In this document: positions 1-34,823 of the stretch, piece by piece
Layout of the letters: the number at the start of each line of letters is the position of its first letter
Numbering within the stretch: position 1 is the first letter of the stretch
DNA from: a virus
Length of the DNA stretch: 34,823 nucleotides
UHGV virus genome: UHGV-0362719
Strand: one strand, 5' to 3'
Made by a program: the position numbers and the translations under genes
Notes under the pieces: generated by a model
Told to the model about the DNA's origin: nothing
Databases searched by the model: none
Seen by the model: the letters and a program-made list of their open reading frames with translations, nothing else

Positions 1-497
1 TCCTCACGCAACAGCATAATTGCTTCGCGCAAGGGTAGATTGTCAGTACTTTTGCCATTAAGAATCAGTAAGCTGGCGGGAAATTCTGCCATGATCGTAT
101 GTGCCTTTATGATTGGTCTGTAGATAGTGTAGAGCAGAAAACAAAAGGTGGAGTCAGAACAGGATGAAAGTCGGAGGATAAAAAGTCAGTTCAAGTATGG
201 AGGATTCAGTGGTTACCACCAGGAGCTTGCAATGGGGACAGCGAATACTAACGGCTGCCACCGATAAATTTCAAAAAAGAGCATATACCTAATATTCAAC
301 TAAACAGTGGCATCTTCAATATAATATATTAAAGCCCCCATGGAGTTACCCTGAAGGGCCTCAATGTCCGTAATTCCTACTTATGTAGGAAATGTTGTAC
401 AGAACATTTATTATAATCCTATTCAATTATAATAATCATGCCATTATTATATTTAAACACTAGAGAGTGTCGTTGGTATTTAATGGGGGAAGGTGAG

Positions 498-815
498 ATG
501 AAAAAGATAGCTGCTATATCATTAATTAGTACTTTTATTATGTCTGGTTGTGCTGTGCATAATGATGAGACAAGTATCGGTAAATTTGGTCTTGCATATA
601 AAAGTAATATTCAGCGTAAACTCGATAACCAATACTACACCGAAGCCGAAGCTTCTTTAGCCAGGGGTAGAATATCTGGTGCAGAAAATATAGTAAAAAA
701 TGATGCAACTCATTTCTGTGTTACTCAGGGCAAAAAAATGCAAATAGTTGAGCTGAAGACAGAAGGTGTAGGATTACATGGTGTCGCTCGTCTGACATTC
801 AAATGTGGAGAGTGA
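498..815 (+). CDS. Host-side putative lipoprotein (signal peptide plus lipobox MSGC)
   Basis: Track ORF 438-815; I prefer the internal start MKKIAAISLISTFIMSGC at about 498, preceded by a GGAGGTGAG-like RBS. Hydrophobic signal and L-S-G-C lipobox seen in the translation. Lies outside the prophage. Confidence 0.5.
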   Translation: MKKIAAISLISTFIMSGCAVHNDETSIGKFGLAYKSNIQRKLDNQYYTEAEASLARGRISGAENIVKNDATHFCVTQGKKMQIVELKTEGVGLHGVARLTFKCGE

Positions 816-974
816 GAATATTTTTTGGTAAGCGTCAAATATGCGCGTTCTGGCTGTGCGTAGCCGGAACCTGTGGGAGCACGATGCCGATAAGTGAAAG
901 GCATCGTGCTATGAAGGAGGATTCTATCGATGTGGTCAATGGAAGACGGTTACCAGAGATAGGGCTTATGCATA

Positions 975-1001
975 AAAAAATAAGCCCGTGTAAGGGAGAT
1001 T
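975..1001. repeat. attL: attL core: 27-bp direct repeat AAAAAATAAGCCCGTGTAAGGGAGATT
   Basis: Exact 27-bp copy of the sequence at 34670-34696; matches my recollection of the P2 att core; lies about 80 bp from the 3' end of the integrase gene. Confidence 0.85.
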
Positions 1002-1080
1002 TAGGGTGTCACCAGTAGGGGCTTTCAACGGTACAATGCGGGTTTGAGCGGCATAAATTACCACTGAAAGCCCTTAAACG

Positions 1081-2094
1081 TTACTCTACTGTGGACACTG
1101 TGTGGACACTCTCGGCCTCAGTACCACCTCTTAGCGGATTAAGAGAAATGGCGTCCTGAAGGTACTCTGGCGCAAAATGAGCGTAAACCATAGTTTGCTC
1201 AATCCGCGTGTGACCTAGTATCCGTTGTAGCGTGATAATACTTCCTCCATTAATCATGAAATGAGTGGCAAAGCTGTGCCTTAGTGCATGTGTGGCTTGC
1301 CCCATTGGCAAATCCGGTTTTATTGCTTTCATTGTTCGTCTGAAGCGAGGGTAATCAGCATCAGGGAATAAAAAACCTCGTTTGTTATCCGCGATCATTT
1401 TGGCAACAGCCTCTGAGATCGGGACGGTGCGTGGTTTGTTTGTTTTCGTTTTAACAAACGTGACGCGGTTATGGATGATATTTTCTGCTTTCAAACGAGC
1501 TGCTTCTCCCCAACGCGCTCCTGTACTCAGGCAAAGAATCGCAATCTTTTTGTTGTCGCCGTCAAGAGCAGCAAGCAGTAAGGCAATTTCTTCCTGCGTG
1601 AGATAGCCTGTGTCTGGTTTTTCCTCCTTAAGCCTTTTTGTCCCTCTGATAGGGTGCTCACCAAAGAATAACTCCGCTTCAATCAGGGCTGTAAACATGC
1701 CGCTAATACATGTTAAATCACGATTGATACTCGAAGGTTTAATACCCTGACTTCTTCGGGTGGCGCAGTACTGGCTGATAAGCGATTTCGTAATTTGAAA
1801 TGCGCATGGGTCATTCGTTATTTTTGTGAAGATTTCAATTTTTCCAAGATTAGATTTCCCATGCTCTTCGTGTTTACCCTTTAAATCCCACCAGATCTGT
1901 GTCAGCTCCGACAGACGTCGCTTGTCTGTTGGTTTTGATAGCCATTCTTTATTGTGGTGGTTGTACAACGTGTATTTCTCGAAAGCGACAGCTTCGCTTT
2001 TCTTATCAAACTTCCTACGGATGCGTTTTCCATTACGTCCAGTAGGGCGGATGTCCACTTCATATCGACCATCATCGAGTTTTTTGATTGCCAT
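1081..2094 (-). CDS. int: Tyrosine site-specific integrase, P2 Int-like
   Basis: 337 aa (same as P2 Int); C-terminal region contains HxLRHxxA...Y-type catalytic motifs (ATHALRHSFATHF...GHTRIEQTMVYAH); adjacent to attL. Confidence 0.95.
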   Translation of the reverse strand: MAIKKLDDGRYEVDIRPTGRNGKRIRRKFDKKSEAVAFEKYTLYNHHNKEWLSKPTDKRRLSELTQIWWDLKGKHEEHGKSNLGKIEIFTKITNDPCAFQITKSLISQYCATRRSQGIKPSSINRDLTCISGMFTALIEAELFFGEHPIRGTKRLKEEKPDTGYLTQEEIALLLAALDGDNKKIAILCLSTGARWGEAARLKAENIIHNRVTFVKTKTNKPRTVPISEAVAKMIADNKRGFLFPDADYPRFRRTMKAIKPDLPMGQATHALRHSFATHFMINGGSIITLQRILGHTRIEQTMVYAHFAPEYLQDAISLNPLRGGTEAESVHTVSTVE

Positions 2095-2209
2095 CAGAAA
2101 ACCCTCCGAGTGGTGTGTTTTTTTGCGACTACTAATCGCTTTTTTCGTGGTGGCTGAAATTTAGCCACCAATAGTAGGCACTTGTGATGAATATATTCAC
2201 GATGAATTG

Positions 2210-2509
2210 TTAACCAGTCTTTTGACCGGAGTGGGGCGACGTTGTTTCGTTTTGCCCAAAGTGTGCGAGAGCGGGCGCAATTTGCCCGGACTCAGGAGCG
2301 ATCTGATTGGTCATGAACCATAAAGTGTATTTGGTGAATTGTGGGGTCTGCAGGATGTTCATCATGACATCTGTTGGAGGTGTTGAACGACCACTTTCAT
2401 AGTAACTCAGCGTGCCATACGGAACCCCTGTTAAATCAGCAAGTTGTTGTCTGCTCAAATACTCTGATTTTCGCATTAAGACTATCTTCTCGCTTATCGT
2501 GTTTGACAT
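2210..2509 (-). CDS. C: Immunity repressor C (HTH)
   Basis: 99 aa (same as P2 C); helix-turn-helix segment LSRQQLADLTGVPYGTLSYYE; divergent from cox across a repeat-containing intergenic region. Confidence 0.85.
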   Translation of the reverse strand: MSNTISEKIVLMRKSEYLSRQQLADLTGVPYGTLSYYESGRSTPPTDVMMNILQTPQFTKYTLWFMTNQIAPESGQIAPALAHFGQNETTSPHSGQKTG

Positions 2510-2623
2510 GGTGTTTAGATCTCAATAGTATTTAGTTTAGATGTAGATTGTTTAGTGCTTGGATGTGGGCACTAAAAGGCATTATAAGACATTAAACGCA
2601 ATTCATGAGGGCTAGAGGACGAC
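2500..2623. promoter_or_regulatory. C/cox lysis-lysogeny switch region with direct-repeat operator-like motifs and a candidate rightward early promoter
   Basis: Seen: repeated TTTAGAT/TTTAGT half-sites at about 2514-2557; TTGACA at about 2503-2508 and TAGTAT 17 bp downstream. P2 C repressor is known to bind direct repeats flanking the early promoter. Exact promoter assignment is inference. Confidence 0.45.
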
Positions 2624-2899
2624 ATGAGCAAGCAAGTAACACTCATGACTGATGCGATTCCTTATCAGGAGTTCGCAAAACTAATAGGAAAATCGACAGG
2701 AGCGGTTCGTCGGATGATCGATAAAGGAAAGCTGCCTGTAATTGATATGACCGATCCACAATCAGCTTCAGGTCGTGCAGGTGAATATTGGGTATACCTT
2801 CCGGCATGGAATAACGGACTAAAACTGGCTTATGAAAGCCGACCTAAAGAGATTCGTGACGGCTGGTTGATGTGGTTAGGTCTCGGTGAACCACGTTAA
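2624..2899 (+). CDS. cox: Cox excisionase / early-promoter repressor
   Basis: 91 aa (same as P2 Cox); first gene of the rightward early operon, divergent from C. Confidence 0.8.
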   Translation: MSKQVTLMTDAIPYQEFAKLIGKSTGAVRRMIDKGKLPVIDMTDPQSASGRAGEYWVYLPAWNNGLKLAYESRPKEIRDGWLMWLGLGEPR

Positions 2900-3080
2900 G
2901 GAGAACCGTATGAATGAGCCTCGTTGTATTGCTCAGTTACTGCGTAACGAAAGCCCCAGGGCGATTGACTTCACCATCACCCACGGTAAGGGGCGTAAGG
3001 GAATCATTATCCGCACCAAAAAACAGAGTCCGTTAAAAAAGGCTCTGACCTTTCTGAAAAGCCGGAGGGTATGGAAATGA
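2886..3080 (+). CDS. Small early protein, P2 orf78-like, hypothetical
   Basis: Track ORF in the cox-B gap, overlaps cox by a few codons as in compact phage operons; no recognisable motif. Confidence 0.4.
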   Translation: MNHVKENRMNEPRCIAQLLRNESPRAIDFTITHGKGRKGIIIRTKKQSPLKKALTFLKSRRVWK

Positions 3081-3577
3081 CAGTGATGACGCTCAATCTC
3101 GTTGAAAAACAGCCAGCAGCTATGCGCCGGATAATTGGTAAGCATCTTGCCGTTCCTCGCTGGCAGGATACATGTGATTATTATAATCAGATGATGGAGC
3201 GCGAACGGCTAACAGTTTGCTTTCATGCGCAGTTAAAACAGCGTCACGCAACGATGCGTTTTGAAGAAATGAACGACGTCGAACGTGAACGACTGGTATG
3301 TGCAATTGATGAATTGCGTGGGGCATTCTCAAAACGTCGTCAGGTCGGTGCAAGTGAGTATGCATATATTAGTTTTTTAACAGTCAGTCAGCGTCGTACT
3401 TTATTTATGCATGCCGGATTGACTGAAAAAGAATTTAACCAGCCATACTGGCGAATTAATGAAGAGTCATGTTACTGGCGTGATGCTTTATTCCGTGCAT
3501 TACGTGAATTATTCAGCCTGTTTGAGTATGCACCGACAATTCTGACGTCGGTAAAACCAGAGCAATATCTGCATTAA
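3071..3577 (+). CDS. B: Replication protein B (helicase-loader-like)
   Basis: 168 aa at the P2 B position (P2 B about 166 aa); assignment by synteny and size. Confidence 0.7.
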   Translation: MEMTVMTLNLVEKQPAAMRRIIGKHLAVPRWQDTCDYYNQMMERERLTVCFHAQLKQRHATMRFEEMNDVERERLVCAIDELRGAFSKRRQVGASEYAYISFLTVSQRRTLFMHAGLTEKEFNQPYWRINEESCYWRDALFRALRELFSLFEYAPTILTSVKPEQYLH

Positions 3578-3640
3578 GTAATTAACCAGAGTTTTTAACG
3601 CACTTAATCGTGCGGGGCTTCTTTTTGCCTGGAGAAAGTT

Positions 3641-3865
3641 ATGCATACAGTTTCTGAAAATCAGTGCGGTAAATACGCATTACTGCTGCAACAGGCCAGA
3701 ACCGAAGCACAGGCCGACGCTGCGACGCGCTTTTCTTCTCATCTTGATGCCATGATTCGCCACATCACAAAGGCGGAGTTATCCCGCGTGGAGATAGTCG
3801 AGCTGCTCAGTCAGGAGTCGGAAAAATTTCACAATATCGGATTGTCTCGCGGGGAGGTGCTTTGA
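3641..3865 (+). CDS. Early hypothetical protein, P2 orf80-like
   Basis: Track ORF, position between B and A in the early operon. Confidence 0.5.
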
Positions 3866-4167
3866 TGTCCTGTTCTCGTTCAGTTGTATTACTGAATAAC
3901 GCCTTAAAAATCGCCGTTATGAAAAATGGCGATTTGTCTCTTATTCAACTTGGTCTTGATAAAGAAAAACGCGAAATAACTGAGTCTGTTATCGCGATTT
4001 ATCAGAACGAATTAAACCTCCTGTCTGATGTGGTCAATTTGCTTGTTAAACGCGCTGTGTTTCACAAGCAAATCTCCTCCGTGGATGAACTGACGAAATT
4101 AACGACAGAAATCGCCAGCTATTGCGCTGATGAATTTAAAAACCTTAACGACAAAAGGAACTGGTAA
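3862..4167 (+). CDS. Early hypothetical protein, P2 orf81-like
   Basis: Track ORF; start overlaps the previous stop (ATGA), typical translational coupling. Confidence 0.5.
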
Positions 4168-4391
4168 TGCCGGACAACGTAGATTTTATTCAGGCACAAC
4201 AGGCTGAATTACTGGAGCGCCAGATTAACGCGGCAAGGGTAAAACATTGCGGTGCTTCTGCGATGGTTTGCGAAGAGTGTGACGCGCCAATACCTGCTGC
4301 CCGTCGTGCGGCTTATCCGTCAGCCACGCGTTGTGTTTCCTGTCAGTCAGTTTTTGAAGCAAAAAACAAACATTACCGGAGAACGGCATGA
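4167..4391 (+). CDS. TraR/DksA-type C4 zinc-finger protein, P2 orf82-like
   Basis: Seen: CEECDAPIP...CVSCQ, two CxxC pairs about 20 aa apart, the pattern of DksA/TraR-family zinc fingers. Confidence 0.55.
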   Translation: MPDNVDFIQAQQAELLERQINAARVKHCGASAMVCEECDAPIPAARRAAYPSATRCVSCQSVFEAKNKHYRRTA

Positions 4392-4663
4392 GTATTCGTA
4401 TTGAAATTGGCGAACGTTATGTCGTTACCAGTGACAGCTTTCAGTTTATTCTCCACGAGAAAAAGAGAGCTGAAAGCGGTAAAAACGCCGGTCAGGAATG
4501 GCTGGCGGTGGTTGGTTATTACCCGAAATTAAGCCAGCTCGTTTCCGGCCTGATGCATCACGATATTCTGACCGGAAGCGCAAAGTCTTTTGCTGATTTA
4601 AACGCGCAGGTTGAGCAACTCAGCAAGCGTTGTTCAGAGGCTTTTGGCTCATATGGCCGTTAA
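4388..4663 (+). CDS. Early hypothetical protein, P2 orf83-like
   Basis: Track ORF immediately upstream of and overlapping the A start. Confidence 0.5.
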   Translation: MSIRIEIGERYVVTSDSFQFILHEKKRAESGKNAGQEWLAVVGYYPKLSQLVSGLMHHDILTGSAKSFADLNAQVEQLSKRCSEAFGSYGR

Positions 4664-6923
4664 AGCCTCCGGGCGTTTTGTCCCTCCGTCAGCATTTGCC
4701 GCAGGCACCGGTGAGACGTTTACCGGTGCTTATGCATGGAACGCGCCACGCGAGGCCGTCGGGCGCGAAAGACCCCTTACACGTGACGAGATGCGTCAGG
4801 TGCAAGGTGTTTTATCCACGATTAATCGCCTGCCTTACTTTTTGCGCTCGCTGTTTACTTCACGCTATGACTACATCCGGCGCAATAAAAGCCCGGTGCA
4901 CGGGTTTTATTTCCTCACATCCACTTTTCAGCGTCGTTTATGGCCGCGCATTGAGCGTGTGAATCAGCGCCATGAAATGAACACCGACGCGTCGATGCTG
5001 TTTCTGGCTGAGCGTGACCACTATGCGCGCCTGCCGGGAATGAATGACAAGGAGCTGAAAAAGTTTGCCGCCCGTATCTCATCGCAGCTTTTCATGATGT
5101 ATGAGGAACTCAGCGATGCCTGGGTGGATGCGCATGGCGAAAAAGAATCGCTGTTTACGGATGAGGCGCAGGCTCACCTCTATGGTCATGTTGCTGGCGC
5201 TGCACGTGCTTTCAATATTTCCCCTCTCTACTGGAAAAAATACCGTAAAGGACAGATGACCACGAGGCAGGCATATTCTGCCATTGCCCGTCTGTTTAAC
5301 GATGAGTGGTGGATTAGTCAGCTTAAAGGCCAGCGTATGCGCTGGCATGAGGCGTTACTGATTGCTGTCGGGGAGGTCAATAAAGACCGTTCTCCTTATG
5401 CCAGTAAACATGCCATTCGTGATGTGCGTGCACGCCGCCAGGCAAATCTGGAATTTCTTAAATCGTGTGATCTCGAAAACAGGGAAACAGGCGAGCGCAT
5501 CGACCTTATCAGTAAGGTGATGGGCAGTATTTCTAATCCTGAAATTCGCCGGATGGAGCTGATGAACACCATTGCCGGTATTGAGCGTTACGCCGCCGCA
5601 GAAGGTGATGTGGGGATGTTTATCACGCTGACCGCGCCGTCAAAGTATCACCCGACACGTCAGGTTGGAAAAGGCGAAAGTAAAACCGTCCAGCTAAATC
5701 ACGGCTGGAACGATGAGGCATTTAATCCAAAGGATGCGCAGCGTTATCTCTGCCGTATCTGGAGCCTGATGCGCACGGCATTCAAGGATAATGATTTACA
5801 GGTCTACGGTTTGCGAGTCGTCGAGCCACACCACGACGGAACGCCGCACTGGCATATGATGCTTTTTTGTAATCCACGCCAGCGTAACCAGATTATCGAA
5901 ATCATGCGTCGCTACGCGCTCAAAGAGGATGGCGACGAAAGAGGAGCTGCGCGAAACCGTTTTCAGGCAAAACATCTTAATCGGGGCGGTGCTGCGGGGT
6001 ATATCGCGAAATACATCTCAAAAAATATCGACGGCTATGCACTGGATGGGCAGCTCGATAACGATACCGGCAGACCGCTGAAAGATACTGCCGCGGCTGT
6101 TACCGCATGGGCGTCAACGTGGCGCATTCCGCAATTTAAAACGGTTGGCCTGCCGACAATGGGGGCTTACCGTGAACTACGCAAATTGCCTCGCGGCGTC
6201 AGCATTGCTGATGAGTTTGACGAGCGCGTCGAGGCTGCACGCGCCGCCGCAGACAGTGGTGATTTTGCGCTGTATATCAGCGCGCAGGGTGGGGCAAATG
6301 TCCCGCGCGATTGTCAGACTGTCAGGGTCGCCCGTAGTCCGTCGGATGAAGTTAACGAGTACGAGGAAGAAGTCGAGAGAGTGGTCGGCATTTACGCGCC
6401 GCATCTCGGCGCGCGTCATATTCATATCACCAGAACGACGGACTGGCGCATTGTTCCGAAAGTGCCGGTCGTTGAGCCTTTGACTTTAAAAAGCGGCATC
6501 GCCGCGCCTCGGAGTCCTGTCAATAACTGTGGAAAGCTCACCGGTGGTGATACTTCGTTACCGGCTCCCACACCTTCTGAACACGCCGCAGCAGTGCTTA
6601 ATCTGGTTGATGACGGTGTTATCGAATGGAATGACACGGAGGTCGTGAGGGCGCTCAGGGGGGCATTAAAACACGACCTGAGAACACCAAATCGTCAGCA
6701 AAGAAACGGAAGCCCGTTAAAACCACATGAAATTGCACCATCGGCCCGACTGACCCGGTCGGAACGAATGCAAATCACCCGTATCCGCGTTGACCTTGCC
6801 CAGAACGGTATCAGGCCGCAGCGATGGGAGCTTGAGGTGCTGGCGCGTGGCGCGACCGTAAATTATGACGGGAAAAAATTCACGTATCCGGTCACTGATG
6901 AGTGGCCGGGGTTTGTGGATTAA
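4650..6923 (+). CDS. A: Rolling-circle replication initiator / nickase A
   Basis: Track ORF 4611-6923 (770 aa); I prefer the start MAVKASGRF at about 4650, giving about 757 aa (P2 A about 761 aa). Largest early gene, directly after the orf80-83 block. Start codon uncertain. Confidence 0.85.
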   Translation, partial: HMAVKASGRFVPPSAFAAGTGETFTGAYAWNAPREAVGRERPLTRDEMRQVQGVLSTINRLPYFLRSLFTSRYDYIRRNKSPVHGFYFLTSTFQRRLWPRIERVNQRHEMNTDASMLFLAERDHYARLPGMNDKELKKFAARISSQLFMMYEELSDAWVDAHGEKESLFTDEAQAHLYGHVAGAARAFNISPLYWKKYRKGQMTTRQAYSAIARLFNDEWWISQLKGQRMRWHEALLIAVGEVNKDRSPYASKHAIRDVRARRQANLEFLKSCDLENRETGERIDLISKVMGSISNPEIRRMELMNTIAGIERYAAAEGDVGMFITLTAPSKYHPTRQVGKGESKTVQLNHGWNDEAFNPKDAQRYLCRIWSLMRTAFKDNDLQVYGLRVVEPHHDGTPHWHMMLFCNPRQRNQIIEIMRRYALKEDGDERGAARNRFQAKHLNRGGAAGYIAKYISKNIDGYALDGQLDNDTGRPLKDTAAAVTAWASTWRIPQFKTVGLPTMGAYRELRKLPRGVSIADEFDERVEAARAAADSGDFALYISAQGGANVPRDCQTVRVARSPSDEVNEYEEEVERVVGIYAPHLGARHIHITRTTDWRIVPKVPVVEPLTLKSGIAAPRSPVNNCGKLTGGDTSLPAPTPSEHAAAVLNLVDDGVIEWNDTEVVRALRGALKHDLRTPNRQQRNGSPLKPHEIAPSARLTRSERMQITRIRVDLAQNGIRPQRWELEVLARGATVNYDGKKFTYPVTDEWPGFVD

Positions 6924-6968
6924 ACTTATTGATAAATAATGTGTCAAGATAACGCCAGGTAATTATAT

Positions 6969-7406
6969 ATGGTAAGAGTTTGCATTGATAAGAAAGGGAA
7001 TGTTATCACCGATATCTCTTTGGGAGTCGGGGATTTTGAAGATTGTTGTAGCGTAGCAGAGGAGAAGTATAATCAGGCACTTTGCAGTAATTTTGTGAGT
7101 GTGGTGGCAGTGGTGAATGACGATAATGAGAAAATAGGTTTTTGTTCATTCATCATTGAATCTACAGAGGACGCTGTAATATATCAAATCGATTATGTTT
7201 GGGTTAAGCAAAGTGAGCGGGGACAAGGGTTATCAAAATTAATGATTCCTTATGTGGCTCAAGAGCTTATTTCTATTTATAAAGACTTGCTTGGAAAGTA
7301 TTCATTTGGTGATATATGTCTTTGTGATAATTCTGTTTATATATCGGATGGAGGGGCTGTTTTTGGTCGAGGGGTAAAGGGATTCACCTTTAATGTAATT
7401 AAGTAA
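6969..7406 (+). CDS. Cargo ORF, GNAT-like acetyltransferase candidate
   Basis: 145 aa, low GC. Segment VWVKQSERGQGLSKLMI resembles the GNAT motif-A acetyl-CoA loop (R-G-x-G-h-g). Weak, by-eye call. Confidence 0.4.
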   Translation: MVRVCIDKKGNVITDISLGVGDFEDCCSVAEEKYNQALCSNFVSVVAVVNDDNEKIGFCSFIIESTEDAVIYQIDYVWVKQSERGQGLSKLMIPYVAQELISIYKDLLGKYSFGDICLCDNSVYISDGGAVFGRGVKGFTFNVIK

Positions 7407-7462
7407 TTCCGGGTGAAATGAAAAAGATATCTCAATGTTTGAGATGGAACAAATTTAAGAAA

Positions 7463-7500
7463 CTCCGCCGGTGCTGAAACTTGCTTTCAGTGCTGGCGGA
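7463..7500. terminator. Bidirectional hairpin between convergent cargo ORFs
   Basis: Seen: about 15-bp imperfect stem (CCGCCGGTGCTGAAA / TTTCAGTGCTGGCGG, three G-U wobbles) with loop CTTGC, lying between the stops of 6969-7406 (+) and 7515-7946 (-). Confidence 0.5.
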
Positions 7501-7514
7501 GGTGAAGTAAGGCG

Positions 7515-7946
7515 TTAGCTAGTTATCAGATTGACACCGAGGGTAAGCAGGTTTGTTACTGCACCGGCAATAACACCAGGTGTCCCGTCCTTCACTGCGC
7601 TGATAATCTTATCTCCCATCGTTTCATTACCGCCAAGTGCTTCGGGTTTTTTGTTGAGCACCGCGAGTGCTTTCTCGGTCAGTCGCACATCATGAAAACC
7701 GGTCTGATGGTCTGTTCCGTACAGAATATAGCCGTTTTCGCTTAAGAAAGTGAATGTGCCATCAACCACACTACGCAACTGATTCAGTGCTTTCATTTCT
7801 GGTGAGTTAAGTTGGTCAAAGTAGTCATCAGGTAACGCGGCGTTAAATTTTTTGTAGGTGATGACTTGTGGTACAGGAAAGTTATCCCATAGCACCGCAA
7901 AGATTTCTGCCGTCTGTTGGTTGAATAATTCGAGATTTTTGGACAT
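7515..7946 (-). CDS. Cargo hypothetical protein (143 aa), unknown function
   Basis: Track ORF with AAGGGA RBS about 8 nt upstream of ATG; hydrophobic Gly/Ala-rich C-terminal tail (GTPGVIAGAVTNLLTLGVNLI). No recognisable family. Confidence 0.55.
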   Translation of the reverse strand: MSKNLELFNQQTAEIFAVLWDNFPVPQVITYKKFNAALPDDYFDQLNSPEMKALNQLRSVVDGTFTFLSENGYILYGTDHQTGFHDVRLTEKALAVLNKKPEALGGNETMGDKIISAVKDGTPGVIAGAVTNLLTLGVNLITS

Positions 7947-8450
7947 GCATAGTTCCCTTTCATCAATTAAAGACCCTTATGCCGACTGGGCAAAGAGGCT
8001 AACTGTAATGGCCTCAAATAACGACCTGAGCTCACGCGAGGTGGACAGTTACACTGAAAAAATGGTTGAACAAGCCAGTAAAGATGAGCTTATGGTCGTT
8101 ATAAAATACCTGTTAAATCACATCAGAATGAGTAAATAAAATGATCTATATCAAGATGTTATCTCACATTTATGAAAGTCCGTGGACAACGATTTTTCTG
8201 CTAATTGTTGTCAGTACGTGCCTCAACAGTGTGATTGGTGCATTGCGCGGCCAGTGACAACTATAAAAATTGATCAGAACCGGCACCATGAATGCCGGTT
8301 TTTTTGTGCTTTTTCTGTGATATCCCCGTTTTTATCTGTGCATGGTTTTGCATGTGCCGGAGTTACATGTTCTGGCTGTGCGTCCGCCAGGACTGGCGTG
8401 GCTCAAAAGCGGTATTGCAACTGCATTAAAACCGCCCCATGAAGCGGGCG

Positions 8451-8469
8451 GGCGAGGCGGGGAAAGCAC
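8451..8469. promoter_or_regulatory. cos: Putative cos site (19-nt cohesive end GGCGAGGCGGGGAAAGCAC)
   Basis: Seen: exact 19-mer GGCGAGGCGGGGAAAGCAC at 8451-8469 with flanking dyad symmetry (CCGCCC...GGGCGG). Matches my recollection of the P2/P4 cohesive-end sequence, which I cannot verify here. Confidence 0.5.
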
Positions 8470-8575
8470 CGCGCGTAAGATAAACAGAAGAGCGAAGGAT
8501 TATGGTTGAGTATTTGTGTTTTTGTACATATGATAAAAAGGTGTTTACGCTTAAAAACACATCAAAGGAGATGAT

Positions 8576-9877
8576 ATGGAAAATATAAAGATTGATAAGT
8601 TTCTCACTATTCAAAAAGTTGATATTCCTCTTAAGAAAGTGAATATATTTATTGGGCCTCAGGCACAGGGGAAAAGTGTCATTGCAAAGCTAATAAAATA
8701 TTTTAAAGATTACCCTATGGATATACTACGAGCTTCAACAGAGGGTAAAACTAAAAGAGATATATTGAAGGAGCAAAAGAATAAGTTTAGTAAAATTTTC
8801 CCTCAGCAGTATTGGGCTGATGATGAGTTTTTTATTGAGTATAGTAATAAGCACTATTGGGTGCGGATTACTAATCGAAAAGATAGCAAAGGGTCATTGA
8901 AAATAACCCTTTCTGAGAATTTAACGAAGACGATTGCTAAACTTCGTTTGATTGTACGAAAGGATTTAGATGAAAATATTGAGAATTCACTTGCAGAAAG
9001 CGTTACGAGAAGACGTAAACGCGGAATTGAACATGAATTGCGAGTATGTCTTTCTCTAGGATTGTTTTCAGAACCAGAAACAAAGCTTGAAAGTGTTTTT
9101 TATATCCCCGCAGGGCGCTCTTTTTTTGCTAACTTGCAAAAAAATGTGTTTTCATTTTTATCCAGTAGTATAGAAATTGACTACTTTTTGACAGAGTTTG
9201 GTTCTCTGTATGAACAAACAAAAAAATTATTTAGCCAAGATTACATGATTAGGATGCTTAGGGGGGCTGTGCCTCAACATGTTAATAAGCTTGTGGAGGA
9301 GTTGATTTGCGGAAAATATATAACAGAAAAGGGTGAGGATTTTATTCGTCATGCTGCTAAAAAGACGAATCTTAACAACTCGAGCTCAGGGCAGCAAGAA
9401 GCGTTACCAATGGCTTTAATGTTATCCTCATGGCCGTATTTACAGTCTATGACTAGTAAGAGTTTTATTATTGAGGAGCCGGAGGCTCATCTGTTTCCTT
9501 CTGCCCAAGCAAAAGTTGTATCTTTAATAGCCTCAGCGTATAACCAAGCAGAAAGCTATTGTAGCTATACAATAACAACACATAGCCCATATATTCTAAG
9601 TGCCTTCAATAATTTGATTCAAGCAGGTAATGCATTGAAGTGTATTAAGGGCAAGAATAATGCCGATATCGAACGCTTATATAAGCTTGTTCCAGAGTCT
9701 CAAATTATTGATTTTGATGATGTGACAGCTTATATGGTTAATGCTGGGAAAGTGACGGAAATACTGGATTCCGAACTAAATATATTAGATGCGAATGAAA
9801 TAGATAGGATTTCCTCTATTTTTTCAGAGACTTTTGATGCATTGATTGATATCGAATATTCGGCTACTGTGAATTAG
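8576..9877 (+). CDS. ABC-type (OLD/SMC/RecF-like AAA_15/AAA_21-type) ATPase, candidate defence protein
   Basis: 433 aa, strong AAGGAG RBS. Seen motifs: Walker A GPQAQGKS; signature-like SSGQQ; Walker B/D-loop FIIEEPEAHLFP; H-loop TTHSP. No TOPRIM-like C-terminal domain evident. Very low GC relative to the backbone. Confidence 0.8.
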   Translation: MENIKIDKFLTIQKVDIPLKKVNIFIGPQAQGKSVIAKLIKYFKDYPMDILRASTEGKTKRDILKEQKNKFSKIFPQQYWADDEFFIEYSNKHYWVRITNRKDSKGSLKITLSENLTKTIAKLRLIVRKDLDENIENSLAESVTRRRKRGIEHELRVCLSLGLFSEPETKLESVFYIPAGRSFFANLQKNVFSFLSSSIEIDYFLTEFGSLYEQTKKLFSQDYMIRMLRGAVPQHVNKLVEELICGKYITEKGEDFIRHAAKKTNLNNSSSGQQEALPMALMLSSWPYLQSMTSKSFIIEEPEAHLFPSAQAKVVSLIASAYNQAESYCSYTITTHSPYILSAFNNLIQAGNALKCIKGKNNADIERLYKLVPESQIIDFDDVTAYMVNAGKVTEILDSELNILDANEIDRISSIFSETFDALIDIEYSATVN

Positions 9878-9885
9878 GTGATTGA

Positions 9886-10323
9886 ATGTGTAAAAATTGC
9901 AAAGGAAAAACAAAAAATAAAATCATTGTGCTATCTGATAAAGGAACGTCAACGCAATTGTCAGTCATAAATGATAATGAGTTGGAGGTTGAGCATAAGT
10001 TAATAGATGGTTGCGCTATTGTTGTTGGGGAGCGGTGTGATCATTATTTGAAGATTTATAACAATCAGGATGTTTCACATCTTTTTGTTGAACTTAAAGG
10101 AAGTGATGTTGAAAAAGCTGTTAAACAGATAGTGACAACTTTAAAGTCAGGTGTGATTAATGTAGGTGCTAAAGAAAAAAAACATGGTGCTATTGTTAGC
10201 ACTAGGAATCCGCTAAACTCAACAGAAACCAATAAGTTAAAGAAGAAAATTCTTTTGAGTGACGGAGTGAATTTGCATTTCTATAAAATGAAGGCGCAGC
10301 AAAAAATAACTTCTTTTACATGA
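9886..10323 (+). CDS. Small partner protein of the ABC ATPase (145 aa), possible nuclease-like effector
   Basis: Starts 9 bp after the ATPase stop, same strand (operon). N-terminal CKNCKGK (CxxC); possible D...ExK arrangement (ERCDHY ... LFVELKG). Nuclease assignment is inference only. Confidence 0.6.
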   Translation: MCKNCKGKTKNKIIVLSDKGTSTQLSVINDNELEVEHKLIDGCAIVVGERCDHYLKIYNNQDVSHLFVELKGSDVEKAVKQIVTTLKSGVINVGAKEKKHGAIVSTRNPLNSTETNKLKKKILLSDGVNLHFYKMKAQQKITSFT

Positions 10324-10336
10324 AGTGTTCTCTTGT

Positions 10337-10360
10337 ACAGGCATGCATTTGCATGCCTGT
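10337..10360 (+). terminator. Palindromic hairpin after the ATPase cassette
   Basis: Seen: ACAGGCATGCA-TT-TGCATGCCTGT near-perfect palindrome 14 bp after the 10323 stop, followed by a weak T-rich stretch. Confidence 0.4.
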
Positions 10361-10426
10361 CGTGTAATCTTTTACACTATATTTGTGTTGGTTCTAATCT
10401 TGTTATGTGTTTGTTTCGGTGATGGA

Positions 10427-11446
10427 TCATAATGAATAAGTTCGAAAGCGAAATACATCTTCGCCAACCCAACAGTTAATTTCTTTACATCGCTCTTGGA
10501 GGAACGTTAGCTCGTTGCGTACAAAGACTTGTGCTGCTTTTGTTACATCTCCAAATCCTCCTGTGTTGTTGGGCATCATTCCTATCATTTGGGGAGGCAC
10601 GCGATGAGCACTCATTAGATCTTCAGCACTTGCTTTTTTGATATTAAAAAAATCGTCCTTCGTTGCCACTTCACTGAGCGGGATAATTTTAATGCCGTCG
10701 GCTTTCCCCTGCGGGGCATAGAGAAACAGATTTTTAAAGTTATTGCGGCCTTTCGACTTAACCATGTTTTCGCGAAGCATTTCGATATCGTTGCGATCCT
10801 GCACGGCATCGGTGACGTACATGATGTATCCGGCATGTGCGCCATTTTCGTAATACTTGCGGCGGAACAGCGTGGCTGATTCATTCAGCCAGGCAGAGTT
10901 AAGGGCGCTGAGATACTCCGGCAGGCCGTACAGCTCCTGATTAATATCCGGCTCCAGCAGGTGAAACACGGAGCCGGGCGCGAAAGGTGTCGGCTCGTTG
11001 AAGGACGGCACCCACCAGTAAACATCCTCCTCCACGCCACGGCGGGTATATTTTGCCGGTGAGGTTTCCAGTCTGATGACCTTACCGGTGGTGCTGTAAC
11101 GCTTTTCCAGAAACGCATTACCGAATACCAGAAAATCCAGCACAAAGCGGCTGAAATCCTGCTGAGAAAGCCACGGGTGTGGGATAAACGTTGAGGCCAG
11201 AATGTTACGTTTGACGTAAATCGGTGAGCTGTGATGCACGGCAGCACGCAGGCTTTTTGCCAGACCGGTAAAGCTGACTGGTGGCTCATACCATCTGCCG
11301 TTACTGATGCACTCGACGTAATCCAGAATGTCACGGCGGTCGAGTACCGGCACCGGCTCACCAAAGGTGAATGCCTCCATTTTCGGGGCGCTGGCGGTCA
11401 TTTTTTTTGCCGCAGGTTGCGGTGTTTTCCCTTTTTTCTTGCTCAT
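10427..11446 (-). CDS. Q: Portal protein Q
   Basis: 339 aa (P2 Q about 344 aa), leftward, immediately downstream of P with overlapping stop/start; synteny. Confidence 0.9.
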   Translation of the reverse strand: MSKKKGKTPQPAAKKMTASAPKMEAFTFGEPVPVLDRRDILDYVECISNGRWYEPPVSFTGLAKSLRAAVHHSSPIYVKRNILASTFIPHPWLSQQDFSRFVLDFLVFGNAFLEKRYSTTGKVIRLETSPAKYTRRGVEEDVYWWVPSFNEPTPFAPGSVFHLLEPDINQELYGLPEYLSALNSAWLNESATLFRRKYYENGAHAGYIMYVTDAVQDRNDIEMLRENMVKSKGRNNFKNLFLYAPQGKADGIKIIPLSEVATKDDFFNIKKASAEDLMSAHRVPPQMIGMMPNNTGGFGDVTKAAQVFVRNELTFLQERCKEINCWVGEDVFRFRTYSL

Positions 11447-13218
11447 CAGTAAAACTCCAGAATGGTGGATGTCAGCGGGGTGCTGATACCGGCGGTGAGT
11501 GGCTCATTTAACAGGGCGTGCATGGTCGCCCAGGCGAGGTCGGCGTGGCTGGCTTCCTCGCTACGGCTGGCCTCATAGGTGGCGCTGCGTCCGCTGCTGG
11601 TCATGGTCTTGCGGATAGCCATGAACGAGCTGGTGATGTCGGTGGCGCTGACGTCATATTCCAGACAGCCACGGCGGATGACGTCTTTTGCCTTGAGCAC
11701 CATTGCGGTTTTCATTTCCGGCGTGTAGCGGATATCGCGCGCGGCGGGATAGAACGAGCGCACGAGCTGGAACACGCCGACACCGAGGCCGGTGGCATCA
11801 ATTCCGATGTATTCGACGTTGTATTTTTCGGTGAGTTTGCGGATGGATTCCGCCTGAGTGGCAAAGTCCATGCCTTTCCACTGGTGACGCTCAAGTATTC
11901 TGAATTTACCTCCGGCCACCACCGGCGGTGCCAGCACCACGCATCCGGCGCTGTCGCCACGGTGTGACGGGTCGTAACCAATCCATACCGGGCGGGAGCC
12001 GAACGGATTGGCGGCAAACGGCGCATAGTCTTCCCATTCTTCCAGCGTGTCGACCATGCAGCGTTGCAGCTCCTCGAACGGGAATACCGACGCCTTGTCG
12101 TCAACAAATTCACACATGAACAGGTTTTTAAAATCGTCGGCGCTGTTTTCGCGTTTGAGCTGCTCAATGTCGAACAGCGTGCAGCCGCCTTTCAGGGCGT
12201 CCTCAATGGTGACAATCTGCCGCCACTGGCCGTCCGCACAGAGAAGCCCACCGGCAAGGGCGTTATGACTGACGTCGATTTCCACGCGTTCGGCGGCGCT
12301 GGCGCGTCCCCGGTTAAACAGTTCACCCGACCAGAACGGGTAGGCGTCGTGCGCCAGCGTGGACGGGGTGGAGAAATAGGTCGAGCGCAGGTGACTCTGT
12401 GAGGCCATACCTGATGCCACCTTACGCAGTACCTGAAAATTCGGGATCCAGAAAATCTCGTCGACGTACAGGTCGCCGTTATGGCTCTGCGCGGTGTTGG
12501 AGTTGGTGCCGAGAAAAATCAGTTTTGCGCCGTTATTGCCCAGGACAATCGGGTCACCGGTCAGGTCAACGTCAACCAGCCGGGCAAAGGCGATGATGTA
12601 TTCGCGGAACACATACGCCTGCGTTTTACTGGCCGACAGAAAAATCTGGTTATGACCGGTTTTCAGGGCACGCAGCAGCGCCTCGCGGGAAAAATAAAAC
12701 GTTGCGCCAATCTGGCGGGATTTCAGGATATCGCGGATGCGGTGCTCAAGCCCGGCGCGATACCAGTGCAACTGATAGTCGAAAGACTGCTCAAAGAAAA
12801 TCTGCTCCAGCTTTTCGATGGCTTCGTCGCTGAAAAAATTCTTTTTCGGTTTGCGCCGCCCGCCTTTGTTGCGGTTAGCGATGTTCGGATTAAGGTCTGC
12901 CTCGTTGCCGGTCTGACTGTAGCGGTTGACCCGTGCCAGTCGTTCAATCTGGCGTCCCAGCAGGTCAATTTCCTTGAAGTCACCGCCGGTTTTCTGCGGT
13001 TTGATGATGAGCTGGGTCAGCCGCGCTTCCAGACTCATTTCGACACGGCTGATGGGGGCAACGCTGTCCCAGCCGTCGCGCTGTTTCCAGCTCTGCACCG
13101 TCGGGCGTTTCATCTGCAACATGGCGGCAATCTGCGGCACGGAAAACCCCTGCCAGTACAGCAGCGCCGCCTGACGACGCGGGTCGTGTAAAAGAGTGGT
13201 GTCTGTGGTGATGGTCAT
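11446..13218 (-). CDS. P: Terminase large (ATPase) subunit P
   Basis: Track ORF 11446-13248 (600 aa); start MTITTDTT gives 590 aa, the same as P2 P. Leftward, divergent from O. Confidence 0.9.
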   Translation of the reverse strand: MTITTDTTLLHDPRRQAALLYWQGFSVPQIAAMLQMKRPTVQSWKQRDGWDSVAPISRVEMSLEARLTQLIIKPQKTGGDFKEIDLLGRQIERLARVNRYSQTGNEADLNPNIANRNKGGRRKPKKNFFSDEAIEKLEQIFFEQSFDYQLHWYRAGLEHRIRDILKSRQIGATFYFSREALLRALKTGHNQIFLSASKTQAYVFREYIIAFARLVDVDLTGDPIVLGNNGAKLIFLGTNSNTAQSHNGDLYVDEIFWIPNFQVLRKVASGMASQSHLRSTYFSTPSTLAHDAYPFWSGELFNRGRASAAERVEIDVSHNALAGGLLCADGQWRQIVTIEDALKGGCTLFDIEQLKRENSADDFKNLFMCEFVDDKASVFPFEELQRCMVDTLEEWEDYAPFAANPFGSRPVWIGYDPSHRGDSAGCVVLAPPVVAGGKFRILERHQWKGMDFATQAESIRKLTEKYNVEYIGIDATGLGVGVFQLVRSFYPAARDIRYTPEMKTAMVLKAKDVIRRGCLEYDVSATDITSSFMAIRKTMTSSGRSATYEASRSEEASHADLAWATMHALLNEPLTAGISTPLTSTILEFY

Positions 13219-13391
13219 GAATACCTCGCCGTGATGAATACACGGCAAGGCTACTGAGTCGCGCCCCGCGATTCGCTAAGGTGCTGTTGTGTCAGTGATA
13301 AGCCATCCGGGACTGATGGCGGAGGATGCGCATCGTCGGGAAACTGATGCCGACATGTGACTCCTCTAATCACTATTCAGGACTCCTGACA

Positions 13392-14246
13392 ATGGCAAAA
13401 AAAGTCTCAAAATTCTTTCGTATCGGCGTTGAGGGTGACACCTGTGACGGGCGTGTCATCAGTGCGCAGGATATTCAGGAAATGGCCGAAACCTTTGACC
13501 CGCGTGTCTATGGTTGCCGCATTAACCTGGAACATCTGCGCGGCATCCTGCCTGACGGTATTTTTAAGCGTTATGGCGATGTGGCCGAACTGAAGGCCGA
13601 AAAGATTGACGATGATTCGGCGCTGAAAGGCAAATGGGCGCTGTTTGCGAAAATCACCCCGACCGATGACCTTATCGCGATGAACAAGGCCGCGCAGAAG
13701 GTCTATACCTCAATGGAAATTCAGCCGAACTTTGCCAATACAGGCAAATGTTATCTGGTGGGGCTGGCCGTCACCGATGACCCGGCAAGCCTCGGCACGG
13801 AATACCTGGAATTCTGCCGCACGGCAAAACACAACCCCCTGAACCGCTTCAAATTAAGCCCTGAAAACCTGATTTCAGTGGCAACGCCTGTTGAGCTGGA
13901 ATTTGAAGACCTGCCTGAAACCGTGTTCACCGCCCTGACCGAAAAGGTGAAATCCATTTTTGGCCGCAAACAGGCCAGCGATGACGCCCGTCTGAATGAC
14001 GTGCATGAAGCGGTGACCGCTGTTGCTGAACATGTGCAGGAAAAACTGAGCGCCACTGAGCAGCGCCTCGCTGAGATGGAAACCGCCTTTTCCGCACTTA
14101 AGCAGGATGTGACTGACAGGGCGGATGAAACCAGCCAGGCATTCACCCGCCTGAAAAACAGTCTCGACCACACCGAAAGTCTGACCCAGCAGCGCCGCAG
14201 CAAAGCCACCGGCGGTGGCGGTGACGCCCTGATGACGAACTGCTGA
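13392..14246 (+). CDS. O: Capsid scaffolding protein O
   Basis: Track ORF 13326-14246; start MAKKVSKFF at 13392 gives 284 aa (same as P2 O); coiled-coil-like C-terminus. Confidence 0.85.
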   Translation: MAKKVSKFFRIGVEGDTCDGRVISAQDIQEMAETFDPRVYGCRINLEHLRGILPDGIFKRYGDVAELKAEKIDDDSALKGKWALFAKITPTDDLIAMNKAAQKVYTSMEIQPNFANTGKCYLVGLAVTDDPASLGTEYLEFCRTAKHNPLNRFKLSPENLISVATPVELEFEDLPETVFTALTEKVKSIFGRKQASDDARLNDVHEAVTAVAEHVQEKLSATEQRLAEMETAFSALKQDVTDRADETSQAFTRLKNSLDHTESLTQQRRSKATGGGGDALMTNC

Positions 14247-14304
14247 CCGGCGTCAGTCAGTCCGGGAAAACCTTCACGATTAACCCTTAATTTCAGGAAA
14301 AACT

Positions 14305-15378
14305 ATGCGCCAGGAAACCCGCTTTAAATTTAATGCCTACCTGTCCCGTGTTGCCGAACTGAACGGCATCGACGCCGGTGATGTGTCGAAAAAATTCACC
14401 GTTGAACCGTCGGTCACCCAGACCCTGATGAACACCATGCAGGAGTCCTCTGACTTTCTGACCCGCATCAACATTGTGCCGGTCAGCGAAATGAAAGGGG
14501 AAAAAATTGGTATTGGTGTCACCGGCTCCATCGCCAGCACCACCGACACCGCCGGTGGCACCGAGCGTCAGCCGAAGGACTTCTCGAAGCTGGCGTCAAA
14601 CAAGTACGAATGCGACCAGATTAACTTCGATTTTTATATCCGCTACAAAACGCTGGACCTGTGGGCGCGTTATCAGGATTTCCAGCTCCGTGTCCGTAAC
14701 GCCATTATCAAACGCCAGTCCCTTGATTTCATCATGGCCGGTTTTAACGGCGTGAAGCGTGCCGAAACCTCTGACCGCAGCAGCAATCCGATGCTGCAGG
14801 ATGTGGCGGTCGGCTGGCTGCAGAAATACCGCAATGAAGCCCCGGCGCGCGTGATGAGCAAGGTCACTGACGAGGAAGGGCACACCACCTCTGAGGTCAT
14901 CCGCGTGGGTAAGGGCGGTGATTATGCCAGCCTTGATGCACTGGTGATGGATGCGACCAACAACCTGATTGAGCCGTGGTATCAGGAAGACCCTGACCTT
15001 GTGGTGATTGTGGGACGTCAGCTACTGGCGGACAAGTATTTTCCCATCGTCAACAAGGAGCAGGACAACAGCGAAATGCTGGCCGCTGACGTCATCATCA
15101 GCCAGAAACGCATCGGCAACCTGCCAGCGGTACGCGTCCCGTACTTCCCGGCGGATGCGATGCTCATCACGAAGCTGGAAAACCTGTCCATCTACTACAT
15201 GGATGACAGCCATCGCCGCGTGATTGTGGAAAACCCGAAACTCGACCGCGTGGAGAACTACGAGTCAATGAACATTGATTACGTGGTGGAAGACTACGCC
15301 GCCGGTTGTCTGGTGGAAAAAATTAAGGTCGGTGATTTCTCCACACCGGCCAGGGCGACCGCAGAGCCGGGAGCGTGA
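14305..15378 (+). CDS. N: Major capsid protein N
   Basis: 357 aa (same as P2 N), follows the scaffold gene. Confidence 0.9.
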   Translation: MRQETRFKFNAYLSRVAELNGIDAGDVSKKFTVEPSVTQTLMNTMQESSDFLTRINIVPVSEMKGEKIGIGVTGSIASTTDTAGGTERQPKDFSKLASNKYECDQINFDFYIRYKTLDLWARYQDFQLRVRNAIIKRQSLDFIMAGFNGVKRAETSDRSSNPMLQDVAVGWLQKYRNEAPARVMSKVTDEEGHTTSEVIRVGKGGDYASLDALVMDATNNLIEPWYQEDPDLVVIVGRQLLADKYFPIVNKEQDNSEMLAADVIISQKRIGNLPAVRVPYFPADAMLITKLENLSIYYMDDSHRRVIVENPKLDRVENYESMNIDYVVEDYAAGCLVEKIKVGDFSTPARATAEPGA

Positions 15379-15381
15379 CCG

Positions 15382-16125
15382 ATGACGAGTCCCGCACAGC
15401 GCCACATGATGCGGGTCTCGGCAGCGATGACCGCGCAGCGGGAAGCCGCCCCGCTGCGACATGCAACTGTCTATGAGCAGATGCTGGTCAAGCTGGCCGC
15501 AGACCAGCGCACACTGAAAGCGATTTATTCAAAAGAGCTGAAGGCCGCGAAAAAACGCGAACTGCTGCCGTTCTGGTTGCCGTGGGTGAACGGCGTGCTG
15601 GAGCAGGGCAAAGGTGCACAGGATGACATTCTGATGACGGTCATGCTGTGGCGTCTGGATACCGGCGATATTGCCGGTGCGCTGGAGATTGCCCGTTATG
15701 CCCTGAAGTACGGTCTGACCATGCCGGGTAAACACCGCCGCCCCCCGCCGTACATGTTCACCGAGGAGGTGGCGCTCGCGGCCATGCGTGCTCACGCTGC
15801 CGGTGAGTCTGTGGATACCCGCCTGCTGACGGAGACCATTGAACTGACCGCCACGGCTGACATGCCTGATGAAGTGCGCGCAAAGCTGCACAAAATCACC
15901 GGTCTGTTTCTGCGTGACGCTGGTGATGCCGCCGGTGCGCTGGCTCACCTGCAACGTGCGACACAGCTCGACTGTCAGGCAGGCGTCAAAAAAGAGATTG
16001 AACGACTGGAGCGGGAGCTGAAACCGAAGCCGGAGCCGCAGCCAAAAGCGGCCACCCGTACCCCGCGTAAGACCCGGAGCGTGACACCGGCAAAACGTGG
16101 ACGCCCGAAAAAGAAAGCCAGTTAA
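15382..16125 (+). CDS. M: Terminase small (endonuclease) subunit M
   Basis: 247 aa (same as P2 M); basic Lys/Arg/Pro-rich C-terminal tail. Confidence 0.85.
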   Translation: MTSPAQRHMMRVSAAMTAQREAAPLRHATVYEQMLVKLAADQRTLKAIYSKELKAAKKRELLPFWLPWVNGVLEQGKGAQDDILMTVMLWRLDTGDIAGALEIARYALKYGLTMPGKHRRPPPYMFTEEVALAAMRAHAAGESVDTRLLTETIELTATADMPDEVRAKLHKITGLFLRDAGDAAGALAHLQRATQLDCQAGVKKEIERLERELKPKPEPQPKAATRTPRKTRSVTPAKRGRPKKKAS

Positions 16126-16224
16126 CAACCGAATGCGCCCCGCGCCAGGGCGGCACGCCGGTCAGTGAGGGTGAATTACCTGACATTGCACCGGCGTCCA
16201 CCGCCCGACTTTTCAGAGGTAGTC

Positions 16225-16734
16225 ATGATGACGCTGATTATTCCGCGAAAGGAGGCTCCCGTGTCCGGTGAGGGTACGGTGGTCATCCCGCAACCGGCAG
16301 GCGACGAGCCGGTGATTAAAAACACGTTCTTTTTTCCCGATATCGACCCGAAGCGCGTCCGGGAACGTATGCGCCTTGAGCAGACCGTCGCCCCCGCCCG
16401 TCTGCGTGAGGCCATCAAGTCAGGCATGGCGGAGACGAATGCGGAGCTGTACGAGTACCGCGAACAGAAAATTGCCGCCGGTTTTACGCGTCTGGCGGAC
16501 GTCCCGGCGGACGACATCGACGGTGAAAGCATCAAAGTTTTTTACTACGAGCGCGCCGTGTGTGCGATGGCGACCGCGTCGCTTTATGAGCGTTATCGCG
16601 GCGTGGATGCCAGTGCGAAAGGTGACAAGAAGGCTGACAGCATTGACAGCACCATTGATGAACTGTGGCGGGATATGCGCTGGGCGGTGGCGCGTATCCA
16701 GGACAAGCCGCGCTGCATCGTGAGTCAAATCTGA
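16225..16734 (+). CDS. L: Head completion/stabilisation protein L
   Basis: Track ORF 16165-16734; start MMTLIIP at 16225 with GAGGTAG RBS gives 169 aa (same as P2 L). Confidence 0.85.
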   Translation: MMTLIIPRKEAPVSGEGTVVIPQPAGDEPVIKNTFFFPDIDPKRVRERMRLEQTVAPARLREAIKSGMAETNAELYEYREQKIAAGFTRLADVPADDIDGESIKVFYYERAVCAMATASLYERYRGVDASAKGDKKADSIDSTIDELWRDMRWAVARIQDKPRCIVSQI

Positions 16735-16937
16735 TGAAGACCTTTGCGCTACAGGGCGACACGCTCGACGCCATTTGTGTCCGGTATTACGGGCGCACTG
16801 AGGGCGTGGTTGAGACCGTGCTCGTCGCAAATCCGGGACTGGCTGAACTGGGTGCGGTGCTGCCACATGGCACCGCCGTCGAACTGCCCGACGTTCAGAC
16901 CGCGCCCGTGGCTGAAACTGTCAATCTGTGGGAGTAA
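16734..16937 (+). CDS. X: Tail protein X (LysM-like)
   Basis: Track ORF 16665-16937; internal start MKTFALQGDTLDAICVRYYG gives 67 aa (same as P2 X); LysM-like sequence. Confidence 0.8.
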   Translation: MKTFALQGDTLDAICVRYYGRTEGVVETVLVANPGLAELGAVLPHGTAVELPDVQTAPVAETVNLWE

Positions 16938-16940
16938 CGC

Positions 16941-17222
16941 ATGACAGCAGAAGAAAAAAGCGTCCTGTCGCTTTTCATGATTGGGGTGCTGATTGTTGTC
17001 GGCAAGGTGCTTGCCGGTGGTGAACCCATCACCCCGCGTCTGTTTATCGGGCGCATGTTGCTCGGTGGTTTTGTCTCGATGGTTGCCGGTGTTGTTCTGG
17101 TGCAGTTTCCTGACCTGTCACTGCCTGCGGTTTGCGGCATCGGCTCCATGCTGGGTATCGCCGGTTATCAGGTGATTGAGATTGCCATTCAGCGCCGCTT
17201 TAAGGGCAGGGGGAAACCGTAA
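16941..17222 (+). CDS. Y: Holin Y
   Basis: 93 aa with hydrophobic transmembrane segments (LSLFMIGVLIVVGKVLAGG..., FVSMVAGVVLVQF), directly upstream of the endolysin. Confidence 0.85.
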   Translation: MTAEEKSVLSLFMIGVLIVVGKVLAGGEPITPRLFIGRMLLGGFVSMVAGVVLVQFPDLSLPAVCGIGSMLGIAGYQVIEIAIQRRFKGRGKP

Positions 17223-17719
17223 TGCCGGTAATTAACACGCACCAGAATATCGCCGCCTTTCTCGACATGCTGGCCGTGTCCGAAGGGACGGCGAATCATC
17301 CGCTGACGAAAAACCGGGGCTATGACGTGATAGTCACCGGACTGGACGGGAAGCCGGAAATTTTCACCGACTACAGTGACCACCCGTTCGCGCATGGCCG
17401 ACCGGCGAAGGTGTTTAACCGTCGCGGTGAAAAATCCACGGCCTCCGGTCGCTATCAGCAGCTTTACCTGTTCTGGCCGCACTACCGCAAACAGCTTGCC
17501 CTGCCTGATTTCAGTCCGTTGTCACAGGACAGACTCGCCATTCAGTTGATCCGCGAACGCGGTGCACTGGATGACATCCGGGCGGGACGCATTGAGCGCG
17601 CCATTTCACGCTGTCGCAATATCTGGGCGTCCCTGCCGGGTGCCGGTTACGGTCAGCGTGAGCATTCACTGGAAAAACTGGTCACCGTCTGGCGTACCGC
17701 TGGCGGCGTACCGGCTTAA
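17222..17719 (+). CDS. K: Endolysin (phage lysozyme) K
   Basis: 165 aa (same as P2 K); position between the holin and the lysA/B/C genes. Confidence 0.9.
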   Translation: MPVINTHQNIAAFLDMLAVSEGTANHPLTKNRGYDVIVTGLDGKPEIFTDYSDHPFAHGRPAKVFNRRGEKSTASGRYQQLYLFWPHYRKQLALPDFSPLSQDRLAIQLIRERGALDDIRAGRIERAISRCRNIWASLPGAGYGQREHSLEKLVTVWRTAGGVPA

Positions 17720-17733
17720 ACGGAGTAAACACC

Positions 17734-18159
17734 ATGAAGAAATTATCCCTTTCACTGATGCTGAACGTGTCACTGGCGCTGATGCTGGCACTGTCCCTGA
17801 TTTACCCGCAGAGCGTGGCCGTCAATTTTGTCGCTGCCTGGGCGATTCTGGCGACGGTTATCTGTGCGGTTGCCGGCGGTGTCGGCGTGTATGCCACAGA
17901 GTATGTACTGGAACGCTACAGGCGGGAGCTGCCGCCGGAATCGCTGGCCGTGAAGATTGTCACGTCGCTGTTTTTGCAGCCGGTGCCGTGGCGCAGACAG
18001 GCGGTGGCTCTGGTGGTGATGGTGGCGACGTTTATCTCGCTGGTCGCTGCCGGGTGGATTTTTACCGCGCTGATTTATCTCGTGGTATCGGTGTTCTTCC
18101 GGCTGATACGTACGGCCTGCCGTCAGCGTATTGAGGGGCGGGAACCATGTCAAAGCTGA
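17734..18159 (+). CDS. lysA: Lysis timing protein LysA (membrane protein)
   Basis: 141 aa with several hydrophobic helices; P2 lysA position. Confidence 0.75.
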   Translation: MKKLSLSLMLNVSLALMLALSLIYPQSVAVNFVAAWAILATVICAVAGGVGVYATEYVLERYRRELPPESLAVKIVTSLFLQPVPWRRQAVALVVMVATFISLVAAGWIFTALIYLVVSVFFRLIRTACRQRIEGREPCQS

Positions 18160-18572
18160 TGATTGTGCTGGTTGTGTTGTTATCGCTGGCGGTGGCGGGA
18201 CTGTTTCTGGTGAAGCATGAAAACGCCAGCCTGCGCGCCTCGCTGGACAGGGCGAACAACGTCGCCAGTGAACAGCAGGCGACTATCACCATGCTGAAAA
18301 ATCAGCTTCATGTTGCCCTCTCCAGGGCAGACAAAAACGAGCTGGCGCAGGTGGCACTGCGTCAGGAACTGGAGAACGCCGCGAAGCGTGAAGCACAGCG
18401 CGAGAAAACCATCACGAGGTTACTCAATGAAAACGAAGATTTTCGCCGCTGGTATGGTGCTGACCTGCCTGATGCTGTGCGCCGGTTGCACCAGCGCCCC
18501 GCCTGCACCGACGCCAGTGATTGTCGCCAACGCCTGCCCGAAAGTGAGCCTTTGCCCGATGCCGGGCAGTGA
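18147..18572 (+). CDS. lysB: Rz-like inner-membrane spanin LysB
   Basis: 141 aa; N-terminal TM (LMIVLVVLLSLAVAGLFLV) followed by coiled-coil-like sequence. Confidence 0.75.
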   Translation: MSKLMIVLVVLLSLAVAGLFLVKHENASLRASLDRANNVASEQQATITMLKNQLHVALSRADKNELAQVALRQELENAAKREAQREKTITRLLNENEDFRRWYGADLPDAVRRLHQRPACTDASDCRQRLPESEPLPDAGQ

Positions 18573-18717
18573 CCCGCAGAAGAACGGCGATTTAAGTGCC
18601 GATATCCGGCAGCTTGAGAACGCGCTGGCACGCTGTGCCAGCCAGGTAAAAATGATTAAACACTGTCAGGACGAAAACGATGCTCAAACCCGACAGCCTG
18701 CGCAGGGCGCTGACTGA
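18427..18717 (+). CDS. lysC: Rz1-like outer-membrane lipoprotein spanin LysC (starts inside lysB, alternate frame)
   Basis: Track ORF 18310-18717; internal start MKTKIFAAGMVLTCLMLCAGCTS gives about 96 aa with signal peptide and lipobox (LCAGC), Pro-rich. Confidence 0.6.
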   Translation: MKTKIFAAGMVLTCLMLCAGCTSAPPAPTPVIVANACPKVSLCPMPGSDPQKNGDLSADIRQLENALARCASQVKMIKHCQDENDAQTRQPAQGAD

Positions 18718-19147
18718 TGCCGTCACGGTGCTGAAAACTAACCCCGATATGCTGCGGATATTCGTGGATAACGGGAGTATTGCCTCCACACTGGCGAGGT
18801 CGCTGTCATTTGAAAAGCGTTACACGCTCAATGTCATTGTGACCGACTTTACCGGTGATTTTGACCTGCTCATCGTGCCGGTGCTGGCGTGGCTGCGGGA
18901 AAATCAGCCCGACATCATGACCACCGACGCAGGCCAGAAAAAGGGCTTCACGTTTTATGCGGACATCAACAATGACAGCAGCTTTGATATCAGTATCAGC
19001 CTGATGCTGACCGAGCGCACGCTGGTCAGTGAGGTGGACGGCGCGCTGCATGTGAAGAATATCCCGGAACCTCCGCCGCCGGAGCCGGTCACCCGCCCGA
19101 TGGAGCTGTATATCAATGGCGAACTGGTGAGCAAGTGGGATGAATGA
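18680..19147 (+). CDS. R: Tail completion protein R
   Basis: 155 aa (same as P2 R); synteny. Confidence 0.85.
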   Translation: MLKPDSLRRALTDAVTVLKTNPDMLRIFVDNGSIASTLARSLSFEKRYTLNVIVTDFTGDFDLLIVPVLAWLRENQPDIMTTDAGQKKGFTFYADINNDSSFDISISLMLTERTLVSEVDGALHVKNIPEPPPPEPVTRPMELYINGELVSKWDE

Positions 19148-19592
19148 GTTTAAGCGTTTTGAAGACCGGCTGACCGGACTGATTGAATCGCTGTCACCGT
19201 CAGGGCGTCGGCGACTGAGTGCCGAACTGGCGAAACGCCTGCGGCAGAGTCAGCAGCGTCGGGTGATGGCACAGAAAACTCCGGACGGCACACCCTACGC
19301 GCCACGCCAGCAGCAGAGCGCCAGAAAAAAGACCGGTCGTGTTAAGCGAAAAATGTTTGCGAAACTTATCACCAGTCGTTTTTTGCATATCCGCGCCAGC
19401 CCGGAACAGGCATCAATGGAGTTTTACGGCGGGAAGTCACCGAAAATCGCCAGTGTGCATCAGTTCGGTCTGTCGGAAGAAAACCGGAAAGACGGTAAGA
19501 AAATTGATTATCCGGCGCGTCCTCTGCTCGGCTTTACCGGTGAGGATGTGCAGATGATTGAAGAGATTATCCTGGCTCACCTTGAGCGTTAG
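19140..19592 (+). CDS. S: Tail completion protein S
   Basis: 150 aa (same as P2 S); synteny. Confidence 0.85.
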   Translation: MNEFKRFEDRLTGLIESLSPSGRRRLSAELAKRLRQSQQRRVMAQKTPDGTPYAPRQQQSARKKTGRVKRKMFAKLITSRFLHIRASPEQASMEFYGGKSPKIASVHQFGLSEENRKDGKKIDYPARPLLGFTGEDVQMIEEIILAHLER

Positions 19593-19626
19593 TTTTATCC
19601 AGGCAGAGGCTGATGCGCAATTAAGC

Positions 19627-19653
19627 ATTGAGCGGCCGTGCTGGTCGCTCAAT
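19627..19653. terminator. Inverted repeat between S (+) and the convergent cargo ORF (-)
   Basis: Seen: ATTGAGCGGCC / GGTCGCTCAAT stem with short loop; no clear T-tract, so terminator function is uncertain. Confidence 0.35.
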
Positions 19654-19663
19654 ATTTAGAGGT

Positions 19664-20449
19664 TTATGAGTGGTTTTTATTTGATGCTTTGTATTCTAAA
19701 ACCTTCTTATTGGCGTAAAGGAATTTTGTATATGACAGGAATATAAGCAGACCTGAAATGAAATAGGTTAGGGACATTATTAATAATGTTTTTCTGTAGC
19801 TGTTATTATCTTTAATCTCCTGACTTAACCATTCGGAGTCCTCCTTGTTTAGCTGTAAGAGCTTATTGCAGGCGATCTCGGGAAGTGTGTCTTTTATAAA
19901 TACGTTTTGCAGACTCTTGCAATCGGCAAGGCTATAAGTTTTATTAAATTCAACCGTTTTATTTTTGAAGGATAAAAGAACTTTGTCACTATAAACATAG
20001 TACATCATATTTTTATATGGTATACCTATGGCATCCCTTACTATAGCGGATTGTTCATTGTGTATATAACATGCGAAGAGAATATAAATAATACTGGCCA
20101 GAATTACAATTGTTGTTTTAATTATGTGTGGTGGTTTTGTTATGTCACCCCAGAAGCGAGTAAGGAAAAAATACGATGTTTTTAGTTTTCCATCAATCAG
20201 CCCCTGCTGTATCATTCTCACATCTTCGATGCCTGATACATTGATTCCGTTAATTATTTTAAATAGTTGAATGTCGCGCCATTTTTTGTCGAGCATTTTT
20301 AACTTTCTGTCTGAATACTCAAGATTGAAATGATGTGCAATAAACCTCATAAGATTACTTTTACCAAAGGTAACAAATGTTAATGCTATTAATAAAAATA
20401 GATACAAAGAGATAAACCACCACGCATTAGTCACATTATCACTGAACAT
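19664..20449 (-). CDS. Cargo multi-pass membrane protein (261 aa) at the S-V junction (P2 orf30 position)
   Basis: Track ORF on the opposite strand to the late operons; very AT-rich; hydrophobic helices seen (WWFISLYLFLLIALTFVTF, TIVILASIIYILFACYIH, LLIMSLTYFISGLLIFL). Confidence 0.6.
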   Translation of the reverse strand: MFSDNVTNAWWFISLYLFLLIALTFVTFGKSNLMRFIAHHFNLEYSDRKLKMLDKKWRDIQLFKIINGINVSGIEDVRMIQQGLIDGKLKTSYFFLTRFWGDITKPPHIIKTTIVILASIIYILFACYIHNEQSAIVRDAIGIPYKNMMYYVYSDKVLLSFKNKTVEFNKTYSLADCKSLQNVFIKDTLPEIACNKLLQLNKEDSEWLSQEIKDNNSYRKTLLIMSLTYFISGLLIFLSYTKFLYANKKVLEYKASNKNHS

Positions 20450-20532
20450 TACGCTCTCCTCGAATGTTGTATGGTCGTTCTACAAATGAATCCAGATAGC
20501 ATAACTTTTATATATTGTGCAATCTCACACGC

Positions 20533-21168
20533 ATGAACACTCTCGCAAATATTCAGGAACTCGCGCGCGCACTGCGCAACATGATCCGCACCGGCATTAT
20601 CGTCGAAACCGACCTTAATGCCGGTCGCTGCCGTGTGCAGACCGGCGGCATGTGCACCGACTGGCTTCAGTGGCTGACCCATCGCGCCGGGCGTTCGCGC
20701 ACATGGTGGGCACCTTCCGTGGGGGAACAGGTGCTGATTCTGGCCGTGGGTGGTGAACTCGACACGGCGTTCGTTCTGCCGGGGATTTATTCCGGCGATA
20801 ACCCCGCGCCGTCTGCGTCGGCGGATGCCCTGCATATCCGTTTCCCTGACGGGGCGGTGATTGAGTATGAACCTGAAACCAGCGCGCTCACGGTAAGCGG
20901 AGTTAAAACGGCCAGCGTGACGGCTTCTGATTCTGTTACTGCCACGGTGCCGGTGGTCATGGTGAAAGCATCAACCCGCATCACCCTGGACACACCGGAG
21001 GTGGTCTGCACCAACAGGCTGATTACCGGCACGCTGGAAGTGCAGAAGGGCGGGACGATGCGCGGCAACATTGAACACACCGGCGGTGAACTCTCATCAA
21101 ACGGTAAGGTACTGCATACCCATAAACACCCCGGCGACAGCGGCGGCACAACCGGGAGCCCTCTATGA
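20533..21168 (+). CDS. V: Baseplate spike protein V
   Basis: Track ORF 20515-21168; start MNTLANIQ gives 211 aa (same as P2 V); first gene of the V-W-J-I-H-G block. Confidence 0.85.
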   Translation: MNTLANIQELARALRNMIRTGIIVETDLNAGRCRVQTGGMCTDWLQWLTHRAGRSRTWWAPSVGEQVLILAVGGELDTAFVLPGIYSGDNPAPSASADALHIRFPDGAVIEYEPETSALTVSGVKTASVTASDSVTATVPVVMVKASTRITLDTPEVVCTNRLITGTLEVQKGGTMRGNIEHTGGELSSNGKVLHTHKHPGDSGGTTGSPL

Positions 21169-21512
21169 CAGCGCGTTATCTCGGAATGAATCGCAGTGAT
21201 GGCCTGACTGTCACTGACCTTGAGCATATCAGCCAGAGTATCGGCGATATCCTGCGCACACCGGTCGGCTCACGGGTGATGCGTCGTGATTACGGCTCGT
21301 TGCTGGCGTCAATGATTGACCAGCCGCAGACCCCGGCGCTTGAGTTGCAGATTAAGGTCGCCTGTTACATGGCGGTGCTGAAATGGGAACCCCGCGTCAC
21401 CCTGTCATCCGTCACCACTGAGCGCAGTTTTGACGGGCGAATGACAGTTACGTTAACCGGCCAGCACAACGACACCGGCCAGCCAATTTCGTTAACCATC
21501 CCTGTGAGTTGA
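21165..21512 (+). CDS. W: Baseplate protein W (gp25-like)
   Basis: 115 aa (same as P2 W); overlapping stop/start with V. Confidence 0.85.
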   Translation: MTARYLGMNRSDGLTVTDLEHISQSIGDILRTPVGSRVMRRDYGSLLASMIDQPQTPALELQIKVACYMAVLKWEPRVTLSSVTTERSFDGRMTVTLTGQHNDTGQPISLTIPVS

Positions 21513-21516
21513 AACC

Positions 21517-22425
21517 ATGCCGATTATCGACCTGAACCAGCTACCCGCACCGGATGTGGTCGAGGAGCTGGACTTTGAAACCATTCTCGCCGAACGCAAG
21601 GCGACACTGATTTCCCTTTACCCGGAAGACCAGCAGGAGGCGGTCGCCCGTACCCTGACACTGGAATCTGAGCCTCTCGTCAAACTGCTGGAAGAAAATG
21701 CTTATCGTGAGCTTATCTGGCGTCAGCGTGTGAATGAGGCCGCACGGGCGGTGATGCTGGCCTGTGCCGCCGGTAATGACCTTGATGTGATTGGTGCCAA
21801 TTACAACACCACGCGTCTGACTATCACCCCGGCAGATGATTCGACCATCCCGCCGACACCGGCAGTGATGGAATCTGATACCGATTATCGTCTGCGTATT
21901 CAGCAGGCGTTTGAAGGTTTAAGCGTCGCCGGGTCGGTGGGTGCCTATCAGTATCATGGTCGCAGTGCTGACGGGCGTGTCGCGGATATCTCTGTCACCA
22001 GTCCGTCTCCGGCCTGCGTCACCATCTCTGTGCTGTCACGTGAGAATAACGGTGTCGCATCCAAAGACCTGCTGGCGGTGGTGCGTAACGCCCTGAATGG
22101 CGAGGACGTCAGACCGGTGGCCGACCGCGTGACCGTGCAGTCTGCCGCCATTGTTGAATACCAGATAAACGCCACGCTTTACCTTTACCCTGGTCCCGAA
22201 AGTGAACCCATCCGCGCGGCCGCCGTGAAAAAACTGGAAGCATACATCACGGCACAGCACCGGCTGGGGCGCGACATCCGTCTGTCTGCCATTTATGCCG
22301 CTTTGCATGTGGAAGGCGTGCAGCGTGTCGAACTGGCTGCACCGCTGGCCGACATCGTGCTCAACAATACGCAGGCGTCTTTCTGTACCGAATACAGCGT
22401 CGTGACCGGAGGCTCGGATGAGTGA
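21517..22425 (+). CDS. J: Baseplate wedge protein J
   Basis: 302 aa (same as P2 J); synteny. Confidence 0.9.
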   Translation: MPIIDLNQLPAPDVVEELDFETILAERKATLISLYPEDQQEAVARTLTLESEPLVKLLEENAYRELIWRQRVNEAARAVMLACAAGNDLDVIGANYNTTRLTITPADDSTIPPTPAVMESDTDYRLRIQQAFEGLSVAGSVGAYQYHGRSADGRVADISVTSPSPACVTISVLSRENNGVASKDLLAVVRNALNGEDVRPVADRVTVQSAAIVEYQINATLYLYPGPESEPIRAAAVKKLEAYITAQHRLGRDIRLSAIYAALHVEGVQRVELAAPLADIVLNNTQASFCTEYSVVTGGSDE

Positions 22426-22948
22426 TTCGCGACTGCTGCCGACCGGCTCATCACCGCTTGAAGTCGCCGCCGCAAAAGCCTGTGCGGAAATTGAAAAAAC
22501 GCCGGTCAGTATTCGTGAGCTGTGGAACCCGGATACCTGTCCGGCAAATCTGCTGCCGTGGCTGGCGTGGGCGTTTTCGGTCGACAGGTGGGATGAAAAG
22601 TGGCCGGAAGCGACAAAACGCGCCGTTATCCGCGATGCCTATTTCATCCACTGTCATAAAGGCACAATAGGTGCAATCCGGCGTGTGGTGGAGCCGCTCG
22701 GCTATCTCATCAACGTGACGGAGTGGTGGGAAAACAGTGACCCGCCCGGCACCTTCCGGCTTGATATTGGTGTACTGGAAAGCGGCATCACAGAGGCAAT
22801 GTATCAGGAAATGGAACGGCTGATTGCTGATGCCAAACCTGCAAGCCGCCACCTTATTGGTCTGAACATTACCCGGGACATTCCCGGCTACCTGTTTGCC
22901 GGTGGTGTGGCTTATGACGGCGATGTAATTACGGTTTACCCCGGATAA
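22418..22948 (+). CDS. I: Baseplate / tail-fibre attachment protein I
   Basis: 176 aa (same as P2 I); synteny. Confidence 0.85.
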   Translation: MSDSRLLPTGSSPLEVAAAKACAEIEKTPVSIRELWNPDTCPANLLPWLAWAFSVDRWDEKWPEATKRAVIRDAYFIHCHKGTIGAIRRVVEPLGYLINVTEWWENSDPPGTFRLDIGVLESGITEAMYQEMERLIADAKPASRHLIGLNITRDIPGYLFAGGVAYDGDVITVYPG

Positions 22949-22958
22949 GTGAGGAATA

Positions 22959-25277
22959 ATGAGCACAAAATTCAAAACCGTTATCACCACTGCCGGTGCA
23001 GCAAAGCTGGCAGCGGCAACCGCGCCGGGAGGGCGGAAGGTCAACATTACCACGATGGCCGTCGGGGATGGCGGTGGTAAATTGCCTGTCCCGGATGCCG
23101 GACAGACCGGGCTTATCCACGAAGTCTGGCGACATGCGCTGAACAAAATCAGCCAGGACAAACGAAACAGTAATTATATTATCGCAGAGCTGGTTATTCC
23201 GCCGGAGGTGGGCGGTTTCTGGATGCGTGAGCTTGGCCTGTACGATGATGCGGGAACGTTAATTGCTGTGGCGAACATGGCCGAAAGTTATAAGCCAGCT
23301 CTTGCCGAAGGCTCAGGGCGTTCGCAGACCTGCCGCATGGTCATCATCGTCAGCAGTGTGGCCTCAGTGGCGCTGACCATTGACACCACAACGGTGATGG
23401 CGACGCAGGATTACGTTGATGACAAAATTGCAGAACATGAACAGTCACGACGTCACCCGGACGCCTCGCTGACCGCAAAAGGTTTTACTCAGTTAAGCAG
23501 TGCGACTAACAGCACGTCTGAAACACTGGCTGCAACGCCAAAGGCGGTAAAGGCCGCATATGACCTTGCTAACGGGAAATATACCGCACAGGACGCCACC
23601 ACAGCACGAAAAGGCCTTGTCCAGCTCAGTAGTGCCACCAACAGCACGTCTGAAACGCTCGCCGCAACACCAAAAGCGGTAAAAGCAGCATATGACCTTG
23701 CTAACGGGAAATATACCGCACAGGACGCCACCACAGCGCGAAAAGGCCTTGTTCAGCTCAGTAGCGCCACCAACAGCGATTCTGAAACGCTGGCCGCAAC
23801 GCCAAAGGCGGTAAAGGTCGCGTATGACCTTGCTAACGGGAAATACACTGCACAGGATGCCACCACCGCGCGAAAAGGTCTTGTCCAGCTCAGTAGCGCC
23901 ACCAACAGTGATTCTGAAACACTGGCCGCAACACCAAAAGCGGTGAAGTCTGCCTATGACAATGCTGAAAAACGTCTTCAGAAAGATCAGAATGGTGCGG
24001 ATATTCCGGGAAAGGATACCTTCACGAAAAATATCGGTGCCTGTCGTGCTTATAGCGGCGCTTTGAGCACTGAAGCCGGAAACTGGACAACCGCTCAGTT
24101 TATTGAATGGCTGGATTCCCGTGGTGCATTTAATCATCCGTACTGGATGTGCAAAGGCTCCTGGTCATATGCAAATAACAAAATCATTACGGATACCGGA
24201 TGTGGTGATATCCACCTGGCTGGTTGTGTCGTCGAGGTCATGGGAACAAAATCTGCAATCACTATTCGAGTGACCACGCCGACAACATCAAGCGGTGGCG
24301 GTACAACCAGCGCGCAATTCACTTACATTAATCATGGGGACGGCTACTCCCCCGGCTGGCGTCGTGACTGGAATCGTCAGGGCGACGCAATGACCGGAAC
24401 GATTAATCAGGATGGCGGAAGCCAGAATGCCTATATGTCTACGGCCTTATGTTCAGGCACCAGAGGCGGCAAAAAATATCTCAGAAAGTTTCGTGGTGGA
24501 GAAGGAGACACTATCTGGCATGAAACAGTGCAGGGCGGGGTAATTCGCTGGGCGACAGGAAACTATGACGCTCAGGAAGAATTATCACTCAGCTCCGCTT
24601 ATGGTCTCCGTTCTAGAGGTGAAATTACATCACTCAGTGCTAATGGTCTGCGCATTGCTTATGGCAATTATGGATTCTTTATCAGGAATGATGGTGGCAG
24701 CACATATTTAATGCTGACGGCCTCTGGTGATAAATTTGGGACATGGAACGGTTTAAGGCCGCTGACTATCAATAACGCTAATGGCGGAGTGTCAATGGGG
24801 CATGGCCTGAGTGTTACTGGTGATATTGCCTCAAGTACCAAAGTACGTGCCGGTAGCGGGAAAAAGTTCACGGTCAGCAGCAGCAATACATCCACGAAGG
24901 AAGCCGCATTCAATTTGTGGGGAAACTCAAGTCGTCCTGTGGTGGCTGAATTAGGTGATGATGCAGGCTGGCATTTTTACAGTCAGAGAAATACAGATAA
25001 CAGCATCACTTTTGCTGTTAACGGGCAGGTATCACCATCTAACTATAGTAATTTTGATTCACGCTATGTCCGGGATATCCGGCTTGGTGGTGCTGCCACA
25101 TACAAACCTGCGAACAATGGCATGACATGGACACATCAGGCACCGTCCGGGTGTGTATATTCCGGCATTATTGTTCAGGATACCGGCTCAAACTCTGCCG
25201 ATAACATTGGTGGCGTATATTACAGACCGGTTCAGAAATACATTAACGGGACATGGTACAACGTGGCGCAGGTATAA
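22959..25277 (+). CDS. H: Tail fibre protein H (extended, repeat-containing, mosaic C-terminus)
   Basis: 772 aa; N-terminal about 170 aa is the conserved P2 H baseplate-attachment region (MSTKFKTVITTAGAAKLAAATAPGG...); central 44-aa tandem repeats; Gly/Ser-rich C-terminal half. P2 H is about 669 aa by recollection. Confidence 0.9.
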   Translation: MSTKFKTVITTAGAAKLAAATAPGGRKVNITTMAVGDGGGKLPVPDAGQTGLIHEVWRHALNKISQDKRNSNYIIAELVIPPEVGGFWMRELGLYDDAGTLIAVANMAESYKPALAEGSGRSQTCRMVIIVSSVASVALTIDTTTVMATQDYVDDKIAEHEQSRRHPDASLTAKGFTQLSSATNSTSETLAATPKAVKAAYDLANGKYTAQDATTARKGLVQLSSATNSTSETLAATPKAVKAAYDLANGKYTAQDATTARKGLVQLSSATNSDSETLAATPKAVKVAYDLANGKYTAQDATTARKGLVQLSSATNSDSETLAATPKAVKSAYDNAEKRLQKDQNGADIPGKDTFTKNIGACRAYSGALSTEAGNWTTAQFIEWLDSRGAFNHPYWMCKGSWSYANNKIITDTGCGDIHLAGCVVEVMGTKSAITIRVTTPTTSSGGGTTSAQFTYINHGDGYSPGWRRDWNRQGDAMTGTINQDGGSQNAYMSTALCSGTRGGKKYLRKFRGGEGDTIWHETVQGGVIRWATGNYDAQEELSLSSAYGLRSRGEITSLSANGLRIAYGNYGFFIRNDGGSTYLMLTASGDKFGTWNGLRPLTINNANGGVSMGHGLSVTGDIASSTKVRAGSGKKFTVSSSNTSTKEAAFNLWGNSSRPVVAELGDDAGWHFYSQRNTDNSITFAVNGQVSPSNYSNFDSRYVRDIRLGGAATYKPANNGMTWTHQAPSGCVYSGIIVQDTGSNSADNIGGVYYRPVQKYINGTWYNVAQV
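23478..23960 (+). repeat. Tandem 132-bp (44-aa) repeats, about 3.6 copies, inside tail fibre gene H
   Basis: Seen in the translation: KG(F/L)(T/V)QLSSATNS(T/D)SETLAATPKAVKAAYDLANGKYTAQDATTAR repeated 3 times plus a partial 4th. Minus-strand track ORFs 23489-23734 and 23493-24137 show the same periodicity. Confidence 0.85.
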
Positions 25278-25280
25278 TTT

Positions 25281-25808
25281 ATGCAGCATTTGATAAATAT
25301 AACGGCAGGTAATCCAAAAACGGTTGAACAATATCAATTGACAAAGGACTTTGATGTTGTCTGGTTTTTTACAGAAGATGGTAAGAACTGGTACGAAGAA
25401 CAAAAGTATTTTGCTGATGACACGATAAAAATAGCGTACGACAAAGATAATATTATCCGCTATGTAGAAAAGGATGTGACAGCTATCAGACCGGATGGAT
25501 TAAGTGTTGTTGAAGTGCCGGATATTACTGCTAACCGACGGGCGGACATTTCAGGGAACTGGATGTTTAAGGACGGCAAAGTGATTAAACGCATTTATAC
25601 GGCAGAGGAATTACAACAGCAGGCAGAAATTCGGAAAGCCAGACTTCTTGCAGATGCTGAATCCGTGATTTTGCCGCTGGAGCGCGCTGTCAGGCTGAAT
25701 ATGGCAACAGAGGAGGAGCGCACACGGCTGGAGGCTTGGGAACGCTACAGCGTTTTGGTCAGTCGTGTGGATCCTGCAAATCCTGAATGGCCGGAAATGC
25801 CGCAATAA
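25281..25808 (+). CDS. G: Tail fibre assembly chaperone G
   Basis: 175 aa (same as P2 G), immediately after H. Confidence 0.8.
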
Positions 25809-25983
25809 GTTGTATAAGCTCTGGTGTGAGATTACATATCTATGGCACAGAGTAAAGCCTAATCTGGCAGTCCGCTCTGTGCCATTACCGGACATACTGA
25901 GCAGAAGGCTAAAAAGGACGCTTTCAGGACATATAGCAAGGGAGCAAAGATGAAAGAATTAACCCAGTAATGATAGTTTCTGA

Positions 25984-26010
25984 ATTAAAGGGGGCTACCC
26001 ACCCCCTTTA
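25984..26010. terminator. Strong GC hairpin after the stop of the leftward cargo ORF
   Basis: Seen: TTAAAGGGGG-CTACCCA-CCCCCTTTAA (10-bp stem, 7-nt loop) with A/T-rich flanks, 2 bp from the stop of ORF 26012-26290 (-). Confidence 0.55.
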
Positions 26011-26011
26011 A

Positions 26012-26290
26012 TTACTTGTTCCACTCAGTCAGAATTTGGTTACTAACTTCATCTGAGAGATTGTACCAATAAGCTGAGTTATTGGTTGCGTCTACAACAA
26101 TAAGCTTATCATCACTATCCATGACCGCCCTCACAATTTTGGCTGCATCCTCGGCAGAGTAACTACAGTTAACATACCAGTTCGATTCAGTTGTTAAAGC
26201 CCAATTTCCTAAAGATTTAATTGCATCATACACAGCCGCATAATCTTTCGTTTTAATGAGGTCGTAAGTAATAAATAAATTATTAGCCAT
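26012..26290 (-). CDS. Cargo hypothetical protein (92 aa) at the G-FI (Z/fun) position
   Basis: Track ORF, AT-rich, opposite strand to the tail operons, followed by a hairpin terminator; no recognisable motif. Confidence 0.5.
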   Translation of the reverse strand: MANNLFITYDLIKTKDYAAVYDAIKSLGNWALTTESNWYVNCSYSAEDAAKIVRAVMDSDDKLIVVDATNNSAYWYNLSDEVSNQILTEWNK

Positions 26291-26342
26291 AAATCATCTC
26301 CCAAAGGACAAAGAAAAAAGCGCCTAGAAAGGCGCTCATATA

Positions 26343-26561
26343 TTAATGGTCTTTAAGCCATGCCTGTACTTTCTTAGCCGAATGACCTACAGCCTGTACG
26401 GCTTGAACAAGTTTGGCCTCGCTAACTCCAAACTTTTCAGCCCAATCACGTCTCTCGTAATCCTGTTTGATACTTATTAAATCATTGTCAGGGGTACCGA
26501 TTTTGGTCTTATCATCAGCCATTTTACTGATTCCTCGTGATACAGGCTTATACCTGCCCAT
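26343..26561 (-). CDS. Cargo small protein, DUF3606-like (by-eye resemblance)
   Basis: Track ORF (72 aa; alternative start MADDKTKIG gives about 59 aa). Segment DWAEKFGVSEAKLVQAVQAVGHSAKKVQAWL resembles DUF3606-family small proteins from memory. Confidence 0.45.
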   Translation of the reverse strand: MGRYKPVSRGISKMADDKTKIGTPDNDLISIKQDYERRDWAEKFGVSEAKLVQAVQAVGHSAKKVQAWLKDH

Positions 26562-27013
26562 TAGTTATATGGCTCCCGTGCTGCTTCGTAAACGTTCAAT
26601 AATCAAACAATTGACACTGATCATAAAACCAGTTAGAGGATTTGACTCTAGCTTGGATATATGATGATGCCACCCCCTTTATATTGTTGTCGGTAACTCA
26701 CAGACATTGAACTCATGCTGGTGAGTGAAAGGCTACATAAACGCCCAACATTTAAACTGCCCTCAGCAGCGTTTGCGGAGCAATATACAGGCTTCGTATT
26801 CAATCCTTGCCCTACGAGAAACCCTAGCCGTTGCCTCGTTTTCAAGTGTCAGGAAGTTCTTTGTCAGACCTCATACAGTCTTGGGCTGGGTGAGGTGCAT
26901 GGGGGAAGTAGAAGCCTTAACTGTTGAGGTAAATCGAACCATAAGTGTGCAATTTTTCAAGCCCGGCGCTATTTTAGTATTGAAAACAATTAGTACGCCC
27001 CCAAGGACAACTC

Positions 27014-27706
27014 ATGATCGAATTTATCGCAGAGCATATAAACACAGTAAGTACACTTATCTCCGCTTTGGCAGCATTGCTAACAGCAGTTGCTACATTT
27101 TTCTTGTGGAGAGTAACAAGGCTATTAGCAGACGAGACAAAAAGGATGGTTGACGCATCAGTTCAACCTCATGTCGTTGTGACTCTTGAACCAAATTCTT
27201 GGGCTGCTTTTTATTTTGATATCAATATTGCTAATACCGGAAATGCCCCAGCCTATGATATTGAAGTCGAATTTAATCCCCCACTGGTTAATGCAGAACA
27301 TAGAAAAAATAAAGGTATACCATTTAGCAAGGTTAGCGTATTGAAAAACGGTCATTCCCTCAACAGCAGTCTTTGTAAGTATGACCAGATTAAAGATCAA
27401 GTTTATTCTGTTAGTATTAGCTGGTCTAAACAGCCGGGCTCAACTGAAAGAGAGCGGAATGAGTATTCTTATGATATGGCTTCTTTCGAGGGGGTTAGCT
27501 ACTTAGGTGCAAGGAGTCCAATGACACAGATAGCTGAGCAGATGAAAAAGATTAGAGAAGACTGGAGGCCGATTTCCCAGGGAAGCAAAAAAATTAAAAC
27601 AGACAACTATAATTCAAGTGACAGAGCAGAGGAACAACGAGCACGTGAAGAGTGGTATCAGACCACTGTAAAGAAATGGGATAAAGAAAGGCCAAAAGAT
27701 AACTAA
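27014..27706 (+). CDS. Cargo membrane-anchored protein (230 aa) at the Z/fun position, candidate defence or exclusion protein
   Basis: Track ORF; N-terminal TM helix (VSTLISALAALLTAVATFFLW) followed by a soluble domain with a charged Lys/Glu/Arg-rich C-terminus; AT-rich; followed by terminator 27841-27870. Confidence 0.6.
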   Translation: MIEFIAEHINTVSTLISALAALLTAVATFFLWRVTRLLADETKRMVDASVQPHVVVTLEPNSWAAFYFDINIANTGNAPAYDIEVEFNPPLVNAEHRKNKGIPFSKVSVLKNGHSLNSSLCKYDQIKDQVYSVSISWSKQPGSTERERNEYSYDMASFEGVSYLGARSPMTQIAEQMKKIREDWRPISQGSKKIKTDNYNSSDRAEEQRAREEWYQTTVKKWDKERPKDN

Positions 27707-27840
27707 TACAATTGACCTGCTCCCCATAAATTAGCATACCACAATCTCAGGTTCCTCTTCGCTCAAAACAGGCTGTCAGATTTGATAGCGTTTTGGCTAT
27801 GTAAATTGTCAGTCGGAAAATGAGTGTGTACAAATCAGGA

Positions 27841-27870
27841 CAGGCGGGCAGATTGCCCGCCTTTTCTTTA
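27841..27870 (+). terminator. Rho-independent terminator downstream of the 230-aa cargo gene
   Basis: Seen: AGGCGGGCA-GAT-TGCCCGCCT perfect 9-bp stem followed by TTTTCTTT. Confidence 0.6.
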
Positions 27871-27965
27871 TCTGTTGTTTCATCCACTGACCAGCCAGGT
27901 CAAATAGCGTCTCATGTACTACCCAACGGAAAATAGTTGCACCCATTAACCACGGAGTTAAACGG

Positions 27966-29156
27966 ATGAGTGACTATCATCACGGCGTGCAGGTGCTGGA
28001 GATTAACGACGGCACCCGCGTCATTTCCACCGTATCCACGGCCATTGTCGGCATGGTCTGCACGGCCAGCGATGCGGATGCGGAAACCTTCCCCATCAAT
28101 AAACCGGTGCTGATTACCAATGTGCAGAGCGCAATTGCAAAGGCCGGTAAAAAAGGCACGCTGGCGGCATCGTTGCAGGCCATCGCCGACCAGTCAAAAC
28201 CGGTCACCGTTGTCGTGCGCGTGGAAGACGGCACCGGCGATGACGAAGAAACGAAACTCGCGCAGACCGTTTCCAATATCATCGGCACCACCGACGAAAA
28301 CGGTCAGTACACCGGACTGAAAGCCCTGCTGGCGGCGGAGTCGGTAACCGGTGTTAAACCGCGTATTCTCGGTGTGCCGGGACTGGATACCAAAGAGGTG
28401 GCTGTTGCACTGGCATCCGTCTGTCAGAAGCTGCGCGCTTTCGGATATATCAGCGCATGGGGCTGTAAGACTATTTCCGAGGTGAAAGCCTACCGCCAGA
28501 ATTTCAGCCAGCGTGAGCTGATGGTCATCTGGCCGGATTTCCTCGCATGGGATACGGTCAGCAGCACCACCGCCACCGCGTATGCCACCGCCCGTGCGTT
28601 GGGTCTGCGCGCTAAAATCGACCAGGAGCAGGGCTGGCATAAAACGCTGTCCAATGTCGGGGTAAACGGTGTTACCGGCATCAGCGCCTCTGTATTCTGG
28701 GATTTGCAGGAGTCCGGCACCGATGCTGACCTGTTGAACGAGTCAGGTGTCACAACGCTGATTCGCCGTGACGGTTTCCGCTTCTGGGGTAACCGTACCT
28801 GCTCTGATGACCCACTGTTCCTCTTTGAAAACTACACCCGCACCGCGCAGGTGCTGGCCGACACGATGGCTGAGGCGCACATGTGGGCGGTGGATAAGCC
28901 CATCACCGCAACGCTGATTCGCGACATCGTTGACGGCATCAATGCCAAATTCCGTGAGCTGAAAACAAACGGCTATATCGTGGATGCGACCTGCTGGTTC
29001 AGCGAAGAATCCAACGATGCGGAAACCCTCAAGGCCGGAAAACTGTATATCGACTATGACTATACCCCGGTGCCTCCTCTCGAAAACCTGACCCTGCGCC
29101 AGCGTATTACTGATAAATATCTGGCAAATCTGGTCACCTCGGTTAACAGCAATTAA
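27966..29156 (+). CDS. FI: Tail sheath protein FI
   Basis: 396 aa (same as P2 FI); synteny FI-FII-E-T-U-D. Confidence 0.95.
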   Translation: MSDYHHGVQVLEINDGTRVISTVSTAIVGMVCTASDADAETFPINKPVLITNVQSAIAKAGKKGTLAASLQAIADQSKPVTVVVRVEDGTGDDEETKLAQTVSNIIGTTDENGQYTGLKALLAAESVTGVKPRILGVPGLDTKEVAVALASVCQKLRAFGYISAWGCKTISEVKAYRQNFSQRELMVIWPDFLAWDTVSSTTATAYATARALGLRAKIDQEQGWHKTLSNVGVNGVTGISASVFWDLQESGTDADLLNESGVTTLIRRDGFRFWGNRTCSDDPLFLFENYTRTAQVLADTMAEAHMWAVDKPITATLIRDIVDGINAKFRELKTNGYIVDATCWFSEESNDAETLKAGKLYIDYDYTPVPPLENLTLRQRITDKYLANLVTSVNSN

Positions 29157-29168
29157 GGAGCCTGACCG

Positions 29169-29687
29169 ATGGCAATGCCGCGCAAACTCAAGTTAATGAA
29201 CGTCTTTCTGAACGGCTACAGCTATCAGGGCGTTGCAAAGTCCGTCACGCTGCCAAAACTGACCCGTAAGCTCGAAAACTATCGCGGTGCGGGGATGAAC
29301 GGCAGCGCACCGGTAGACCTCGGCCTTGATGACGATGCGCTGTCAATGGAGTGGTCGCTCGGGGGCTTCCCGGATTCGGTTATCTGGGAACTTTACGCCG
29401 CAACCGGTGTGGATGCCGTACCGATTCGTTTTGCAGGCTCTTACCAGCGCGACGATACCGGCGAAACGGTGGCCGTCGAGGTGGTCATGCGTGGACGTCA
29501 GAAAGAAATCGACACCGGCGAGGGGAAACAGGGAGAAGATACCGAGTCGAAAATCTCCGTGGTCTGCACTTATTTCCGGCTGACGATGGACGGTAAGGAG
29601 CTGGTCGAAATTGACACCATCAACATGATTGAGAAGGTGAACGGCGTCGACCGGCTGGAGCAACACCGCCGCAATATCGGCCTGTGA
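29169..29687 (+). CDS. FII: Tail tube protein FII
   Basis: 172 aa (same as P2 FII). Confidence 0.95.
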   Translation: MAMPRKLKLMNVFLNGYSYQGVAKSVTLPKLTRKLENYRGAGMNGSAPVDLGLDDDALSMEWSLGGFPDSVIWELYAATGVDAVPIRFAGSYQRDDTGETVAVEVVMRGRQKEIDTGEGKQGEDTESKISVVCTYFRLTMDGKELVEIDTINMIEKVNGVDRLEQHRRNIGL

Positions 29688-29743
29688 TTTTCATCCGGTC
29701 AGCCAGGCTGACCGGTTAACCCCGATTCAGAAGTGAGAAAACC

Positions 29744-30019
29744 ATGAACAAAGAAAATGTGATTACCCTGGACAATCCGGTCAAGCGTGGTGAGCAGGTT
29801 ATCGAACAGGTCACGCTGATGAAACCCAATGCCGGGACGCTGCGCGGTGTCAGTCTGGCTGCGGTCGCGAACTCCGAAGTCGATGCACTGATTAAGGTGC
29901 TGCCGCGCATGACGGCACCGATGCTGACCGAGCAGGAAGTCGCCGCGCTGGAACTGCCTGACCTTGTGGCGCTGGCCGGTAAGGTGGTCGGTTTTTTGTC
30001 GCCGAACTCGGTGCAGTGA
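29744..30019 (+). CDS. E: Tail assembly chaperone E
   Basis: 91 aa (same as P2 E); directly upstream of the tape measure gene. Confidence 0.85.
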   Translation: MNKENVITLDNPVKRGEQVIEQVTLMKPNAGTLRGVSLAAVANSEVDALIKVLPRMTAPMLTEQEVAALELPDLVALAGKVVGFLSPNSVQ

Positions 30020-30171
30020 CGTTTCCGAAAAACCTCTCGGTCGATGACCTGATGGCGGATGTGGCAGTGATATTTCACTGGCCGCCATCAGAACTGTATC
30101 CCATGAGCCTGACCGAACTCATCACATGGCGCGAAAAGGCGCTCCGGCGAAGCGGAAACACGAATGAGTAA
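29744..30171 (+). CDS. E': Tail assembly chaperone E+E' produced by -1 programmed ribosomal frameshift at the T-TTT-TTG slippery site
   Basis: Seen: slippery heptamer TTTTTTG at 29992-29998 near the 3' end of E; the -1 frame stays open from there to a TAA at 30169-30171 (about 57 codons), overlapping the T start. This is the chaperone frameshift conserved upstream of tape measure genes. Confidence 0.7.
29992..29998 (+). promoter_or_regulatory. -1 frameshift slippery heptamer T TTT TTG
   Basis: Seen in sequence, in the correct phase relative to the E reading frame. Confidence 0.7.
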
Positions 30172-32611
30172 CAATGTAAAATTACAGGTATTGCTCAGGG
30201 CTGTTGACCAGGCATCCCGCCCGTTTAAATCCATCCGTACAGCGAGCAAGTCGCTGTCGGGGGATATCCGGGAAACACAAAAATCACTGCGCGAGCTGAA
30301 CGGTCACGCATCCCGTATTGAGGGGTTCCGCAAGACCAGTGCACAGCTCGCCGTGACTGGTCATGCACTTGAAAAGGCGCGGCAGGAAGCCGAAGCCCTT
30401 GCCACACAGTTTAAAAATACCGAACGACCGACCCGTGCTCAGGCGAAAGTGCTGGAATCCGCAAAGCGTGCGGCGGAGGACTTACAGGCGAAATATAACC
30501 GCCTGACGGATTCCGTTAAACGCCAGCAGCGGGAACTGGCCGCTGTGGGAATTAATACCCGCAATCTTGCACATGATGAGCAGGGACTGAAAAACCGTAT
30601 CAGTGAAACCACCGCACAGCTTAACCGTCAGCGCGACGCGCTGGCGCGTGTCAGTGCGCAACAGGCAAAACTTAACGCAGTCAAACAGCGTTATCAGGCC
30701 GGAAAGGAACTGGCCGGAAATATGGCCTCAGTGGGCGCTGCCGGTGTGGGGATTGCGGCGGCGGGAACGATGGCCGGAGTTAAGTTGCTGATGCCCGGTT
30801 ATGAGTTTGCGCAGAAAAACTCAGAATTGCAGGCTGTGCTCGGTGTGGCAAAAGACTCCGCCGAAATGGCTGCACTACGCAAGCAGGCGCGCCAGCTCGG
30901 CGACAATACCGCCGCCTCGGCGGATGATGCAGCCGGTGCGCAGATTATTATCGCGAAAGCCGGTGGGGATGTTGATGCCATTCAGGCGGCAACGCCGGTC
31001 ACGCTGAATATGGCGCTGGCGAACCGTCGCACGATGGAAGAAAATGCCGCCCTGCTGATGGGGATGAAATCCGCCTTTCAGCTTTCAAACGATAAGGTCG
31101 CTCATATCGGGGATGTTCTCTCCATGACGATGAACAAAACCGCCGCCGATTTTGACGGCATGAGCGATGCGCTGACCTATGCCGCACCTGTGGCAAAAAA
31201 TGCCGGTGTCAGCATTGAAGAAACCGCCGCAATGGTCGGGGTACTGCATGATGCAAAAATTACCGGTTCAATGGCGGGGACGGGAAGCCGTGCCGTGTTA
31301 AGCCGCCTGCAGGCACCGACGGGAAAAGCATGGGATGCACTCAAAGAGCTTGGCGTTAAAACCTCGGACAAAAAGGGAAATATGCGTCCGTTGTTCACCA
31401 TTCTGAAAGAAATGCAGGCCAGTTTTGAGAAAAACCGGCTCGGTACTGCCCAGCAGGCCGAATACATGAAAACCATTTTCGGGGAGGAGGCCAGCTCAGC
31501 CGCCGCTGTGCTGATGACTGCCGCGTCAACCGGAAAGCTGGACAAACTGACCGCTGCGTTTAAAGCCTCAGACGGAAAGACCGCAGAACTGGTAAATATC
31601 ATGCAGGACAACCTCGGCGGTGACTTTAAGGAGTTTCAGTCCGCTTATGAGGCGGTGGGGACTGACCTGTTTGACCAGCAGGAAGGCGCACTGCGTAAGC
31701 TCACTCAGACGGCCACAAAGTATGTGTTAAAACTCGACGGCTGGATCCAGAAAAACAAATCACTGGCGTCAACCATCGGCCTCATTGTCGGTGGCGCGCT
31801 GGCGCTTACTGGCATCATCGGTGCCATTGGTCTTGTAGCCTGGCCGGTTATCACCGGCATCAATGCCATTATCGCGGCAGCAGGCGCAATGGGGGCAATC
31901 TTCACGACGGTTGGTAGTGCTGTTATGACGGCCATCGGGGCGATTAGCTGGCCGGTTGTGGCCGTGGTGGCCGCCATTGTCGCCGGGGCGTTGCTTATCC
32001 GTAAATACTGGGAGCCTGTCAGCGCATTCTTTGGCGGTGTGGTTGAAGGGCTGAAAGCGGCATTTGCGCCGGTGGGGGAACTGTTCACGCCACTTAAGCC
32101 GGTGTTTGACTGGCTGGGCGAAAAGTTACAGGCCGCGTGGCAGTGGTTTAAAAACCTGATTGCCCCGGTCAAAGCCACCCAGGACACCCTGAACCGTTGC
32201 CGTGATACGGGCGTCATGTTCGGGCAGGCACTGGCTGACGCGCTGATGCTGCCGCTTAATGCGTTCAACAAACTGCGCAGCGGTATTGACTGGGTACTGG
32301 AAAAGCTCGGGGTCATCAACAAAGAGTCAGACACACTTGACCAGACCGCCGCCAGAACTCATGCCGCCACGTATGGCACCGGTGGTTATATTCCGGCGAC
32401 CAGCTCTTATGCAGGCTATCAGGCTTATCAGCCAGTCACGGCACCGGCTGGCCGCTCTTATGTGGACCAGAGTAAAAACGAATATCACATCAGCCTGACG
32501 GGTGGTACTGCGCCGGGGACACAGCTTGACCGCCAGTTACAGGATGCGCTCGAAAAATACGAGCGGGATAAACGTGCGCGTGCCCGTGCCAGCATGATGC
32601 ATGACGGTTAA
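30164..32611 (+). CDS. T: Tail tape measure protein T
   Basis: 815 aa (same as P2 T); long coiled-coil N-terminal region plus Gly/Ala-rich hydrophobic stretch. Confidence 0.9.
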   Translation: MSNNVKLQVLLRAVDQASRPFKSIRTASKSLSGDIRETQKSLRELNGHASRIEGFRKTSAQLAVTGHALEKARQEAEALATQFKNTERPTRAQAKVLESAKRAAEDLQAKYNRLTDSVKRQQRELAAVGINTRNLAHDEQGLKNRISETTAQLNRQRDALARVSAQQAKLNAVKQRYQAGKELAGNMASVGAAGVGIAAAGTMAGVKLLMPGYEFAQKNSELQAVLGVAKDSAEMAALRKQARQLGDNTAASADDAAGAQIIIAKAGGDVDAIQAATPVTLNMALANRRTMEENAALLMGMKSAFQLSNDKVAHIGDVLSMTMNKTAADFDGMSDALTYAAPVAKNAGVSIEETAAMVGVLHDAKITGSMAGTGSRAVLSRLQAPTGKAWDALKELGVKTSDKKGNMRPLFTILKEMQASFEKNRLGTAQQAEYMKTIFGEEASSAAAVLMTAASTGKLDKLTAAFKASDGKTAELVNIMQDNLGGDFKEFQSAYEAVGTDLFDQQEGALRKLTQTATKYVLKLDGWIQKNKSLASTIGLIVGGALALTGIIGAIGLVAWPVITGINAIIAAAGAMGAIFTTVGSAVMTAIGAISWPVVAVVAAIVAGALLIRKYWEPVSAFFGGVVEGLKAAFAPVGELFTPLKPVFDWLGEKLQAAWQWFKNLIAPVKATQDTLNRCRDTGVMFGQALADALMLPLNAFNKLRSGIDWVLEKLGVINKESDTLDQTAARTHAATYGTGGYIPATSSYAGYQAYQPVTAPAGRSYVDQSKNEYHISLTGGTAPGTQLDRQLQDALEKYERDKRARARASMMHDG

Positions 32612-32625
32612 GGAGGTGACGAAAA

Positions 32626-33105
32626 ATGATGCTCGCGTTAGGTATGTTTGTTTTTATGCGCCAGACGCTGCCACACCAGACCATGCAGCGTGAATCAGAT
32701 TATCGCTGGCCGTCAAATTCCCGTATCGGTAAACGGGATGCCTTTCAGTTTCTCGGTGTGGGTGAGGAAAACATGACGCTTGCCGGCGTGCTTTATCCCG
32801 AACTGACCGGCGGGAAGCTGACGATGACCACGCTCAGGCTGATGGCAGAGGAAGGCCGGGCGTGGCCGTTGCTGGATGGCACCGGCATGATTTACGGCAT
32901 GTATGTCATCAGCAGGGTGAGTGAAACAGGGAGTATTTTCTTTGCAGACGGCACACCCCGGAAAATTGATTTTACGCTGTCGCTCACCCGCGTGGATGAA
33001 TCACTGGCCGCGCTTTATGGCGATATCGGTAAACAGGCGGAATCGCTCATCGGTAAGGCTGGCAGTGTGGCGACCAGATTCACGGGTATGACGGGGGCGG
33101 GATAA
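32626..33105 (+). CDS. U: Tail protein U
   Basis: 159 aa (same as P2 U). Confidence 0.85.
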   Translation: MMLALGMFVFMRQTLPHQTMQRESDYRWPSNSRIGKRDAFQFLGVGEENMTLAGVLYPELTGGKLTMTTLRLMAEEGRAWPLLDGTGMIYGMYVISRVSETGSIFFADGTPRKIDFTLSLTRVDESLAALYGDIGKQAESLIGKAGSVATRFTGMTGAG

Positions 33106-34268
33106 TGCTGGATGCGCTGACATTTGATGCAGGCAGTACGCTGACGCCGGATTACATGCTGATGCTCGACAGCAGGGATATTACCGGCAATATCAGCGAC
33201 CGTCTGATGAGCATGACCCTGACGGATAACCGGGGCTTTGAGGCTGACCAGCTTGATATTGAACTGAACGATGCCGACGGGCAGGTCGAACTGCCGGTTC
33301 GTGGTGCTGTTCTGACGGTGTATATCGGCTGGAAAGGTTTTGCCCTGGTATGCAAAGGGAAATTTACCGTTGATGAGGTTGAACACCGGGGCGCACCGGA
33401 TGTGGTCACCATCCGCGCCCGGAGTGCAGATTTTCGCGGGACGCTCAATTCCCGCCGTGAAGGCTCATGGCATGACACCACGCTCGGTGCGATTGTTGAG
33501 GCGATAGCCTCCCGTAACAAGCTGGAAGCCAGTGTCGCGCCGTCACTGGCCGGAATTAAAATCCCGCACATCGACCAGTCGCAGGAGTCTGATGCGAAAT
33601 TCCTGGCCCGTCTTGCAGAACGCAACGGCGGTGAGGTGTCGGTAAAAATGGGAAAACTGTTGTTTCTCAAAGCGGGGCAGGGGGTGACGGCCAGCGGTAA
33701 AAAAATCCCGCAGGTCACCATAACCCGCAGCGACGGCGACCGCCATCATTTTGCGATTGCTGACCGTGGAGCCTATACCGGCGTAACGGCAAAGTGGTTA
33801 CACACCAAAGACCCGAAGCCGCAAAAGCAGAAGGTAAAACTGAAACGCAAAAAGAAAGAGAAACACCTGCGCGCACTGGAGCACCCGAAAGCGAAACCAG
33901 TCACGCAGAAGAAAGCGCCAAAAGTACCGGAAGCGCGCGAAGGTGAATACATGGCTGGTGAGGCTGACAATGTTTTTGCCCTGACTACGGTATATGCCAC
34001 AAAAGCGCAGGCCATGCGCGCCGCTCAGGCGAAGTGGGATAAACTGCAACGGGGCGTTGCGGAGTTCTCCATCAGCCTGGCTACCGGTCGGGCAGATATT
34101 TACACGGAAACGCCGGTCAGAGTGTCAGGCTTTAAGCGCGTCATAGACGAGCAGGACTGGACAATCACTAAGGTGACACATTTTCTGAATAATAGCGGTT
34201 TCACGACGTCCTTAGAGCTTGAGGTCAGGCTTTCTGATGTGGAGTACGAAACAGAAGATGATGGGTGA
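33105..34268 (+). CDS. D: Tail protein D (late control gene D)
   Basis: 387 aa (same as P2 D). Confidence 0.9.
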   Translation: MLDALTFDAGSTLTPDYMLMLDSRDITGNISDRLMSMTLTDNRGFEADQLDIELNDADGQVELPVRGAVLTVYIGWKGFALVCKGKFTVDEVEHRGAPDVVTIRARSADFRGTLNSRREGSWHDTTLGAIVEAIASRNKLEASVAPSLAGIKIPHIDQSQESDAKFLARLAERNGGEVSVKMGKLLFLKAGQGVTASGKKIPQVTITRSDGDRHHFAIADRGAYTGVTAKWLHTKDPKPQKQKVKLKRKKKEKHLRALEHPKAKPVTQKKAPKVPEAREGEYMAGEADNVFALTTVYATKAQAMRAAQAKWDKLQRGVAEFSISLATGRADIYTETPVRVSGFKRVIDEQDWTITKVTHFLNNSGFTTSLELEVRLSDVEYETEDDG

Positions 34269-34349
34269 TGTTTTTATTTTATCTGTTTGTTTTATAAGGA
34301 TAAATTAACTAAAATGGCACCATCAACAAAACCGGAAGAGGTGCTCGCG

Positions 34350-34568
34350 ATGTTTCATTGTCCTTTATGCCAGCATGCCGCACATGCGCGTACAAGTCGC
34401 TATATCACTGACACGACAAAAGAGCGTTATCACCAGTGCCAGAACGTGAATTGCAGCGCCACGTTCATCACTTATGAGTCGGTACAGCGATACATCGTGA
34501 AGCCGGGAGAAGTCCACGCCGTAAGGCCGCACCCGTTGCCGTCAGGGCAGCAAATTATGTGGATGTAA
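34350..34568 (+). CDS. ogr: Late-gene transcription activator Ogr (zinc finger)
   Basis: Track ORF 34287-34568; internal start MFHCPLCQH gives 72 aa (same as P2 Ogr); CxxC ... CxxxxC zinc-binding motif (CPLC ... CQNVNC). Confidence 0.85.
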   Translation: MFHCPLCQHAAHARTSRYITDTTKERYHQCQNVNCSATFITYESVQRYIVKPGEVHAVRPHPLPSGQQIMWM

Positions 34569-34580
34569 TTACAAACAGGA

Positions 34581-34606
34581 AGCCCCTCAGTCGAGGGGCT
34601 TTTTTG
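34581..34606 (+). terminator. Rho-independent terminator after ogr
   Basis: Seen: AGCCCCTC-AGTC-GAGGGGCT hairpin followed by TTTTTT. Confidence 0.7.
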
Positions 34607-34669
34607 TCGATGTGGTCAATGTGTGGACGTGACCAGAAATAAATCCTTTTATTTCAGTGTATTACGCGT

Positions 34670-34696
34670 AAAAAATAAGCCCGTGTAAGGGAGATT
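34670..34696. repeat. attR: attR core: 27-bp direct repeat AAAAAATAAGCCCGTGTAAGGGAGATT
   Basis: Exact copy of 975-1001, located about 100 bp downstream of ogr and its terminator. Confidence 0.85.
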
Positions 34697-34823
34697 ACAC
34701 AGGCTAAGGAGGTGGTTCCTGGTACAGCTAGCATTTTATGGGTTATGTTTTTCAGCGAAACGGATGATAACCTTAATAAATGCAGCTGTATGTGATCGGT
34801 TTCTAAGAATTTTCCATCCGGGA

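Follow-up and report, generated by a model that had tools for sequence, protein, structure and literature searches.

The DNA analysed here (the window) is a stretch of 34,823 nt, UHGV virus genome UHGV-0362719, in which the host flank to the left of attL carries a 15-nt copy of a sequence from the right arm of the resident P2-like prophage. This host copy is very probably the best-preserved part of a decayed P2-type P arm, left by an ancient element that has been reduced to an islet of ~0.8 kb and whose decayed attR now serves as attB locI. The islet, which contains the orphan gene yegR and lies at the terminator of the small RNA gene cyaR, is most likely a relic of that ancient P2-type element.

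The resident prophage and its attachment site

The resident prophage is a Peduovirus, ~97-98% identical to P2-like phages across the shared regions. Its ends and the adjoining host gene are composed as follows.

975-1001, plus strand: core of the resident attL, duplicating the cyaR terminator (exact 27-bp repeat)
1002-1110, plus strand: P' arm of the resident P2-like prophage with the Cox region (near-identical to the annotated P2 region)
1090-1097 and 1101-1108: predicted Int arm repeats TGTGGACA in the P' arm (near-identity to the annotated P2 region)
1081-2094, minus strand: int of the resident prophage (ORF of 337 aa; P2 annotation)
34350-34568, plus strand: ogr of the resident prophage (sequence 98% identical to P2 ogr)
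34580-34605, plus strand: terminator of ogr and the F operon (transferred P2 annotation)
34607-34634, plus strand: P-arm binding site of Int, TCGATGTGGTCAATGTGTGGACGTGACC, comprising two arm repeats (same sequence as P2 24293-24320, which is annotated protein_bind Int, P arm)
34638-34671, plus strand: P-arm IHF site (transferred from P2 24324-24357)
34670-34696, plus strand: attR core, the functional cyaR terminator (exact repeat, within the Rfam CyaR match)
34673-34758, minus strand: cyaR (RyeE) small RNA gene (Rfam RF00112)

Both copies of the core read AAAAAATAAGCCCGTGTAAGGGAGATT. The first-pass annotation had recognized this exact repeat, although it placed the core one base too far to the left, owing to an extra host A at 974. 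CyaR matches Rfam RF00112 over its full length at 100.7 bits (gathering score 47), and its terminator coincides with the core. Since the core falls inside the CyaR match at 34673-34758, the P2 core is the CyaR terminator, and integration regenerates cyaR at attR. The RefSeq record of P2 gives the Int P-arm footprint, then the IHF site, and then the core. The consensus of the P2-type Int arm repeat is tgTGGaCa (PMC3448106). Within the prophage's late region (23477-23966), three overlapping direct copies of a 226-nt unit are arranged with a period of 132 nt and are 84-87% identical.

A phage-arm repeat on the host side of attL

Exact copies of the 15-mer TCGATGTGGTCAATG are present at 927-941 and 34607-34621, as had been reported in the first-pass annotation, and nowhere else in the window; both are on the plus strand, and each lies to the left of a copy of the 27-bp core (975-1001 and 34670-34696, respectively). 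The distance from the 15-mer to the core is 33 nt on the host side, or 32 nt when A974 is taken as part of the A-run, and 48 nt for the phage copy, in agreement with the earlier figures of 32 and 48 bp, and the phage copy is indeed situated between the ogr terminator (~34580-34605) and the core. Its 15 nt are those with which the annotated Int P-arm footprint begins in the RefSeq record of P2, and it contains the first of the two arm repeats, TGTGGTCA. The earlier wording of an arm-type Int-binding-like motif in the host site is thus also literally true, the host copy comprising one P2-type repeat and the start of the annotated Int footprint.

A pair of exact 15-mers is by itself not rare in DNA of this length: ~0.56 pairs are expected in 34.8 kb (N^2/2/4^15), and a second, unrelated pair is found at 847-861 and 8369-8383. 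The host copy might on this ground be taken for a chance likeness, or for convergence of a motif rich in A/T and GTGG, but the expectation drops to ~1e-5 once both copies are required to lie less than about 50 nt from a core, on the same side and on the same strand. The match extends without gaps over 40 nt with 75% identity, and a gapped local alignment of the host arm to the phage arm gives a score of 38, which was reached by none of 2000 shuffles. The colinear extension as far as the core, an intermediate lineage and independent traces at the islet's opposite end, all described below, also speak against coincidence, which is excluded by the statistics taken together and to which we assign practically no probability.

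The host arm and the spacer preceding it are delimited as follows.

816-921, plus strand: spacer within the islet, containing strong hairpins at 847-870 and 879-909 (RNA fold; no phage hits)
922-974, plus strand: decayed P arm, that is, the phage side of a relic attR and today's B arm of attB locI (colinear alignment to 34602-34669)

Host 922-974 and phage 34602-34669 have the same orientation and are colinear all the way from 15-mer to core, with a single gap of ~15 nt. The host arm retains the 15-mer at 927-941 with an intact first arm repeat at 931-938, while the second repeat is degenerate (GGAAGACG, 5/8 against TGTGGACG of the phage), so that one of the two repeats is kept. The gap falls at the A/T-rich IHF segment of the phage, ~15 nt being missing from the host sequence of the window. 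It is partly filled in a lineage that is ~93% identical here (E. coli XJ6.1, L136), which has 12 more nt, CAATCCGTCTCT against AAATCCTTTTATTTC of the phage. We read this sequence of XJ6.1 as a probable intermediate state of decay, and loss of the IHF segment is consistent with decay rather than with a working arm. A multiple alignment places the host arm with P2 and with seven P-type arms from other genera. When the 15-mer and the core are omitted, the similarity of the spacer is modest (P = 0.043 for the host of the window, 0.005 for E. coli AH20I049 (L004) and 0.011 for XJ6.1) and is equalled by 6 of 112 natural controls among the cyaR loci listed; it may be counted as supporting evidence only.

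The first-pass annotation had suggested a search for further ogr-proximal phage sequence in 803-974. The part at 922-974 is arm-like as described, but 803-921 contains no ogr-proximal coding sequence. The whole yegR-cyaR spacer (816-975) has an unusually stable predicted RNA fold (-61 kcal/mol, z = -5.35), and neither an Rfam family at gathering score, nor a canonical terminator, nor phage similarity was found in it.

The same flank at unoccupied sites of E. coli

A composite empty site, made by joining the left flank to the right flank at the core, was compared with complete E. coli genomes. It is found in one piece with up to 100% identity in many of them (e.g. NZ_CP019455), and 4568 of 5426 genomes have at least 80% of it at a single location. 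In strain FHI_NMBU_03 the empty site is exactly the flank of the window, 15-mer included, and none of the four E. coli lineages that were read, among them lineages that are 3-7% divergent, has a change in the 15-mer. Since the same flank is present at empty sites, the 15-mer is not a strain-specific scar.

These comparisons bear on a more recent origin, in which an earlier P2-like prophage would have been deleted in this particular strain, leaving a fragment behind, before a second phage integrated. Such remnants do occur at this very site, as K-12 demonstrates; K-12, however, carries the host copy in addition to its own remnant, and the flank is 100% identical at unoccupied sites of many strains, most of it co-located in 4568/5426 genomes, with the 15-mer intact even in the divergent lineages. 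A recent scar is refuted by the comparison with empty sites and is considered highly improbable. The proposal of the first-pass annotation, a scar of an earlier P2-like element, was thus right in kind and wrong in age and extent, the scar being specific neither to the strain nor to the lysogen. It had also taken a 15-mer in uninterrupted attB, with no other phage-like sequence nearby, as the mark of a host sequence that the phage arm merely resembles; the 15-mer is present in uninterrupted attB, but other phage-like sequence is present as well, at 922-974 and 180-276.

The yegR islet as an insertion at the cyaR terminator

The host flank to the left of the arm consists of old chromosomal sequence followed by the islet.

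1-92, minus strand: 5' end of yegS (lipid kinase), the ancestral neighbour of cyaR (translation match; RefSeq annotation of identical loci)
93-179: ancestral yegS-cyaR spacer, the true old B arm (alignment to E1V33)
277-487: AT-rich filler of the islet (GC 29-39%)
498-815, plus strand: yegR, an orphan lipoprotein gene (PF27694), cargo of the islet (RefSeq annotation)

In other Enterobacteriaceae the yegS-cyaR spacer directly abuts the cyaR terminator. The distance from yegS to the terminator is 90-160 nt in most of them and 102 nt in Escherichia sp. E1V33 (L064), against ~900 nt in E. coli. Positions 1-173 of the window are 86-89% identical to E1V33, which continues for 6 more nt before its terminator; the alignment breaks at 173/975 and resumes at 975 with 98% identity. 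E1V33 lacks yegR, while its YegS and YegQ are 93% and 99% identical, respectively. The stretch from 174 to 974 (~0.8 kb, AT-rich and containing yegR, with 29-39% GC in its centre) is accordingly an E. coli-specific insertion at the cyaR terminator. At least 120 species-level cyaR loci were anchored on conserved CyaR positions, and yegR is absent from all 117 non-E. coli loci among those listed, which include one yegR-less Escherichia genome (E1V33) and do not include E. albertii, E. fergusonii or E. marmotae. Conversely, the ancestral yegS-cyaR junction was found in none of 5426 E. coli genomes, in all of which the islet is fixed.

A direct repeat of the core is present at both ends of the islet, with 27/27 matches at the right and 18/27 at the left (19/27 in XJ6.1), and phage-arm sequence lies inside both copies, P' after the left core and P before the right core. 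With a decayed core and P'-like sequence at its left end and a decayed P arm at its right end, the islet therefore has the architecture of attL and attR. Comparison of 174-974 with the resident prophage, int included, by tblastx and blastn detected no similarity beyond the ends, and comparison of 803-921 and 237-921 with the same prophage by tblastx and short-word blastn gave chance-level hits only. A search of a phage collection with 803-974 and 174-497 returned two records that contain host flank, spurious Vibrio hits and nothing else. As the interior (237-921) is without detectable phage similarity, only the two ends identify the element as P2-like. An integrase gene is absent, presumably by deletion, the islet being too short to hold one.

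The filler at 277-487 presumably holds the promoter of yegR. A scan of positions 1-1100 found no canonical intrinsic terminator for yegR. In E. coli AH20I049 and similar strains, a 169-bp AT-rich insertion (1538-1706 of that locus) directly follows the stop codon of yegR, with the hairpins lying downstream of it.

A probable decayed attL at the islet's left boundary

180-206, plus strand: decayed copy of the 27-bp core, the relic attL core, AAAAAGTCAGTTCAAGTATGGAGGATT (18/27 matches)
207-276, plus strand: decayed P'-arm-like sequence, the phage side of the relic attL (matches resident 1002-1071)

The left core copy is situated exactly where E1V33 has its cyaR terminator. Its 18/27 matches correspond to a binomial P of 2.6e-5, and over both strands of the whole window a single other non-core position reaches 18 matches. 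The corresponding copy in XJ6.1, with its 19/27 matches, is in register within the multiple alignment. The sequence following this core resembles the beginning of the P' arm; resident 1002-1071, the counterpart of 207-276, is the start of the Cox-binding region of P2. The first 30 nt agree with the resident P' at 19/30 positions in register (empirical P = 3.5e-4), and a 70-nt global alignment to the P' arm has a score of 11, which compares with -2.9 +/- 3.4 for the null and was reached by none of 3000 shuffles. An unconstrained local alignment of the segment is not significant alone (462/2000 shuffles). The support for a P'-like segment depends on the register and on the global alignment. The P' Int repeats and an int gene were looked for in the islet, and neither was detected.

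A local tandem duplication of the 3' region of cyaR was considered as the source of the left core copy and rejected, because the adjoining 70 nt are P'-arm-like and not CyaR-body-like (the same 70 nt score 1 against the CyaR body). The architecture of this boundary is therefore B - core - P'.

Origin of yegR

Except for a few homologues at unrelated chromosomal loci, members of the yegR family occur only in E. coli and Shigella. Homologues of YegR with 69-83% identity are encoded at another locus, in the order glutaminase - yegR-like - orf110 - nitroreductase - ivy, on metagenome and SRA contigs (L137-L140). DNA homology to the closest paralogous locus is limited to 488-818, i.e. the yegR ORF with its ribosome-binding site, which indicates that the ORF moved as a minimal cassette. 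Among the contexts of the homologues, none is at cyaR and none in a P2-like element, and these contexts therefore do not identify the carrier. As homologues reside at unrelated loci, yegR may have entered independently of the element; either it was brought by the element or it was inserted later.

YegR matches PHROG 21109 (phrog_21109), which could be taken as a sign of a phage gene. This reading was rejected because the only phage records that encode YegR are a prophage cut-out together with yegS and gatR (ON470606.1) and a fragment of 2.4 kb. The partial genome of Escherichia phage vB_EcoM-720R8 (ON470606.1) extends beyond attL and includes, at 32.0-34.8 kb, yegR, yegS and gatR of the host. 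Records containing host flank probably explain why YegR has a PHROG of its own.

Direction of transfer and cyaR loci of other genera

A P2-type arm with 0-3 mismatches to the 15-mer is present beside cyaR at 7 of the at least 120 loci, including those of Citrobacter, Enterobacter, Buttiauxella and Salmonella diarizonae. In a locus labelled E. coli (L074) the 15-mer is exact and is part of the E. coli B arm. When the E. coli locus and the seven loci with P-type arms are set aside, the remaining 112 of the loci listed serve as unoccupied-site controls; their downstream sequences are unrelated and have 5-8 mismatches to the 15-mer. Recognisable P2 genes accompany the arm at one of the seven loci only, that of Citrobacter youngae (L112). 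On the phage side, the P2-like phages L-413C and fiAA91-ss, whose cores are different, have the same module of ogr terminator, arm repeats TCGATGTGG and IHF segment. The module is thus common to phages with other cores and missing from the 112 controls, from which it follows that it is phage-borne and that the E. coli copy is derived.

The opposite direction, with the host copy as the original and the P arm captured by imprecise excision from the region downstream of cyaR in E. coli, has a precedent in that phages integrating at the 3' ends of RNA genes carry a host-derived core, as is the case here, where the core is cyaR sequence. Capture from E. coli would nevertheless leave unexplained that P2-like phages using other cores share the arm module, that P-type arms at cyaR contain it in genera whose other listed species lack it there, and that it recurs in the P' arm as a functional Int motif according to the P2 annotation. 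Furthermore, the host copy lies inside a lineage-specific AT-rich insertion bounded by copies of the core. A transfer from host to phage is therefore regarded as very unlikely, and descent of the host copy from a phage arm is preferred.

Insertions between yegS and cyaR in other genera vary in content. In Salmonella enterica subsp. diarizonae (L122), an islet of ~2.9 kb encodes an arginine glycosyltransferase of the SseK/NleB family of type III effectors (NF011910, 743 bits) together with an ORF weakly similar to SicP-like chaperones; next to the cyaR terminator, the islet finishes with a P2-type arm in a decayed state (TTAATGTGGTCAAT...GGATTACACGC). The presence of this arm suggests that the effector gene was brought to this att site by a P2-type element. 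Islets of 2-3 kb or scrambled remnants with a P2-type arm at cyaR are also found in a Buttiauxella MAG (L087), in which the initial ~10 nt of a core copy persist at the boundary on the yegS side, in Citrobacter sp. Awk 4 (L039), and in C. youngae, where a scrambled remnant consists of fragments of Q, P and D plus ogr. Like the ogrK remnant of K-12, these islets and remnants represent more recent layers of the process that probably left the yegR islet. Insertions of 0.65-4.4 kb without a P2-type arm are present in Enterobacter (L019, L113 and L114), Kluyvera (L045 and L033) and Raoultella (L106 and L115). The 3' end of cyaR appears to be a general insertion hot spot.

A proposed history of the site

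On the preferred reading, a P2-type element would have been integrated by Int into the cyaR terminator in an ancestor of E. coli, giving attL (old B arm - core - P') beside yegS and attR (P - core - cyaR) on the other side. The interior of the element would then have been lost or replaced, leaving 174-974, now with yegR. The core of attL, free of selection, presumably decayed to 18/27, and that of attR, being the cyaR terminator, would have been preserved. The old P arm would have lost its second Int repeat and the IHF segment while keeping the first repeat. The intact core and the decayed P arm would together constitute the attB locI of P2 genetics, where the resident prophage was to integrate, so that the host side of its attL is flanked by old phage-arm sequence. 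We infer both that the ancient integration was mediated by Int and that what integrated was itself a P2-like phage and not a different kind of carrier of a P2-type att/int module.

Possible function of the retained repeat

A variant of this history accepts the relic origin and regards the first arm repeat as kept because it is a putative functional arm-type Int site. The N-terminal domain of P2 Int could bind there at attB or attL and thereby affect the preference shown for locI or the way in which the excisive complex is assembled. In this direction point the identity of the repeat to the P1 repeat of the phage and the invariance of a 26-nt block, TCTATCGATGTGGTCAATGGAAGACGGT, in four E. coli lineages in which neighbouring positions vary; invariance across only four lineages is, however, not significant, as roughly 2 changes would be expected. 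Against such a role, the arm has kept just one of its two repeats and lost the IHF segment, and the distance to the core is 33 instead of 48 nt. Nor would host DNA be expected to be under selection for a phage's benefit. In lambda and in P2, attB is not known to need more than the core for its function. It is accordingly unlikely, in our estimation, that the repeat was retained for such a function. We likewise see only a small chance that the repeat is not inert, which would mean that attB locI and every attL formed there possess a putative site for the Int N-terminal domain 33 bp from the core. If this were true, the repeat could help to make locI a strongly preferred site for P2, or could alter the excisive complex at attL, and the canonical P2 attB would be an evolved, half-dismantled attR and not a naive host sequence.

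Implications

If the relic origin holds, the preferred P2 site of E. coli, locI, is to be re-read as the cyaR terminator plus the decayed attR arm of an older P2-type element, instead of plain host DNA. For yegR, an E. coli-specific orphan, it offers an origin as cargo or infill of a relic islet at the att site of a small RNA gene. A single site would then contain successive layers of integration and decay, namely the old islet, the ogrK remnant of K-12 and present-day prophages. Some practical points concern the calling of prophage boundaries, since a boundary is not necessarily mis-called when phage-like sequence is seen beyond attL, and the phage databases, into whose records and PHROGs host genes, yegR among them, have found their way. 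Scars left by prophages at att sites are well known; the relic described here is a refinement and not a new principle, and is of interest to specialists in P2 att biology and in the origin of yegR.

Comparison with known systems

The original papers on P2 locI (said to be those of Yu et al. in 1989, Barreiro and Haggard-Ljungquist in 1992, and Yu and Haggard-Ljungquist in 1993) reportedly established the 27-nt core and the K-12 remnant, the cryptic P2 remnant at locI of E. coli K-12 being reportedly the subject of the 1992 paper in J Bacteriol 174:4086, which is cited in PMC3091744. We know of no mention of arm-like sequence in locI in these papers. Full-text literature searches, whose reach did not extend to the original locI papers, found no paper that links yegR, cyaR and a P2 relic.

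The K-12 remnant at locI (yegZ/D' - ogrK - attR) occupies the same site, the cyaR terminator. As in the islet, a P2-type element has been degraded from the attL side, and attR-proximal sequence has been left beside an intact core. The K-12 remnant differs in being young and strain-specific, ~98% identical to P2, with both Int repeats, the IHF site and ogr intact, whereas the yegR islet is old, has only ~50-100 nt recognisable at each end and is present in all 5426 genomes. The islet is located outside the K-12 remnant, which was inserted into the islet's core. Derivatives of K-12 thus have the order host 15-mer, truncated attL core, D'-ogrK, phage 15-mer, core and cyaR. In BW25113 (L002, 1690-1710), the attL core of the remnant breaks off after AAAAAAATAAGCCCGTGTA, and the 3' part of gene D follows without intervening sequence. 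This point is the exact deletion junction of the ogrK remnant, and K-12 carries both an old decayed and a young intact P arm.

P2 attP consists of the Int repeats of the P arm, the IHF site, the 27-bp core, the Cox boxes and the Int repeats of the P' arm. The islet resembles it in having arm repeat, spacer and core at the right end and a core followed by P'-proximal sequence at the left end, in the same orientation. It is unlike attP in being split as attL and attR and in being degenerate, with a second P repeat of 5/8, a deleted IHF segment and a left core of 18/27.

The 3' ends of small RNA and tRNA genes are recurrent hot spots of integration at which relics have accumulated, e.g. the sdsR locus of Salmonella (PMC3333887). 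Like hot spots of the sdsR type, the cyaR locus has the 3' end of a small RNA gene as an att site that is regenerated on integration and that repeatedly collects foreign DNA. Unlike those hot spots, the relic at cyaR supplies one arm of the site that is used by present phages, and it is fixed throughout the species.

What the first reader, a model, noticed from the sequence alone, without database searches (positions are those of the whole stretch)
6924..8575. The tin/old locus is replaced by different cargo: a GNAT-like ORF and a convergent 143-aa ORF upstream of cos
Immediately after replication gene A, where P2 carries orf91, tin and old, this prophage has a low-GC 145-aa ORF with a GNAT-like acetyl-CoA loop (6969-7406) and, convergent to it across a hairpin, a 143-aa ORF with a hydrophobic Gly/Ala-rich C-terminal tail (7515-7946). 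Neither resembles Tin or Old by size. Both are candidates for single-gene defence, anti-defence or superinfection-exclusion functions.
Basis: partly seen in the sequence, partly recalled or inferred. Interest (0 to 1): 0.55.

Follow-up and report, generated by a model that had tools for sequence, protein, structure and literature searches.

The report
Swapped cargo genes beside P2 cos
In this P2-like E. coli prophage, the slot that holds the defence genes tin and old in phage P2 holds a rare miniature acetyltransferase-like gene and a more widespread pair of small divergent genes; the slot is a known swap site, so this is new, untested cargo rather than a new kind of system.

Summary
A low-GC 145-aa ORF lies at 6969-7406 (+). 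A convergent 143-aa ORF lies at 7515-7946 (-). A 17-bp hairpin separates them, and an exact P2 cos site lies at 8451-8469.

The interval is the left half of the published gpA-gpQ accessory hotspot of P2-like phages. This exact gene arrangement is already listed, as "hypothetical" and untested, in Rousset 2022 Table S5.

It is a mosaic of two independently exchanged blocks.

- **Block 1 (about 6915-7454)** encodes a minimal GNAT-fold protein. The family is very rare: 10 representatives among 1.84 billion proteins, and 11 of 5,426 E. coli genomes. Five of the eight relatives whose context could be read sit in the same hotspot of other P2-like prophages.
- **Block 2 (7455-8475)** is not strain-specific cargo. 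The pair lies next to cos in 79 of 5,426 E. coli genomes and in several other Enterobacterales genera, beside different left-hand cargo (retron, DinI, metallo-beta-lactamase-fold gene).

None of the three proteins matches a known defence family. Defence or counter-defence roles are inferred from location only.

Verdict: new members of a known kind; moderate interest.

The parts
4653..6923 (+). Replication endonuclease gpA (context). Backbone homology to P2 and other P2-like prophages ends at about 6905-6914, just before its stop codon.
   Evidence: 97% identity to P2 up to 6913.
6915..7454 (+). Block 1: a unique low-GC cassette carrying the mini-GNAT gene. No other hotspot variant examined has it.
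   Evidence: Breakpoints from blastn against 7 related loci. The DNA is present in only 11 of 5,426 E. coli genomes, all at least 99.8% identical.
6969..7406 (+). 145-aa minimal GNAT-fold protein (RefSeq WP_000252694.1). It starts 46 bp after the gpA stop on the same strand, with AGGT 8 nt upstream of the ATG.
7428..7446 (.). Small A/U-rich 8-bp hairpin at the 3' end of block 1. It has no U-tract and its role is unknown.
7464..7502 (-). 17-bp GC-rich hairpin followed by a T-rich run on the minus strand. It is the likely intrinsic terminator of the 143-aa gene and may also stop rightward transcription. It belongs to block 2.
   Evidence: Fold. Homology to 186-like prophages starts at 7455, so it includes this hairpin.
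7455..8475 (.). Block 2: a conserved cos-proximal module made of the terminator, the 143-aa gene, the 64-aa gene, a second terminator and cos. It is shared at 71-96% nucleotide identity with P2-like and 186-like prophages that carry other left-hand cargo.
7515..7946 (-). 143-aa protein (WP_000042039.1, phrog_2266). It has a winged-helix domain (about residues 1-100) and a conserved C-terminal pair of helices, the last one hydrophobic and Gly/Ala-rich. AAGGGA lies 7 nt upstream of the ATG.
7945..8139 (+). 64-aa ORF (WP_024173623.1, phrog_2454), divergent from the 143-aa gene. The two start codons overlap within the palindrome ATGCAT (7945-7950).
   Evidence: PHROG E = 3.9e-38; annotated in RefSeq; reading frame and sequence conserved at 51-98% amino-acid identity in 10 of 10 P2-like loci that carry the 143-aa gene.
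8276..8302 (+). Terminator-like hairpin (10-bp stem followed by TTTTTTTGTGCTTT) downstream of the 64-aa ORF.
8451..8469 (+). cos: an exact copy of the 19-nt cohesive-end sequence of phage P2.
   Evidence: string taken from the cosR feature of NC_001895.

Best explanation
The interval from gpA to cos is the left half of the known gpA-gpQ accessory hotspot of P2-like phages. Here it is filled by two modules that recombine independently.

**Module 1** is a single-gene, low-GC cassette.
- It encodes a 145-aa minimal GNAT-fold protein. The acyl-CoA-binding core (beta4-alpha3-beta5-alpha4) and the R-x-x-G-x-S loop are kept, and the model shows no beta6/beta7.
- It belongs to a very rare family whose main home is this same hotspot in other P2-like prophages.
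- It occupies the orf91 slot, 46 bp behind gpA. I found no terminator and no convincing promoter in between, so here it is most likely transcribed with the early replication operon (inferred).
- I propose that it is a stand-alone acyl-CoA-dependent acyltransferase that modifies a protein or small-molecule target in conflicts between phages or between phage and host. Defence of the lysogen is somewhat more likely than counter-defence. This is inferred from location and neighbours only.

**Module 2** is a semi-conserved cos-proximal unit.
- It holds a leftward 143-aa winged-helix (MarR-like topology) protein with a hydrophobic C-terminal helix, and a divergent 64-aa protein. Their start codons overlap, and each gene has its own terminator.
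- It stands in the place and orientation of the old-tin operon of P2, which starts from a promoter near cos.
- I read the 143-aa protein as a DNA-binding regulator, or a nucleic-acid-binding accessory protein, that acts together with the 64-aa partner (inferred from fold and gene arrangement).
For: **Hotspot and mosaic structure**
- P2 has orf91(+), tin(-) and old(-) here, with the old-tin transcript starting near cos.
- The gpA-gpQ interval is a published hotspot with 1,650 different arrangements. The exact arrangement seen here is in its Table S5.
- Homology breakpoints lie at about 6914, 7455/7530, 8475 and 10626.

**GNAT**
- Pfam and PHROG acetyltransferase hits.
- AF2 pLDDT 94.4, with the order beta1, alpha, beta2-beta4, long alpha3, beta5, alpha4.
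- The motif A loop aligns to RimI Q76-G79-G81.

**Rarity**
- One cluster in the word-indexed search.
- Ten representatives with E at or below 1e-3 among 1.84 billion proteins.
- 11 of 5,426 E. coli genomes.
- One weak hit among 50,697 phage records.

**Hotspot association of the family**
- P0073, P0074, P0075, P0077 and P0078 (33-40% identity) all lie between gpA and the portal gene of other P2-like prophages. They occur in both orientations, and in one case (L032) the gene is the only cargo. A cos-like site lies between the portal gene and the GNAT gene in L029 and L032.
- Two further relatives lie next to a type III-A retron and next to a MADS system.

**Module 2**
- phrog_2266 and phrog_2454 hits.
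- 71 protein clusters in Escherichia, Salmonella, Klebsiella, Citrobacter, Enterobacter, Kosakonia, Cronobacter and others.
- 79 of 5,426 E. coli genomes.
- Always found between cos and varying cargo: retron RT, metallo-beta-lactamase-fold gene or DinI.
- The 64-aa frame is kept in 10 of 10 P2-like loci down to 51% identity.
- Winged-helix fold, including many MarR-family hits; weak profile match to the MarR-type regulator FabT.
- Terminators on both sides.
Against: **GNAT**
- No function has been shown for any of the three proteins, and none matches a PADLOC model.
- By my own reading of the family alignment, the position of the usual catalytic Tyr of motif B is Gly133 here and varies across the family.
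- The middle Gly of the CoA loop is Lys in most relatives. Catalysis and acetyl-CoA binding are therefore unproven.
- The Vibrio relatives are single chromosomal genes between mscS and osmC, with no mobile or defence context. That fits a housekeeping or detoxifying enzyme as well as a conflict role.
- Co-transcription with gpA is inferred only from the 46-bp gap and the weak promoter matches (best 8 of 12). In other prophages the gene stands in the opposite orientation and must have its own promoter.

**143-aa protein**
- Only one of the five AF2 models is confident (90.2, against 68-74).
- No consensus promoter was found for either gene of the pair.
Confidence: 0.55

Rival explanations
1. The mini-GNAT is an abortive-infection toxin of the TacT/AtaT type. 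When a competing phage infects, it acetylates aminoacyl-tRNA and stops translation.
Confidence: 0.12
2. The mini-GNAT is a counter-defence enzyme made early in lytic growth. It inactivates a host immune protein by acetylation, as the anti-CRISPR AcrVA5 does to Cas12a.
For: In this window and in L026 and L027 it follows gpA on the same strand, where early-operon read-through would express it at infection or induction. One relative lies two genes from an AcrVA2-like protein. Another lies beside RadC, DUF932 and YqaJ genes, which from my own knowledge is a gene set typical of anti-defence regions of mobile elements. The precedent of a small GNAT acting as an anti-CRISPR is also from my own knowledge.
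Confidence: 0.2
3. The mini-GNAT is an ordinary lysogenic-conversion gene. It is a small-molecule acetyltransferase (acting on an antibiotic, polyamine, toxic amino-acid analogue or microcin) that benefits the host and has nothing to do with phage conflict.
Against: The family is strongly concentrated in P2-like hotspots at only 33-40% identity. That implies long residence in these phages rather than a recent random pick-up. There is no match to any curated resistance or metabolic family in NCBIfam.
Confidence: 0.22
4. The 143-aa protein is a tail-anchored inner-membrane protein that excludes superinfecting phage, for example by blocking DNA entry. It is not a soluble regulator.
For: The C-terminal 19-20 residues (GVIAGAVTNLLTLGVNLIT) reach a hydropathy of 1.58 and end 1-2 residues before the stop codon. 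This tail is the most conserved part of the protein. The gene stands in the old/tin position and orientation.
Against: The hydropathy is only borderline. AF2 packs the helix against the winged-helix domain with pLDDT 87-94 over residues 111-140 in its best model. MarR-type proteins use C-terminal helices for dimerisation (my own knowledge), and a weak FabT alignment covers residues 50-135. There is no signal peptide or second membrane segment.
Confidence: 0.15

Closest known systems
P2 gpA-gpQ (cos-proximal) accessory/defence hotspot (Rousset et al. 2022, PMC9122126; 2026 NAR survey, PMC13586616)
   Same: Same position between gpA and the portal gene, flanking cos. It has low-GC blocks with sharp homology breakpoints, and different cargo in otherwise 97%-identical prophages. 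The exact protein set is catalogued.
   Different: The catalogue lists these proteins only as 'hypothetical'. Their accessions occur only in the locus table (Table S5), not in the table of tested systems. Two points were not found in the parts of those papers I read: the recurrence of the mini-GNAT family in this hotspot, and the constancy of the 143/64-aa pair.
P2 orf91 / tin / old
   Same: Same slots. A rightward gene lies directly behind A (orf91 in P2, the GNAT here). A leftward unit starts near cos (old-tin in P2, the 143-aa gene here).
   Different: There is no sequence relationship. P2 matches the window only up to 6913 and over 48 nt at cos. Orf91 is a DUF3850 protein, Old is an AAA ATPase-type nuclease of 586 aa and Tin has 253 aa.
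GNAT (GCN5-related N-acetyltransferase) superfamily, e.g. RimI, TacT/AtaT, polyamine acetyltransferases
   Same: The fold core and the acyl-CoA loop, and a marginal pass of the Pfam Acetyltransf_1 threshold.
MarR-type and other winged-helix DNA-binding proteins
   Different: No Pfam HTH or MarR model is matched. The Gly/Ala-rich hydrophobic C-terminus is unusual. The partner gene is divergent with an overlapping start codon.

Membership tests
GNAT superfamily | Conserved fold: beta1-alpha1-alpha2-beta2-beta3-beta4-alpha3-beta5-alpha4-beta6(-beta7) | tested here: inconclusive
GNAT superfamily | Motif A acyl-CoA pyrophosphate loop, [Q/R]-x-x-G-x-[G/A] | tested here: met
   R84-G-Q-G87-L-S89 aligns to RimI Q76-R-Q-G79-L-G81. 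Across the family R84 is invariant, but G87 is often Lys.
GNAT superfamily | Score above the curated Pfam threshold | tested here: met
   Acetyltransf_1 scores 22.0 bits against a cut-off of 20.7, a marginal pass. Acetyltransf_7 scores 26 against 27, a fail.
GNAT superfamily | Acyl-CoA-dependent transferase activity | not testable with these tools
   This needs biochemistry.
GNAT type II toxins (TacT/AtaT/KacT) | Adjacent cognate antitoxin gene in the same operon | tested here: not met
   gpA ends 46 bp upstream and a hairpin and a convergent gene lie downstream, so there is no small partner ORF.
GNAT type II toxins (TacT/AtaT/KacT) | Conserved catalytic Tyr in motif B | tested here: inconclusive
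   By pattern matching of S126-x-x-G129-x-x-F132-G133 to N-x-x-A-x-x-[LF]-Y, the Tyr position is Gly133 and varies across the family. No structural superposition was available to confirm this.
Known anti-phage defence systems (PADLOC-DB 2.0) | Significant match to a defence-protein model | tested here: not met
   For the GNAT the best hit is PDC-M23A at E = 0.025. The 143-aa and 64-aa proteins have no hits.
P2 gpA-gpQ hotspot cargo | Lies between gpA and gpQ next to cos, and varies among otherwise near-identical prophages | tested here: met
P2 gpA-gpQ hotspot cargo | Confers phage resistance when cloned | not testable with these tools
   The accessions occur only in the locus table (Table S5) of Rousset 2022, not in the table of tested systems.
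Old / Tin of phage P2 | Sequence homology to P2 Old or Tin | tested here: not met
   P2 DNA matches the window only over 4001-6913 and 8422-8469.
Winged-helix / MarR-like DNA-binding proteins (143-aa ORF) | Winged helix-turn-helix fold | tested here: met
Winged-helix / MarR-like DNA-binding proteins (143-aa ORF) | Match to a curated HTH or MarR sequence model | tested here: not met
   No Pfam or NCBIfam hit. The best PDB profile hit is FabT at E = 0.48.
T7 gp5.5 / gp5.7 (suggested in the phage Midge annotation) | Profile similarity to T7 gp5.5 or gp5.7 | tested here: not met
   hhalign probability is 0.1% and 0.3%.

The most novel reading that the evidence does not exclude
The mini-GNAT belongs to a previously unrecognised family of single-gene effectors dedicated to the cos-proximal hotspot of P2-like phages. 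In this reading it is a roughly 145-aa acyltransferase with an invariant Cys-Ser pair. By itself it either protects the lysogen against other phages or satellites, or disarms a host immune protein. That would add acetylation by a stand-alone minimal GNAT to the known repertoire of phage-conflict mechanisms.
Probability: 0.3. Interest if true: 0.65.

Novelty: new member of a known kind. Interest (0 to 1): 0.4.

Why it matters
The gpA-gpQ hotspot of P2-like phages has already yielded several validated defence systems. Uncharacterised cargo there is a productive place to look for new ones.

This analysis narrows the search in three ways.

- The 145-aa GNAT-fold gene is a compact candidate that can be cloned as a single gene. 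Its distant relatives recur in the same hotspot in several enterobacterial lineages, which argues for a phage-specific role.
- The 143/64-aa pair should be treated as a semi-conserved frame element next to cos, not as strain-specific cargo.
- The stronger conventional defence candidate in this prophage is the ATPase pair to the right of cos, outside the coordinates of the finding.

Tried and rejected
1. **T7 gp5.5/5.7 lead.** The annotation of phage Midge suggests a relation between the 143-aa protein and T7 gp5.5/5.7. hhalign of the family profile against both T7 proteins gave probabilities below 1%, so I rejected it.
2. **Viral structure search.** A BFVD search for the 143-aa model found nothing below E = 0.1. 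The AFDB50 library was not available.
3. **Promoters.** Consensus scans, including a relaxed 8-of-12 scan, gave no convincing sigma-70 site upstream of the GNAT, the 143-aa gene or the 64-aa gene. They also found no site shared upstream of the GNAT relatives. Expression timing therefore stays inferred.
4. **IMG/VR scans.** Single-protein scans found only identical copies.
5. **Known RNAs.** Rfam and tRNA scans found no RNA gene in the interval.
6. **Core-gene test.** They are not.
7. **PDB sequence searches.** Both family profiles gave only marginal hits.
Full report
**1. What is in the sequence**

The window is a P2-like prophage of E. coli. The stretch 6900-8575 is 100% identical to eight complete E. 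coli chromosomes. The backbone up to 6913 is 97% identical to phage P2.

- gpA ends at 6923.
- The ORF at 6969-7406 (+, 145 aa) follows after 46 bp.
- A convergent ORF lies at 7515-7946 (-, 143 aa).
- Between them, the 121-nt interval folds into an 8-bp hairpin (7428-7446) and a perfect 17-bp hairpin (7464-7502). The fold is -37.8 kcal/mol with z = -4.0.
- On the minus strand the large stem is followed by a T-rich run, so it reads as the terminator of the 143-aa gene.
- GC is 36.8% for the first ORF and 44.9% for the second, against 53.6% for gpA.
- The 19-nt P2 cos sequence occurs exactly at 8451-8469.

Three things were missed.

- A 64-aa ORF lies at 7945-8139 (+). Its ATG overlaps the ATG of the 143-aa gene on the other strand, inside the palindrome ATGCAT.
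- A terminator-like hairpin lies at 8276-8302 behind that ORF.
- A second variable block lies to the right of cos.

**2. The locus is a known hotspot, and this arrangement is already catalogued**

In P2, the interval from A to cos holds orf91 on the A strand, overlapping the end of A. It also holds tin and old on the opposite strand, transcribed from starts about 150 nt from cos.

Rousset et al. 2022 described the gpA-gpQ interval as a diversity hotspot, with 1,650 arrangements in 18,150 loci. Several of its cargo systems were validated as anti-phage systems. A 2026 survey confirmed it as the main defence hotspot of P2-like elements.

[quoted passage not shown] These are the RefSeq proteins of this window. 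The accessions occur only in that locus table, not in the table of tested systems.

**3. The interval is a mosaic of independent blocks**

blastn against seven related loci gives sharp breakpoints.

| Segment | Content | Sharing |
|---|---|---|
| up to about 6914 | backbone | shared with P2 and P2-like prophages |
| 6915-7454 | mini-GNAT block | unique |
| 7455 (or 7530) to 8475 | 143/64-aa pair and cos | shared with prophages carrying other cargo |
| 8476-10625 | ATPase pair | unique |
| from 10626 | backbone (inside the portal gene) | shared |

The two ORFs of the finding therefore belong to different, separately exchanged modules.

**4. Module 1: a minimal GNAT-fold protein of a rare, hotspot-associated family**

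*Sequence evidence for GNAT is thin but consistent.*
- Acetyltransf_1 scores 22.0 bits (cut-off 20.7), and Acetyltransf_7 scores 26 bits (cut-off 27).
- The PHROG acetyltransferase family matches at 3.2e-7.
- hhalign places R84-G-Q-G87-L-S89 on the CoA loop of RimI.

*Structure.*
- The AF2 model is confident (pLDDT 94.4).
- The tRNA-acetylating toxins TacT2, TacT3 and AtaT give the longest alignments. Their scores are barely above those of RimI or polyamine acetyltransferases.

*Conserved residues.*
- C59, S60, I74, R84, S122 and G129 are invariant.
- By pattern matching, the usual catalytic Tyr position of motif B is Gly133 here and is variable. This is my reading and is not structurally verified.

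*Rarity.*
- One cluster among 5.8 billion proteins in the word-indexed search.
- Ten representatives with E at or below 1e-3 among 1.84 billion proteins scored exhaustively.
- 11 of 5,426 complete E. coli genomes, all at least 99.8% identical.
- One weak tblastn hit among 50,697 phage records.

*Genomic contexts of the relatives.*
- P0073 lies directly after gpA on the same strand.
- P0075 lies one gene after gpA on the same strand.
- P0074 lies between an old-family gene and the portal gene.
- P0077 and P0078 are in Klebsiella/Enterobacter-type P2-like prophages. They lie on the gpA side of a cos-like site, pointing towards gpA as old does in P2. In L032 the gene is the only gene between gpA and the portal gene.
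- Two further relatives lie next to a type III-A retron (two genes from an AcrVA2-like protein) and next to a MADS system.
- The most distant ones are single chromosomal genes between mscS and osmC in Vibrio.

Five of the eight relatives whose context could be read, at only 33-40% identity, lie in the same hotspot as the window's own gene. That is a strong association, and it suggests a function tied to the biology of these phages.

**5. How the GNAT most likely works**

*Shown:* the fold, the CoA-loop motif, the position, the rarity and the hotspot association.

*Inferred:* I propose that it is a stand-alone acyl-CoA-dependent acyltransferase acting on a protein or small molecule in conflicts between phages or between phage and host.

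In this window, the 46-bp gap after gpA, the absence of a terminator and the lack of any promoter match better than 8 of 12 suggest read-through from the early operon, as for orf91 in P2.

The opposite orientation in other prophages shows that the gene can also run from its own promoter. Timing therefore cannot separate defence from counter-defence.

My estimates are roughly 0.35 for defence, 0.2 for counter-defence, 0.2-0.25 for a host-benefit detoxifying enzyme, and the remainder for something else or for an inactive protein.

A TacT-like toxin is unlikely, because there is no antitoxin and Vibrio carries the gene alone.

**6. Module 2: a conserved divergent pair next to cos**

*The 143-aa protein.*
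- It matches phrog_2266 at 3.3e-61.
- It has 71 clusters at 55-98% identity across Escherichia, Shigella, Salmonella, Klebsiella, Citrobacter, Enterobacter, Kosakonia, Cronobacter, Leclercia, Raoultella and others. All are unnamed.

*The pair.*
- It occurs in 79 of 5,426 E. coli genomes.
- In every P2-like or 186-like locus examined it lies immediately left of cos, while the gene(s) between it and gpA differ. These are the GNAT here, an HTH plus retron reverse transcriptase, a metallo-beta-lactamase-fold gene plus a hypothetical gene, or a DinI gene.
- It is found with both P2-type and 186-type gpA backbones.
- The 64-aa ORF (phrog_2454, 3.9e-38) keeps its frame, its overlapping start and a conserved core (NNDLSSRE..YT.K......LLN.IR) down to 51% identity in 10 of 10 such loci. 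It is therefore a real gene.
- It is absent next to the two most distant 143-aa homologues found outside P2-like contexts.

*Structure of the 143-aa protein.*
- The best AF2 model has pLDDT 90.2, but the other four score 68-74.
- The best PDB profile hit is the MarR-type regulator FabT at E = 0.48.
- The C-terminal helix is the most conserved segment and is borderline for a membrane span.

*Reading.* I take the pair to be a DNA-binding regulator or accessory protein plus a small partner. It stands in the position and orientation of the old-tin unit and is probably expressed from the cos side. The main rival is a tail-anchored exclusion protein. No promoter could be identified.

**7. Comparison with what is known, and novelty**

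The hotspot, its modular exchange and this very arrangement are published. No known defence, anti-defence or toxin family is matched.

Two observations appear to be new. I did not find either in the parts of the two hotspot papers that I read.
- The mini-GNAT family recurs in the P2 hotspot across lineages.
- The 143/64-aa pair is a constant cos-side element rather than variable cargo.

Both are new members of a known kind of locus content, not a new kind of system.

**8. Verdict**

- Interest is 0.4. The locus gives a sound, easily testable single-gene candidate in a productive hotspot, but there is no functional evidence, and the context is already well described.

Noticed in passing
window 8576-10323 (unique block 8476-10625): To the right of cos lies a two-gene cassette with 33-35% GC: a 433-aa AAA_15/AAA_21 ATPase and a 145-aa partner. 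The best PADLOC matches are PDC-M29A (2e-31) and PDC-M29B (2.8e-4), with AriA-like and PD-T4-4_A-like similarity. It is the most conventional defence candidate in this prophage, and it is listed but untested in Rousset 2022 Table S5.
   Followed up: partly
window 10427-10625: Homology to other P2-like prophages resumes only at 10626, inside the portal gene (10427-11446, minus strand). The C-terminal 65 or so codons of the portal gene therefore travel with the variable block.
   Followed up: no
window 7944-7950: The start codons of the 143-aa (-) and 64-aa (+) genes overlap by 2 nt within the palindrome ATGCAT. Each gene's promoter must therefore lie inside the other gene, which is an unusual arrangement for a divergent pair.
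   Followed up: partly
window 19593-20514: The gap between the S and V genes holds a leftward 261-aa ORF (19664-20449) with 33-34% GC and hydrophobic segments. It has no Pfam or PADLOC match. This insert is absent from the prophage of strain 2452, which shares the GNAT locus.
   Followed up: partly
window 26012-27706: The Z/fun slot between the tail-fibre assembly gene and the sheath gene carries ORFs with 37-40% GC (92 aa on the minus strand, 230 aa on the plus strand) that have no family match.
   Followed up: no
window 34673-34758 (-): The CyaR/RyeE sRNA gene (100.7 bits) lies at the right edge of the window, just beyond the last phage ORFs. It probably marks the chromosomal flank of the prophage.
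   Followed up: no
L006 468-5481; L007 8001-16435: Distant relatives of the mini-GNAT lie next to an AcrVA2-like gene plus a type III-A retron (PRTase + RT), and next to a MADS system (mad7/mad8) beside RadC, DUF932 and YqaJ genes.
   Followed up: partly
L026 about 7955-8408: The called start of the relative P0073 looks too short. The upstream in-frame sequence reads MLRICINKQGSVI..., which matches the N-terminus of the family, so the gene probably starts about 45 nt earlier.
   Followed up: no

Follow-up and report, generated by a model that had tools for sequence, protein, structure and literature searches.

The 19-nt sequence at positions 8451-8469 of the window, the 34,823-bp stretch of DNA analyzed here, is very probably the cos site at which the DNA of an intact P2-type E. 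coli prophage is cleaved; in this prophage, the interval between cos and the portal gene Q has been filled with a cargo module, most likely through exchange between P2-like phages. The sequence, GGCGAGGCGGGGAAAGCAC, occurs only once in the window (plus strand, 0 mismatches), with approximately 0.01 matches expected by chance even at 3 allowed mismatches. An earlier note on this DNA had taken it for the cohesive end of P2 and P4, and comparison with both phages confirms this: the 19-mer is identical to bases 1-19 of P2 (NC_001895, annotated as 'cosL; left cohesive end') and to bases 1-19 of P4, as well as to the annotated cosR at 33575-33593 of NC_001895. The linear records of 186-type phages terminate exactly one base ahead of window position 8451. 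The 19-mer would be the interval between two staggered terminase nicks, and would form the single-stranded 5' terminus at the left of virion DNA.

The cos core and the surrounding prophage

The cos elements of the window are:

8451-8469 (+), 19-nt cohesive-end sequence, 19/19 to P2 cosL and to P4 1-19
8422-8476, P2/P4 cos core of 55 bp (the 19-mer flanked by 29 bp to its left and 7 bp to its right)
8415-8450, cos left arm (-36 to -1), holding TTGCAACTGCAT and a CCGCCC-N8-GGGCGG hairpin

The 55-bp core, credited to Ziermann & Calendar 1990 in the available portions of PMC9594776 and PMC5694545, agrees with P2 at 52/55 positions and with P4 at 51/55, and P2 and P4 likewise agree with each other at 52/55. 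A search of IMG/VR with the exact 19-mer yielded 120 loci (96 P2-like, 23 P4-like and one unclassified), 119 of which have enough flanking sequence to enter a conservation profile. Conservation extends from -36 to +26, with at least 90% at most positions, and collapses outside this range. The window core equals the consensus of the 119 loci save for positions +1 and +7 past the 19-mer: the bases directly following the 19-mer are CGCGCG in the window and in P4 and TGCGCG in P2, and position +7 is T in the window and C in both phages. The left arm is a candidate for the side recognized by the terminase, and would become the right end of virion DNA. Many of the IMG/VR loci (L005-L124) also carry an A/T-rich run (e.g. 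ATTTATTTT) approximately 20-35 nt past cos, in right flanks that are otherwise unrelated. The run, which may be a bend or an IHF-type site, is present in P2-like and P4-like loci alike, absent from several cargo loci and not obvious in the window.

The 19-mer had also been described as embedded in a dyad-symmetric context, which holds only in part. Inverted repeats are present—a 6-bp pair CCGCCC/GGGCGG (8432-8437 and 8446-8451), whose 3' arm extends one base into the 19-mer, and a CGCGCG palindrome at 8470-8475—but the symmetry is weak and unremarkable. We rejected it as a special feature of the site: the repeats span 6 bp only, and the single-stranded fold of 8410-8490 has z = -1.48, with 14 of 200 shuffles folding equally well or better.

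The site lies in the same place and orientation as in P2, between the replication and accessory region, with gene A upstream, and the convergent portal gene Q downstream, and the cognate terminase is encoded in the same prophage. The backbone features that define this context are:

975-1001 (+), left attachment core, 27 bp, pairing with 34670-34696
4611-6923, replication gene A
11449-13218 (-), terminase large subunit gpP, 99.8% identical to P2 gpP, full length, no stop codons
15382-16125 (+), terminase small subunit gpM, 98.0% identical to P2 gpM, full length
34670-34696 (+), right attachment core, 27 bp, exact direct repeat

Between the exact 27-bp repeats lies an intact prophage of 33,695 bp, a length that differs by approximately 0.4% from the 33,574-bp circle of P2 (the 33,593-bp record less one 19-nt repeat). 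Its gene order is int-C-cox-B-A-(slot)-cos-(slot)-Q-P-O-N-M and onward. All essential genes of P2 are matched at full length in the window with zero stop codons; Int is 99.7% and repressor C 100% identical, and the core proteins overall are approximately 98% identical to those of P2. P2 is classically described as non-inducible by the SOS response. Divergence from P2 is limited to known non-essential regions: orf91/tin/old, fun(Z), the distal tail fibre and the cos-Q interval. The window is matched by the chromosome of E. coli strain 2452, where the RefSeq order is replication endonuclease, GNAT, two hypotheticals, AAA family ATPase, hypothetical and portal.

Two of the divergent regions lie away from cos. 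The fun(Z) slot between G and FI (approximately 25900-27900) has no fun(Z) homologue, and holds instead a DUF3606 protein (26343-26561, minus strand) and an ORF of 230 aa (27014-27706) that is matched in neither Pfam nor PADLOC. The tail-fibre gene H (22959-25808) encodes 772 aa compared with 669 aa in P2 and aligns to its P2 counterpart over residues 1-251 only, while G is 74% identical; the receptor-binding module has apparently been swapped.

Cargo on either side of cos

Accessory genes flank cos on both sides:

6924-8421, A-side accessory slot, in the position of P2 orf91/tin/old, GC content 41.3%
6969-7406, GNAT gene with a weak acetyltransferase match
7515-7946 (-), hypothetical gene, 143 aa
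8276-8302, terminator of the A-side slot
8477-10625 (+), foreign low-GC module, replacing approximately P2 27-386: spacer, tQ and the last ~66 codons of Q
8506-8534 (+), sigma-70-like promoter candidate, TTGAGT-17-TATGAT, reading away from cos
8576-9877 (+), AAA_15/AAA_21 (ABC/OLD-type) ATPase, 433 aa; Pfam AAA_15 at 8e-21; WP_023486639, 'AAA family ATPase'
9886-10323 (+), partner protein, 145 aa, adjacent downstream of the ATPase
10338-10361, hairpin, a consensus-level prediction
10427-11446 (-), chimeric portal gene Q; Pfam Phage_portal; ~273 P2-type codons followed by a divergent C-terminus

The A-side slot further holds a small hypothetical gene. None of its genes has a PADLOC match, and P2 orf91, tin and old are not matched anywhere in the window. 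The ATPase pair is not part of this tin/old-type slot, which holds different genes. As the earlier note had it, the pair is located between cos and Q, on the opposite side of cos from tin and old, which occupy 30684-33380 in P2, with cosR from 33575. Its position also places the cassette, as claimed, at the left end of the packaged genome, at virion coordinates of approximately 126-1873. With cargo at 6924-8421 on the A side and the cassette on the Q side, accessory DNA comes to lie at both ends of the virion genome, and the split that had been proposed therefore stands. The total accessory DNA between A and Q amounts to 3,484 bp, compared with ~3,422 bp in P2; since both this total and the genome length are P2-like, capsid capacity appears to be respected. 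We found no significant compensation between the lengths of A-side and Q-side cargo, although the difference runs in the expected direction (medians of 1,822 versus 2,742 bp, p = 0.14, n = 6).

The cos-to-Q-stop distance is 1,957 nt in the window as opposed to 167 nt in P2, where the spacer between cosL and Q contains the terminator tQ. Alignment with P2 and with canonical P2-like loci breaks off at 8475/8476 and picks up again at 10626, inside Q, which sets the bounds of the foreign module at 8477-10625. The GC content of the intergenic and cargo sequence (8477-10426) is 34.7%, versus 52-58% in A, Q and P. No tQ-like sequence is left in the cos-Q interval of the window. On the minus strand at 8432-8451, the left-arm hairpin of cos followed by TTTTAATGCA scores as intrinsic-terminator-like, and could halt leftward transcription across cos, tQ being gone. 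The promoter candidate at 8506-8534 comes from a consensus scan in which the number of sites was not above shuffle expectation. The ATG at 8576 has an AAGGAG ribosome-binding site in front of it.

The replacement continues into the portal gene. While gpQ is 90.6% identical to its P2 counterpart overall, nucleotide identity falls from 95-100% over the first ~800 nt to 53-57% over the last ~200 nt, with the break at approximately nt 800. The foreign 3' part of Q (10427-10625, minus strand) is missing the acidic DTDND tail. The portal C-terminus is closest to those of two other loci with cargo between cos and Q, L096 (Avs5) and L013 (AAA ATPase), with 79-81% amino acid identity compared with 61% for canonical loci; the cargo of both is unrelated to that of the window. 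A cargo module that brings its own portal C-terminus is most simply a recombination footprint, and this joint travel is the one mildly unexpected point of the arrangement.

The two cargo genes form a module that we regard, on the strength of profile matches, as a candidate anti-phage system of the PADLOC PDC-M29 type. The ATPase matches PDC-M29A (2e-31, in two stretches) and the partner matches PDC-M29B weakly (2.8e-4). The ATPase is also AriA-like (1.7e-25), as in PARIS, but the partner is not a DUF4435/AriB protein. Searches of Pfam and NCBIfam returned no domain for the partner; a profile search against PDB sequences gave a best E of 0.13, and a single-sequence AlphaFold model (pLDDT 36) contained nothing usable. 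Across 22 homologues from several phyla, the invariant residues of the partner are C5, N29, D41, C43, C51, D52, E69-L70-K71-G72, Q81 and T85. The D...ExK pattern suggests, as far as a motif can, compatibility with a small PD-(D/E)xK-type nuclease.

The pair is widespread beyond E. coli: the ATPase gene lies directly 5' of the partner gene in 21 of 27 distant genomes, with carriers including Kosakonia (69% identity), Pseudomonas, methanotrophs, cyanobacteria, Campylobacterota and others. None of the distant copies adjoins a P2 cos or Q, and similarity between the window and the Kosakonia locus is confined to the two coding regions. This nearest pair outside of E. coli, in Kosakonia sacchari (FOAY01000004.1, approximately 4850-6735; 69% and 67% amino acid identity), begins ~120 nt past a sequence resembling the 3' end of a tRNA or tmRNA (GGTTCGACTCC...CCA), and is therefore probably part of an integrated island. 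Among 5,426 complete E. coli genomes, 10 contain the cassette, with the portal gene adjoining it every time. A DNA search of the phage collection found no phage record with this cassette, and a protein search of the same collection returned only 27-34% identical matches from fecal metagenome contigs.

The cos-Q slot in other elements

The insertion point itself is not new, contrary to what the earlier note had supposed. The finding holds up but is unexceptional, as the slot and the hotspot around it were both known already. The available text of PMC5694545 calls the position between cos and Q a suggested hotspot, citing Dodd & Egan 1996 and Nakayama 1999. Known occupants of the slot are the retrons Ec67 and Ec86 in 186-related prophages (Dodd & Egan 1996), ctx of phiCTX (Nakayama 1999) and ORF1-4 of phiRSY1 (PMC5694545). 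The complete genome record of phiCTX shows cosL at 1-21, a promoter, ctx at 362-1222 (+), terminators and Q at 1417-2469 (-). In the accessible part of Rousset et al. 2022 (PMC9122126), the hotspot of E. coli P2-like prophages is bounded by gpA and gpQ, which takes in both sides of cos, and the window cassette, lying between the gpA replication endonuclease and the gpQ portal, belongs to it by definition. The supplement of the same study lists the exact arrangement of the window: WP_000042039, WP_000252694, WP_023486639 and WP_040030509.

The loci collected with the 19-mer place the window within this pattern. Foreign DNA separates the cos core from the 3' end of the portal gene in the window, and unrelated cargo uses the same position elsewhere, in 12 of the 96 P2-like loci sampled and in phiCTX with ctx. 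Of the 96 P2-like loci, 84 preserve the canonical right flank (P2 27-186) to a high degree, and the window lacks it altogether; divergence sets in directly past +7 in all 23 P4-like loci and in 12/96 P2-like loci. Cargo lengths could be measured in eight of the 12 loci with Q-side cargo (945-3,223 bp); three others lack Q within 900-2,240 bp of flank, and the remaining one is a truncated contig with the same cassette as the window. The other cos-Q cargo has 33-38% GC throughout and is mostly oriented from cos toward Q. Its profile matches, typical of defence cargo, include DRT2, Avs5, PD-T4-4, a retron RT of type IV, a PDC-S02 candidate and, weakly, an AAA-ATPase system; at two of the cos-Q cargo loci, no defence profile matched. 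In complete E. coli genomes, the canonical cos-Q junction occurs at 1,760 places and the cos core at 2,889, a difference that mixes in P4-like and 186-like elements and thus yields no fraction of sites with Q-side cargo.

Compared with P2 itself, the window shares the 19-mer, the core, the place in the gene order, the orientation to Q and a near-identical terminase; it differs in the replacement of the Q side past +7, in the longer spacer without tQ, and in the T at +7. Like the known occupants of the slot, its cargo consists of low-GC foreign genes between the cohesive end and a convergent portal gene. Unlike them, the cargo is an AAA_15 ATPase with a 145-aa partner, and the replacement passes through the terminator into the 3' end of Q, resulting in a chimeric portal. 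The phiCTX cargo has an annotated promoter and terminators, whereas the window cassette has only a predicted promoter-like site.

Origin of the module and packaging of the prophage

Homologous recombination between P2-like phages is the most likely source of the module, with one crossover in the cos core and another inside Q. Its junctions, the left one bordering the core and the right one falling within Q, fit such an exchange. The same module—cos, cassette and the 3' part of Q—is present at 98% identity in a P2-like prophage of E24377A (L154, NC_009801 987531-1029615). That prophage differs in its integrase (66-70% identity), in its attachment site, which lies between pflA and pflB, and in its A-side slot, so that more than one phage backbone must have carried the module. 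The E24377A prophage is decayed, with a truncated portal gene, a deletion of the genes Q to E and an IS21-family insertion in the tape-measure gene; it looks like a case of cargo kept while the phage decays. Given this degraded state, recombination, rather than infection, could account for how the module spread.

A route through a P4-like satellite, with the cassette shuttled by recombination across the common cos core, has some appeal on the cos side alone. The P4 hotspot (gop/beta/cII, flanked by cos and int) and the window cassette share their side of cos and their orientation, and the P4 cargo begins immediately past +7 as in the window, with gop/beta/cII starting 247 nt past cos; the window also shares the CGCGCG past the 19-mer with P4 rather than the TGCGCG of P2, and its left arm GCAACTGCATT is P4-like. 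The same GCAACTGCATT arm is, however, the consensus of P2-like loci too, and the right junction falls within Q, a gene absent from the P4 satellite. None of the 23 P4-like loci sampled has the cassette or its post-cos sequence, we found no cargo common to P4 and the window, and in complete E. coli genomes the cassette always adjoins the portal gene. According to the accessible part of PMC13586616, exchange of defence genes between P2 and P4 is almost nil. We consider such a transfer highly improbable, and rejected it as the likely origin on the grounds of the missing P4-like carrier, the lack of Q in P4 and the near absence of exchange in PMC13586616. A different doubt concerns function: the cos sequence could be intact and the site nevertheless crippled, because its flank, and possibly the portal C-terminus, has been replaced, turning the prophage into a poor packager or non-packager and a domesticated carrier of defence genes. 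The near-invariance of the canonical flank in 84/96 P2-like loci speaks for this, as do the cosmids with longer cos flanks that were transduced 11,597-fold and 50,828-fold better (PMC9594776); gains of at least four orders of magnitude mean that flanks may affect efficiency. Moreover, one of the two backbones with the module, E24377A, is a decayed prophage that keeps the cassette, and the phage collection has no phage record with it. Against it, P4 and all P4-like loci do without that flank, yet P4 is packaged by the P2 terminase (according to the available part of PMC9122126), and 12/96 P2-like loci do without it as well. The divergence of P4-like elements past +7, taken with the packaging of P4, implies that nothing sequence-specific beyond +7 is common to all terminase substrates. 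All essential genes of the window prophage are intact, its genome length is P2-like, and phiCTX has cargo in the same slot along with annotated cohesive ends. A crippled site is thus unlikely.

A functional cos within an exchanged P2-like module accordingly remains the reading that we prefer, and P2 biology gives an outline of how it would operate. After excision and replication, gpM and gpP would recognize the ~55-62-bp cos core on circular DNA, nick both strands 19 nt apart and package one genome. From its place on the map, base 8451 is predicted to be the 5'-terminal base of the left cohesive end, and the ATPase gene and its partner would come first on the linear virion map, just ahead of the convergent Q. 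Packaging would be expected to still work despite the replaced Q-side flank, because the first 7 bp are the only conserved sequence on the Q side.

Whether the left-end position has been selected for is a separate matter. If that end entered the cell first, the cassette might be expressed at the earliest moment, and both the cassette and its promoter-like site do lie wholly to the right of cos, so that linear DNA would contain them unbroken and expression could begin ahead of circularization. We found no statement in the accessible literature as to which P2 end is tail-proximal or injected first. It is the right end of P2 DNA, however, that Chattoraj and Inman reportedly found attached to the tail in 1974, which would make the left end the last to enter. 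A strict polarity of injection is disputed even for lambda (PMC10287942). The classic tin/old cargo, besides, sits at the other end, both ends carry cargo, and cassettes of this kind act from the resident prophage. Selection for early entry is therefore very unlikely, and a 'first-in' role of the cassette has no support. As the cassette has its own promoter-like site and resides in the lysogen, the order of entry has no obvious functional consequence.

The nearness of the window portal C-terminus to those of two cos-Q loci with unrelated cargo allows for one further reading, in which the gpA-gpQ hotspot consists of two independent slots abutting a ~62-bp cos island, and the Q-side slot, together with the 3' end of the portal gene, turns over as one unit. 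We regard this as rather improbable. If the swap of the portal C-terminus is more than a scar, the tail of the portal may have adapted along with the cargo, for instance if a portal of its own lets the phage escape portal- or terminase-sensing defence; alternatively, the ends cut by the terminase may drive the capture of cargo on both sides of cos. In the accessible parts of Rousset 2022 (PMC9122126) and PMC13586616, the region from A to Q is taken as one locus, whereas cos splits it into two slots in the window. The separation is a small refinement of surveys that, as far as their available text goes, treat A-to-Q as a single hotspot, not a discovery, and no new kind of element or mechanism is revealed. 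The portal-side conservation of only ~7 bp past the cohesive end is useful for the design of P2/P4 cosmids and the engineering of P2 cargo. For the prophage itself, the cos site anchors the virion map, and assigns the two accessory slots to opposite ends of the packaged DNA.

Follow-up and report, generated by a model that had tools for sequence, protein, structure and literature searches.

What is the two-gene cassette of low GC content that lies between the cos site and the portal gene Q of the P2-like virus genome UHGV-0362719, and does it belong to any recognized family? We analysed the entire stretch of 34,823 nucleotides, hereafter the window. The first-pass annotation had read the cassette as a candidate anti-phage defence system, composed of a sensor ATPase and a small effector, and had declared that this pairing could not be placed in a named family. 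The reading as a candidate defence system of a sensor ATPase with a small effector is supported; the claim regarding its family was wrong, as the cassette is WonAB. Accordingly, while the defence reading stands, the novelty does not: the cassette is already known as the published WonAB. We consider it very likely that the P2 prophage here carries a member of the WonAB family, i.e. a two-gene abortive-infection defence system expressed from the lysogen.

Organization and genomic context of the cassette

Both genes of the co-oriented pair were confirmed as open reading frames, coding for proteins of 433 and 145 aa, respectively (Table 1). The tight coupling noted earlier holds, with 8 nt (GTGATTGA) separating the wonA stop codon TAG from the wonB ATG; the 9 bp initially given is a difference of coordinates rather than the actual gap. 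Likewise, the strong ribosome-binding sites that had been proposed can be seen directly ahead of both start codons. The GC content, estimated by eye at about 35% for the cassette against about 52% for the backbone, comes to 0.347 (34.7%) upon computation versus 0.519 (51.9%) in the window outside the hotspot. A consensus scan recovered a sole promoter-like site on the plus strand from cos to the start codon; shuffled sequences contain at least as many such sites as this region, making this weak evidence for the candidate promoter. On the other side of the operon, the RNA of a perfect palindrome is predicted to fold with -23.5 kcal/mol (z -5.9) on the plus strand and -23.1 kcal/mol (z -6.9) on the minus strand, with 0 shuffles folding equally well. 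Lying between the convergent wonB and Q, it is a probable bidirectional terminator.

Table 1. Features of the wonAB cassette and its immediate surroundings in the window
Feature	Coordinates	Strand	Basis or remark
P2/P4 cos site, 19-nt cohesive-end sequence GGCGAGGCGGGGAAAGCAC	8451..8469	+	exact match; 0.01 expected by chance
Candidate sigma-70 promoter TTGAGT-17-TATGAT	8506..8534	+	consensus scan, 9/12
Shine-Dalgarno AAGGAG for wonA	8565..8570	+	direct sequence reading; 5 nt ahead of ATG 8576
wonA homologue (433-aa OLD-type ABC ATPase; putative sensor/activator)	8576..9877	+	ORF, ATG start
Shine-Dalgarno-like AGGTGA for wonB	9876..9881	+	direct reading; overlaps wonA stop codon, 4 nt ahead of ATG
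wonB homologue (145-aa divergent PD-(D/E)xK-fold predicted nuclease; putative effector)	9886..10323	+	ORF, ATG start
Perfect palindrome ACAGGCATGCA-TT-TGCATGCCTGT	10337..10360	.	between convergent wonB and Q
Portal gene Q	10427..11446	-	convergent with wonB

The placement between cos and Q was also correctly recognized, with an exact cos sequence on one side, Q on the other and the gene for the gpA replication endonuclease upstream of the cassette. The cargo slot is bounded on its left by the cos site. The homology shared with other P2-like prophages ends at around position 8481: when positions 8400-10450 were used as the query, the first 82 nt matched more than 2100 genomes. Whether other P2-like prophages lack the cassette, a point raised by the first-pass annotation, could be answered from 5426 complete E. 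coli genomes, 2122 of which possess the P2 cos flank while just 10 of these carry the cassette. A collection of 50,697 phage records lacks it altogether and has matches to the cos flank alone. A copy with 99.1% identity occurs in E. coli E24377A, in which the operon is intact inside a decayed prophage. The gpA-gpQ slot is a known defence hotspot of P2, with Old sitting in the same slot of P2 itself (PMC9122126), and according to PMC13586616 the cargo at this hotspot is exchanged rapidly and not retained. Taken together, these observations support the cassette being a horizontally acquired, exchangeable two-gene module of the P2 gpA-gpQ defence hotspot.

A role in P2's own life cycle was considered in view of the position adjacent to cos. 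This was rejected because only 10 of the 2122 genomes with the flank have the cassette and because its homologues occupy unrelated positions, whether within other prophages or on the chromosome of a cyanobacterium.

The ATPase component

The 433-aa protein had been described as bearing the full set of ABC/OLD/SMC-type motifs. Each of these is present in the translation, namely GPQAQGKS (residues 27-34), SSGQQ (270-274), FIIEEPEAHLFP (297-308) and TTHSP (334-338), and all four correspond to invariant columns in a 37-sequence alignment of the family. Pfam searches recovered AAA_15 (8e-21) and AAA_21 (4.5e-9) only, and neither a TOPRIM nor any other nuclease domain, consistent with the earlier contention that the protein is not a simple orthologue of P2 Old. 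Searches with NCBIfam returned only ATPase matches far below the cutoffs, such as MADS3, PtuA and RecF, and the sole match in a search of PDB sequences was the ATPase core of the OLD protein 6p74 (E 0.0057 over 46 residues). The nearest solved folds to an AF2 model of the protein (pLDDT 84.9) are those of PtuA, Rad50 and the SMC heads, the similarity to PtuA being at TM 0.4-0.49 with 11-16% identity. The ATPase ends in a C-terminal extension comprised of strands (residues 383-395) and a helix (407-432), which displays invariant D410, S413 and L423 residues.

The partner component

The family of the 145-aa partner comprises 2322 representatives, across which D41, C51-D52, E69-x-K71 and Q81 are invariant. 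At the level of sequence, this constitutes a divergent version of the signature of a predicted PD-(D/E)xK nuclease. The signature had been missed in the first reading. Structure comparisons with two programs gave restriction-endonuclease-fold proteins as the best matches, and all the nucleases among these best matches are DNA endonucleases: FokI, N.BspD6I, EcoT38I, BamHI, MUS81-EME1, McrC and HamA. A Foldseek search of the partner model against the PDB yielded no match below E 0.001. A profile of the partner family run against PDB sequences retrieved only spurious matches to SidC (E 0.6), Pfam searches with 48 family members returned no consistent family, and PHROGs gave no match for the 145-aa protein.

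Assignment to the WonAB family

WonAB is an abortive-infection system from the V. cholerae WASA-1 prophage (Adams et al., Nat Microbiol 2025, PMC12137116). The first-pass annotation had been unable to place the pairing in a named family; we found that the ATPase matches the characterized WonA over nearly its full length (37% identity over 412 aa, E 2e-74, using a V. cholerae WonA sequence of 399 aa that is incomplete) and that the partner is the canonical WonB (39% identity over 80 of 145 aa, E 6e-13). In V. cholerae the WonA substitutions K34A, R182A, E300A and H333A and the WonB substitution K71A each abolish defence (PMC12137116). All five of these essential residues are present here: K33, R181, E301 and H336 of the ATPase align with K34, R182, E300 and H333 of V. 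cholerae WonA and are invariant among 37 WonA homologues, while K71 of the partner occupies the identical position in V. cholerae WonB and is invariant in the alignment of the partner family. Membership in the WonAB family is supported by the similarity of both the ATPase and the partner to the V. cholerae prototypes together with the retention of every residue shown to be essential by mutation.

The two systems are also alike in their organization, each being a prophage-borne two-gene operon with the ATPase gene first, an OLD-type ABC ATPase without a nuclease domain and a partner of about 140 aa with a variant of the PD-(D/E)xK signature. However, the present cassette lies in the cos-Q hotspot of a P2-like prophage with no adjoining regulator gene, whereas the WASA-1 operon comes after a putative transcriptional regulator in V. 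cholerae. Moreover, the proteins share just 37-39% identity and the WonB alignment is a partial one; thus, the trigger and the target could differ from those of V. cholerae.

The pairing itself is conserved across phyla. A partner of 138-145 aa is encoded directly downstream of a homologue of the ATPase in a Pseudomonas prophage, on a Nostocales chromosome and in an Enterobacter lambdoid prophage, and these three partners share the D/C-D/E-x-K/Q signature. Eight further pairs of the two components, matched in the length of their longest contigs, probably lie on the same contigs.

Predicted mechanism and alternative explanations

V. cholerae WonAB, which blocks Vequintavirinae in E. coli, requires both its genes and brings about a lysis-independent abortive infection, in which the phage DNA replicates but capsids do not assemble, and translation stops while the genomic DNA stays intact (PMC12137116). 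Overproduced WonB is toxic solely in the presence of active WonA, and WonB is a Lon substrate that is degraded (PMC12137116). By homology, WonA would dimerise head-to-head around two ATP sites, with its C-terminal extensions holding the small, unstable PD-(D/E)xK nuclease WonB. A cue that arises after the infecting phage begins DNA replication might then elicit ATP-dependent activation by WonA, upon which the nuclease activity of WonB, centred on K71 with D52, E69 and Q81, would shut down translation leaving the chromosome undegraded. The substrate of WonB would likely be tRNA or rRNA. As a consequence, growth of the infected cell would stop and capsids of the competing phage would fail to assemble. 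PARIS has been reported to cut tRNA (PMC10802454), and a preprint describes Old as an abortive tRNase (bioRxiv 10.64898/2026.07.10.737580); both would fit the translation arrest by WonAB. That the E. coli allele is active, that its two proteins form a complex, and what triggers it and which RNA it targets, we infer only by homology to the V. cholerae system.

The partner differs from V. cholerae WonB in its cysteines. Its relatives retain C5 in 97%, C43 in 94% and C51 in 100% of the retrieved sequences, with an additional C2 in the enterobacterial homologues. C5/C43/C51 are found in this WonB and in about 95% of the retrieved representatives, whereas V. cholerae WonB keeps C51 alone. It is conceivable, albeit unlikely, that the P2-borne E. 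coli branch works differently from the prototype: the triad might form a metal site that alters the gating of the nuclease or its substrate, the cue or the RNA might be different, or the system might act beyond virulent phages, in competition among P2-like phages or against P4 satellites.

Also unlikely is a restriction-like mode of action, wherein WonA recognizes foreign or aberrant DNA and WonB cuts the phage DNA without any host shutdown. It would accord with the nuclease structural matches of WonB, all of which are DNA endonucleases, and with the fact that Rad50, SMC and PtuA, the closest relatives of the ATPase with solved structures, act on DNA. Even less probable is a toxin-antitoxin or addiction module, in which WonA would restrain a WonB toxin to stabilize the prophage, with phage resistance as a side effect. 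Consistent with such a module, excess WonB strongly poisons V. cholerae and the protein is unstable, being a substrate of Lon (PMC12137116), the Pfam description of AAA_21 and one source name mention an "AbiEii toxin, type IV TA system", and the E24377A operon has stayed intact despite the decay of its prophage. However, V. cholerae WonB is toxic only together with WonA and its ATPase activity and no longer so once wonAB is deleted, whereas an antitoxin would act in the opposite way (PMC12137116), and the swift exchange of cargo at the hotspot (PMC13586616) argues against retention by addiction. Abortive infection by WonAB is the favoured explanation.

Relationship to other systems with OLD/ABC-type ATPases

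That the cassette merely resembles WonAB and is instead a divergent form of PARIS, Septu or an Old-type system is exceedingly improbable: although AriA is the second-best PADLOC match of the ATPase (1.7e-25), with weaker matches to PtuA and GajA, and its closest solved structures are those of PtuA, the partner has no AriB/DUF4435, TOPRIM, HNH or helicase match, the ATPase has no fused TOPRIM, and V. cholerae WonA gives the same generic AriA, PtuA and GajA matches, which therefore reflect the common ABC-ATPase core. What the cassette shares with PARIS, the Septu/retron PtuAB, Gabija GajA and P2 Old is the coupling of an OLD/ABC-type ATPase sensor to a nuclease effector, often in prophages or satellites. 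It differs from them in its effector, which is a small stand-alone protein of the PD-(D/E)xK type, while AriB, Old and GajA have TOPRIM/DUF4435 domains and PtuB an HNH domain.

Individually, PARIS was rejected based on the size of the partner (145 aa versus the ~35 kDa AriB) and the lack of DUF4435, TOPRIM or AriB matches in Pfam and PADLOC, and Septu/retron PtuAB based on the lack of an HNH match to the partner in the same two collections. An orthologue of P2 Old was discarded as no C-terminal TOPRIM is fused to the ATPase (Pfam, PADLOC, NCBIfam), and Gabija as there is neither a TOPRIM fused to the ATPase, as in GajA, nor a helicase partner (PADLOC, Pfam).

PD-T4-4, from an E. coli ECOR strain, has an organization similar to that of WonAB, from which it varies in the inserts and the C-terminal extension of the ATPase (PMC12137116). 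It resembles the cassette in combining an ABC ATPase with a small PD-(D/E)xK-type partner, and PD-T4-4_A matches residues 234-426 (1.1e-16). However, this covers the C-terminal half of the ATPase alone, and this system was rejected because the 145-aa partner has no match to PD-T4-4_B in PADLOC.

Two computational candidates have the same architecture as the cassette. The first, PDC-M29 of PADLOC, matches the ATPase with PDC-M29A at 2e-31 in two stretches and the partner with PDC-M29B at 2.8e-4. The latter profile is matched by 44 of 48 representatives of the partner family, with a best value of 1.3e-11, and V. cholerae WonA and WonB likewise match PDC-M29A and PDC-M29B. The PDC-M29 scores are moderate, suggesting that the cassette belongs to a sister branch and not to that subfamily itself. 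A full-text search found no paper on PDC-M29, and the term "PDC" is missing from the P. aeruginosa hotspot paper. The second is the "OLD-ABC ATPase + novel REase" operon (Krishnan et al. 2020), the homologues of which encompass all WonAB homologues according to PMC12137116.

The cassette in published catalogues

The P2 prophage of several E. coli lineages carries WonAB where phage P2 has old and tin. As an E. coli-native allele in a well-understood prophage, it would be a convenient model for the trigger and RNA target of WonAB. The MacSyFinder model of the WonAB authors produced 198 WonAB hits (PMC12137116), and the E24377A copy (ECE24377A_RS06440/06445) is #2 in their Supplementary Table 4 (PMC12137116); it is through this published listing of the 99.1%-identical locus that the present cassette is linked to the model. 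For the four RefSeq protein accessions no mention was found in full texts, and they are present in supplementary tables only. Similarly, in the literature searched, supplementary tables alone connect the cassette with the hotspot list of P2 and with WonAB, and no link from either of these to PDC-M29 was found. The exact proteins, WP_023486639 and WP_040030509, constitute P2-hotspot system #81 in Table S5 of Rousset et al. 2022 (PMC9122126), where it is labelled only "AAA_15/AAA_21" and has 45 occurrences in 18,150 loci, as a catalogue entry outside the set assayed in that study (PMC9122126). System #81, PADLOC PDC-M29 and the experimentally validated WonAB seem to be either one and the same or close relatives.

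Identification of the cassette as a WonAB defence system

The two genes between cos and the portal gene Q code for a 433-aa ATPase and a 145-aa partner, which the first-pass annotation proposed as a candidate anti-phage system that it could not place in a named family. It was right about defence; the cassette is a member of a family with a published phenotype and a name, WonAB ('WASA OLD-ABC ATPase nuclease'), described from the WASA-1 prophage of V. cholerae (Adams et al. 2025, PMC12137116). Using the V. cholerae IEC224 WonA and WonB sequences from Supplementary Table 4 of that study, we found that the window ATPase aligns with WonA over 412 aa (37% identity, E 2e-74) and the partner with WonB over 80 aa (39% identity, E 6e-13). 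The identity to the prototype is moderate (37-39%). The five mutationally defined residues are shared: K33, R181, E301 and H336 of the ATPase are the aligned counterparts of WonA K34, R182, E300 and H333, and K71 of the partner is WonB K71, at the identical position number. In V. cholerae, defence requires both genes and is abolished by each of WonA K34A, R182A, E300A and H333A and WonB K71A (PMC12137116). Moreover, hit #2 in the published homologue list (ECE24377A_RS06440 and RS06445; Supplementary Table 4, PMC12137116) is the E. coli E24377A copy, 99.1% identical to the window cassette.

The PADLOC search that the first-pass annotation had advised matched both genes: the ATPase scored best against PDC-M29A (2e-31), and the partner matched PDC-M29B (2.8e-4) alone. 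The latter model also matches 44 of 48 partner-family representatives. A literature search for PDC-M29, an uncharacterised candidate, found no paper. V. cholerae WonA matches AriA and PDC-M29A, as does the window ATPase, and WonB matches PDC-M29B at 1.2e-9. As the prototype gives the same pattern, the AriA, PtuA and GajA matches reflect a common ATPase core. PDC-M29 is either WonAB itself or a sister branch.

The gpA-gpQ region was defined as a defence hotspot by Rousset et al. 2022 (PMC9122126). Their Table S5A holds the window's exact proteins (WP_023486639 and WP_040030509), accompanied in some genomes by WP_000042039 and WP_000252694, neighbours also present in the window. In Table S5B the pair is system #81, labelled 'AAA_15/AAA_21' and counted 45 times in 18,150 loci. 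The window sequences are absent from the tables of tested systems in that study, where the E. coli allele is catalogued only. The system is already known by name, phenotype and a homologue list that includes this E. coli cassette; what the present analysis offers is the cross-link between Rousset system #81, PADLOC PDC-M29 and WonAB, and an E. coli-native allele in which to seek the trigger and target.

Conservation of the pair across genomes

The ATPase has homologues widely distributed among Enterobacterales, Pseudomonas and cyanobacteria. We inspected three divergent loci, in a Pseudomonas prophage, a Nostocales chromosome and an Enterobacter lambdoid prophage: in all three, a gene for 138-145 aa lies directly 3' of the ATPase homologue on the same strand, and its product shows 30-34% identity to the window partner with every signature residue retained. 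Eight further ATPase/partner pairs are probably co-located, since the sizes of the longest contigs agree between the two homologue searches, which points to the same contigs. The Pseudomonas pair (L003 5001-6718) adjoins an S24-peptidase repressor gene, and the Enterobacter pair (L006 5001-6714) occupies a slot between replication genes and RusA/nin-type genes. WonAB homologues hence use differing cargo slots in unrelated prophages; such a conserved pair, whose location varies from prophage to prophage, is typical of defence modules. Unlike the V. cholerae prototype, the window cassette is borne on a P2-like prophage and has no regulator gene directly upstream.

The ATPase and its predicted nuclease partner

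The first-pass annotation had seen no TOPRIM or nuclease domain in the 433-aa protein, and indeed Pfam returns only AAA_15 and AAA_21, with no TOPRIM, HNH or further nuclease domain among the Pfam, PADLOC and NCBIfam models. The solved structures nearest to its AlphaFold2 model (pLDDT 84.9) are PtuA (Septu, retron) and the Rad50 and SMC heads, at TM-scores of 0.4-0.49 and 11-16% identity; the protein is thus an OLD/SMC-type ABC ATPase that lacks a close solved relative. Membership of PARIS, Septu, Gabija, Old and PD-T4-4 was also considered, and each fails a tested defining feature (PADLOC, Pfam).

The 145-aa protein has no family in Pfam, NCBIfam or PHROG. When 1.84 billion representative proteins were searched with a profile, 2322 relatives were recovered at E <= 0.001 (971 at E <= 1e-10), the best 150 of which are small (about 100-170 aa, mostly 130-150 aa). 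Across 145 aligned sequences D41, C51, E69, K71 and Q81 are invariant, while D52 and N29 are conserved in 99%, C5 in 97% and C43 in 94%. The D...E-x-K...Q residues mark the beginning and end of two neighbouring strands, after which comes a helix; this is the PD-(D/E)xK arrangement, and WonB has been described as 'a variant of the PD-(D/E)xK nuclease fold' (PMC12137116). Foldseek searches with the structural model (pLDDT 85.7) gave EcoT38I, BamHI, MUS81-EME1, FokI and Cap4 as best matches, none below E 0.001, a suggestive but modest support for a nuclease fold.

The window partner and most of the retrieved family possess a C5/C43/C51 triad, to which enterobacteria add C2, whereas in V. cholerae WonB the positions of C5 and C43 are taken by H and G, and only the equivalent of C51 is kept. 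The triad could be a metal-binding site that is dispensable to the prototype; speculatively, it is the sole feature here with potential for novelty.

Mechanism

Against ICP1, V. cholerae WonAB acts by lysis-independent abortive infection: phage DNA replication begins, but no capsids are assembled. Translation halts, and genomic DNA remains intact (PMC12137116). WonB is an unstable Lon substrate, and the authors suggested that it targets rRNA or tRNA; WonAB also blocks every BASEL member of the Vequintavirinae in E. coli, and homologues occur in 0.43% of genomes (PMC12137116). Our literature search found no later mechanistic WonAB paper. Transferred to the window cassette, this model is the best-supported account: by homology, a replicating phage would be sensed and an ATP-dependent WonA dimer would license the small nuclease WonB, which would then stop translation and thereby abort the infection. 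The present analysis establishes family membership, the catalytic residues and the genomic context, whereas the trigger, the WonA-WonB complex and the substrate are inferred.

The main rival is a restriction-like mode in which WonB cuts DNA, since all nucleases among the structural matches of the partner are DNA enzymes; the V. cholerae data oppose it (PMC12137116). A toxin-antitoxin module is contradicted by the finding that WonB overproduction is toxic only with active WonA (PMC12137116).

Genomic context and neighbouring cargo

Features of the cassette, its surroundings and a second low-GC island
Feature	Coordinates	Strand	Remarks
GNAT-like acetyltransferase	6969-7406	+	weak
143-aa protein	7515-7946	-	phrog_2266
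64-aa protein	7945-8139	+	phrog_2454
GC-rich hairpin, then T-run	8432-8451	-	CCGCCCGCTTCATGGGGCGG TTTTAATGCA; overlaps first base of cos
P2/P4 cohesive-end sequence	8451-8469		19 nt, exact sequence match
Promoter-like site	8506-8534		weak; the one between cos and the ATPase start codon
ATPase gene	8576..9877	+	433 aa; TAG stop at 9875-9877
Partner gene	9886..10323	+	145 aa; ATG start
Palindrome	10337-10360		perfect, 11-bp arms; between convergent partner gene and Q
Portal gene Q	10427..11446	-	terminase gene behind Q
Virion-morphogenesis gene	19140-19592		
261-aa ORF	19664-20449	-	hydrophobic stretches
Baseplate gene	from 20515		

Both ORFs lie exactly where the first-pass annotation had put them, between cos and Q, and its by-eye GC estimate (35% against 52%) is nearly exact, the computed values being 0.347 for the cassette and, with the hotspot excluded, 0.519 for the window. 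AAGGAG occurs 5 nt 5' of the ATPase ATG; a Shine-Dalgarno-like AGGTGA overlaps the ATPase stop codon, and 8 nt (GTGATTGA) lie between this stop and the partner ATG. On both strands the palindrome folds far more stably than do shuffled controls. The hairpin may be a terminator of leftward transcription toward the gpA-side accessory genes or a part of the cos recognition region. In the annotation of the identical chromosome region of E. coli 2452, the gpA replication endonuclease is followed by three small accessory genes, then by cos, both cassette genes and Q.

The cos flank (first 82 nt of the 8400-10450 query) is matched in 2122 of 5426 complete E. coli genomes and the whole cassette in only 10, of which eight match at 100% and two, E24377A among them, at 99.1%, in keeping with the absence from other P2-like prophages that the first-pass annotation had proposed to check; none of 50,697 phage records has the cassette. 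The cassette is accessory cargo and a separate module: E24377A keeps it without the three small gpA-side genes (6969-8139, GC 0.41), which accordingly form an independent module. None of these three matches a PADLOC model.

The P2-like prophage of E24377A (L001, NC_009801.1 1001531-1015565) is decayed, with a truncated portal gene adjoining wonB and a tape-measure gene split by an IS21-family element, and both wonA and wonB are intact. This is consistent with retention of the defence genes by the host after prophage death.

A second low-GC island (~0.33) holds the 261-aa ORF, on the strand opposite to the virion-morphogenesis and baseplate genes that flank it. It has no PADLOC match and no meaningful Pfam match; as it sits at the P2 tail-gene accessory hotspot (PMC13586616), it is possibly an uncharacterised cargo gene.

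Follow-up and report, generated by a model that had tools for sequence, protein, structure and literature searches.

The 145-residue partner of an OLD-type ATPase in the A-Q hotspot of a P2-like Escherichia coli prophage is very probably WonB, the nuclease effector of the WonAB abortive-infection system

What is the function of a 145-aa protein whose gene lies directly behind that of an ABC ATPase in a P2-like prophage of E. coli? The window analysed here (UHGV virus genome UHGV-0362719, 34,823 nt in all) is that prophage; the gene in question occupies positions 9886-10323 of the + strand and is separated by an 8-nt gap from the gene of a 433-aa ATPase on the same strand (8576-9877). The RefSeq labels of the two genes, 'hypothetical protein' and 'AAA family ATPase', are generic. 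The original prediction, made from the letters of the DNA, was that the small protein might be a PD-(D/E)xK-type nuclease serving as effector of the ATPase and of unusually small size; an N-terminal CxxC was pointed out alongside. The prediction carried the caution that so short a pattern could have arisen by chance. The elements of the pattern are present as they were read: the product begins MCKNCKGK, ERCDHY and LFVELKG are its residues 49-54 and 66-72, and D52 precedes E69 by 17 residues, with K71 two residues further on. The answer to which the evidence leads is that the protein is very probably WonB, which in the two-gene abortive-infection system WonAB is the nuclease and effector, and that it is carried here as cargo in a P2-like hotspot.

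The caution about chance was well placed. In 20,000 composition-preserving shuffles of the protein, the loose pattern D-x10-30-[DE]xK recurs in 75% and the stricter D-x12-22-hh[DE]xK (where h is hydrophobic) in 7.9%; the D...ExK motif by itself is not significant. (A CxxC within the first 15 residues turns up in 0.66% of the shuffles.) It is conservation that makes D...ExK more than a chance motif. A word-indexed search recovered 18 relatives, and HMMER, run exhaustively over 1.84 billion cluster representatives, recovered 424 homologues at E<=1e-3. Nearly all of these matches are 130-150 aa long, so that 145 aa, which had been taken for unusually small, is the normal size of the family; it is also within the size range of other minimal PD-(D/E)xK nucleases. 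Among 162 aligned homologues, mostly 50%-identity cluster representatives, Q81 is found in all 162, C51, E69 and K71 in 161 each, and D41 and D52 in 160 each; N29 and G72 (158 each), L70 (156), C5 and P109 (153 each) and C43 (151) are conserved further. The residues of the proposed catalytic arrangement, the Asp at the start of β2 (D52) and the (D/E)xK of β3 (E69 and K71), are thus among the best conserved in the family. The codons of the conserved, putatively catalytic core (D41, C43, C51, D52, E69, L70, K71, G72 and Q81) span positions 10006-10128 of the + strand, with D41 at 10006-10008, D52 at 10039-10041, E69 at 10090-10092, K71 at 10096-10098 and Q81 at 10126-10128. The CxxC did not hold up as a family feature: its first cysteine, C2, is present in only 16 of the 162 homologues, and because of this the alignment marks the CxxC as a lineage feature of an enterobacterial subgroup.

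An AlphaFold2 model built with a 143-sequence alignment (mean pLDDT 92.8, pTM 0.88) places these residues in a recognizable fold. Residues 1-39 form four β-strands, with no sign of the usual N-terminal helix; D52 stands at the start of a strand (53-59) that makes a hairpin with a second strand (62-70) ending in E69-L-K71, the helix that comes next (75-88) bears Q81, and a strand-helix-strand unit follows. The modeled topology is the β2-β3-α arrangement of PD-(D/E)xK enzymes minus the N-terminal helix. The fold search that had been proposed as a check returned PD-(D/E)xK nucleases as its top matches: FokI, Can2, N.BspD6I, EcoT38I, NucS, HamA, McrC, Cap4 and BamHI. Judging from this topology and from a statement in the paper that describes WonAB (Adams et al., Nat Microbiol 2025, PMC12137116), D41, D52, E69, K71 and Q81 would cluster at one site. 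FokI and the minimal PD-(D/E)xK nucleases differ from the protein modeled here in that it lacks their N-terminal helix; it has, in addition, two invariant residues of its own, a Gln on the helix after the motif and a Cys beside the presumptive catalytic Asp.

Profile searches are less generous. The query protein has no usable match in Pfam, NCBIfam, PHROGs or PDB sequences, so that a significant match to a curated family of the PD-(D/E)xK clan was not obtained: nothing in Pfam lies above threshold, and a search of PDB sequences with the 143-sequence profile was empty. Members of the family do have sub-threshold Pfam matches, to HSDR_N (9 members, best E 1.3e-4), SduA_C (5 members, 1.7e-4) and PDDEXK_9 (3 members, 2.2e-3), and also to SfsA, RE_TdeIII, DUF2726, NucS_C and NOV_C; at the level of sequence profiles, these weak matches converge on the PD-(D/E)xK clan. 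Direct comparison of the family profile with the FokI cleavage domain, using an approximate FokI sequence, was not significant (hhalign probability 0.5%, 8% identity); a short alignment of VDGC...CD with the PDG...ID of that approximate sequence is probably misleading and was left unused. The PD-(D/E)xK fold is, then, well supported, though formally inconclusive at the superfamily level because no curated profile reached significance.

The evidence on the identity of the protein is more direct. WonAB has been published as a two-gene anti-phage system encoded on the V. cholerae WASA-1 prophage, with an OLD-type ABC ATPase as WonA and, as WonB, 'a variant of the PD-(D/E)xK nuclease fold' (PMC12137116). 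Supplementary Table 4 of that paper, the entries of which are detections by the authors' MacSyFinder model, lists the exact 145-aa sequence as WonB of E. coli 2452 (NZ_CP031833.1, D0R13_RS15675) and D0R13_RS15680 as its WonA; the pair of E. coli E24377A is listed too. Both locus tags were confirmed on NZ_CP031833.1, the record with which the window agrees at 100% identity. WonAB as a system, the prediction of its nuclease fold, the catalytic lysine and the exact WonB sequence found here have all been published before. The E. coli pair is ~37-39% identical to the Vibrio proteins that have been tested. WonB aligns with V. cholerae WonB at 39% identity over 80 residues (BLASTP, E 6e-13), with D52, E69, K71 and Q81 falling opposite D53, E69, K71 and Q81, and the family profile matches V. 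cholerae WonB with an hhalign probability of 99.8% (E 2.4e-28). WonA is 37% identical to the first 399 aa of V. cholerae WonA (E 2e-74), and its K33, R181, E301 and H336 align with K34, R182, E300 and H333, the residues that were mutated in the Vibrio protein (PMC12137116).

The ATPase motifs of WonA are all intact: a Walker A motif (G27-K33-S34), IPAGR181 with the Arg of the Q-loop region, the signature SSGQQ at 270-274, the Walker B/catalytic segment FIIEE301 and the H-loop TTH336. Its assignment as WonA, the presumed sensor/activator of the pair, comes from Supplementary Table 4 of PMC12137116 and from profile matches: AAA_15 (8e-21) and AAA_21 (4.5e-9) in Pfam, and PDC-M29A (2e-31) and AriA (1.7e-25) in PADLOC. 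A match to PD-T4-4_A (about 1e-16) is partial, confined to residues 234-426 in the C-terminal half.

The two genes form a putative operon. A Shine-Dalgarno sequence for wonB, AGGTGA (9876-9881, +), read from the DNA and presumably functional, begins inside the stop codon of wonA (TAG, 9875-9877) and lies 4 nt before the wonB ATG, an arrangement that suggests translational coupling of wonA and wonB. A sigma-70-like site, TTGAGT-17-TATGAT (8506-8534, +), was found by consensus scan ~40 nt upstream of wonA; the number of such sites in the scan is not above shuffle expectation, and for this reason the promoter is a candidate only. Just past the stop codon of wonB, where this gene and the portal gene Q converge, a stem-loop at 10335-10361 (+) has a predicted RNA folding energy of -23.5 kcal/mol (z -6.0), a stability that none of 200 shuffles equalled. 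It is a probable terminator, although it has no canonical U-tract and was not called by a terminator scan. Alignment and gene order together show the E. coli protein to be a WonB orthologue carrying the family-invariant D52/E69/K71/Q81 site, encoded beside an intact WonA with which it is predicted to be co-transcribed.

Relatives of this cassette have been described under other names. One is an in-silico superfamily, the 'OLD-ABC ATPase + novel REase' operons (Krishnan, Burroughs, Iyer & Aravind, NAR 2020), which by the account of Adams et al. takes in all WonAB homologues and occurs in 0.96% of genomes (PMC12137116). The architecture of these computationally described operons is that of wonAB, and the equivalence of the two rests on the statement of Adams et al. 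In the PADLOC candidate PDC-M29 an ABC ATPase family, FAM_00005, precedes FAM_02872 (Payne et al., bioRxiv 2024, 10.1101/2024.01.29.577857); the candidate owes its nomination to 'guilt by embedding' within loci of BREX, DISARM or type I RM systems, and the available portion of the Payne et al. text assigns no function or fold to its B protein. The two PDC-M29 models match the adjacent genes of the window, A on WonA at the E value given above and B, weakly, on WonB (2.8e-4); PDC-M29B also matches 121 of 143 WonB homologues, and V. cholerae WonB at 1.2e-9. Because of these profile and homology matches and the equivalence drawn by Adams et al., PDC-M29, the 'OLD-ABC ATPase + novel REase' operons and WonAB are, on sequence criteria, one family. 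PD-T4-4 (Vassallo et al. 2022) and PDC-M47 are, like wonAB, operons of an ABC ATPase and a small nuclease, and are described as related to WonAB, from which they differ in their ATPase inserts and C-terminal extensions (PMC12137116). V. cholerae WonB has weak matches to PD-T4-4_B (0.006) and PDC-M47B (0.0014); WonB of the window has no match to PD-T4-4_B at E<1. With its B model unmatched and its A match partial, PD-T4-4 was rejected as the identity of the cassette.

PARIS (AriA/AriB), OLD, Gabija and Septu share with WonAB the plan of an OLD-type ABC ATPase sensor coupled to a nuclease effector. The effector of WonAB has a predicted PD-(D/E)xK fold, as opposed to TOPRIM/DUF4435 (AriB, OLD, GajA) or HNH (PtuB). 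PARIS was rejected despite the AriA match to WonA: the partner of WonA has no AriB, DUF4435 or TOPRIM match, and its fold is different. P2/P4 hotspots have PARIS and old among their cargo as well (PMC9122126), and PARIS is described as arresting translation through a nuclease that acts on tRNA (PMC11464382).

What WonAB does is known from V. cholerae (PMC12137116). Defence against ICP1 requires both wonA and wonB; K71A in WonB abolishes defence and toxicity, and K34A, R182A, E300A and H333A in WonA each abolish defence. Overproduced WonB is toxic only with active WonA; translation comes to a halt while genomic DNA remains intact. The WonB protein is Lon-labile, and the Vibrio system placed in E. 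coli protects against Vequintavirinae. That the target of WonB is RNA is a suggestion of Adams et al. The WASA-1 system resembles the one described here in gene order (an ATPase followed by a ~140-aa nuclease), in being prophage cargo and in an essential lysine that is numbered K71 in both; it differs in host and in residing in WASA-1 rather than in a P2-like A-Q hotspot. With the published K71A phenotype added to the conservation of the residues and of the ATPase + nuclease pair, the original proposal of a PD-(D/E)xK-type nuclease as effector of the ATPase is supported, and we infer by analogy that the E. coli system behaves like its Vibrio counterpart.

On this footing a mechanism can be sketched. 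D52, E69-x-K71 and Q81 would form a metal-dependent phosphodiesterase site, to which D41 and N29 probably bring the contribution (an acidic residue) of the missing α1 helix. WonA, by analogy with Vibrio, would act as a dimeric OLD-type ABC ATPase, binding WonB and sensing infection, and its binding and hydrolysis of ATP would license the nuclease. Active WonB would then stop translation and growth without bulk degradation of the chromosome, probably by cutting an RNA such as tRNA or rRNA; the infected cell, its translation and growth shut down, would consequently yield no phage. The abortion of infection would fall after phage DNA replication has begun. The cassette may serve the P2-like prophage by excluding competing phages.

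WonB might instead be a DNA endonuclease, restriction-like or nicking, directed at phage or host DNA in the manner of OLD, Gabija and Hachiman-type defences, a reading that we consider unlikely, yet a genuine competitor. All of the closest fold matches are DNA nucleases (FokI, N.BspD6I, EcoT38I, BamHI, NucS, HamA and McrC), but RNA-cutting PD-(D/E)xK folds are also among the matches. Folds of the latter kind are found in some CdiA-CT toxins and in Can2/Card1. The Vibrio experiments bear on both sides of the question: ICP1 DNA replication is reduced 2.7-fold and the nucleoid is strongly compacted, but genomic DNA survives WonB overproduction intact, ICP1 DNA replication starts normally, and the first measurable effect is loss of protein synthesis with mRNA stable (PMC12137116). 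For DNA cleavage it can still be said that these data rule out bulk degradation only.

A toxin-antitoxin module, in which WonB would be a constitutively active toxin sequestered by the ATPase and released on infection, is far less probable. Its attractions are an operon of two genes of which the second is small and toxic, the description of Pfam AAA_21 as 'putative AbiEii toxin, Type IV TA system', and a WonB that is Lon-labile and toxic when overproduced (PMC12137116). Against it stands the published V. cholerae genetics, by which it is largely refuted: overproduced WonB is not toxic when wonA or the whole of wonAB is deleted, nor when WonA is ATPase-dead (PMC12137116), which means that WonA is needed for toxicity and does not neutralize it. 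That the D...ExK pattern is accidental, and WonB an adaptor without catalytic activity, or else a small cysteine-containing protein that binds nucleic acid or regulates by way of its CxxC, is scarcely credible: the frequency of the loose pattern in shuffles, the want of a curated family match for WonB and the presence of three conserved cysteines speak for it, against (near-)invariance of D52, E69, K71 and Q81 over 162 divergent sequences, fold matches that are nucleases, loss of function in the K71A mutant of the V. cholerae orthologue (PMC12137116), the rarity of the CxxC among the homologues, and an active V. cholerae WonB that has neither C5 nor C43.

With WonB taken as a nuclease, its cysteines still call for comment. 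The codons of the three conserved ones, C5, C43 and C51, are at 9898-9900, 10012-10014 and 10036-10038 (+). C5 and C43 are lost together: all 5 of the 5 full-length representatives without C5 are also without C43 (Fisher 6e-5, phylogeny ignored). E. coli WonB has the family-typical C5/C43 and, in addition, the C2 of its CxxC, which completes a set of four cysteines in the P2-borne protein; V. cholerae WonB has neither feature. The pattern suggests, as far as an alignment can, that C5 and C43 are a dispensable pair (a disulfide or metal ligands) and that C51 is the one essential cysteine. A zinc finger is ruled out by the poor conservation of the CxxC; WonB has no second CxxC or CxxH, and the paired conserved CxxC of zinc-ribbon and zinc-finger proteins is absent. 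One may speculate, and we would not put it higher than that, that the cysteines make a Zn or Fe-S site, or a disulfide/redox site, that staples the N-terminal β-strands to the active-site loop, stands in for α1 and gates the nuclease. The word 'cysteine' is absent from the main text of the WonAB paper (PMC12137116), so that the conserved set, with C51 nearly invariant and C5/C43 co-lost, does not figure in its main-text discussion.

The cassette sits between the replication endonuclease gene A (4611-6923) upstream and the portal gene Q (10427-11446, - strand) downstream. The A-Q locus is variable; in P2 it is occupied by tin/old, and it has been documented as a hotspot of defence genes (PMC9122126). 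The GC content of the cassette is 34-39%, that of its flanks 52-59%. Of 5426 complete E. coli genomes, 8 share region 6900-10450 at 100% identity and 10 have the two-gene wonAB cassette; in the GenBank phage collection the cassette has no DNA match and two weak protein matches, on unannotated gut phage contigs. A GNAT acetyltransferase gene (6969-7406) and an ORF of phrog_2266 (7515-7946, - strand) lie between gene A and wonA. Together with a small ORF these genes (window 6900-8475) occur without wonAB in other E. coli at ~99.9% identity (query 1-1576), and wonAB (window 8416-10450) occurs without the GNAT/phrog_2266 module in E24377A and EP91A; the junction between the hotspot modules lies near 8416-8475. 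Such separable modules are, as read from these alignments, consistent with module swapping in P2 hotspots. In E24377A (locus L006), wonAB is intact at 99.1% identity in a degraded P2-like prophage. That prophage has truncated portal and tail tape-measure genes and an inserted IS21-family element, and ~1.1 kb between its gene A and wonA (3047-4161) is unannotated. Near the far end of the window, a CyaR/RyeE sRNA gene (34673-34758, - strand; Rfam RF00112, 100.7 bits) presumably belongs to the chromosome that flanks the prophage where it is integrated.

A search for related loci with a narrower WonB alignment returned 5 loci, and the predicted ATPase + nuclease pair is conserved from Enterobacterales to Prevotella; an ATPase + small-protein pair is found in Kosakonia as well. 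In Serratia marcescens (L008/L009, 4691-6438) a 435-aa ATPase is paired with a 145-aa WonB that is 63% identical, and the cassette stands by itself, outside any prophage, with housekeeping genes of peptide-binding and acetolactate-synthase type on its two sides, from which it follows that the wonAB pair moves as a self-contained unit. The WonB-like proteins of Prevotella (L002, 4935-5867; L003, 4893-5819) are 308-310 aa long, with an N-terminal nuclease domain, Tyr at the position of C43 and an acidic C-terminal extension of ~170 aa. At L002 a second ABC ATPase (2016-3605) flanks the pair, and the ORF downstream (5874-6755) resembles, by eye, a DNA methyltransferase of the Dam type; the surroundings have the look of a defence island. 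Two proteins have the WonB domain in other company: in one of 315 aa (P0110) a C-terminal fragment of WonA is fused to it in frame, which could be a Rosetta-stone fusion or could come from a gene call that is frameshifted or truncated, and in one of 257 aa (P0090) it follows an unrelated helical N-terminus. An 1176-aa protein with 11 'matches' (P0031) was discarded as a tandem-repeat artefact that matches only through the string GDRCDY.

The identification of the pair as WonAB gives a name, and a mechanism tested in the V. cholerae orthologue, to two genes that carry generic RefSeq labels, and it makes the PADLOC candidate PDC-M29 a member of the same family as an experimentally validated system. 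WonAB becomes one more cargo of the P2 tin/old hotspot, and the P2-borne E. coli orthologue puts the system in a convenient host. Should the cysteines of WonB form the site proposed for them and its substrate be RNA, WonB would be a new mechanistic subclass of PD-(D/E)xK RNase, and the gating of the nuclease could respond to redox or metal state during infection.

Follow-up and report, generated by a model that had tools for sequence, protein, structure and literature searches.

Position and identity of the ORF between S and V

The stretch of DNA analysed, 34,823 nucleotides of UHGV virus genome UHGV-0362719, is referred to as the window. Between two of its late genes lies a 261-amino-acid ORF with an ATG start, on the minus strand (19664..20449). 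To the left is the tail completion gene S (19140..19592, plus strand), an ORF collinear with P2 gpS. To the right is gene V, for the baseplate spike (20533..21168, plus strand), where the ATG at 20533 corresponds to the P2 V start. Hence, the ORF is convergent with S and divergent from V. Its GC content is 32.7%, compared to a window average of 50.5% and 55-62% (about 58%) for the flanking late genes. A Shine-Dalgarno element, GAGGAG, can be read 6 nt upstream of the ATG (20456..20461, minus strand). An earlier note on this DNA had described an AT-rich, minus strand ORF of 261 residues, with at least three hydrophobic helices, and our analysis agrees, finding three.

We conclude that the ORF is almost certainly a bacteriophage P2 orf30 allele. 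This accessory gene is AT-rich and dispensable, and sits, as a module, between the O operon terminator and the Ogr-dependent V promoter. The protein matches phrog_2407 over its full length (1-261 of 261, E 9.2e-141). By tblastn, it has 83.9% amino acid identity to P2 Orf30 (AF063097; AAD03281.1), with 100% of P2 orf30 covered. Features of the window and AF063097 are collinear, with a constant offset. The two genes are alike in product length (261 residues), strand, AT-richness, and placement with respect to S, V, the terminator and the Ogr site. They differ at 74 nucleotides (dN 0.083). Furthermore, when sequences are clustered at 90% identity, the window allele falls in the larger group (964 sequences) and the P2 reference type in another (P0002). 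The exact window protein is encoded by at least 1000 public contigs, always under the name 'hypothetical protein'. The earlier note saw no recognisable similarity and set the gene apart from P2 orf30. This was mistaken; the gene is an orf30 orthologue, judging from phrog_2407 and collinearity with P2, although its GC content is not backbone-like and it is not universal. The identity of the gene was therefore already known and, in this respect, we re-identify a known ORF. What is new is the remote kinship with DUF6216, the antisense homologues at 20 of 22 S-V loci, the stand-alone Enterobacter copies, the dN/dS contrast, and the predicted topology with its cysteine pair.

The ORF is part of a swapped module that takes in all sequence between the stop codon of S and the ATG of V (19595..20532). 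Breakpoints were defined by blastn against an empty-junction locus (L002) and a locus with alternative cargo (L003). In empty-junction prophages an unrelated 66-nt spacer replaces the module, and the S and V flanks are 97-98% identical in nucleotide sequence. No flanking direct or inverted repeats were found at the module edges, so transposition-type insertion was rejected. There was no match in the cassette to a non-coding RNA in Rfam.

Two regulatory elements can be transferred to the module from the P2 annotation by collinearity. The first is a hairpin between the convergent S and orf30 genes (19622..19658), with an 11-bp stem at 19627-19653 (inverted repeat I3). The P2 record gives this as a putative, rho-independent terminator for the O operon. 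The centroid fold has the stem on both strands, with a whole-region z-score of only about -1.5, and the terminator may serve both directions. The second is the predicted binding site for the activator Ogr at the late promoter P_V (20464..20491, plus strand). This site is within the 83-nt spacer between orf30 and V, overlapping the orf30 5' region. At the same position in distant loci, an ACAACA/TGTTGT element is conserved. The sequence type of P_V co-varies with presence of the cassette. The layout is that of P2 orf30: the S-V slot, the strand opposite the late genes, and a module that includes both the terminator and Ogr-dependent P_V. Since the O operon terminator and the V promoter are both inside, the module could not be lost by simple deletion.

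Predicted protein and its relatives

Orf30 is predicted to cross the inner membrane three times, its N-terminus lying outside and its C-terminus inside. Kyte-Doolittle analysis places hydrophobic segments at approximately residues 9-28, 109-131 and 221-241, with matching helices in the AlphaFold model (pLDDT 84, pTM 0.74). The positive-inside rule favours an N-out/C-in topology in 28 of 28 sequences. TM1 (20366..20425, minus strand) precedes a predicted cytoplasmic helical loop of about 80 residues. The core of this loop (residues 48-107; 20129..20308, minus strand) contains D59, Q61, G68-I-N-V, D76 and G87, and is the best-conserved portion of the family. TM2 (20057..20125, minus strand) is followed by a predicted periplasmic alpha/beta domain of about 90 residues (132-220; 19790..20056, minus strand). 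Here, the model has four beta-strands, plus helices, and a conserved cysteine pair; all 26 non-redundant homologues have C194, and 23 have C177. Finally, TM3 (19727..19789, minus strand) lies within one long helix (residues 202-260), then comes a basic C-terminal tail.

The Orf30 family is small and almost confined to P2-like prophages. Searches of 1.84 billion proteins gave 44 family representatives, with full-length members being 239-271 residues long. Even at about 20% identity, homologues (28 compared) keep the length, the arrangement of three TM segments, the motifs and the cysteine pair. When distant members were used for reciprocal tblastn, P2 orf30 was the sole match. We also examined 22 P2-like loci encoding family members. 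In 20, the homologue (20-30% identity) is AT-rich, antisense at the S-V junction, and adjoins V; in the remaining two, the gene is outside the S-V slot. Hence, most P2-like Enterobacterales prophages examined have an Orf30-family member in this position. AAGGAG or GGAG elements, resembling the window Shine-Dalgarno, are present in most of the distant loci. At some of the S-V junctions examined, a HigBA toxin-antitoxin pair and an ORF6N gene are present as well. Two Enterobacter species have stand-alone, syntenic copies with no phage genes nearby. These copies are under purifying selection (dN/dS 0.20). The gene context of P0038, P0021, P0032 and P0031 was also sought in viral contigs, and that of P0017 in metagenome contigs, and none was found.

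One family member bridges to a Pfam family. DUF6216 (PF19723) is an uncharacterised, 270-position model of the same size as Orf30, and matches to it are collinear throughout. The bridging protein, P0032 from Sodalis, is likewise encoded on the antisense strand between S and V in a P2-like prophage. It scores 28.9 bits against DUF6216, where the gathering cut-off is 27.3, and aligns with positions 10-265 of 270. The same protein matches the Orf30 profile at positions 14-258 (E 5.8e-14). P0032 is the only one of 28 homologues to pass the cut-off, and nine of the 28 match DUF6216 at E <0.1. The window protein itself is below that cut-off, and gives no DUF6216 match even with E allowed up to 1. 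Orf30 is therefore a remote relative of DUF6216, linked transitively through P0032, and not a Pfam member. A 2026 preprint, concerning H-NS silencing of immunity genes, mentions DUF6216 once (10.64898/2026.09.05.749240). We considered YmfE, of prophage e14, as the DUF6216 protein of the preprint. This was rejected, as YmfE has no Pfam match and an hhalign probability of 0.1% against the Orf30 profile.

Distribution, selection and expression of orf30

We checked the S-V junction for presence/absence polymorphism. This S-V region is present in 1583 E. coli genomes, of which 460 (about 29%) carry orf30. Of the others (about 71%), most have the 66-nt empty junction and a few carry unrelated cargo. 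The 460 positives represent about 8% of 5426 complete E. coli genomes. Similarly, of 92 records for related phages, 72 lack orf30. No full-length allele of the distant P0042 type was found at the S-V region in the complete E. coli genomes searched. A derivative of E. coli B has a defective P2 remnant without head genes, in which orf30 is retained intact. Published work has treated orf30 as an insertion and horizontal-transfer site (PMC2771037, PMC3091744, PMC6823313). The idea that the gene is accessory cargo at a variable site therefore holds up well; its DNA is AT-rich, it opposes the late operons in orientation, and some relatives have it while others do not. A gene for the virion or its assembly should be needed for plaques and universal in close relatives. 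In contrast, orf30 is labelled 'nonessential' in the P2 record (AF063097) and, given its patchy distribution, is not a virion gene.

Other cargo can occupy the same slot. The R18C ORF16-type protein (246 residues) and phiCTX orf15 are likewise AT-rich, hypothetical, and located between S and V. Unlike orf30, they are on the late gene strand. Neither belongs to the Orf30 family, since profile comparison with hhalign gave a probability of <1%.

We next consider selection. Among seven alleles, dN/dS for orf30 is 0.47, compared to 0.04-0.14 for R, S, V, W and J, and its dN is approximately 10 times theirs. In every allele pair dN/dS is <1. The ratio of pN to pS is 1.17 for TM1, the fastest-evolving segment, and 0.32-0.42 for the soluble loops. 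The Orf30 family diverges far faster than the phage backbone. Note that relaxed constraint, and not an arms race, could account for the dN/dS value of 0.47. Even so, orf30 is a real coding gene, not a chance ORF, because dN/dS has this value and because homologues of the same length and architecture persist to about 20% identity.

These observations bear on whether the protein has any function. The module could be selfish or neutral AT-rich DNA. Equally, it could have a role in cis, as a bidirectional terminator, as the V promoter, or as an H-NS nucleation site that silences late genes. Consistent with this, the O operon terminator and V promoter are in the module, dN/dS is much higher than for the adjacent genes, no promoter was found for orf30 (see below), and AT-rich DNA is prone to H-NS binding. 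We nevertheless consider such explanations very unlikely. Thus, dN/dS is below 1 in all pairs, falling to 0.20 for stand-alone copies and 0.32-0.42 for soluble domains. Length, the three-TM plan, motifs and the cysteine pair are also kept in distant homologues, the Shine-Dalgarno is strong and conserved, and the exact protein is intact on its many contigs.

To look for expression signals, we used a promoter-finding tool and a position weight matrix, the latter on the window and 14 related loci. No sigma-70-like promoter upstream of orf30 scored above shuffle level. Consequently, the sequence offers no evidence that a lysogen expresses orf30, and the suggestion that a prophage expresses the gene independently of the late operons gains no support. 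AT-rich DNA is a classical H-NS target, and orf30, at 33% GC, may be silenced by H-NS.

Alternatively, orf30 could be expressed in infection, and not in the lysogen, as an accessory to the lytic cycle. Its product might then influence lysis timing, DNA entry or exit, or a membrane step in tail or baseplate assembly. The lack of a detectable constitutive sigma-70 promoter fits this scenario, as do the conserved position in the late region beside the V promoter, the Ogr site in the orf30 5' region, and co-variation of the P_V type with the cassette. Even so, a lytic role is improbable. The gene runs opposite to the late operons, is 'nonessential' in P2, and is missing from about 71% of close E. 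coli prophages in which S and V are otherwise 97-98% identical. It is also kept both in phage-free chromosomal loci, under purifying selection, and in a defective remnant without head genes.

A possible role in the cell envelope

Comparison with known systems gave few leads. The window protein matched zero families in PADLOC-DB v2 (models to 2023) at E up to 1, and the 28 homologues gave only three single-member matches, at chance level. No function-annotated PHROG, Pfam or NCBIfam family matched the window protein; PHROGs gave only families of unknown function. In the Pfam, NCBIfam and PADLOC scans, DUF6535 (17.9 bits) and an antiporter subunit (E 0.097) were discarded as sub-threshold noise, and NDH chain 4, from a PDB sequence-profile search, was discarded as a chance match. 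Foldseek found no solved or viral structural neighbour, in PDB or BFVD, at E up to 1e-3. A partner gene is also absent. No experiment or database ties the Orf30 family to a phenotype, and the recent large surveys of P2 hotspots that we consulted do not name orf30.

Compared on fold, where an alpha/beta domain with a long stalk helix entering the membrane would be expected, Orf30 bears a weak resemblance to CorA, at 4-8% identity, and coiled-coil proteins score nearly as high. Orf30 lacks several features of CorA, Mrs2 and ZntB: the GMN motif, two C-terminal TM segments (there is one after the long helix), and a cytoplasmic soluble domain (that of Orf30 is predicted to be periplasmic). Consistent with this, the window protein has no Pfam CorA match. 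The resemblance is relevant to the possibility that Orf30 is a lysogenic conversion factor that benefits the host and is unrelated to phages, acting for example in envelope stress tolerance, colonisation, or inner-membrane transport or signalling. This is rather unlikely. As well as the low identity, inverted topology and missing motif that separate Orf30 from CorA, the family is tiny and nearly restricted to P2-like prophages. Moreover, extreme divergence at a fixed phage slot, with raised dN, is more typical of conflict genes.

Our preferred explanation, offered tentatively, is that Orf30 might be an envelope-acting prophage accessory, responsible for superinfection exclusion or defence at the inner membrane. 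Orf30 would act alone in the host cell envelope, independently of virion assembly. Such a cell-autonomous role is suggested because of the stand-alone Enterobacter copies (dN/dS 0.20) and the intact gene in the E. coli B-derivative remnant. As a lysogenic conversion function, the protein would interfere with other phages at the inner membrane, either by blocking genome entry (superinfection exclusion) or through a membrane-acting abortive response. The variable TM and periplasmic parts would face the invader, while the conserved cytoplasmic loop would contact a conserved partner. Our analysis establishes the identity and position of orf30, its polymorphism, its selection regime, how broad the family is, and its retention outside phages; the topology is a prediction, whereas we infer the target of the protein, its phenotype, and that a lysogen expresses it. 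A broader version of this proposal is more speculative. Here, Orf30 and DUF6216-like proteins would be a previously unrecognised, single-gene exclusion or defence family, with a dedicated slot by V in P2-like phages of Enterobacterales, diversifying in an arms race. The TM and periplasmic parts would recognise the entry machinery of incoming phages, perhaps of other P2-like phages, the cytoplasmic loop would deliver the block, and H-NS would perhaps silence the gene until needed.

There are precedents for proteins of this kind. P22 SieA, T4 Imm and HK97 gp15 are small, phage- or prophage-encoded exclusion proteins, with multiple passes through, or an anchor in, the inner membrane, and each acts alone. 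Their likeness to Orf30 is by functional analogy only, with no similarity of sequence or fold in PHROGs, Pfam, or Foldseek searches of BFVD and PDB.

P2 is a model phage and, decades after its first description, orf30 is without a function in the P2 record. The gene is also common, with about 8% of the complete genomes of E. coli, as well as a laboratory E. coli B derivative, carrying it. If orf30 does encode exclusion or defence, a third productive slot would join P2 hotspots already mined for defence systems, and a DUF family would gain a function. It would also be an example of a conflict gene that keeps a fixed address while its sequence diverges past easy recognition. For now, the comparative results are of modest interest; they do not amount to a discovery, but do make orf30 a well-defined target for inexpensive experiments.

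The P2 genes old, tin and Z/fun provide a useful comparison. Like orf30, they are non-essential, AT-rich, positioned at P2 operon boundaries, and variable among P2-like phages (PMC9122126, PMC3091744). Unlike Orf30, they have demonstrated phenotypes: exclusion of lambda, T-even phages and T5. Their slots also differ, being large and highly diverse hotspots, whereas the orf30 slot is usually empty or occupied by one family. In the window, AT-rich islands are likewise found at the two slots of these genes.

Identity and signals of the antisense gene between S and V

The ORF listing places a reading frame of 261 aa (19664-20449, minus strand, ATG start) between the 150-aa tail completion gene S (19140-19592, plus strand) and the baseplate spike gene V, also on the plus strand, with its P2-equivalent ATG at 20533. 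The ORF has a GC content of 32.7% (0.32-0.34 along its length, 36% at third positions), against 0.55-0.62 in the flanks and 50.5% for the entire window. A 19-residue Kyte-Doolittle scan detects three hydrophobic segments in the protein (approximately residues 9-28, 109-131, and 221-241). Hence, the AT-rich antisense ORF, with at least three hydrophobic helices, described in the earlier note is real. The same note held the gene to be distinct from P2 orf30, and without recognisable similarity. Neither claim survives. The protein is 83.9% identical to "orf30: Orf30" of AF063097, over 100% of its length (tblastn), P2 and the window are collinear base for base across the 5-kb neighbourhood, and phrog_2407, of unassigned function, matches end to end (1-261 of 261, E 9e-141). 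Judged from these alignments, it is essentially certain that the gene is P2 orf30. While the note expected neither orthology to P2 orf30 nor a backbone-like GC content, only the second expectation held.

In 50,697 phage records, tblastn matched 21, each a P2-type phage of Escherichia or Yersinia; OU784549 encodes a protein identical (100%) to that of the window. At least 1000 public contigs encode the exact window protein, invariably under the name "hypothetical protein". Previous work describes orf30 as a 786-bp ORF of unassigned function, inserted between S and V, at one of three P2 regions where horizontal gene acquisition is presumed (PMC2771037, PMC3091744, PMC6823313). In recent surveys of P2 hotspots, which focus on the slots of old/tin and Z/fun, orf30 is not named. 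The feature itself is not new; P2 annotations have included this gene since the 1990s, the site was previously reported to vary, and the window has a common allele.

P2 features map to the window at a constant offset. These are the O-operon terminator (19622-19658), orf30 itself ("nonessential" in P2; 19664-20449), the PV activator-binding site (20464-20491), and the V start (20533). The convergent S and orf30 genes meet at a hairpin with an 11-bp stem (19627-19653), which is the O-operon terminator in the P2 annotation. The 83-nt spacer between orf30 and V contains the Ogr-binding site and PV core; distant loci have an ACAACA/TGTTGT element at the corresponding position. A Shine-Dalgarno sequence, GAGGAG, is 6 nt 5' of the orf30 ATG. 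Upstream of orf30, no sigma-70 promoter scored above shuffled sequence in a consensus scan, or in a weight-matrix scan of 200 nt at 15 loci. Expression of orf30 in the lysogen is assumed here, and H-NS could plausibly silence a gene this AT-rich. A bioRxiv preprint from September 2026, on the silencing of antiviral genes by H-NS, mentions DUF6216 once, "P2-like" four times, and BL21 29 times. We considered e14 YmfE as the DUF6216 protein of that preprint and rejected it. Separately, V has no recognisable Shine-Dalgarno sequence at its start, and in the P2 record transcription of the V operon begins right at the V start codon. Together, these observations suggest that the late V mRNA is leaderless, or nearly so.

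Exchange at the S-V junction

Among 5,426 complete E. coli genomes, 1,583 had megablast matches to S-orf30-V. Scoring orf30 as present if the match covered at least 80% of the query, 460 of these 1,583 carry the gene (29%). In most of the others, the match is limited to S and V, and spans 874 nt less in the record than in the query. Hence, the presence/absence polymorphism that the earlier note proposed looking for does exist. One empty junction (L002) matches the window at 97-98% identity in S and V, with just 66 nt, unrelated to the cassette, between them. The swapped module is therefore 19595-20532, everything from the S stop to the V ATG, including the terminator and the V promoter. We found no flanking repeats around this module and no Rfam family within it. 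The full module is in 20 of 92 related records from phage isolates.

A minority of E. coli genomes have unrelated cargo at the junction. In one such locus (L003), a late-strand gene with 36% GC encodes a 246-aa protein; a 741-bp ORF of phage R18C is alike in size and position. As an Orf30 relative, the L003 protein was rejected by hhalign. So was orf15 of phiCTX, which occupies the S-V position and is also unrelated. The late promoter region of V is of two unrelated sequence types (20450-20532 in the window; 654-719 in L002 and 1412-1488 in L003). It is AT-rich in orf30 carriers; where the junction is empty or has other cargo, a GC-rich hairpin (GCCGCCGG...CCGGCGGC) immediately precedes the V ATG. 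Since the type follows the junction content, the late promoter is exchanged along with the cargo. Orf30 could be a lytic-cycle accessory protein linked to the V promoter, and we consider this improbable.

In 20 of 22 P2-like loci, an Orf30-family gene (33-39% GC) occupies the interval between the homologues of S and V, antisense to both, as the immediate neighbour of V. The 20 loci are E. coli L004, twelve IMG/VR contigs (L006-L017), L026-L030, the Enterobacter MAG L024, and Sodalis L033. Identity to the window is 56-84% for R, 64-86% for V, and 62-82% for J, but only 40-55% for S and 22-37% for the junction protein. Beside the slot, S itself is thus a mosaic or fast-diverging gene. Further genes can separate the family gene from S: the HigB/HigA toxin-antitoxin pair and an ORF6N-domain protein with a weak PADLOC PDC-S05 match (L026, 4507-6258; L027, 6796-8436), or a 273-aa protein of unassigned function (L024). 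The exceptions are two related viral contigs, L036 and L037, where the family gene (4995-5777 in L036, L037 likewise) is beyond R, at the edge of an apparent P2-like remnant, and adjoins an apparent host acetyltransferase fragment. Their S-V slot contains a different, AT-rich, 441-aa ORF (1743-3068 in L036). Either this is a remnant, or the family has a second address.

Selection, family breadth and predicted architecture

Selection was estimated by the Nei-Gojobori method for seven collinear alleles (the window, P2, P24A7b, OU784750, 12474II, vB_YpM_115, and vB_YpM_46). For orf30, dN is 0.074, dS 0.158, and dN/dS 0.47. Equivalent values are 0.007, 0.065, and 0.105 for R; 0.007, 0.103, and 0.071 for S; 0.013, 0.097, and 0.135 for V; 0.007, 0.071, and 0.104 for W; 0.004, 0.107, and 0.036 for J. 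Because dN/dS for orf30 is below 1 in all pairwise comparisons, the gene is under purifying selection and is not a chance ORF. The same ratios, together with conservation of the architecture and of the Shine-Dalgarno sequence, make it very unlikely that orf30 is essentially neutral or selfish DNA, in a module retained for its terminator and promoter. Amino acid change is roughly 10 times faster than in the structural backbone, which fits either diversifying pressure or relaxed constraint. Within orf30, pN/pS is 1.17 for the N-terminus and TM1, 0.42 for loop 1, 0.49 for TM2, 0.32 for loop 2, and 0.76 for TM3 and the tail.

Word-indexed searching of 5.8 billion proteins yielded no more than four clusters of near-identical sequences and a single Enterobacter protein at 40% identity. 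With an HMM run exhaustively against 1.84 billion representatives, the family grew to 44 proteins (E ≤1e-3), about 25 of them full length (239-271 aa, 17-33% identity). Reciprocal tblastn of three distant members, against the phage collection, returned only P2-type orf30 (E down to 4e-11). Nine of 28 family proteins have collinear, sub-threshold matches to Pfam DUF6216. One of the nine, P0032 from Sodalis, exceeds the gathering cut-off along the entire model (28.9 vs 27.3 bits) and also matches the Orf30 profile (E 5.8e-14). By these profile matches, Orf30 is a remote relative of DUF6216, and not itself a member of the Pfam family.

The AlphaFold2 model, from a 28-sequence alignment, has a pLDDT of 84 and a pTM of 0.74. 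It comprises a helix with TM1 (residues 3-40), helices at 48-67, 74-86, and 91-94, the TM2 helix (109-134), four beta-strands (141-173), helices at 174-179 and 189-198, and a single long helix with TM3 (202-260). Membrane-flanking Lys and Arg counts (9.1 vs 4.5) favour an N-out, loop-1-in, loop-2-out, C-in topology in 28 of 28 sequences. Loop 2 has a conserved cysteine pair (C194 in 26 of 26, C177 in 23 of 26), which would fit a periplasmic disulfide. The best-conserved stretch is cytoplasmic, at residues 29-107, with motif D-x-Q-L-F-[KR]-x-x-N-G-I-N-V...D-A...G, and the TM helices are least conserved. Foldseek found no structural neighbour of the model in the PDB or BFVD. Any resemblance to CorA is weak, at 4-8% identity. 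Unlike CorA, Orf30 has no GMN motif, a single TM follows its stalk-like helix, and the soluble domain is predicted to be on the other side of the membrane. Against the model, generic long-helix proteins score nearly as high as CorA.

Copies outside intact phages and possible function

Two Enterobacter species have a stand-alone, syntenic copy on an AT-rich islet. The flanks are 94% identical across 12.7 kb, the neighbours are DsbD, ECF-sigma, chemoreceptor, LacI, and GH32 genes, and dN/dS between the two copies is 0.20. A third Enterobacter copy is at a different chromosomal locus. In AS19, an E. coli B derivative, a defective P2 remnant (L031, 1244-4933) has lost the portal-to-S genes, leaving only fused fragments of the portal gene and S; orf30 is intact, as are V through H. 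These copies argue that the protein acts alone in the cell and requires no other P2 function. That Orf30 is a membrane factor for host fitness, unrelated to phages, is rather unlikely.

Our tentative preference is that Orf30 is a lysogenic-conversion protein, acting at the envelope and directed against other phages. It would work by exclusion at the inner membrane or by a membrane-acting abortive response. This reading best fits an AT-rich module that is antisense, non-essential, placed at the border of an operon, and present in some genomes but absent from others. It also best fits fast divergence at a fixed address, toxin-antitoxin cargo sharing the junction, retention under selection without phage context, and a sensor-like periplasmic domain with a conserved cytoplasmic loop. 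In PADLOC and PHROGs, Orf30 matched no known defence or exclusion family, and we found no partner gene. The comparative results make orf30 a well-posed experimental target and do not reveal its mechanism. In the literature examined, we did not find stated the DUF6216 link, the way very divergent alleles keep to the S-V slot, the Enterobacter copies that stand alone, the selection profile, or the topology model.

The window has two further AT-rich islands. One (6600-10800, GC 0.34-0.46) is at the classical gpA-Q (old/tin) hotspot, and its ORFs of 433 aa (8576-9877) and 145 aa (9886-10323) are probably defence-type cargo. The closest phage record differs here, with a BspRI-type methylase, and the AS19 remnant has an 'ABC-three component' system and an AAA ATPase at this hotspot. 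The other island (25200-28000, GC 0.40-0.49), downstream of the tail-fibre genes, is at the Z/fun slot and contains a 230-aa ORF (27014-27706).

Follow-up and report, generated by a model that had tools for sequence, protein, structure and literature searches.

A mosaic P2-type tail fibre gene with four in-frame 132-bp repeats, and differing unit numbers among related prophages

Mosaicism among the tail fibres of P2, Mu, P1, T4-type phages and lambda is long established, and a description of it is said to go back to 1992, when the P2 H/G sequence was first published. P2 H itself (669 aa) contains two units of the phage tail fibre repeat Phage_fiber_2 (PF03406), the H protein of fiAA91-ss contains three, and the gene described here contains four. 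The fibres of P2 and Mu have been reported to bind the LPS core (PMC9594776, PMC11821841, PMC11915804), P2/P4 particles have been retargeted by exchanging both the C-terminal part of P2 H and the matching chaperone, and engineered P2-P1(S') and P2-S16 chimeras likewise retarget P2 (both PMC9942202, PMC9594776). A 2012 study of collagen-like fibre proteins in prophages noted that little was known about the PF03406 repeat (PMC3368898).

We analysed gene H in a complete P2-like prophage, the 34,823-nt stretch of viral DNA UHGV-0362719 (hereafter the window). Our overall reading, which we consider probable, is that H encodes a modular P2-type fibre whose number of repeat units is a slow, heritable polymorphism generated by rare recombination, and does not act as a switch.

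An ORF of 772 aa on the plus strand at 22959-25277 was recovered exactly where the preliminary description had placed H, with the domain content PF12571, four copies of PF03406, and PF21446; the features of H and G given below lie on the same strand. The N-terminal domain (PF12571 Phage_tail_fib, aa 1-151, 22959-23411, E = 2.5e-58) yields no match among PDB sequences, and its family name together with the P2 literature suggests that it would attach the fibre to the baseplate. ORFs from 20515 to 25808 are collinear with P2 genes V-W-J-I-H-G, such that H lies in the P2 order between gene I (Tail_P2_I, 22418-22948), directly before it, and gene G (25281-25808), which encodes a tail fibre assembly protein of 175 aa (PF02413 Caudo_TAP, E = 8.8e-34). 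An FI-like (sheath gene) ORF follows G at 27966-29156, and none of the three small unrelated ORFs between G and FI matches a recombinase family. ORFs, Pfam families and gene order therefore agree with the original identification of H as a P2-like tail fibre gene with chaperone gene G next in line, and by every feature testable here (a P2-type N-terminus, operon position, and a chaperone next to it) H belongs to the P2 gpH family. Its product is predicted to trimerise into the tail fibre of this P2-like (Peduovirus) prophage and to mediate adsorption. The protein is common: hundreds of contigs encode entries listed at 100% identity to H and annotated "tail fiber protein", P0043, for example, on 184 contigs and P0028 on 96.

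The repeat array occupies 23445-23972 and consists of four in-frame 132-bp/44-aa Phage_fiber_2 repeats, delimited by Tandem Repeats Finder, Pfam and unit-by-unit comparison: unit 1 at 23445-23576 (aa 163-206), unit 2 at 23577-23708 (aa 207-250), unit 3 at 23709-23840 (aa 251-294) and unit 4 at 23841-23972 (aa 295-338). By Tandem Repeats Finder, the only tandem array of the 34.8-kb window that scores above 42 lies at 23508-23960, with a score of 689, 89% matches and 3.4 copies of a 132-nt period, and a repeat search returned three 226-nt copies at a spacing of 132 nt. Membership of PF03406 is defined by a score above the gathering threshold and by tandem units of ~42 aa, and H shows both, with four matching stretches (E = 4.4e-77, 253.9 bits vs a cut-off of 22); an HMM built from the units themselves locates repeats at aa 163, 207, 251 and 295. 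The extension of H by tandem 132-bp repeats is thereby confirmed, while the account of 3.6 near-identical 44-aa repeats needs amending: there are four units in register, and near-identity holds at the protein level for units 2-4 (2-5 differences per 44 residues) but not for unit 1, which differs from unit 2 at 11 of 44 residues and begins with a different stretch of 12 residues. The repeats had also been called near-identical as DNA, and this did not hold, as units 2-4 share only 107-119 of 132 nt (81-90%) and the longest exact identity between neighbouring units is 50 nt (within 23556-23737, where 23556-23605 equals 23688-23737 at a shift of 132).

Similarity to P2 H is high at the N-terminus and is lost within the array, in keeping with the initial view that the C-terminal half is modular and divergent from canonical P2 H. 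The first 251 residues are 95% identical to P2 H, with divergence setting in after aa ~242-251, and similarity resumes only weakly, at aa 635-704 (73% nt identity) and then in the last codons and G. Between and around these points, the C-terminal half of H is a mosaic of an Sv'-like part, a gp34/S-like trimerisation part and a distal part resembling Mu S and P2. The first of these, a Mu/P1 Sv'-like module at aa 329-486 (23943-24416), shares 67.5% of its residues with the Mu Sv' ORF; among solved structures, that of the Mu G(-) fibre S' (PDB 8ju3) matches H with E = 4.3e-91 and its best stretch at aa 333-487, and aa ~334-474 are ~81% identical to P1 Sv' and 84-86% identical to lambdoid side tail fibres. 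It is followed by a domain of the T4 gp34 C-terminal trimerisation type (PF21446 Gp34_trimer, aa 541-604, 24579-24770, E = 7.6e-26); T4 gp34 (PDB 4uxe and 5nxh) and Mu S (PDB 5yvq) both align to aa 550-624, and the gp34/Mu S-like trimerisation module of H spans aa 541-624. The distal stretch of H, tip included (aa 550-771, 24606-25271), resembles Mu S, the G+ fibre, with PDB 5yvq aligned over chain residues 266-503 (E = 1e-60) and 40% aa identity to Mu S across aa 519-770. The C-terminal region had further been called Gly/Ser/Thr-rich; there is a mild enrichment (32.7% G+S+T in aa 339-772 vs 25.1% in the matching part of P2 H), though not strong richness.

The position of the similarity boundaries bears on what the repeats are for. 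P2 H DNA similarity (96% over 22959-23683) ends inside unit 2, fiAA91-ss similarity restarts inside the array at nt 23622, and in other phages the repeat is found directly upstream of Sv'-like sequence (lambdoid Stf) or preceding the G-segment boundary (Mu S). One could suppose from this that the repeat serves mainly as a homology "handle" for swapping distal modules between unrelated phages, with extra copies arising as by-products. We give this reading tentative standing at best and think it rather less probable than otherwise: it leaves unexplained both the upkeep of several tandem copies and the conservation of the unit protein, and its breakpoints were mapped by BLAST similarity blocks. 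It is in any case compatible with, and not exclusive of, a slow polymorphism in unit number.

A further boundary lies near the end of H. The fibre tip (aa 687-772) and gene G together form a 792-nt block (25017-25808) that is 95.3% identical to fiAA91-ss and is also found in the E. coli Peduoviruses P22H1, P24C9, D8, 10W, 12W and PhiR44, whereas Yersinia phage vB_YpM_46 is 99.3% identical at the nucleotide level over 22959-25087 and ~82% identical thereafter. Because the block at 25017-25808 tracks the fiAA91-ss group while the sequence upstream of it tracks vB_YpM_46, the last ~86 aa of H and chaperone G travel as one unit. The G protein shares 74% identity with P2 G, compared with 72% for Mu U and 55% for Mu U'. 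This joint inheritance supports the suggestion that the C-terminal domain and G can be swapped as a module. As for hypervariability of the tip itself, 114 close proteins (64 distinct) show few alternative tip alleles and nothing that would point to a diversity-generating process.

Structure prediction contributed little to this picture. A full-length AlphaFold2 monomer of H, based on an alignment of 13 sequences, gave an unusable model (mean pLDDT 32.7, pTM 0.24), as expected for the monomer of an intertwined trimer and a shallow alignment. PDB searches with the repeat region and with a 17-unit profile found the PF03406 repeat only in Mu S and S' constructs. Combining domain content with what is reported for related fibres, we propose that the N-terminal ~160 aa would constitute the P2-specific part that docks on the baseplate, and that the four units would form part of the proximal shaft, at a conserved junction between the phage-specific N-terminus and distal modules common to P2, Mu, P1 and lambdoid fibres. 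The distal half, comprising the Sv'-like, gp34/S-like and S/P2-like tip parts, would set receptor binding, the most probable receptor being the LPS core by analogy with P2 and Mu. The final ~86 residues would need the cognate chaperone G for folding and would be exchanged along with it. If the units do belong to the shaft, their number would be expected to determine fibre length, and fibre length may in turn matter for host range.

Unit number does differ between related prophages, as had been anticipated, with between one and six copies across about 220 relatives; copy number is not invariant, nor is the C-terminus identical to that of P2 H. The best 120 database proteins all have the C-terminal architecture of H, and contain three (728 aa), four (772 aa), five (808-819 aa) or six (855-863 aa) units. 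Two three-unit proteins (P0018 and P0022) and one five-unit protein (P0001) have N- and C-terminal flanks that are 100% identical to those of the H protein; the six-unit forms with the C-terminal module of the window have a divergent N-terminus. In IMG/VR and in GTDB contigs (one genome per species), 103 H loci had one to five units, in every case starting in register at aa 162 or 163; of those with the C-terminal type of the window, 17 had four units and one had five. Within each C-terminal type a single copy number predominates, and variants of plus or minus one are rare. Across types the number is two, four or five, and total protein length is not adjusted to compensate. We found no description of a copy-number series of the PF03406 repeat in P2-like H genes in a search that took in few of the P2 papers in subscription journals; copy-number variation in H therefore cannot be claimed as undescribed, and we treat it as a minor point.

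Such a series could also be imagined as a neutral length polymorphism, in which one to six units are tolerated, rare unequal recombination lets the number drift, and adsorption and host range are unaffected. The occurrence of the window's C-terminal module with three, four, five and, alongside a divergent N-terminus, six units is in line with drift, as is the uncompensated length of the different C-terminal types. Against it, the unit protein is under strong purifying selection (8-13 synonymous vs 2-5 non-synonymous codon differences per pair among units 2-4), and a modal copy number is kept within each C-terminal type; these two observations together suggest that the array is not free to vary. 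We therefore regard strict neutrality as doubtful, if conceivable, and retain as our preferred reading a slow, heritable polymorphism.

The sequences of individual arrays indicate how unit number may change. In E. coli strain E1 (L006), the array equals units 1, 3 and 4 of the window exactly, with unit 2 precisely lost, in a prophage with the same cargo genes and, beyond the array on its downstream side, 99.6% identity; judging from these sequences, the crossover that deleted unit 2 must have fallen inside the 50-nt identity, in the interval 23556-23737. In a five-unit array (L005), no difference separates unit 3 from unit 4 over nt 37-132, the mark of a recent duplication, and a three-unit array (L003) differs from L005 by two units. 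We propose that unit number would shift when adjacent units now and then undergo unequal homologous recombination in register, and that this recombination would preserve the reading frame, giving fibres of one to six units. Comparison by position is informative about the tempo of this process: units at the same position in different phages are 92-99% identical, vs 81-88% between neighbours within an array, and the array is therefore old and has not been homogenised by frequent unequal exchange.

The same comparisons weigh on the suggestion in the preliminary description that the repeats make fibre length phase-variable, that is, that high-frequency reversible slippage makes fibre length differ among members of one phage or lysogen population. 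Tandem in-frame repeats with 50 nt of exact identity, and natural variants of plus or minus one unit, count in its favour. Against it, the units are 132 bp long and only 81-90% identical, and they show no concerted evolution. We searched 5,426 E. coli genomes, counting copies in the best 40 and best 60 matches and in identity bands. Of the best 40 complete-genome matches (at least 98% identity), 39 contain an uninterrupted 2319-nt match, equivalent to four copies, with E1 as the sole exception; repeats of 132 bp may be collapsed or wrongly counted when short reads are assembled, but this complete-genome set gives the same pattern. The four-copy matches include sets of strains with derivative-style names (2020N21-110, -15 and -24; 2022N21-074 and -17) that are identical to one another. 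The E1-type array is the sole such record at 99% identity or above among the matches listed from the 5,426 genomes, whereas the other three-unit arrays among the listed E. coli matches are ~96-97% identical and represent separate lineages, and an O145 lineage contains a two-unit array with the same flanks. Finally, a unit is 44 codons long and every natural variant keeps the reading frame, which leaves no room for an ON/OFF state. We consequently set phase variation aside as extremely improbable, a verdict that rests on assembled genomes, with which low-level variants inside one culture would be compatible, and return to rare, heritable change in unit number as the process that best accommodates these data.

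Whether length itself has been shaped by selection is a more speculative matter. Fibre length may have adaptive value, and one could go further and view the PF03406 array as an evolvable "length dial" for contractile-phage fibres, in which rare in-register recombination would set how far a fibre of one to six units reaches, and selection would match the modal unit number of each distal module to the depth of O-antigen or capsule over the LPS core. We think this extension unlikely, but if it were true the natural three-, four- and five-unit alleles with identical flanks would make it directly testable, and they offer a ready series for relating fibre length to adsorption. For the engineering of P2/P4 delivery particles, the mosaic map could be a guide to natural fusion points, one where the repeats pass into the Sv'-like module near aa 329-338 (nt ~23943-23972) and one at nt ~25017, before the tip and G. 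Its practical value is modest: H is an instance of textbook tail-fibre modularity, known in kind, and leaves current understanding unchallenged.

Set beside the systems from which its parts are known, H shares with P2 gpH/gpG the gene order V-W-J-I-H-G, the repeat family and the last 14 residues of H, while aa ~252-634 of the window protein are unrelated or distantly related to P2 gpH and the tip differs at aa 709-757. The closest sequenced phage to the H gene is Yersinia phage vB_YpM_46 (Peduovirus YPM46), such that a near-identical gene has already been deposited: the high identity extends over gene nt 1-2129, and the four units match one-for-one, but the tip, encoded by the final ~190 nt of H, and G belong to another allele. 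T4 gp34 (PF21446; PDB 4UXE, 5NXH) has only the trimerisation domain in common with H, at aa 541-624.

The Mu S/S' (gp49, and the variable part gp52) and P1 S/S' fibres, with their chaperones U/U', provide homologous variable parts and chaperones, and Mu S has a single PF03406 unit just upstream of the G-segment boundary. Unlike the Mu/P1 switch, however, the window has no invertible segment, no second inverted Sv-U set and no serine invertase of the Gin/Cin type; its attachment domain is P2-type, and it fuses in one fixed gene the Sv'-like and S-like parts that alternate in Mu and P1. A search for the Mu gix site gave no match at up to 3 mismatches across the window; the query sequence was not database-derived, making this a weaker test than the absence of an invertase ORF from the window. 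With neither a gix-like site nor an invertase, H is therefore best described as a fixed fusion that is not switchable.

The arrangement of the junction itself has a counterpart in the lambdoid Stf proteins of mEp460_ev081 and the PhiR phages, in which two PF03406 units are followed by an Sv'-like module. In mEp460_ev081 Stf the second 44-aa unit runs directly into ...KAVKTAYDNAEKRL, the start of the Sv'-like module in H; the sequence AYDNAEKRL, after the last unit, marks this shared start. The lambdoid proteins differ from H in having another N-terminal domain, a much greater length (1023 aa) and a siphovirus context.

The interval between the chaperone gene G and the sheath gene FI (25809-27965), which is the Z/fun cargo position of P2, contains three small ORFs in the window: a 92-aa ORF on the minus strand (26012-26290), for which no database match was found, a DUF3606 ORF on the same strand (26343-26561), and an ORF of 230 aa on the plus strand (27014-27706) that returned no match in searches of Pfam and PADLOC. 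In the prophages of comparison loci L003 and L005, whose tail fibre proteins have flanks identical to those of the window's H, this position is occupied instead by a 321-aa TIR_2-domain gene, and the cargo differs again in each of P2, the Yersinia phage vB_YpM_46 and fiAA91-ss. The G-FI interval is a variable cargo hotspot, and its cargo possibly serves in defence.

The window also has an early-region cargo slot (6969-10323), which we take to be the tin/old position of P2. It includes a GNAT-like ORF of 145 aa (6969-7406) and a 433-aa AAA_15/AAA_21 ATPase (8576-9877; best PADLOC match PDC-M29A, 2e-31), the next ORF after which, likewise of 145 aa (9886-10323), weakly matches PDC-M29B (2.8e-4). 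The ATPase and this neighbouring ORF are a candidate two-gene defence system.

Two long minus-strand ORFs cross the repeat array of H (23493-24137, 214 aa; 23489-23734, 81 aa). Both are themselves repetitive, and rather than genes they are most likely artefacts of the stop-free repeat. In another comparison locus (L049, IMGVR_UViG_2585427787_000003), the H ORF ends at 289 aa, within repeat unit 3: the fibre gene is truncated or frameshifted there, or else the repeat was misassembled.

P2-like H genes, with N-terminal domains 74-78% identical to that of the window's H, are also borne by contigs of Firmicute- and Bacteroidete-labelled assemblies (L096, titled Vagococcus sp. WN89Y, and L101, titled Chryseobacterium sp. 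18061, respectively); contamination with enterobacterial DNA, or mislabelling of it, probably accounts for their presence there.

Beyond the P2-like fibres, the lambdoid side-tail-fibre locus of phage mEp460_ev081 (L112) has the repeat and the Sv'-like module in common with the window's H. A gene for a serine recombinase (4637-5227, minus strand) lies after this locus, which suggests that the phage has an invertible fibre segment.
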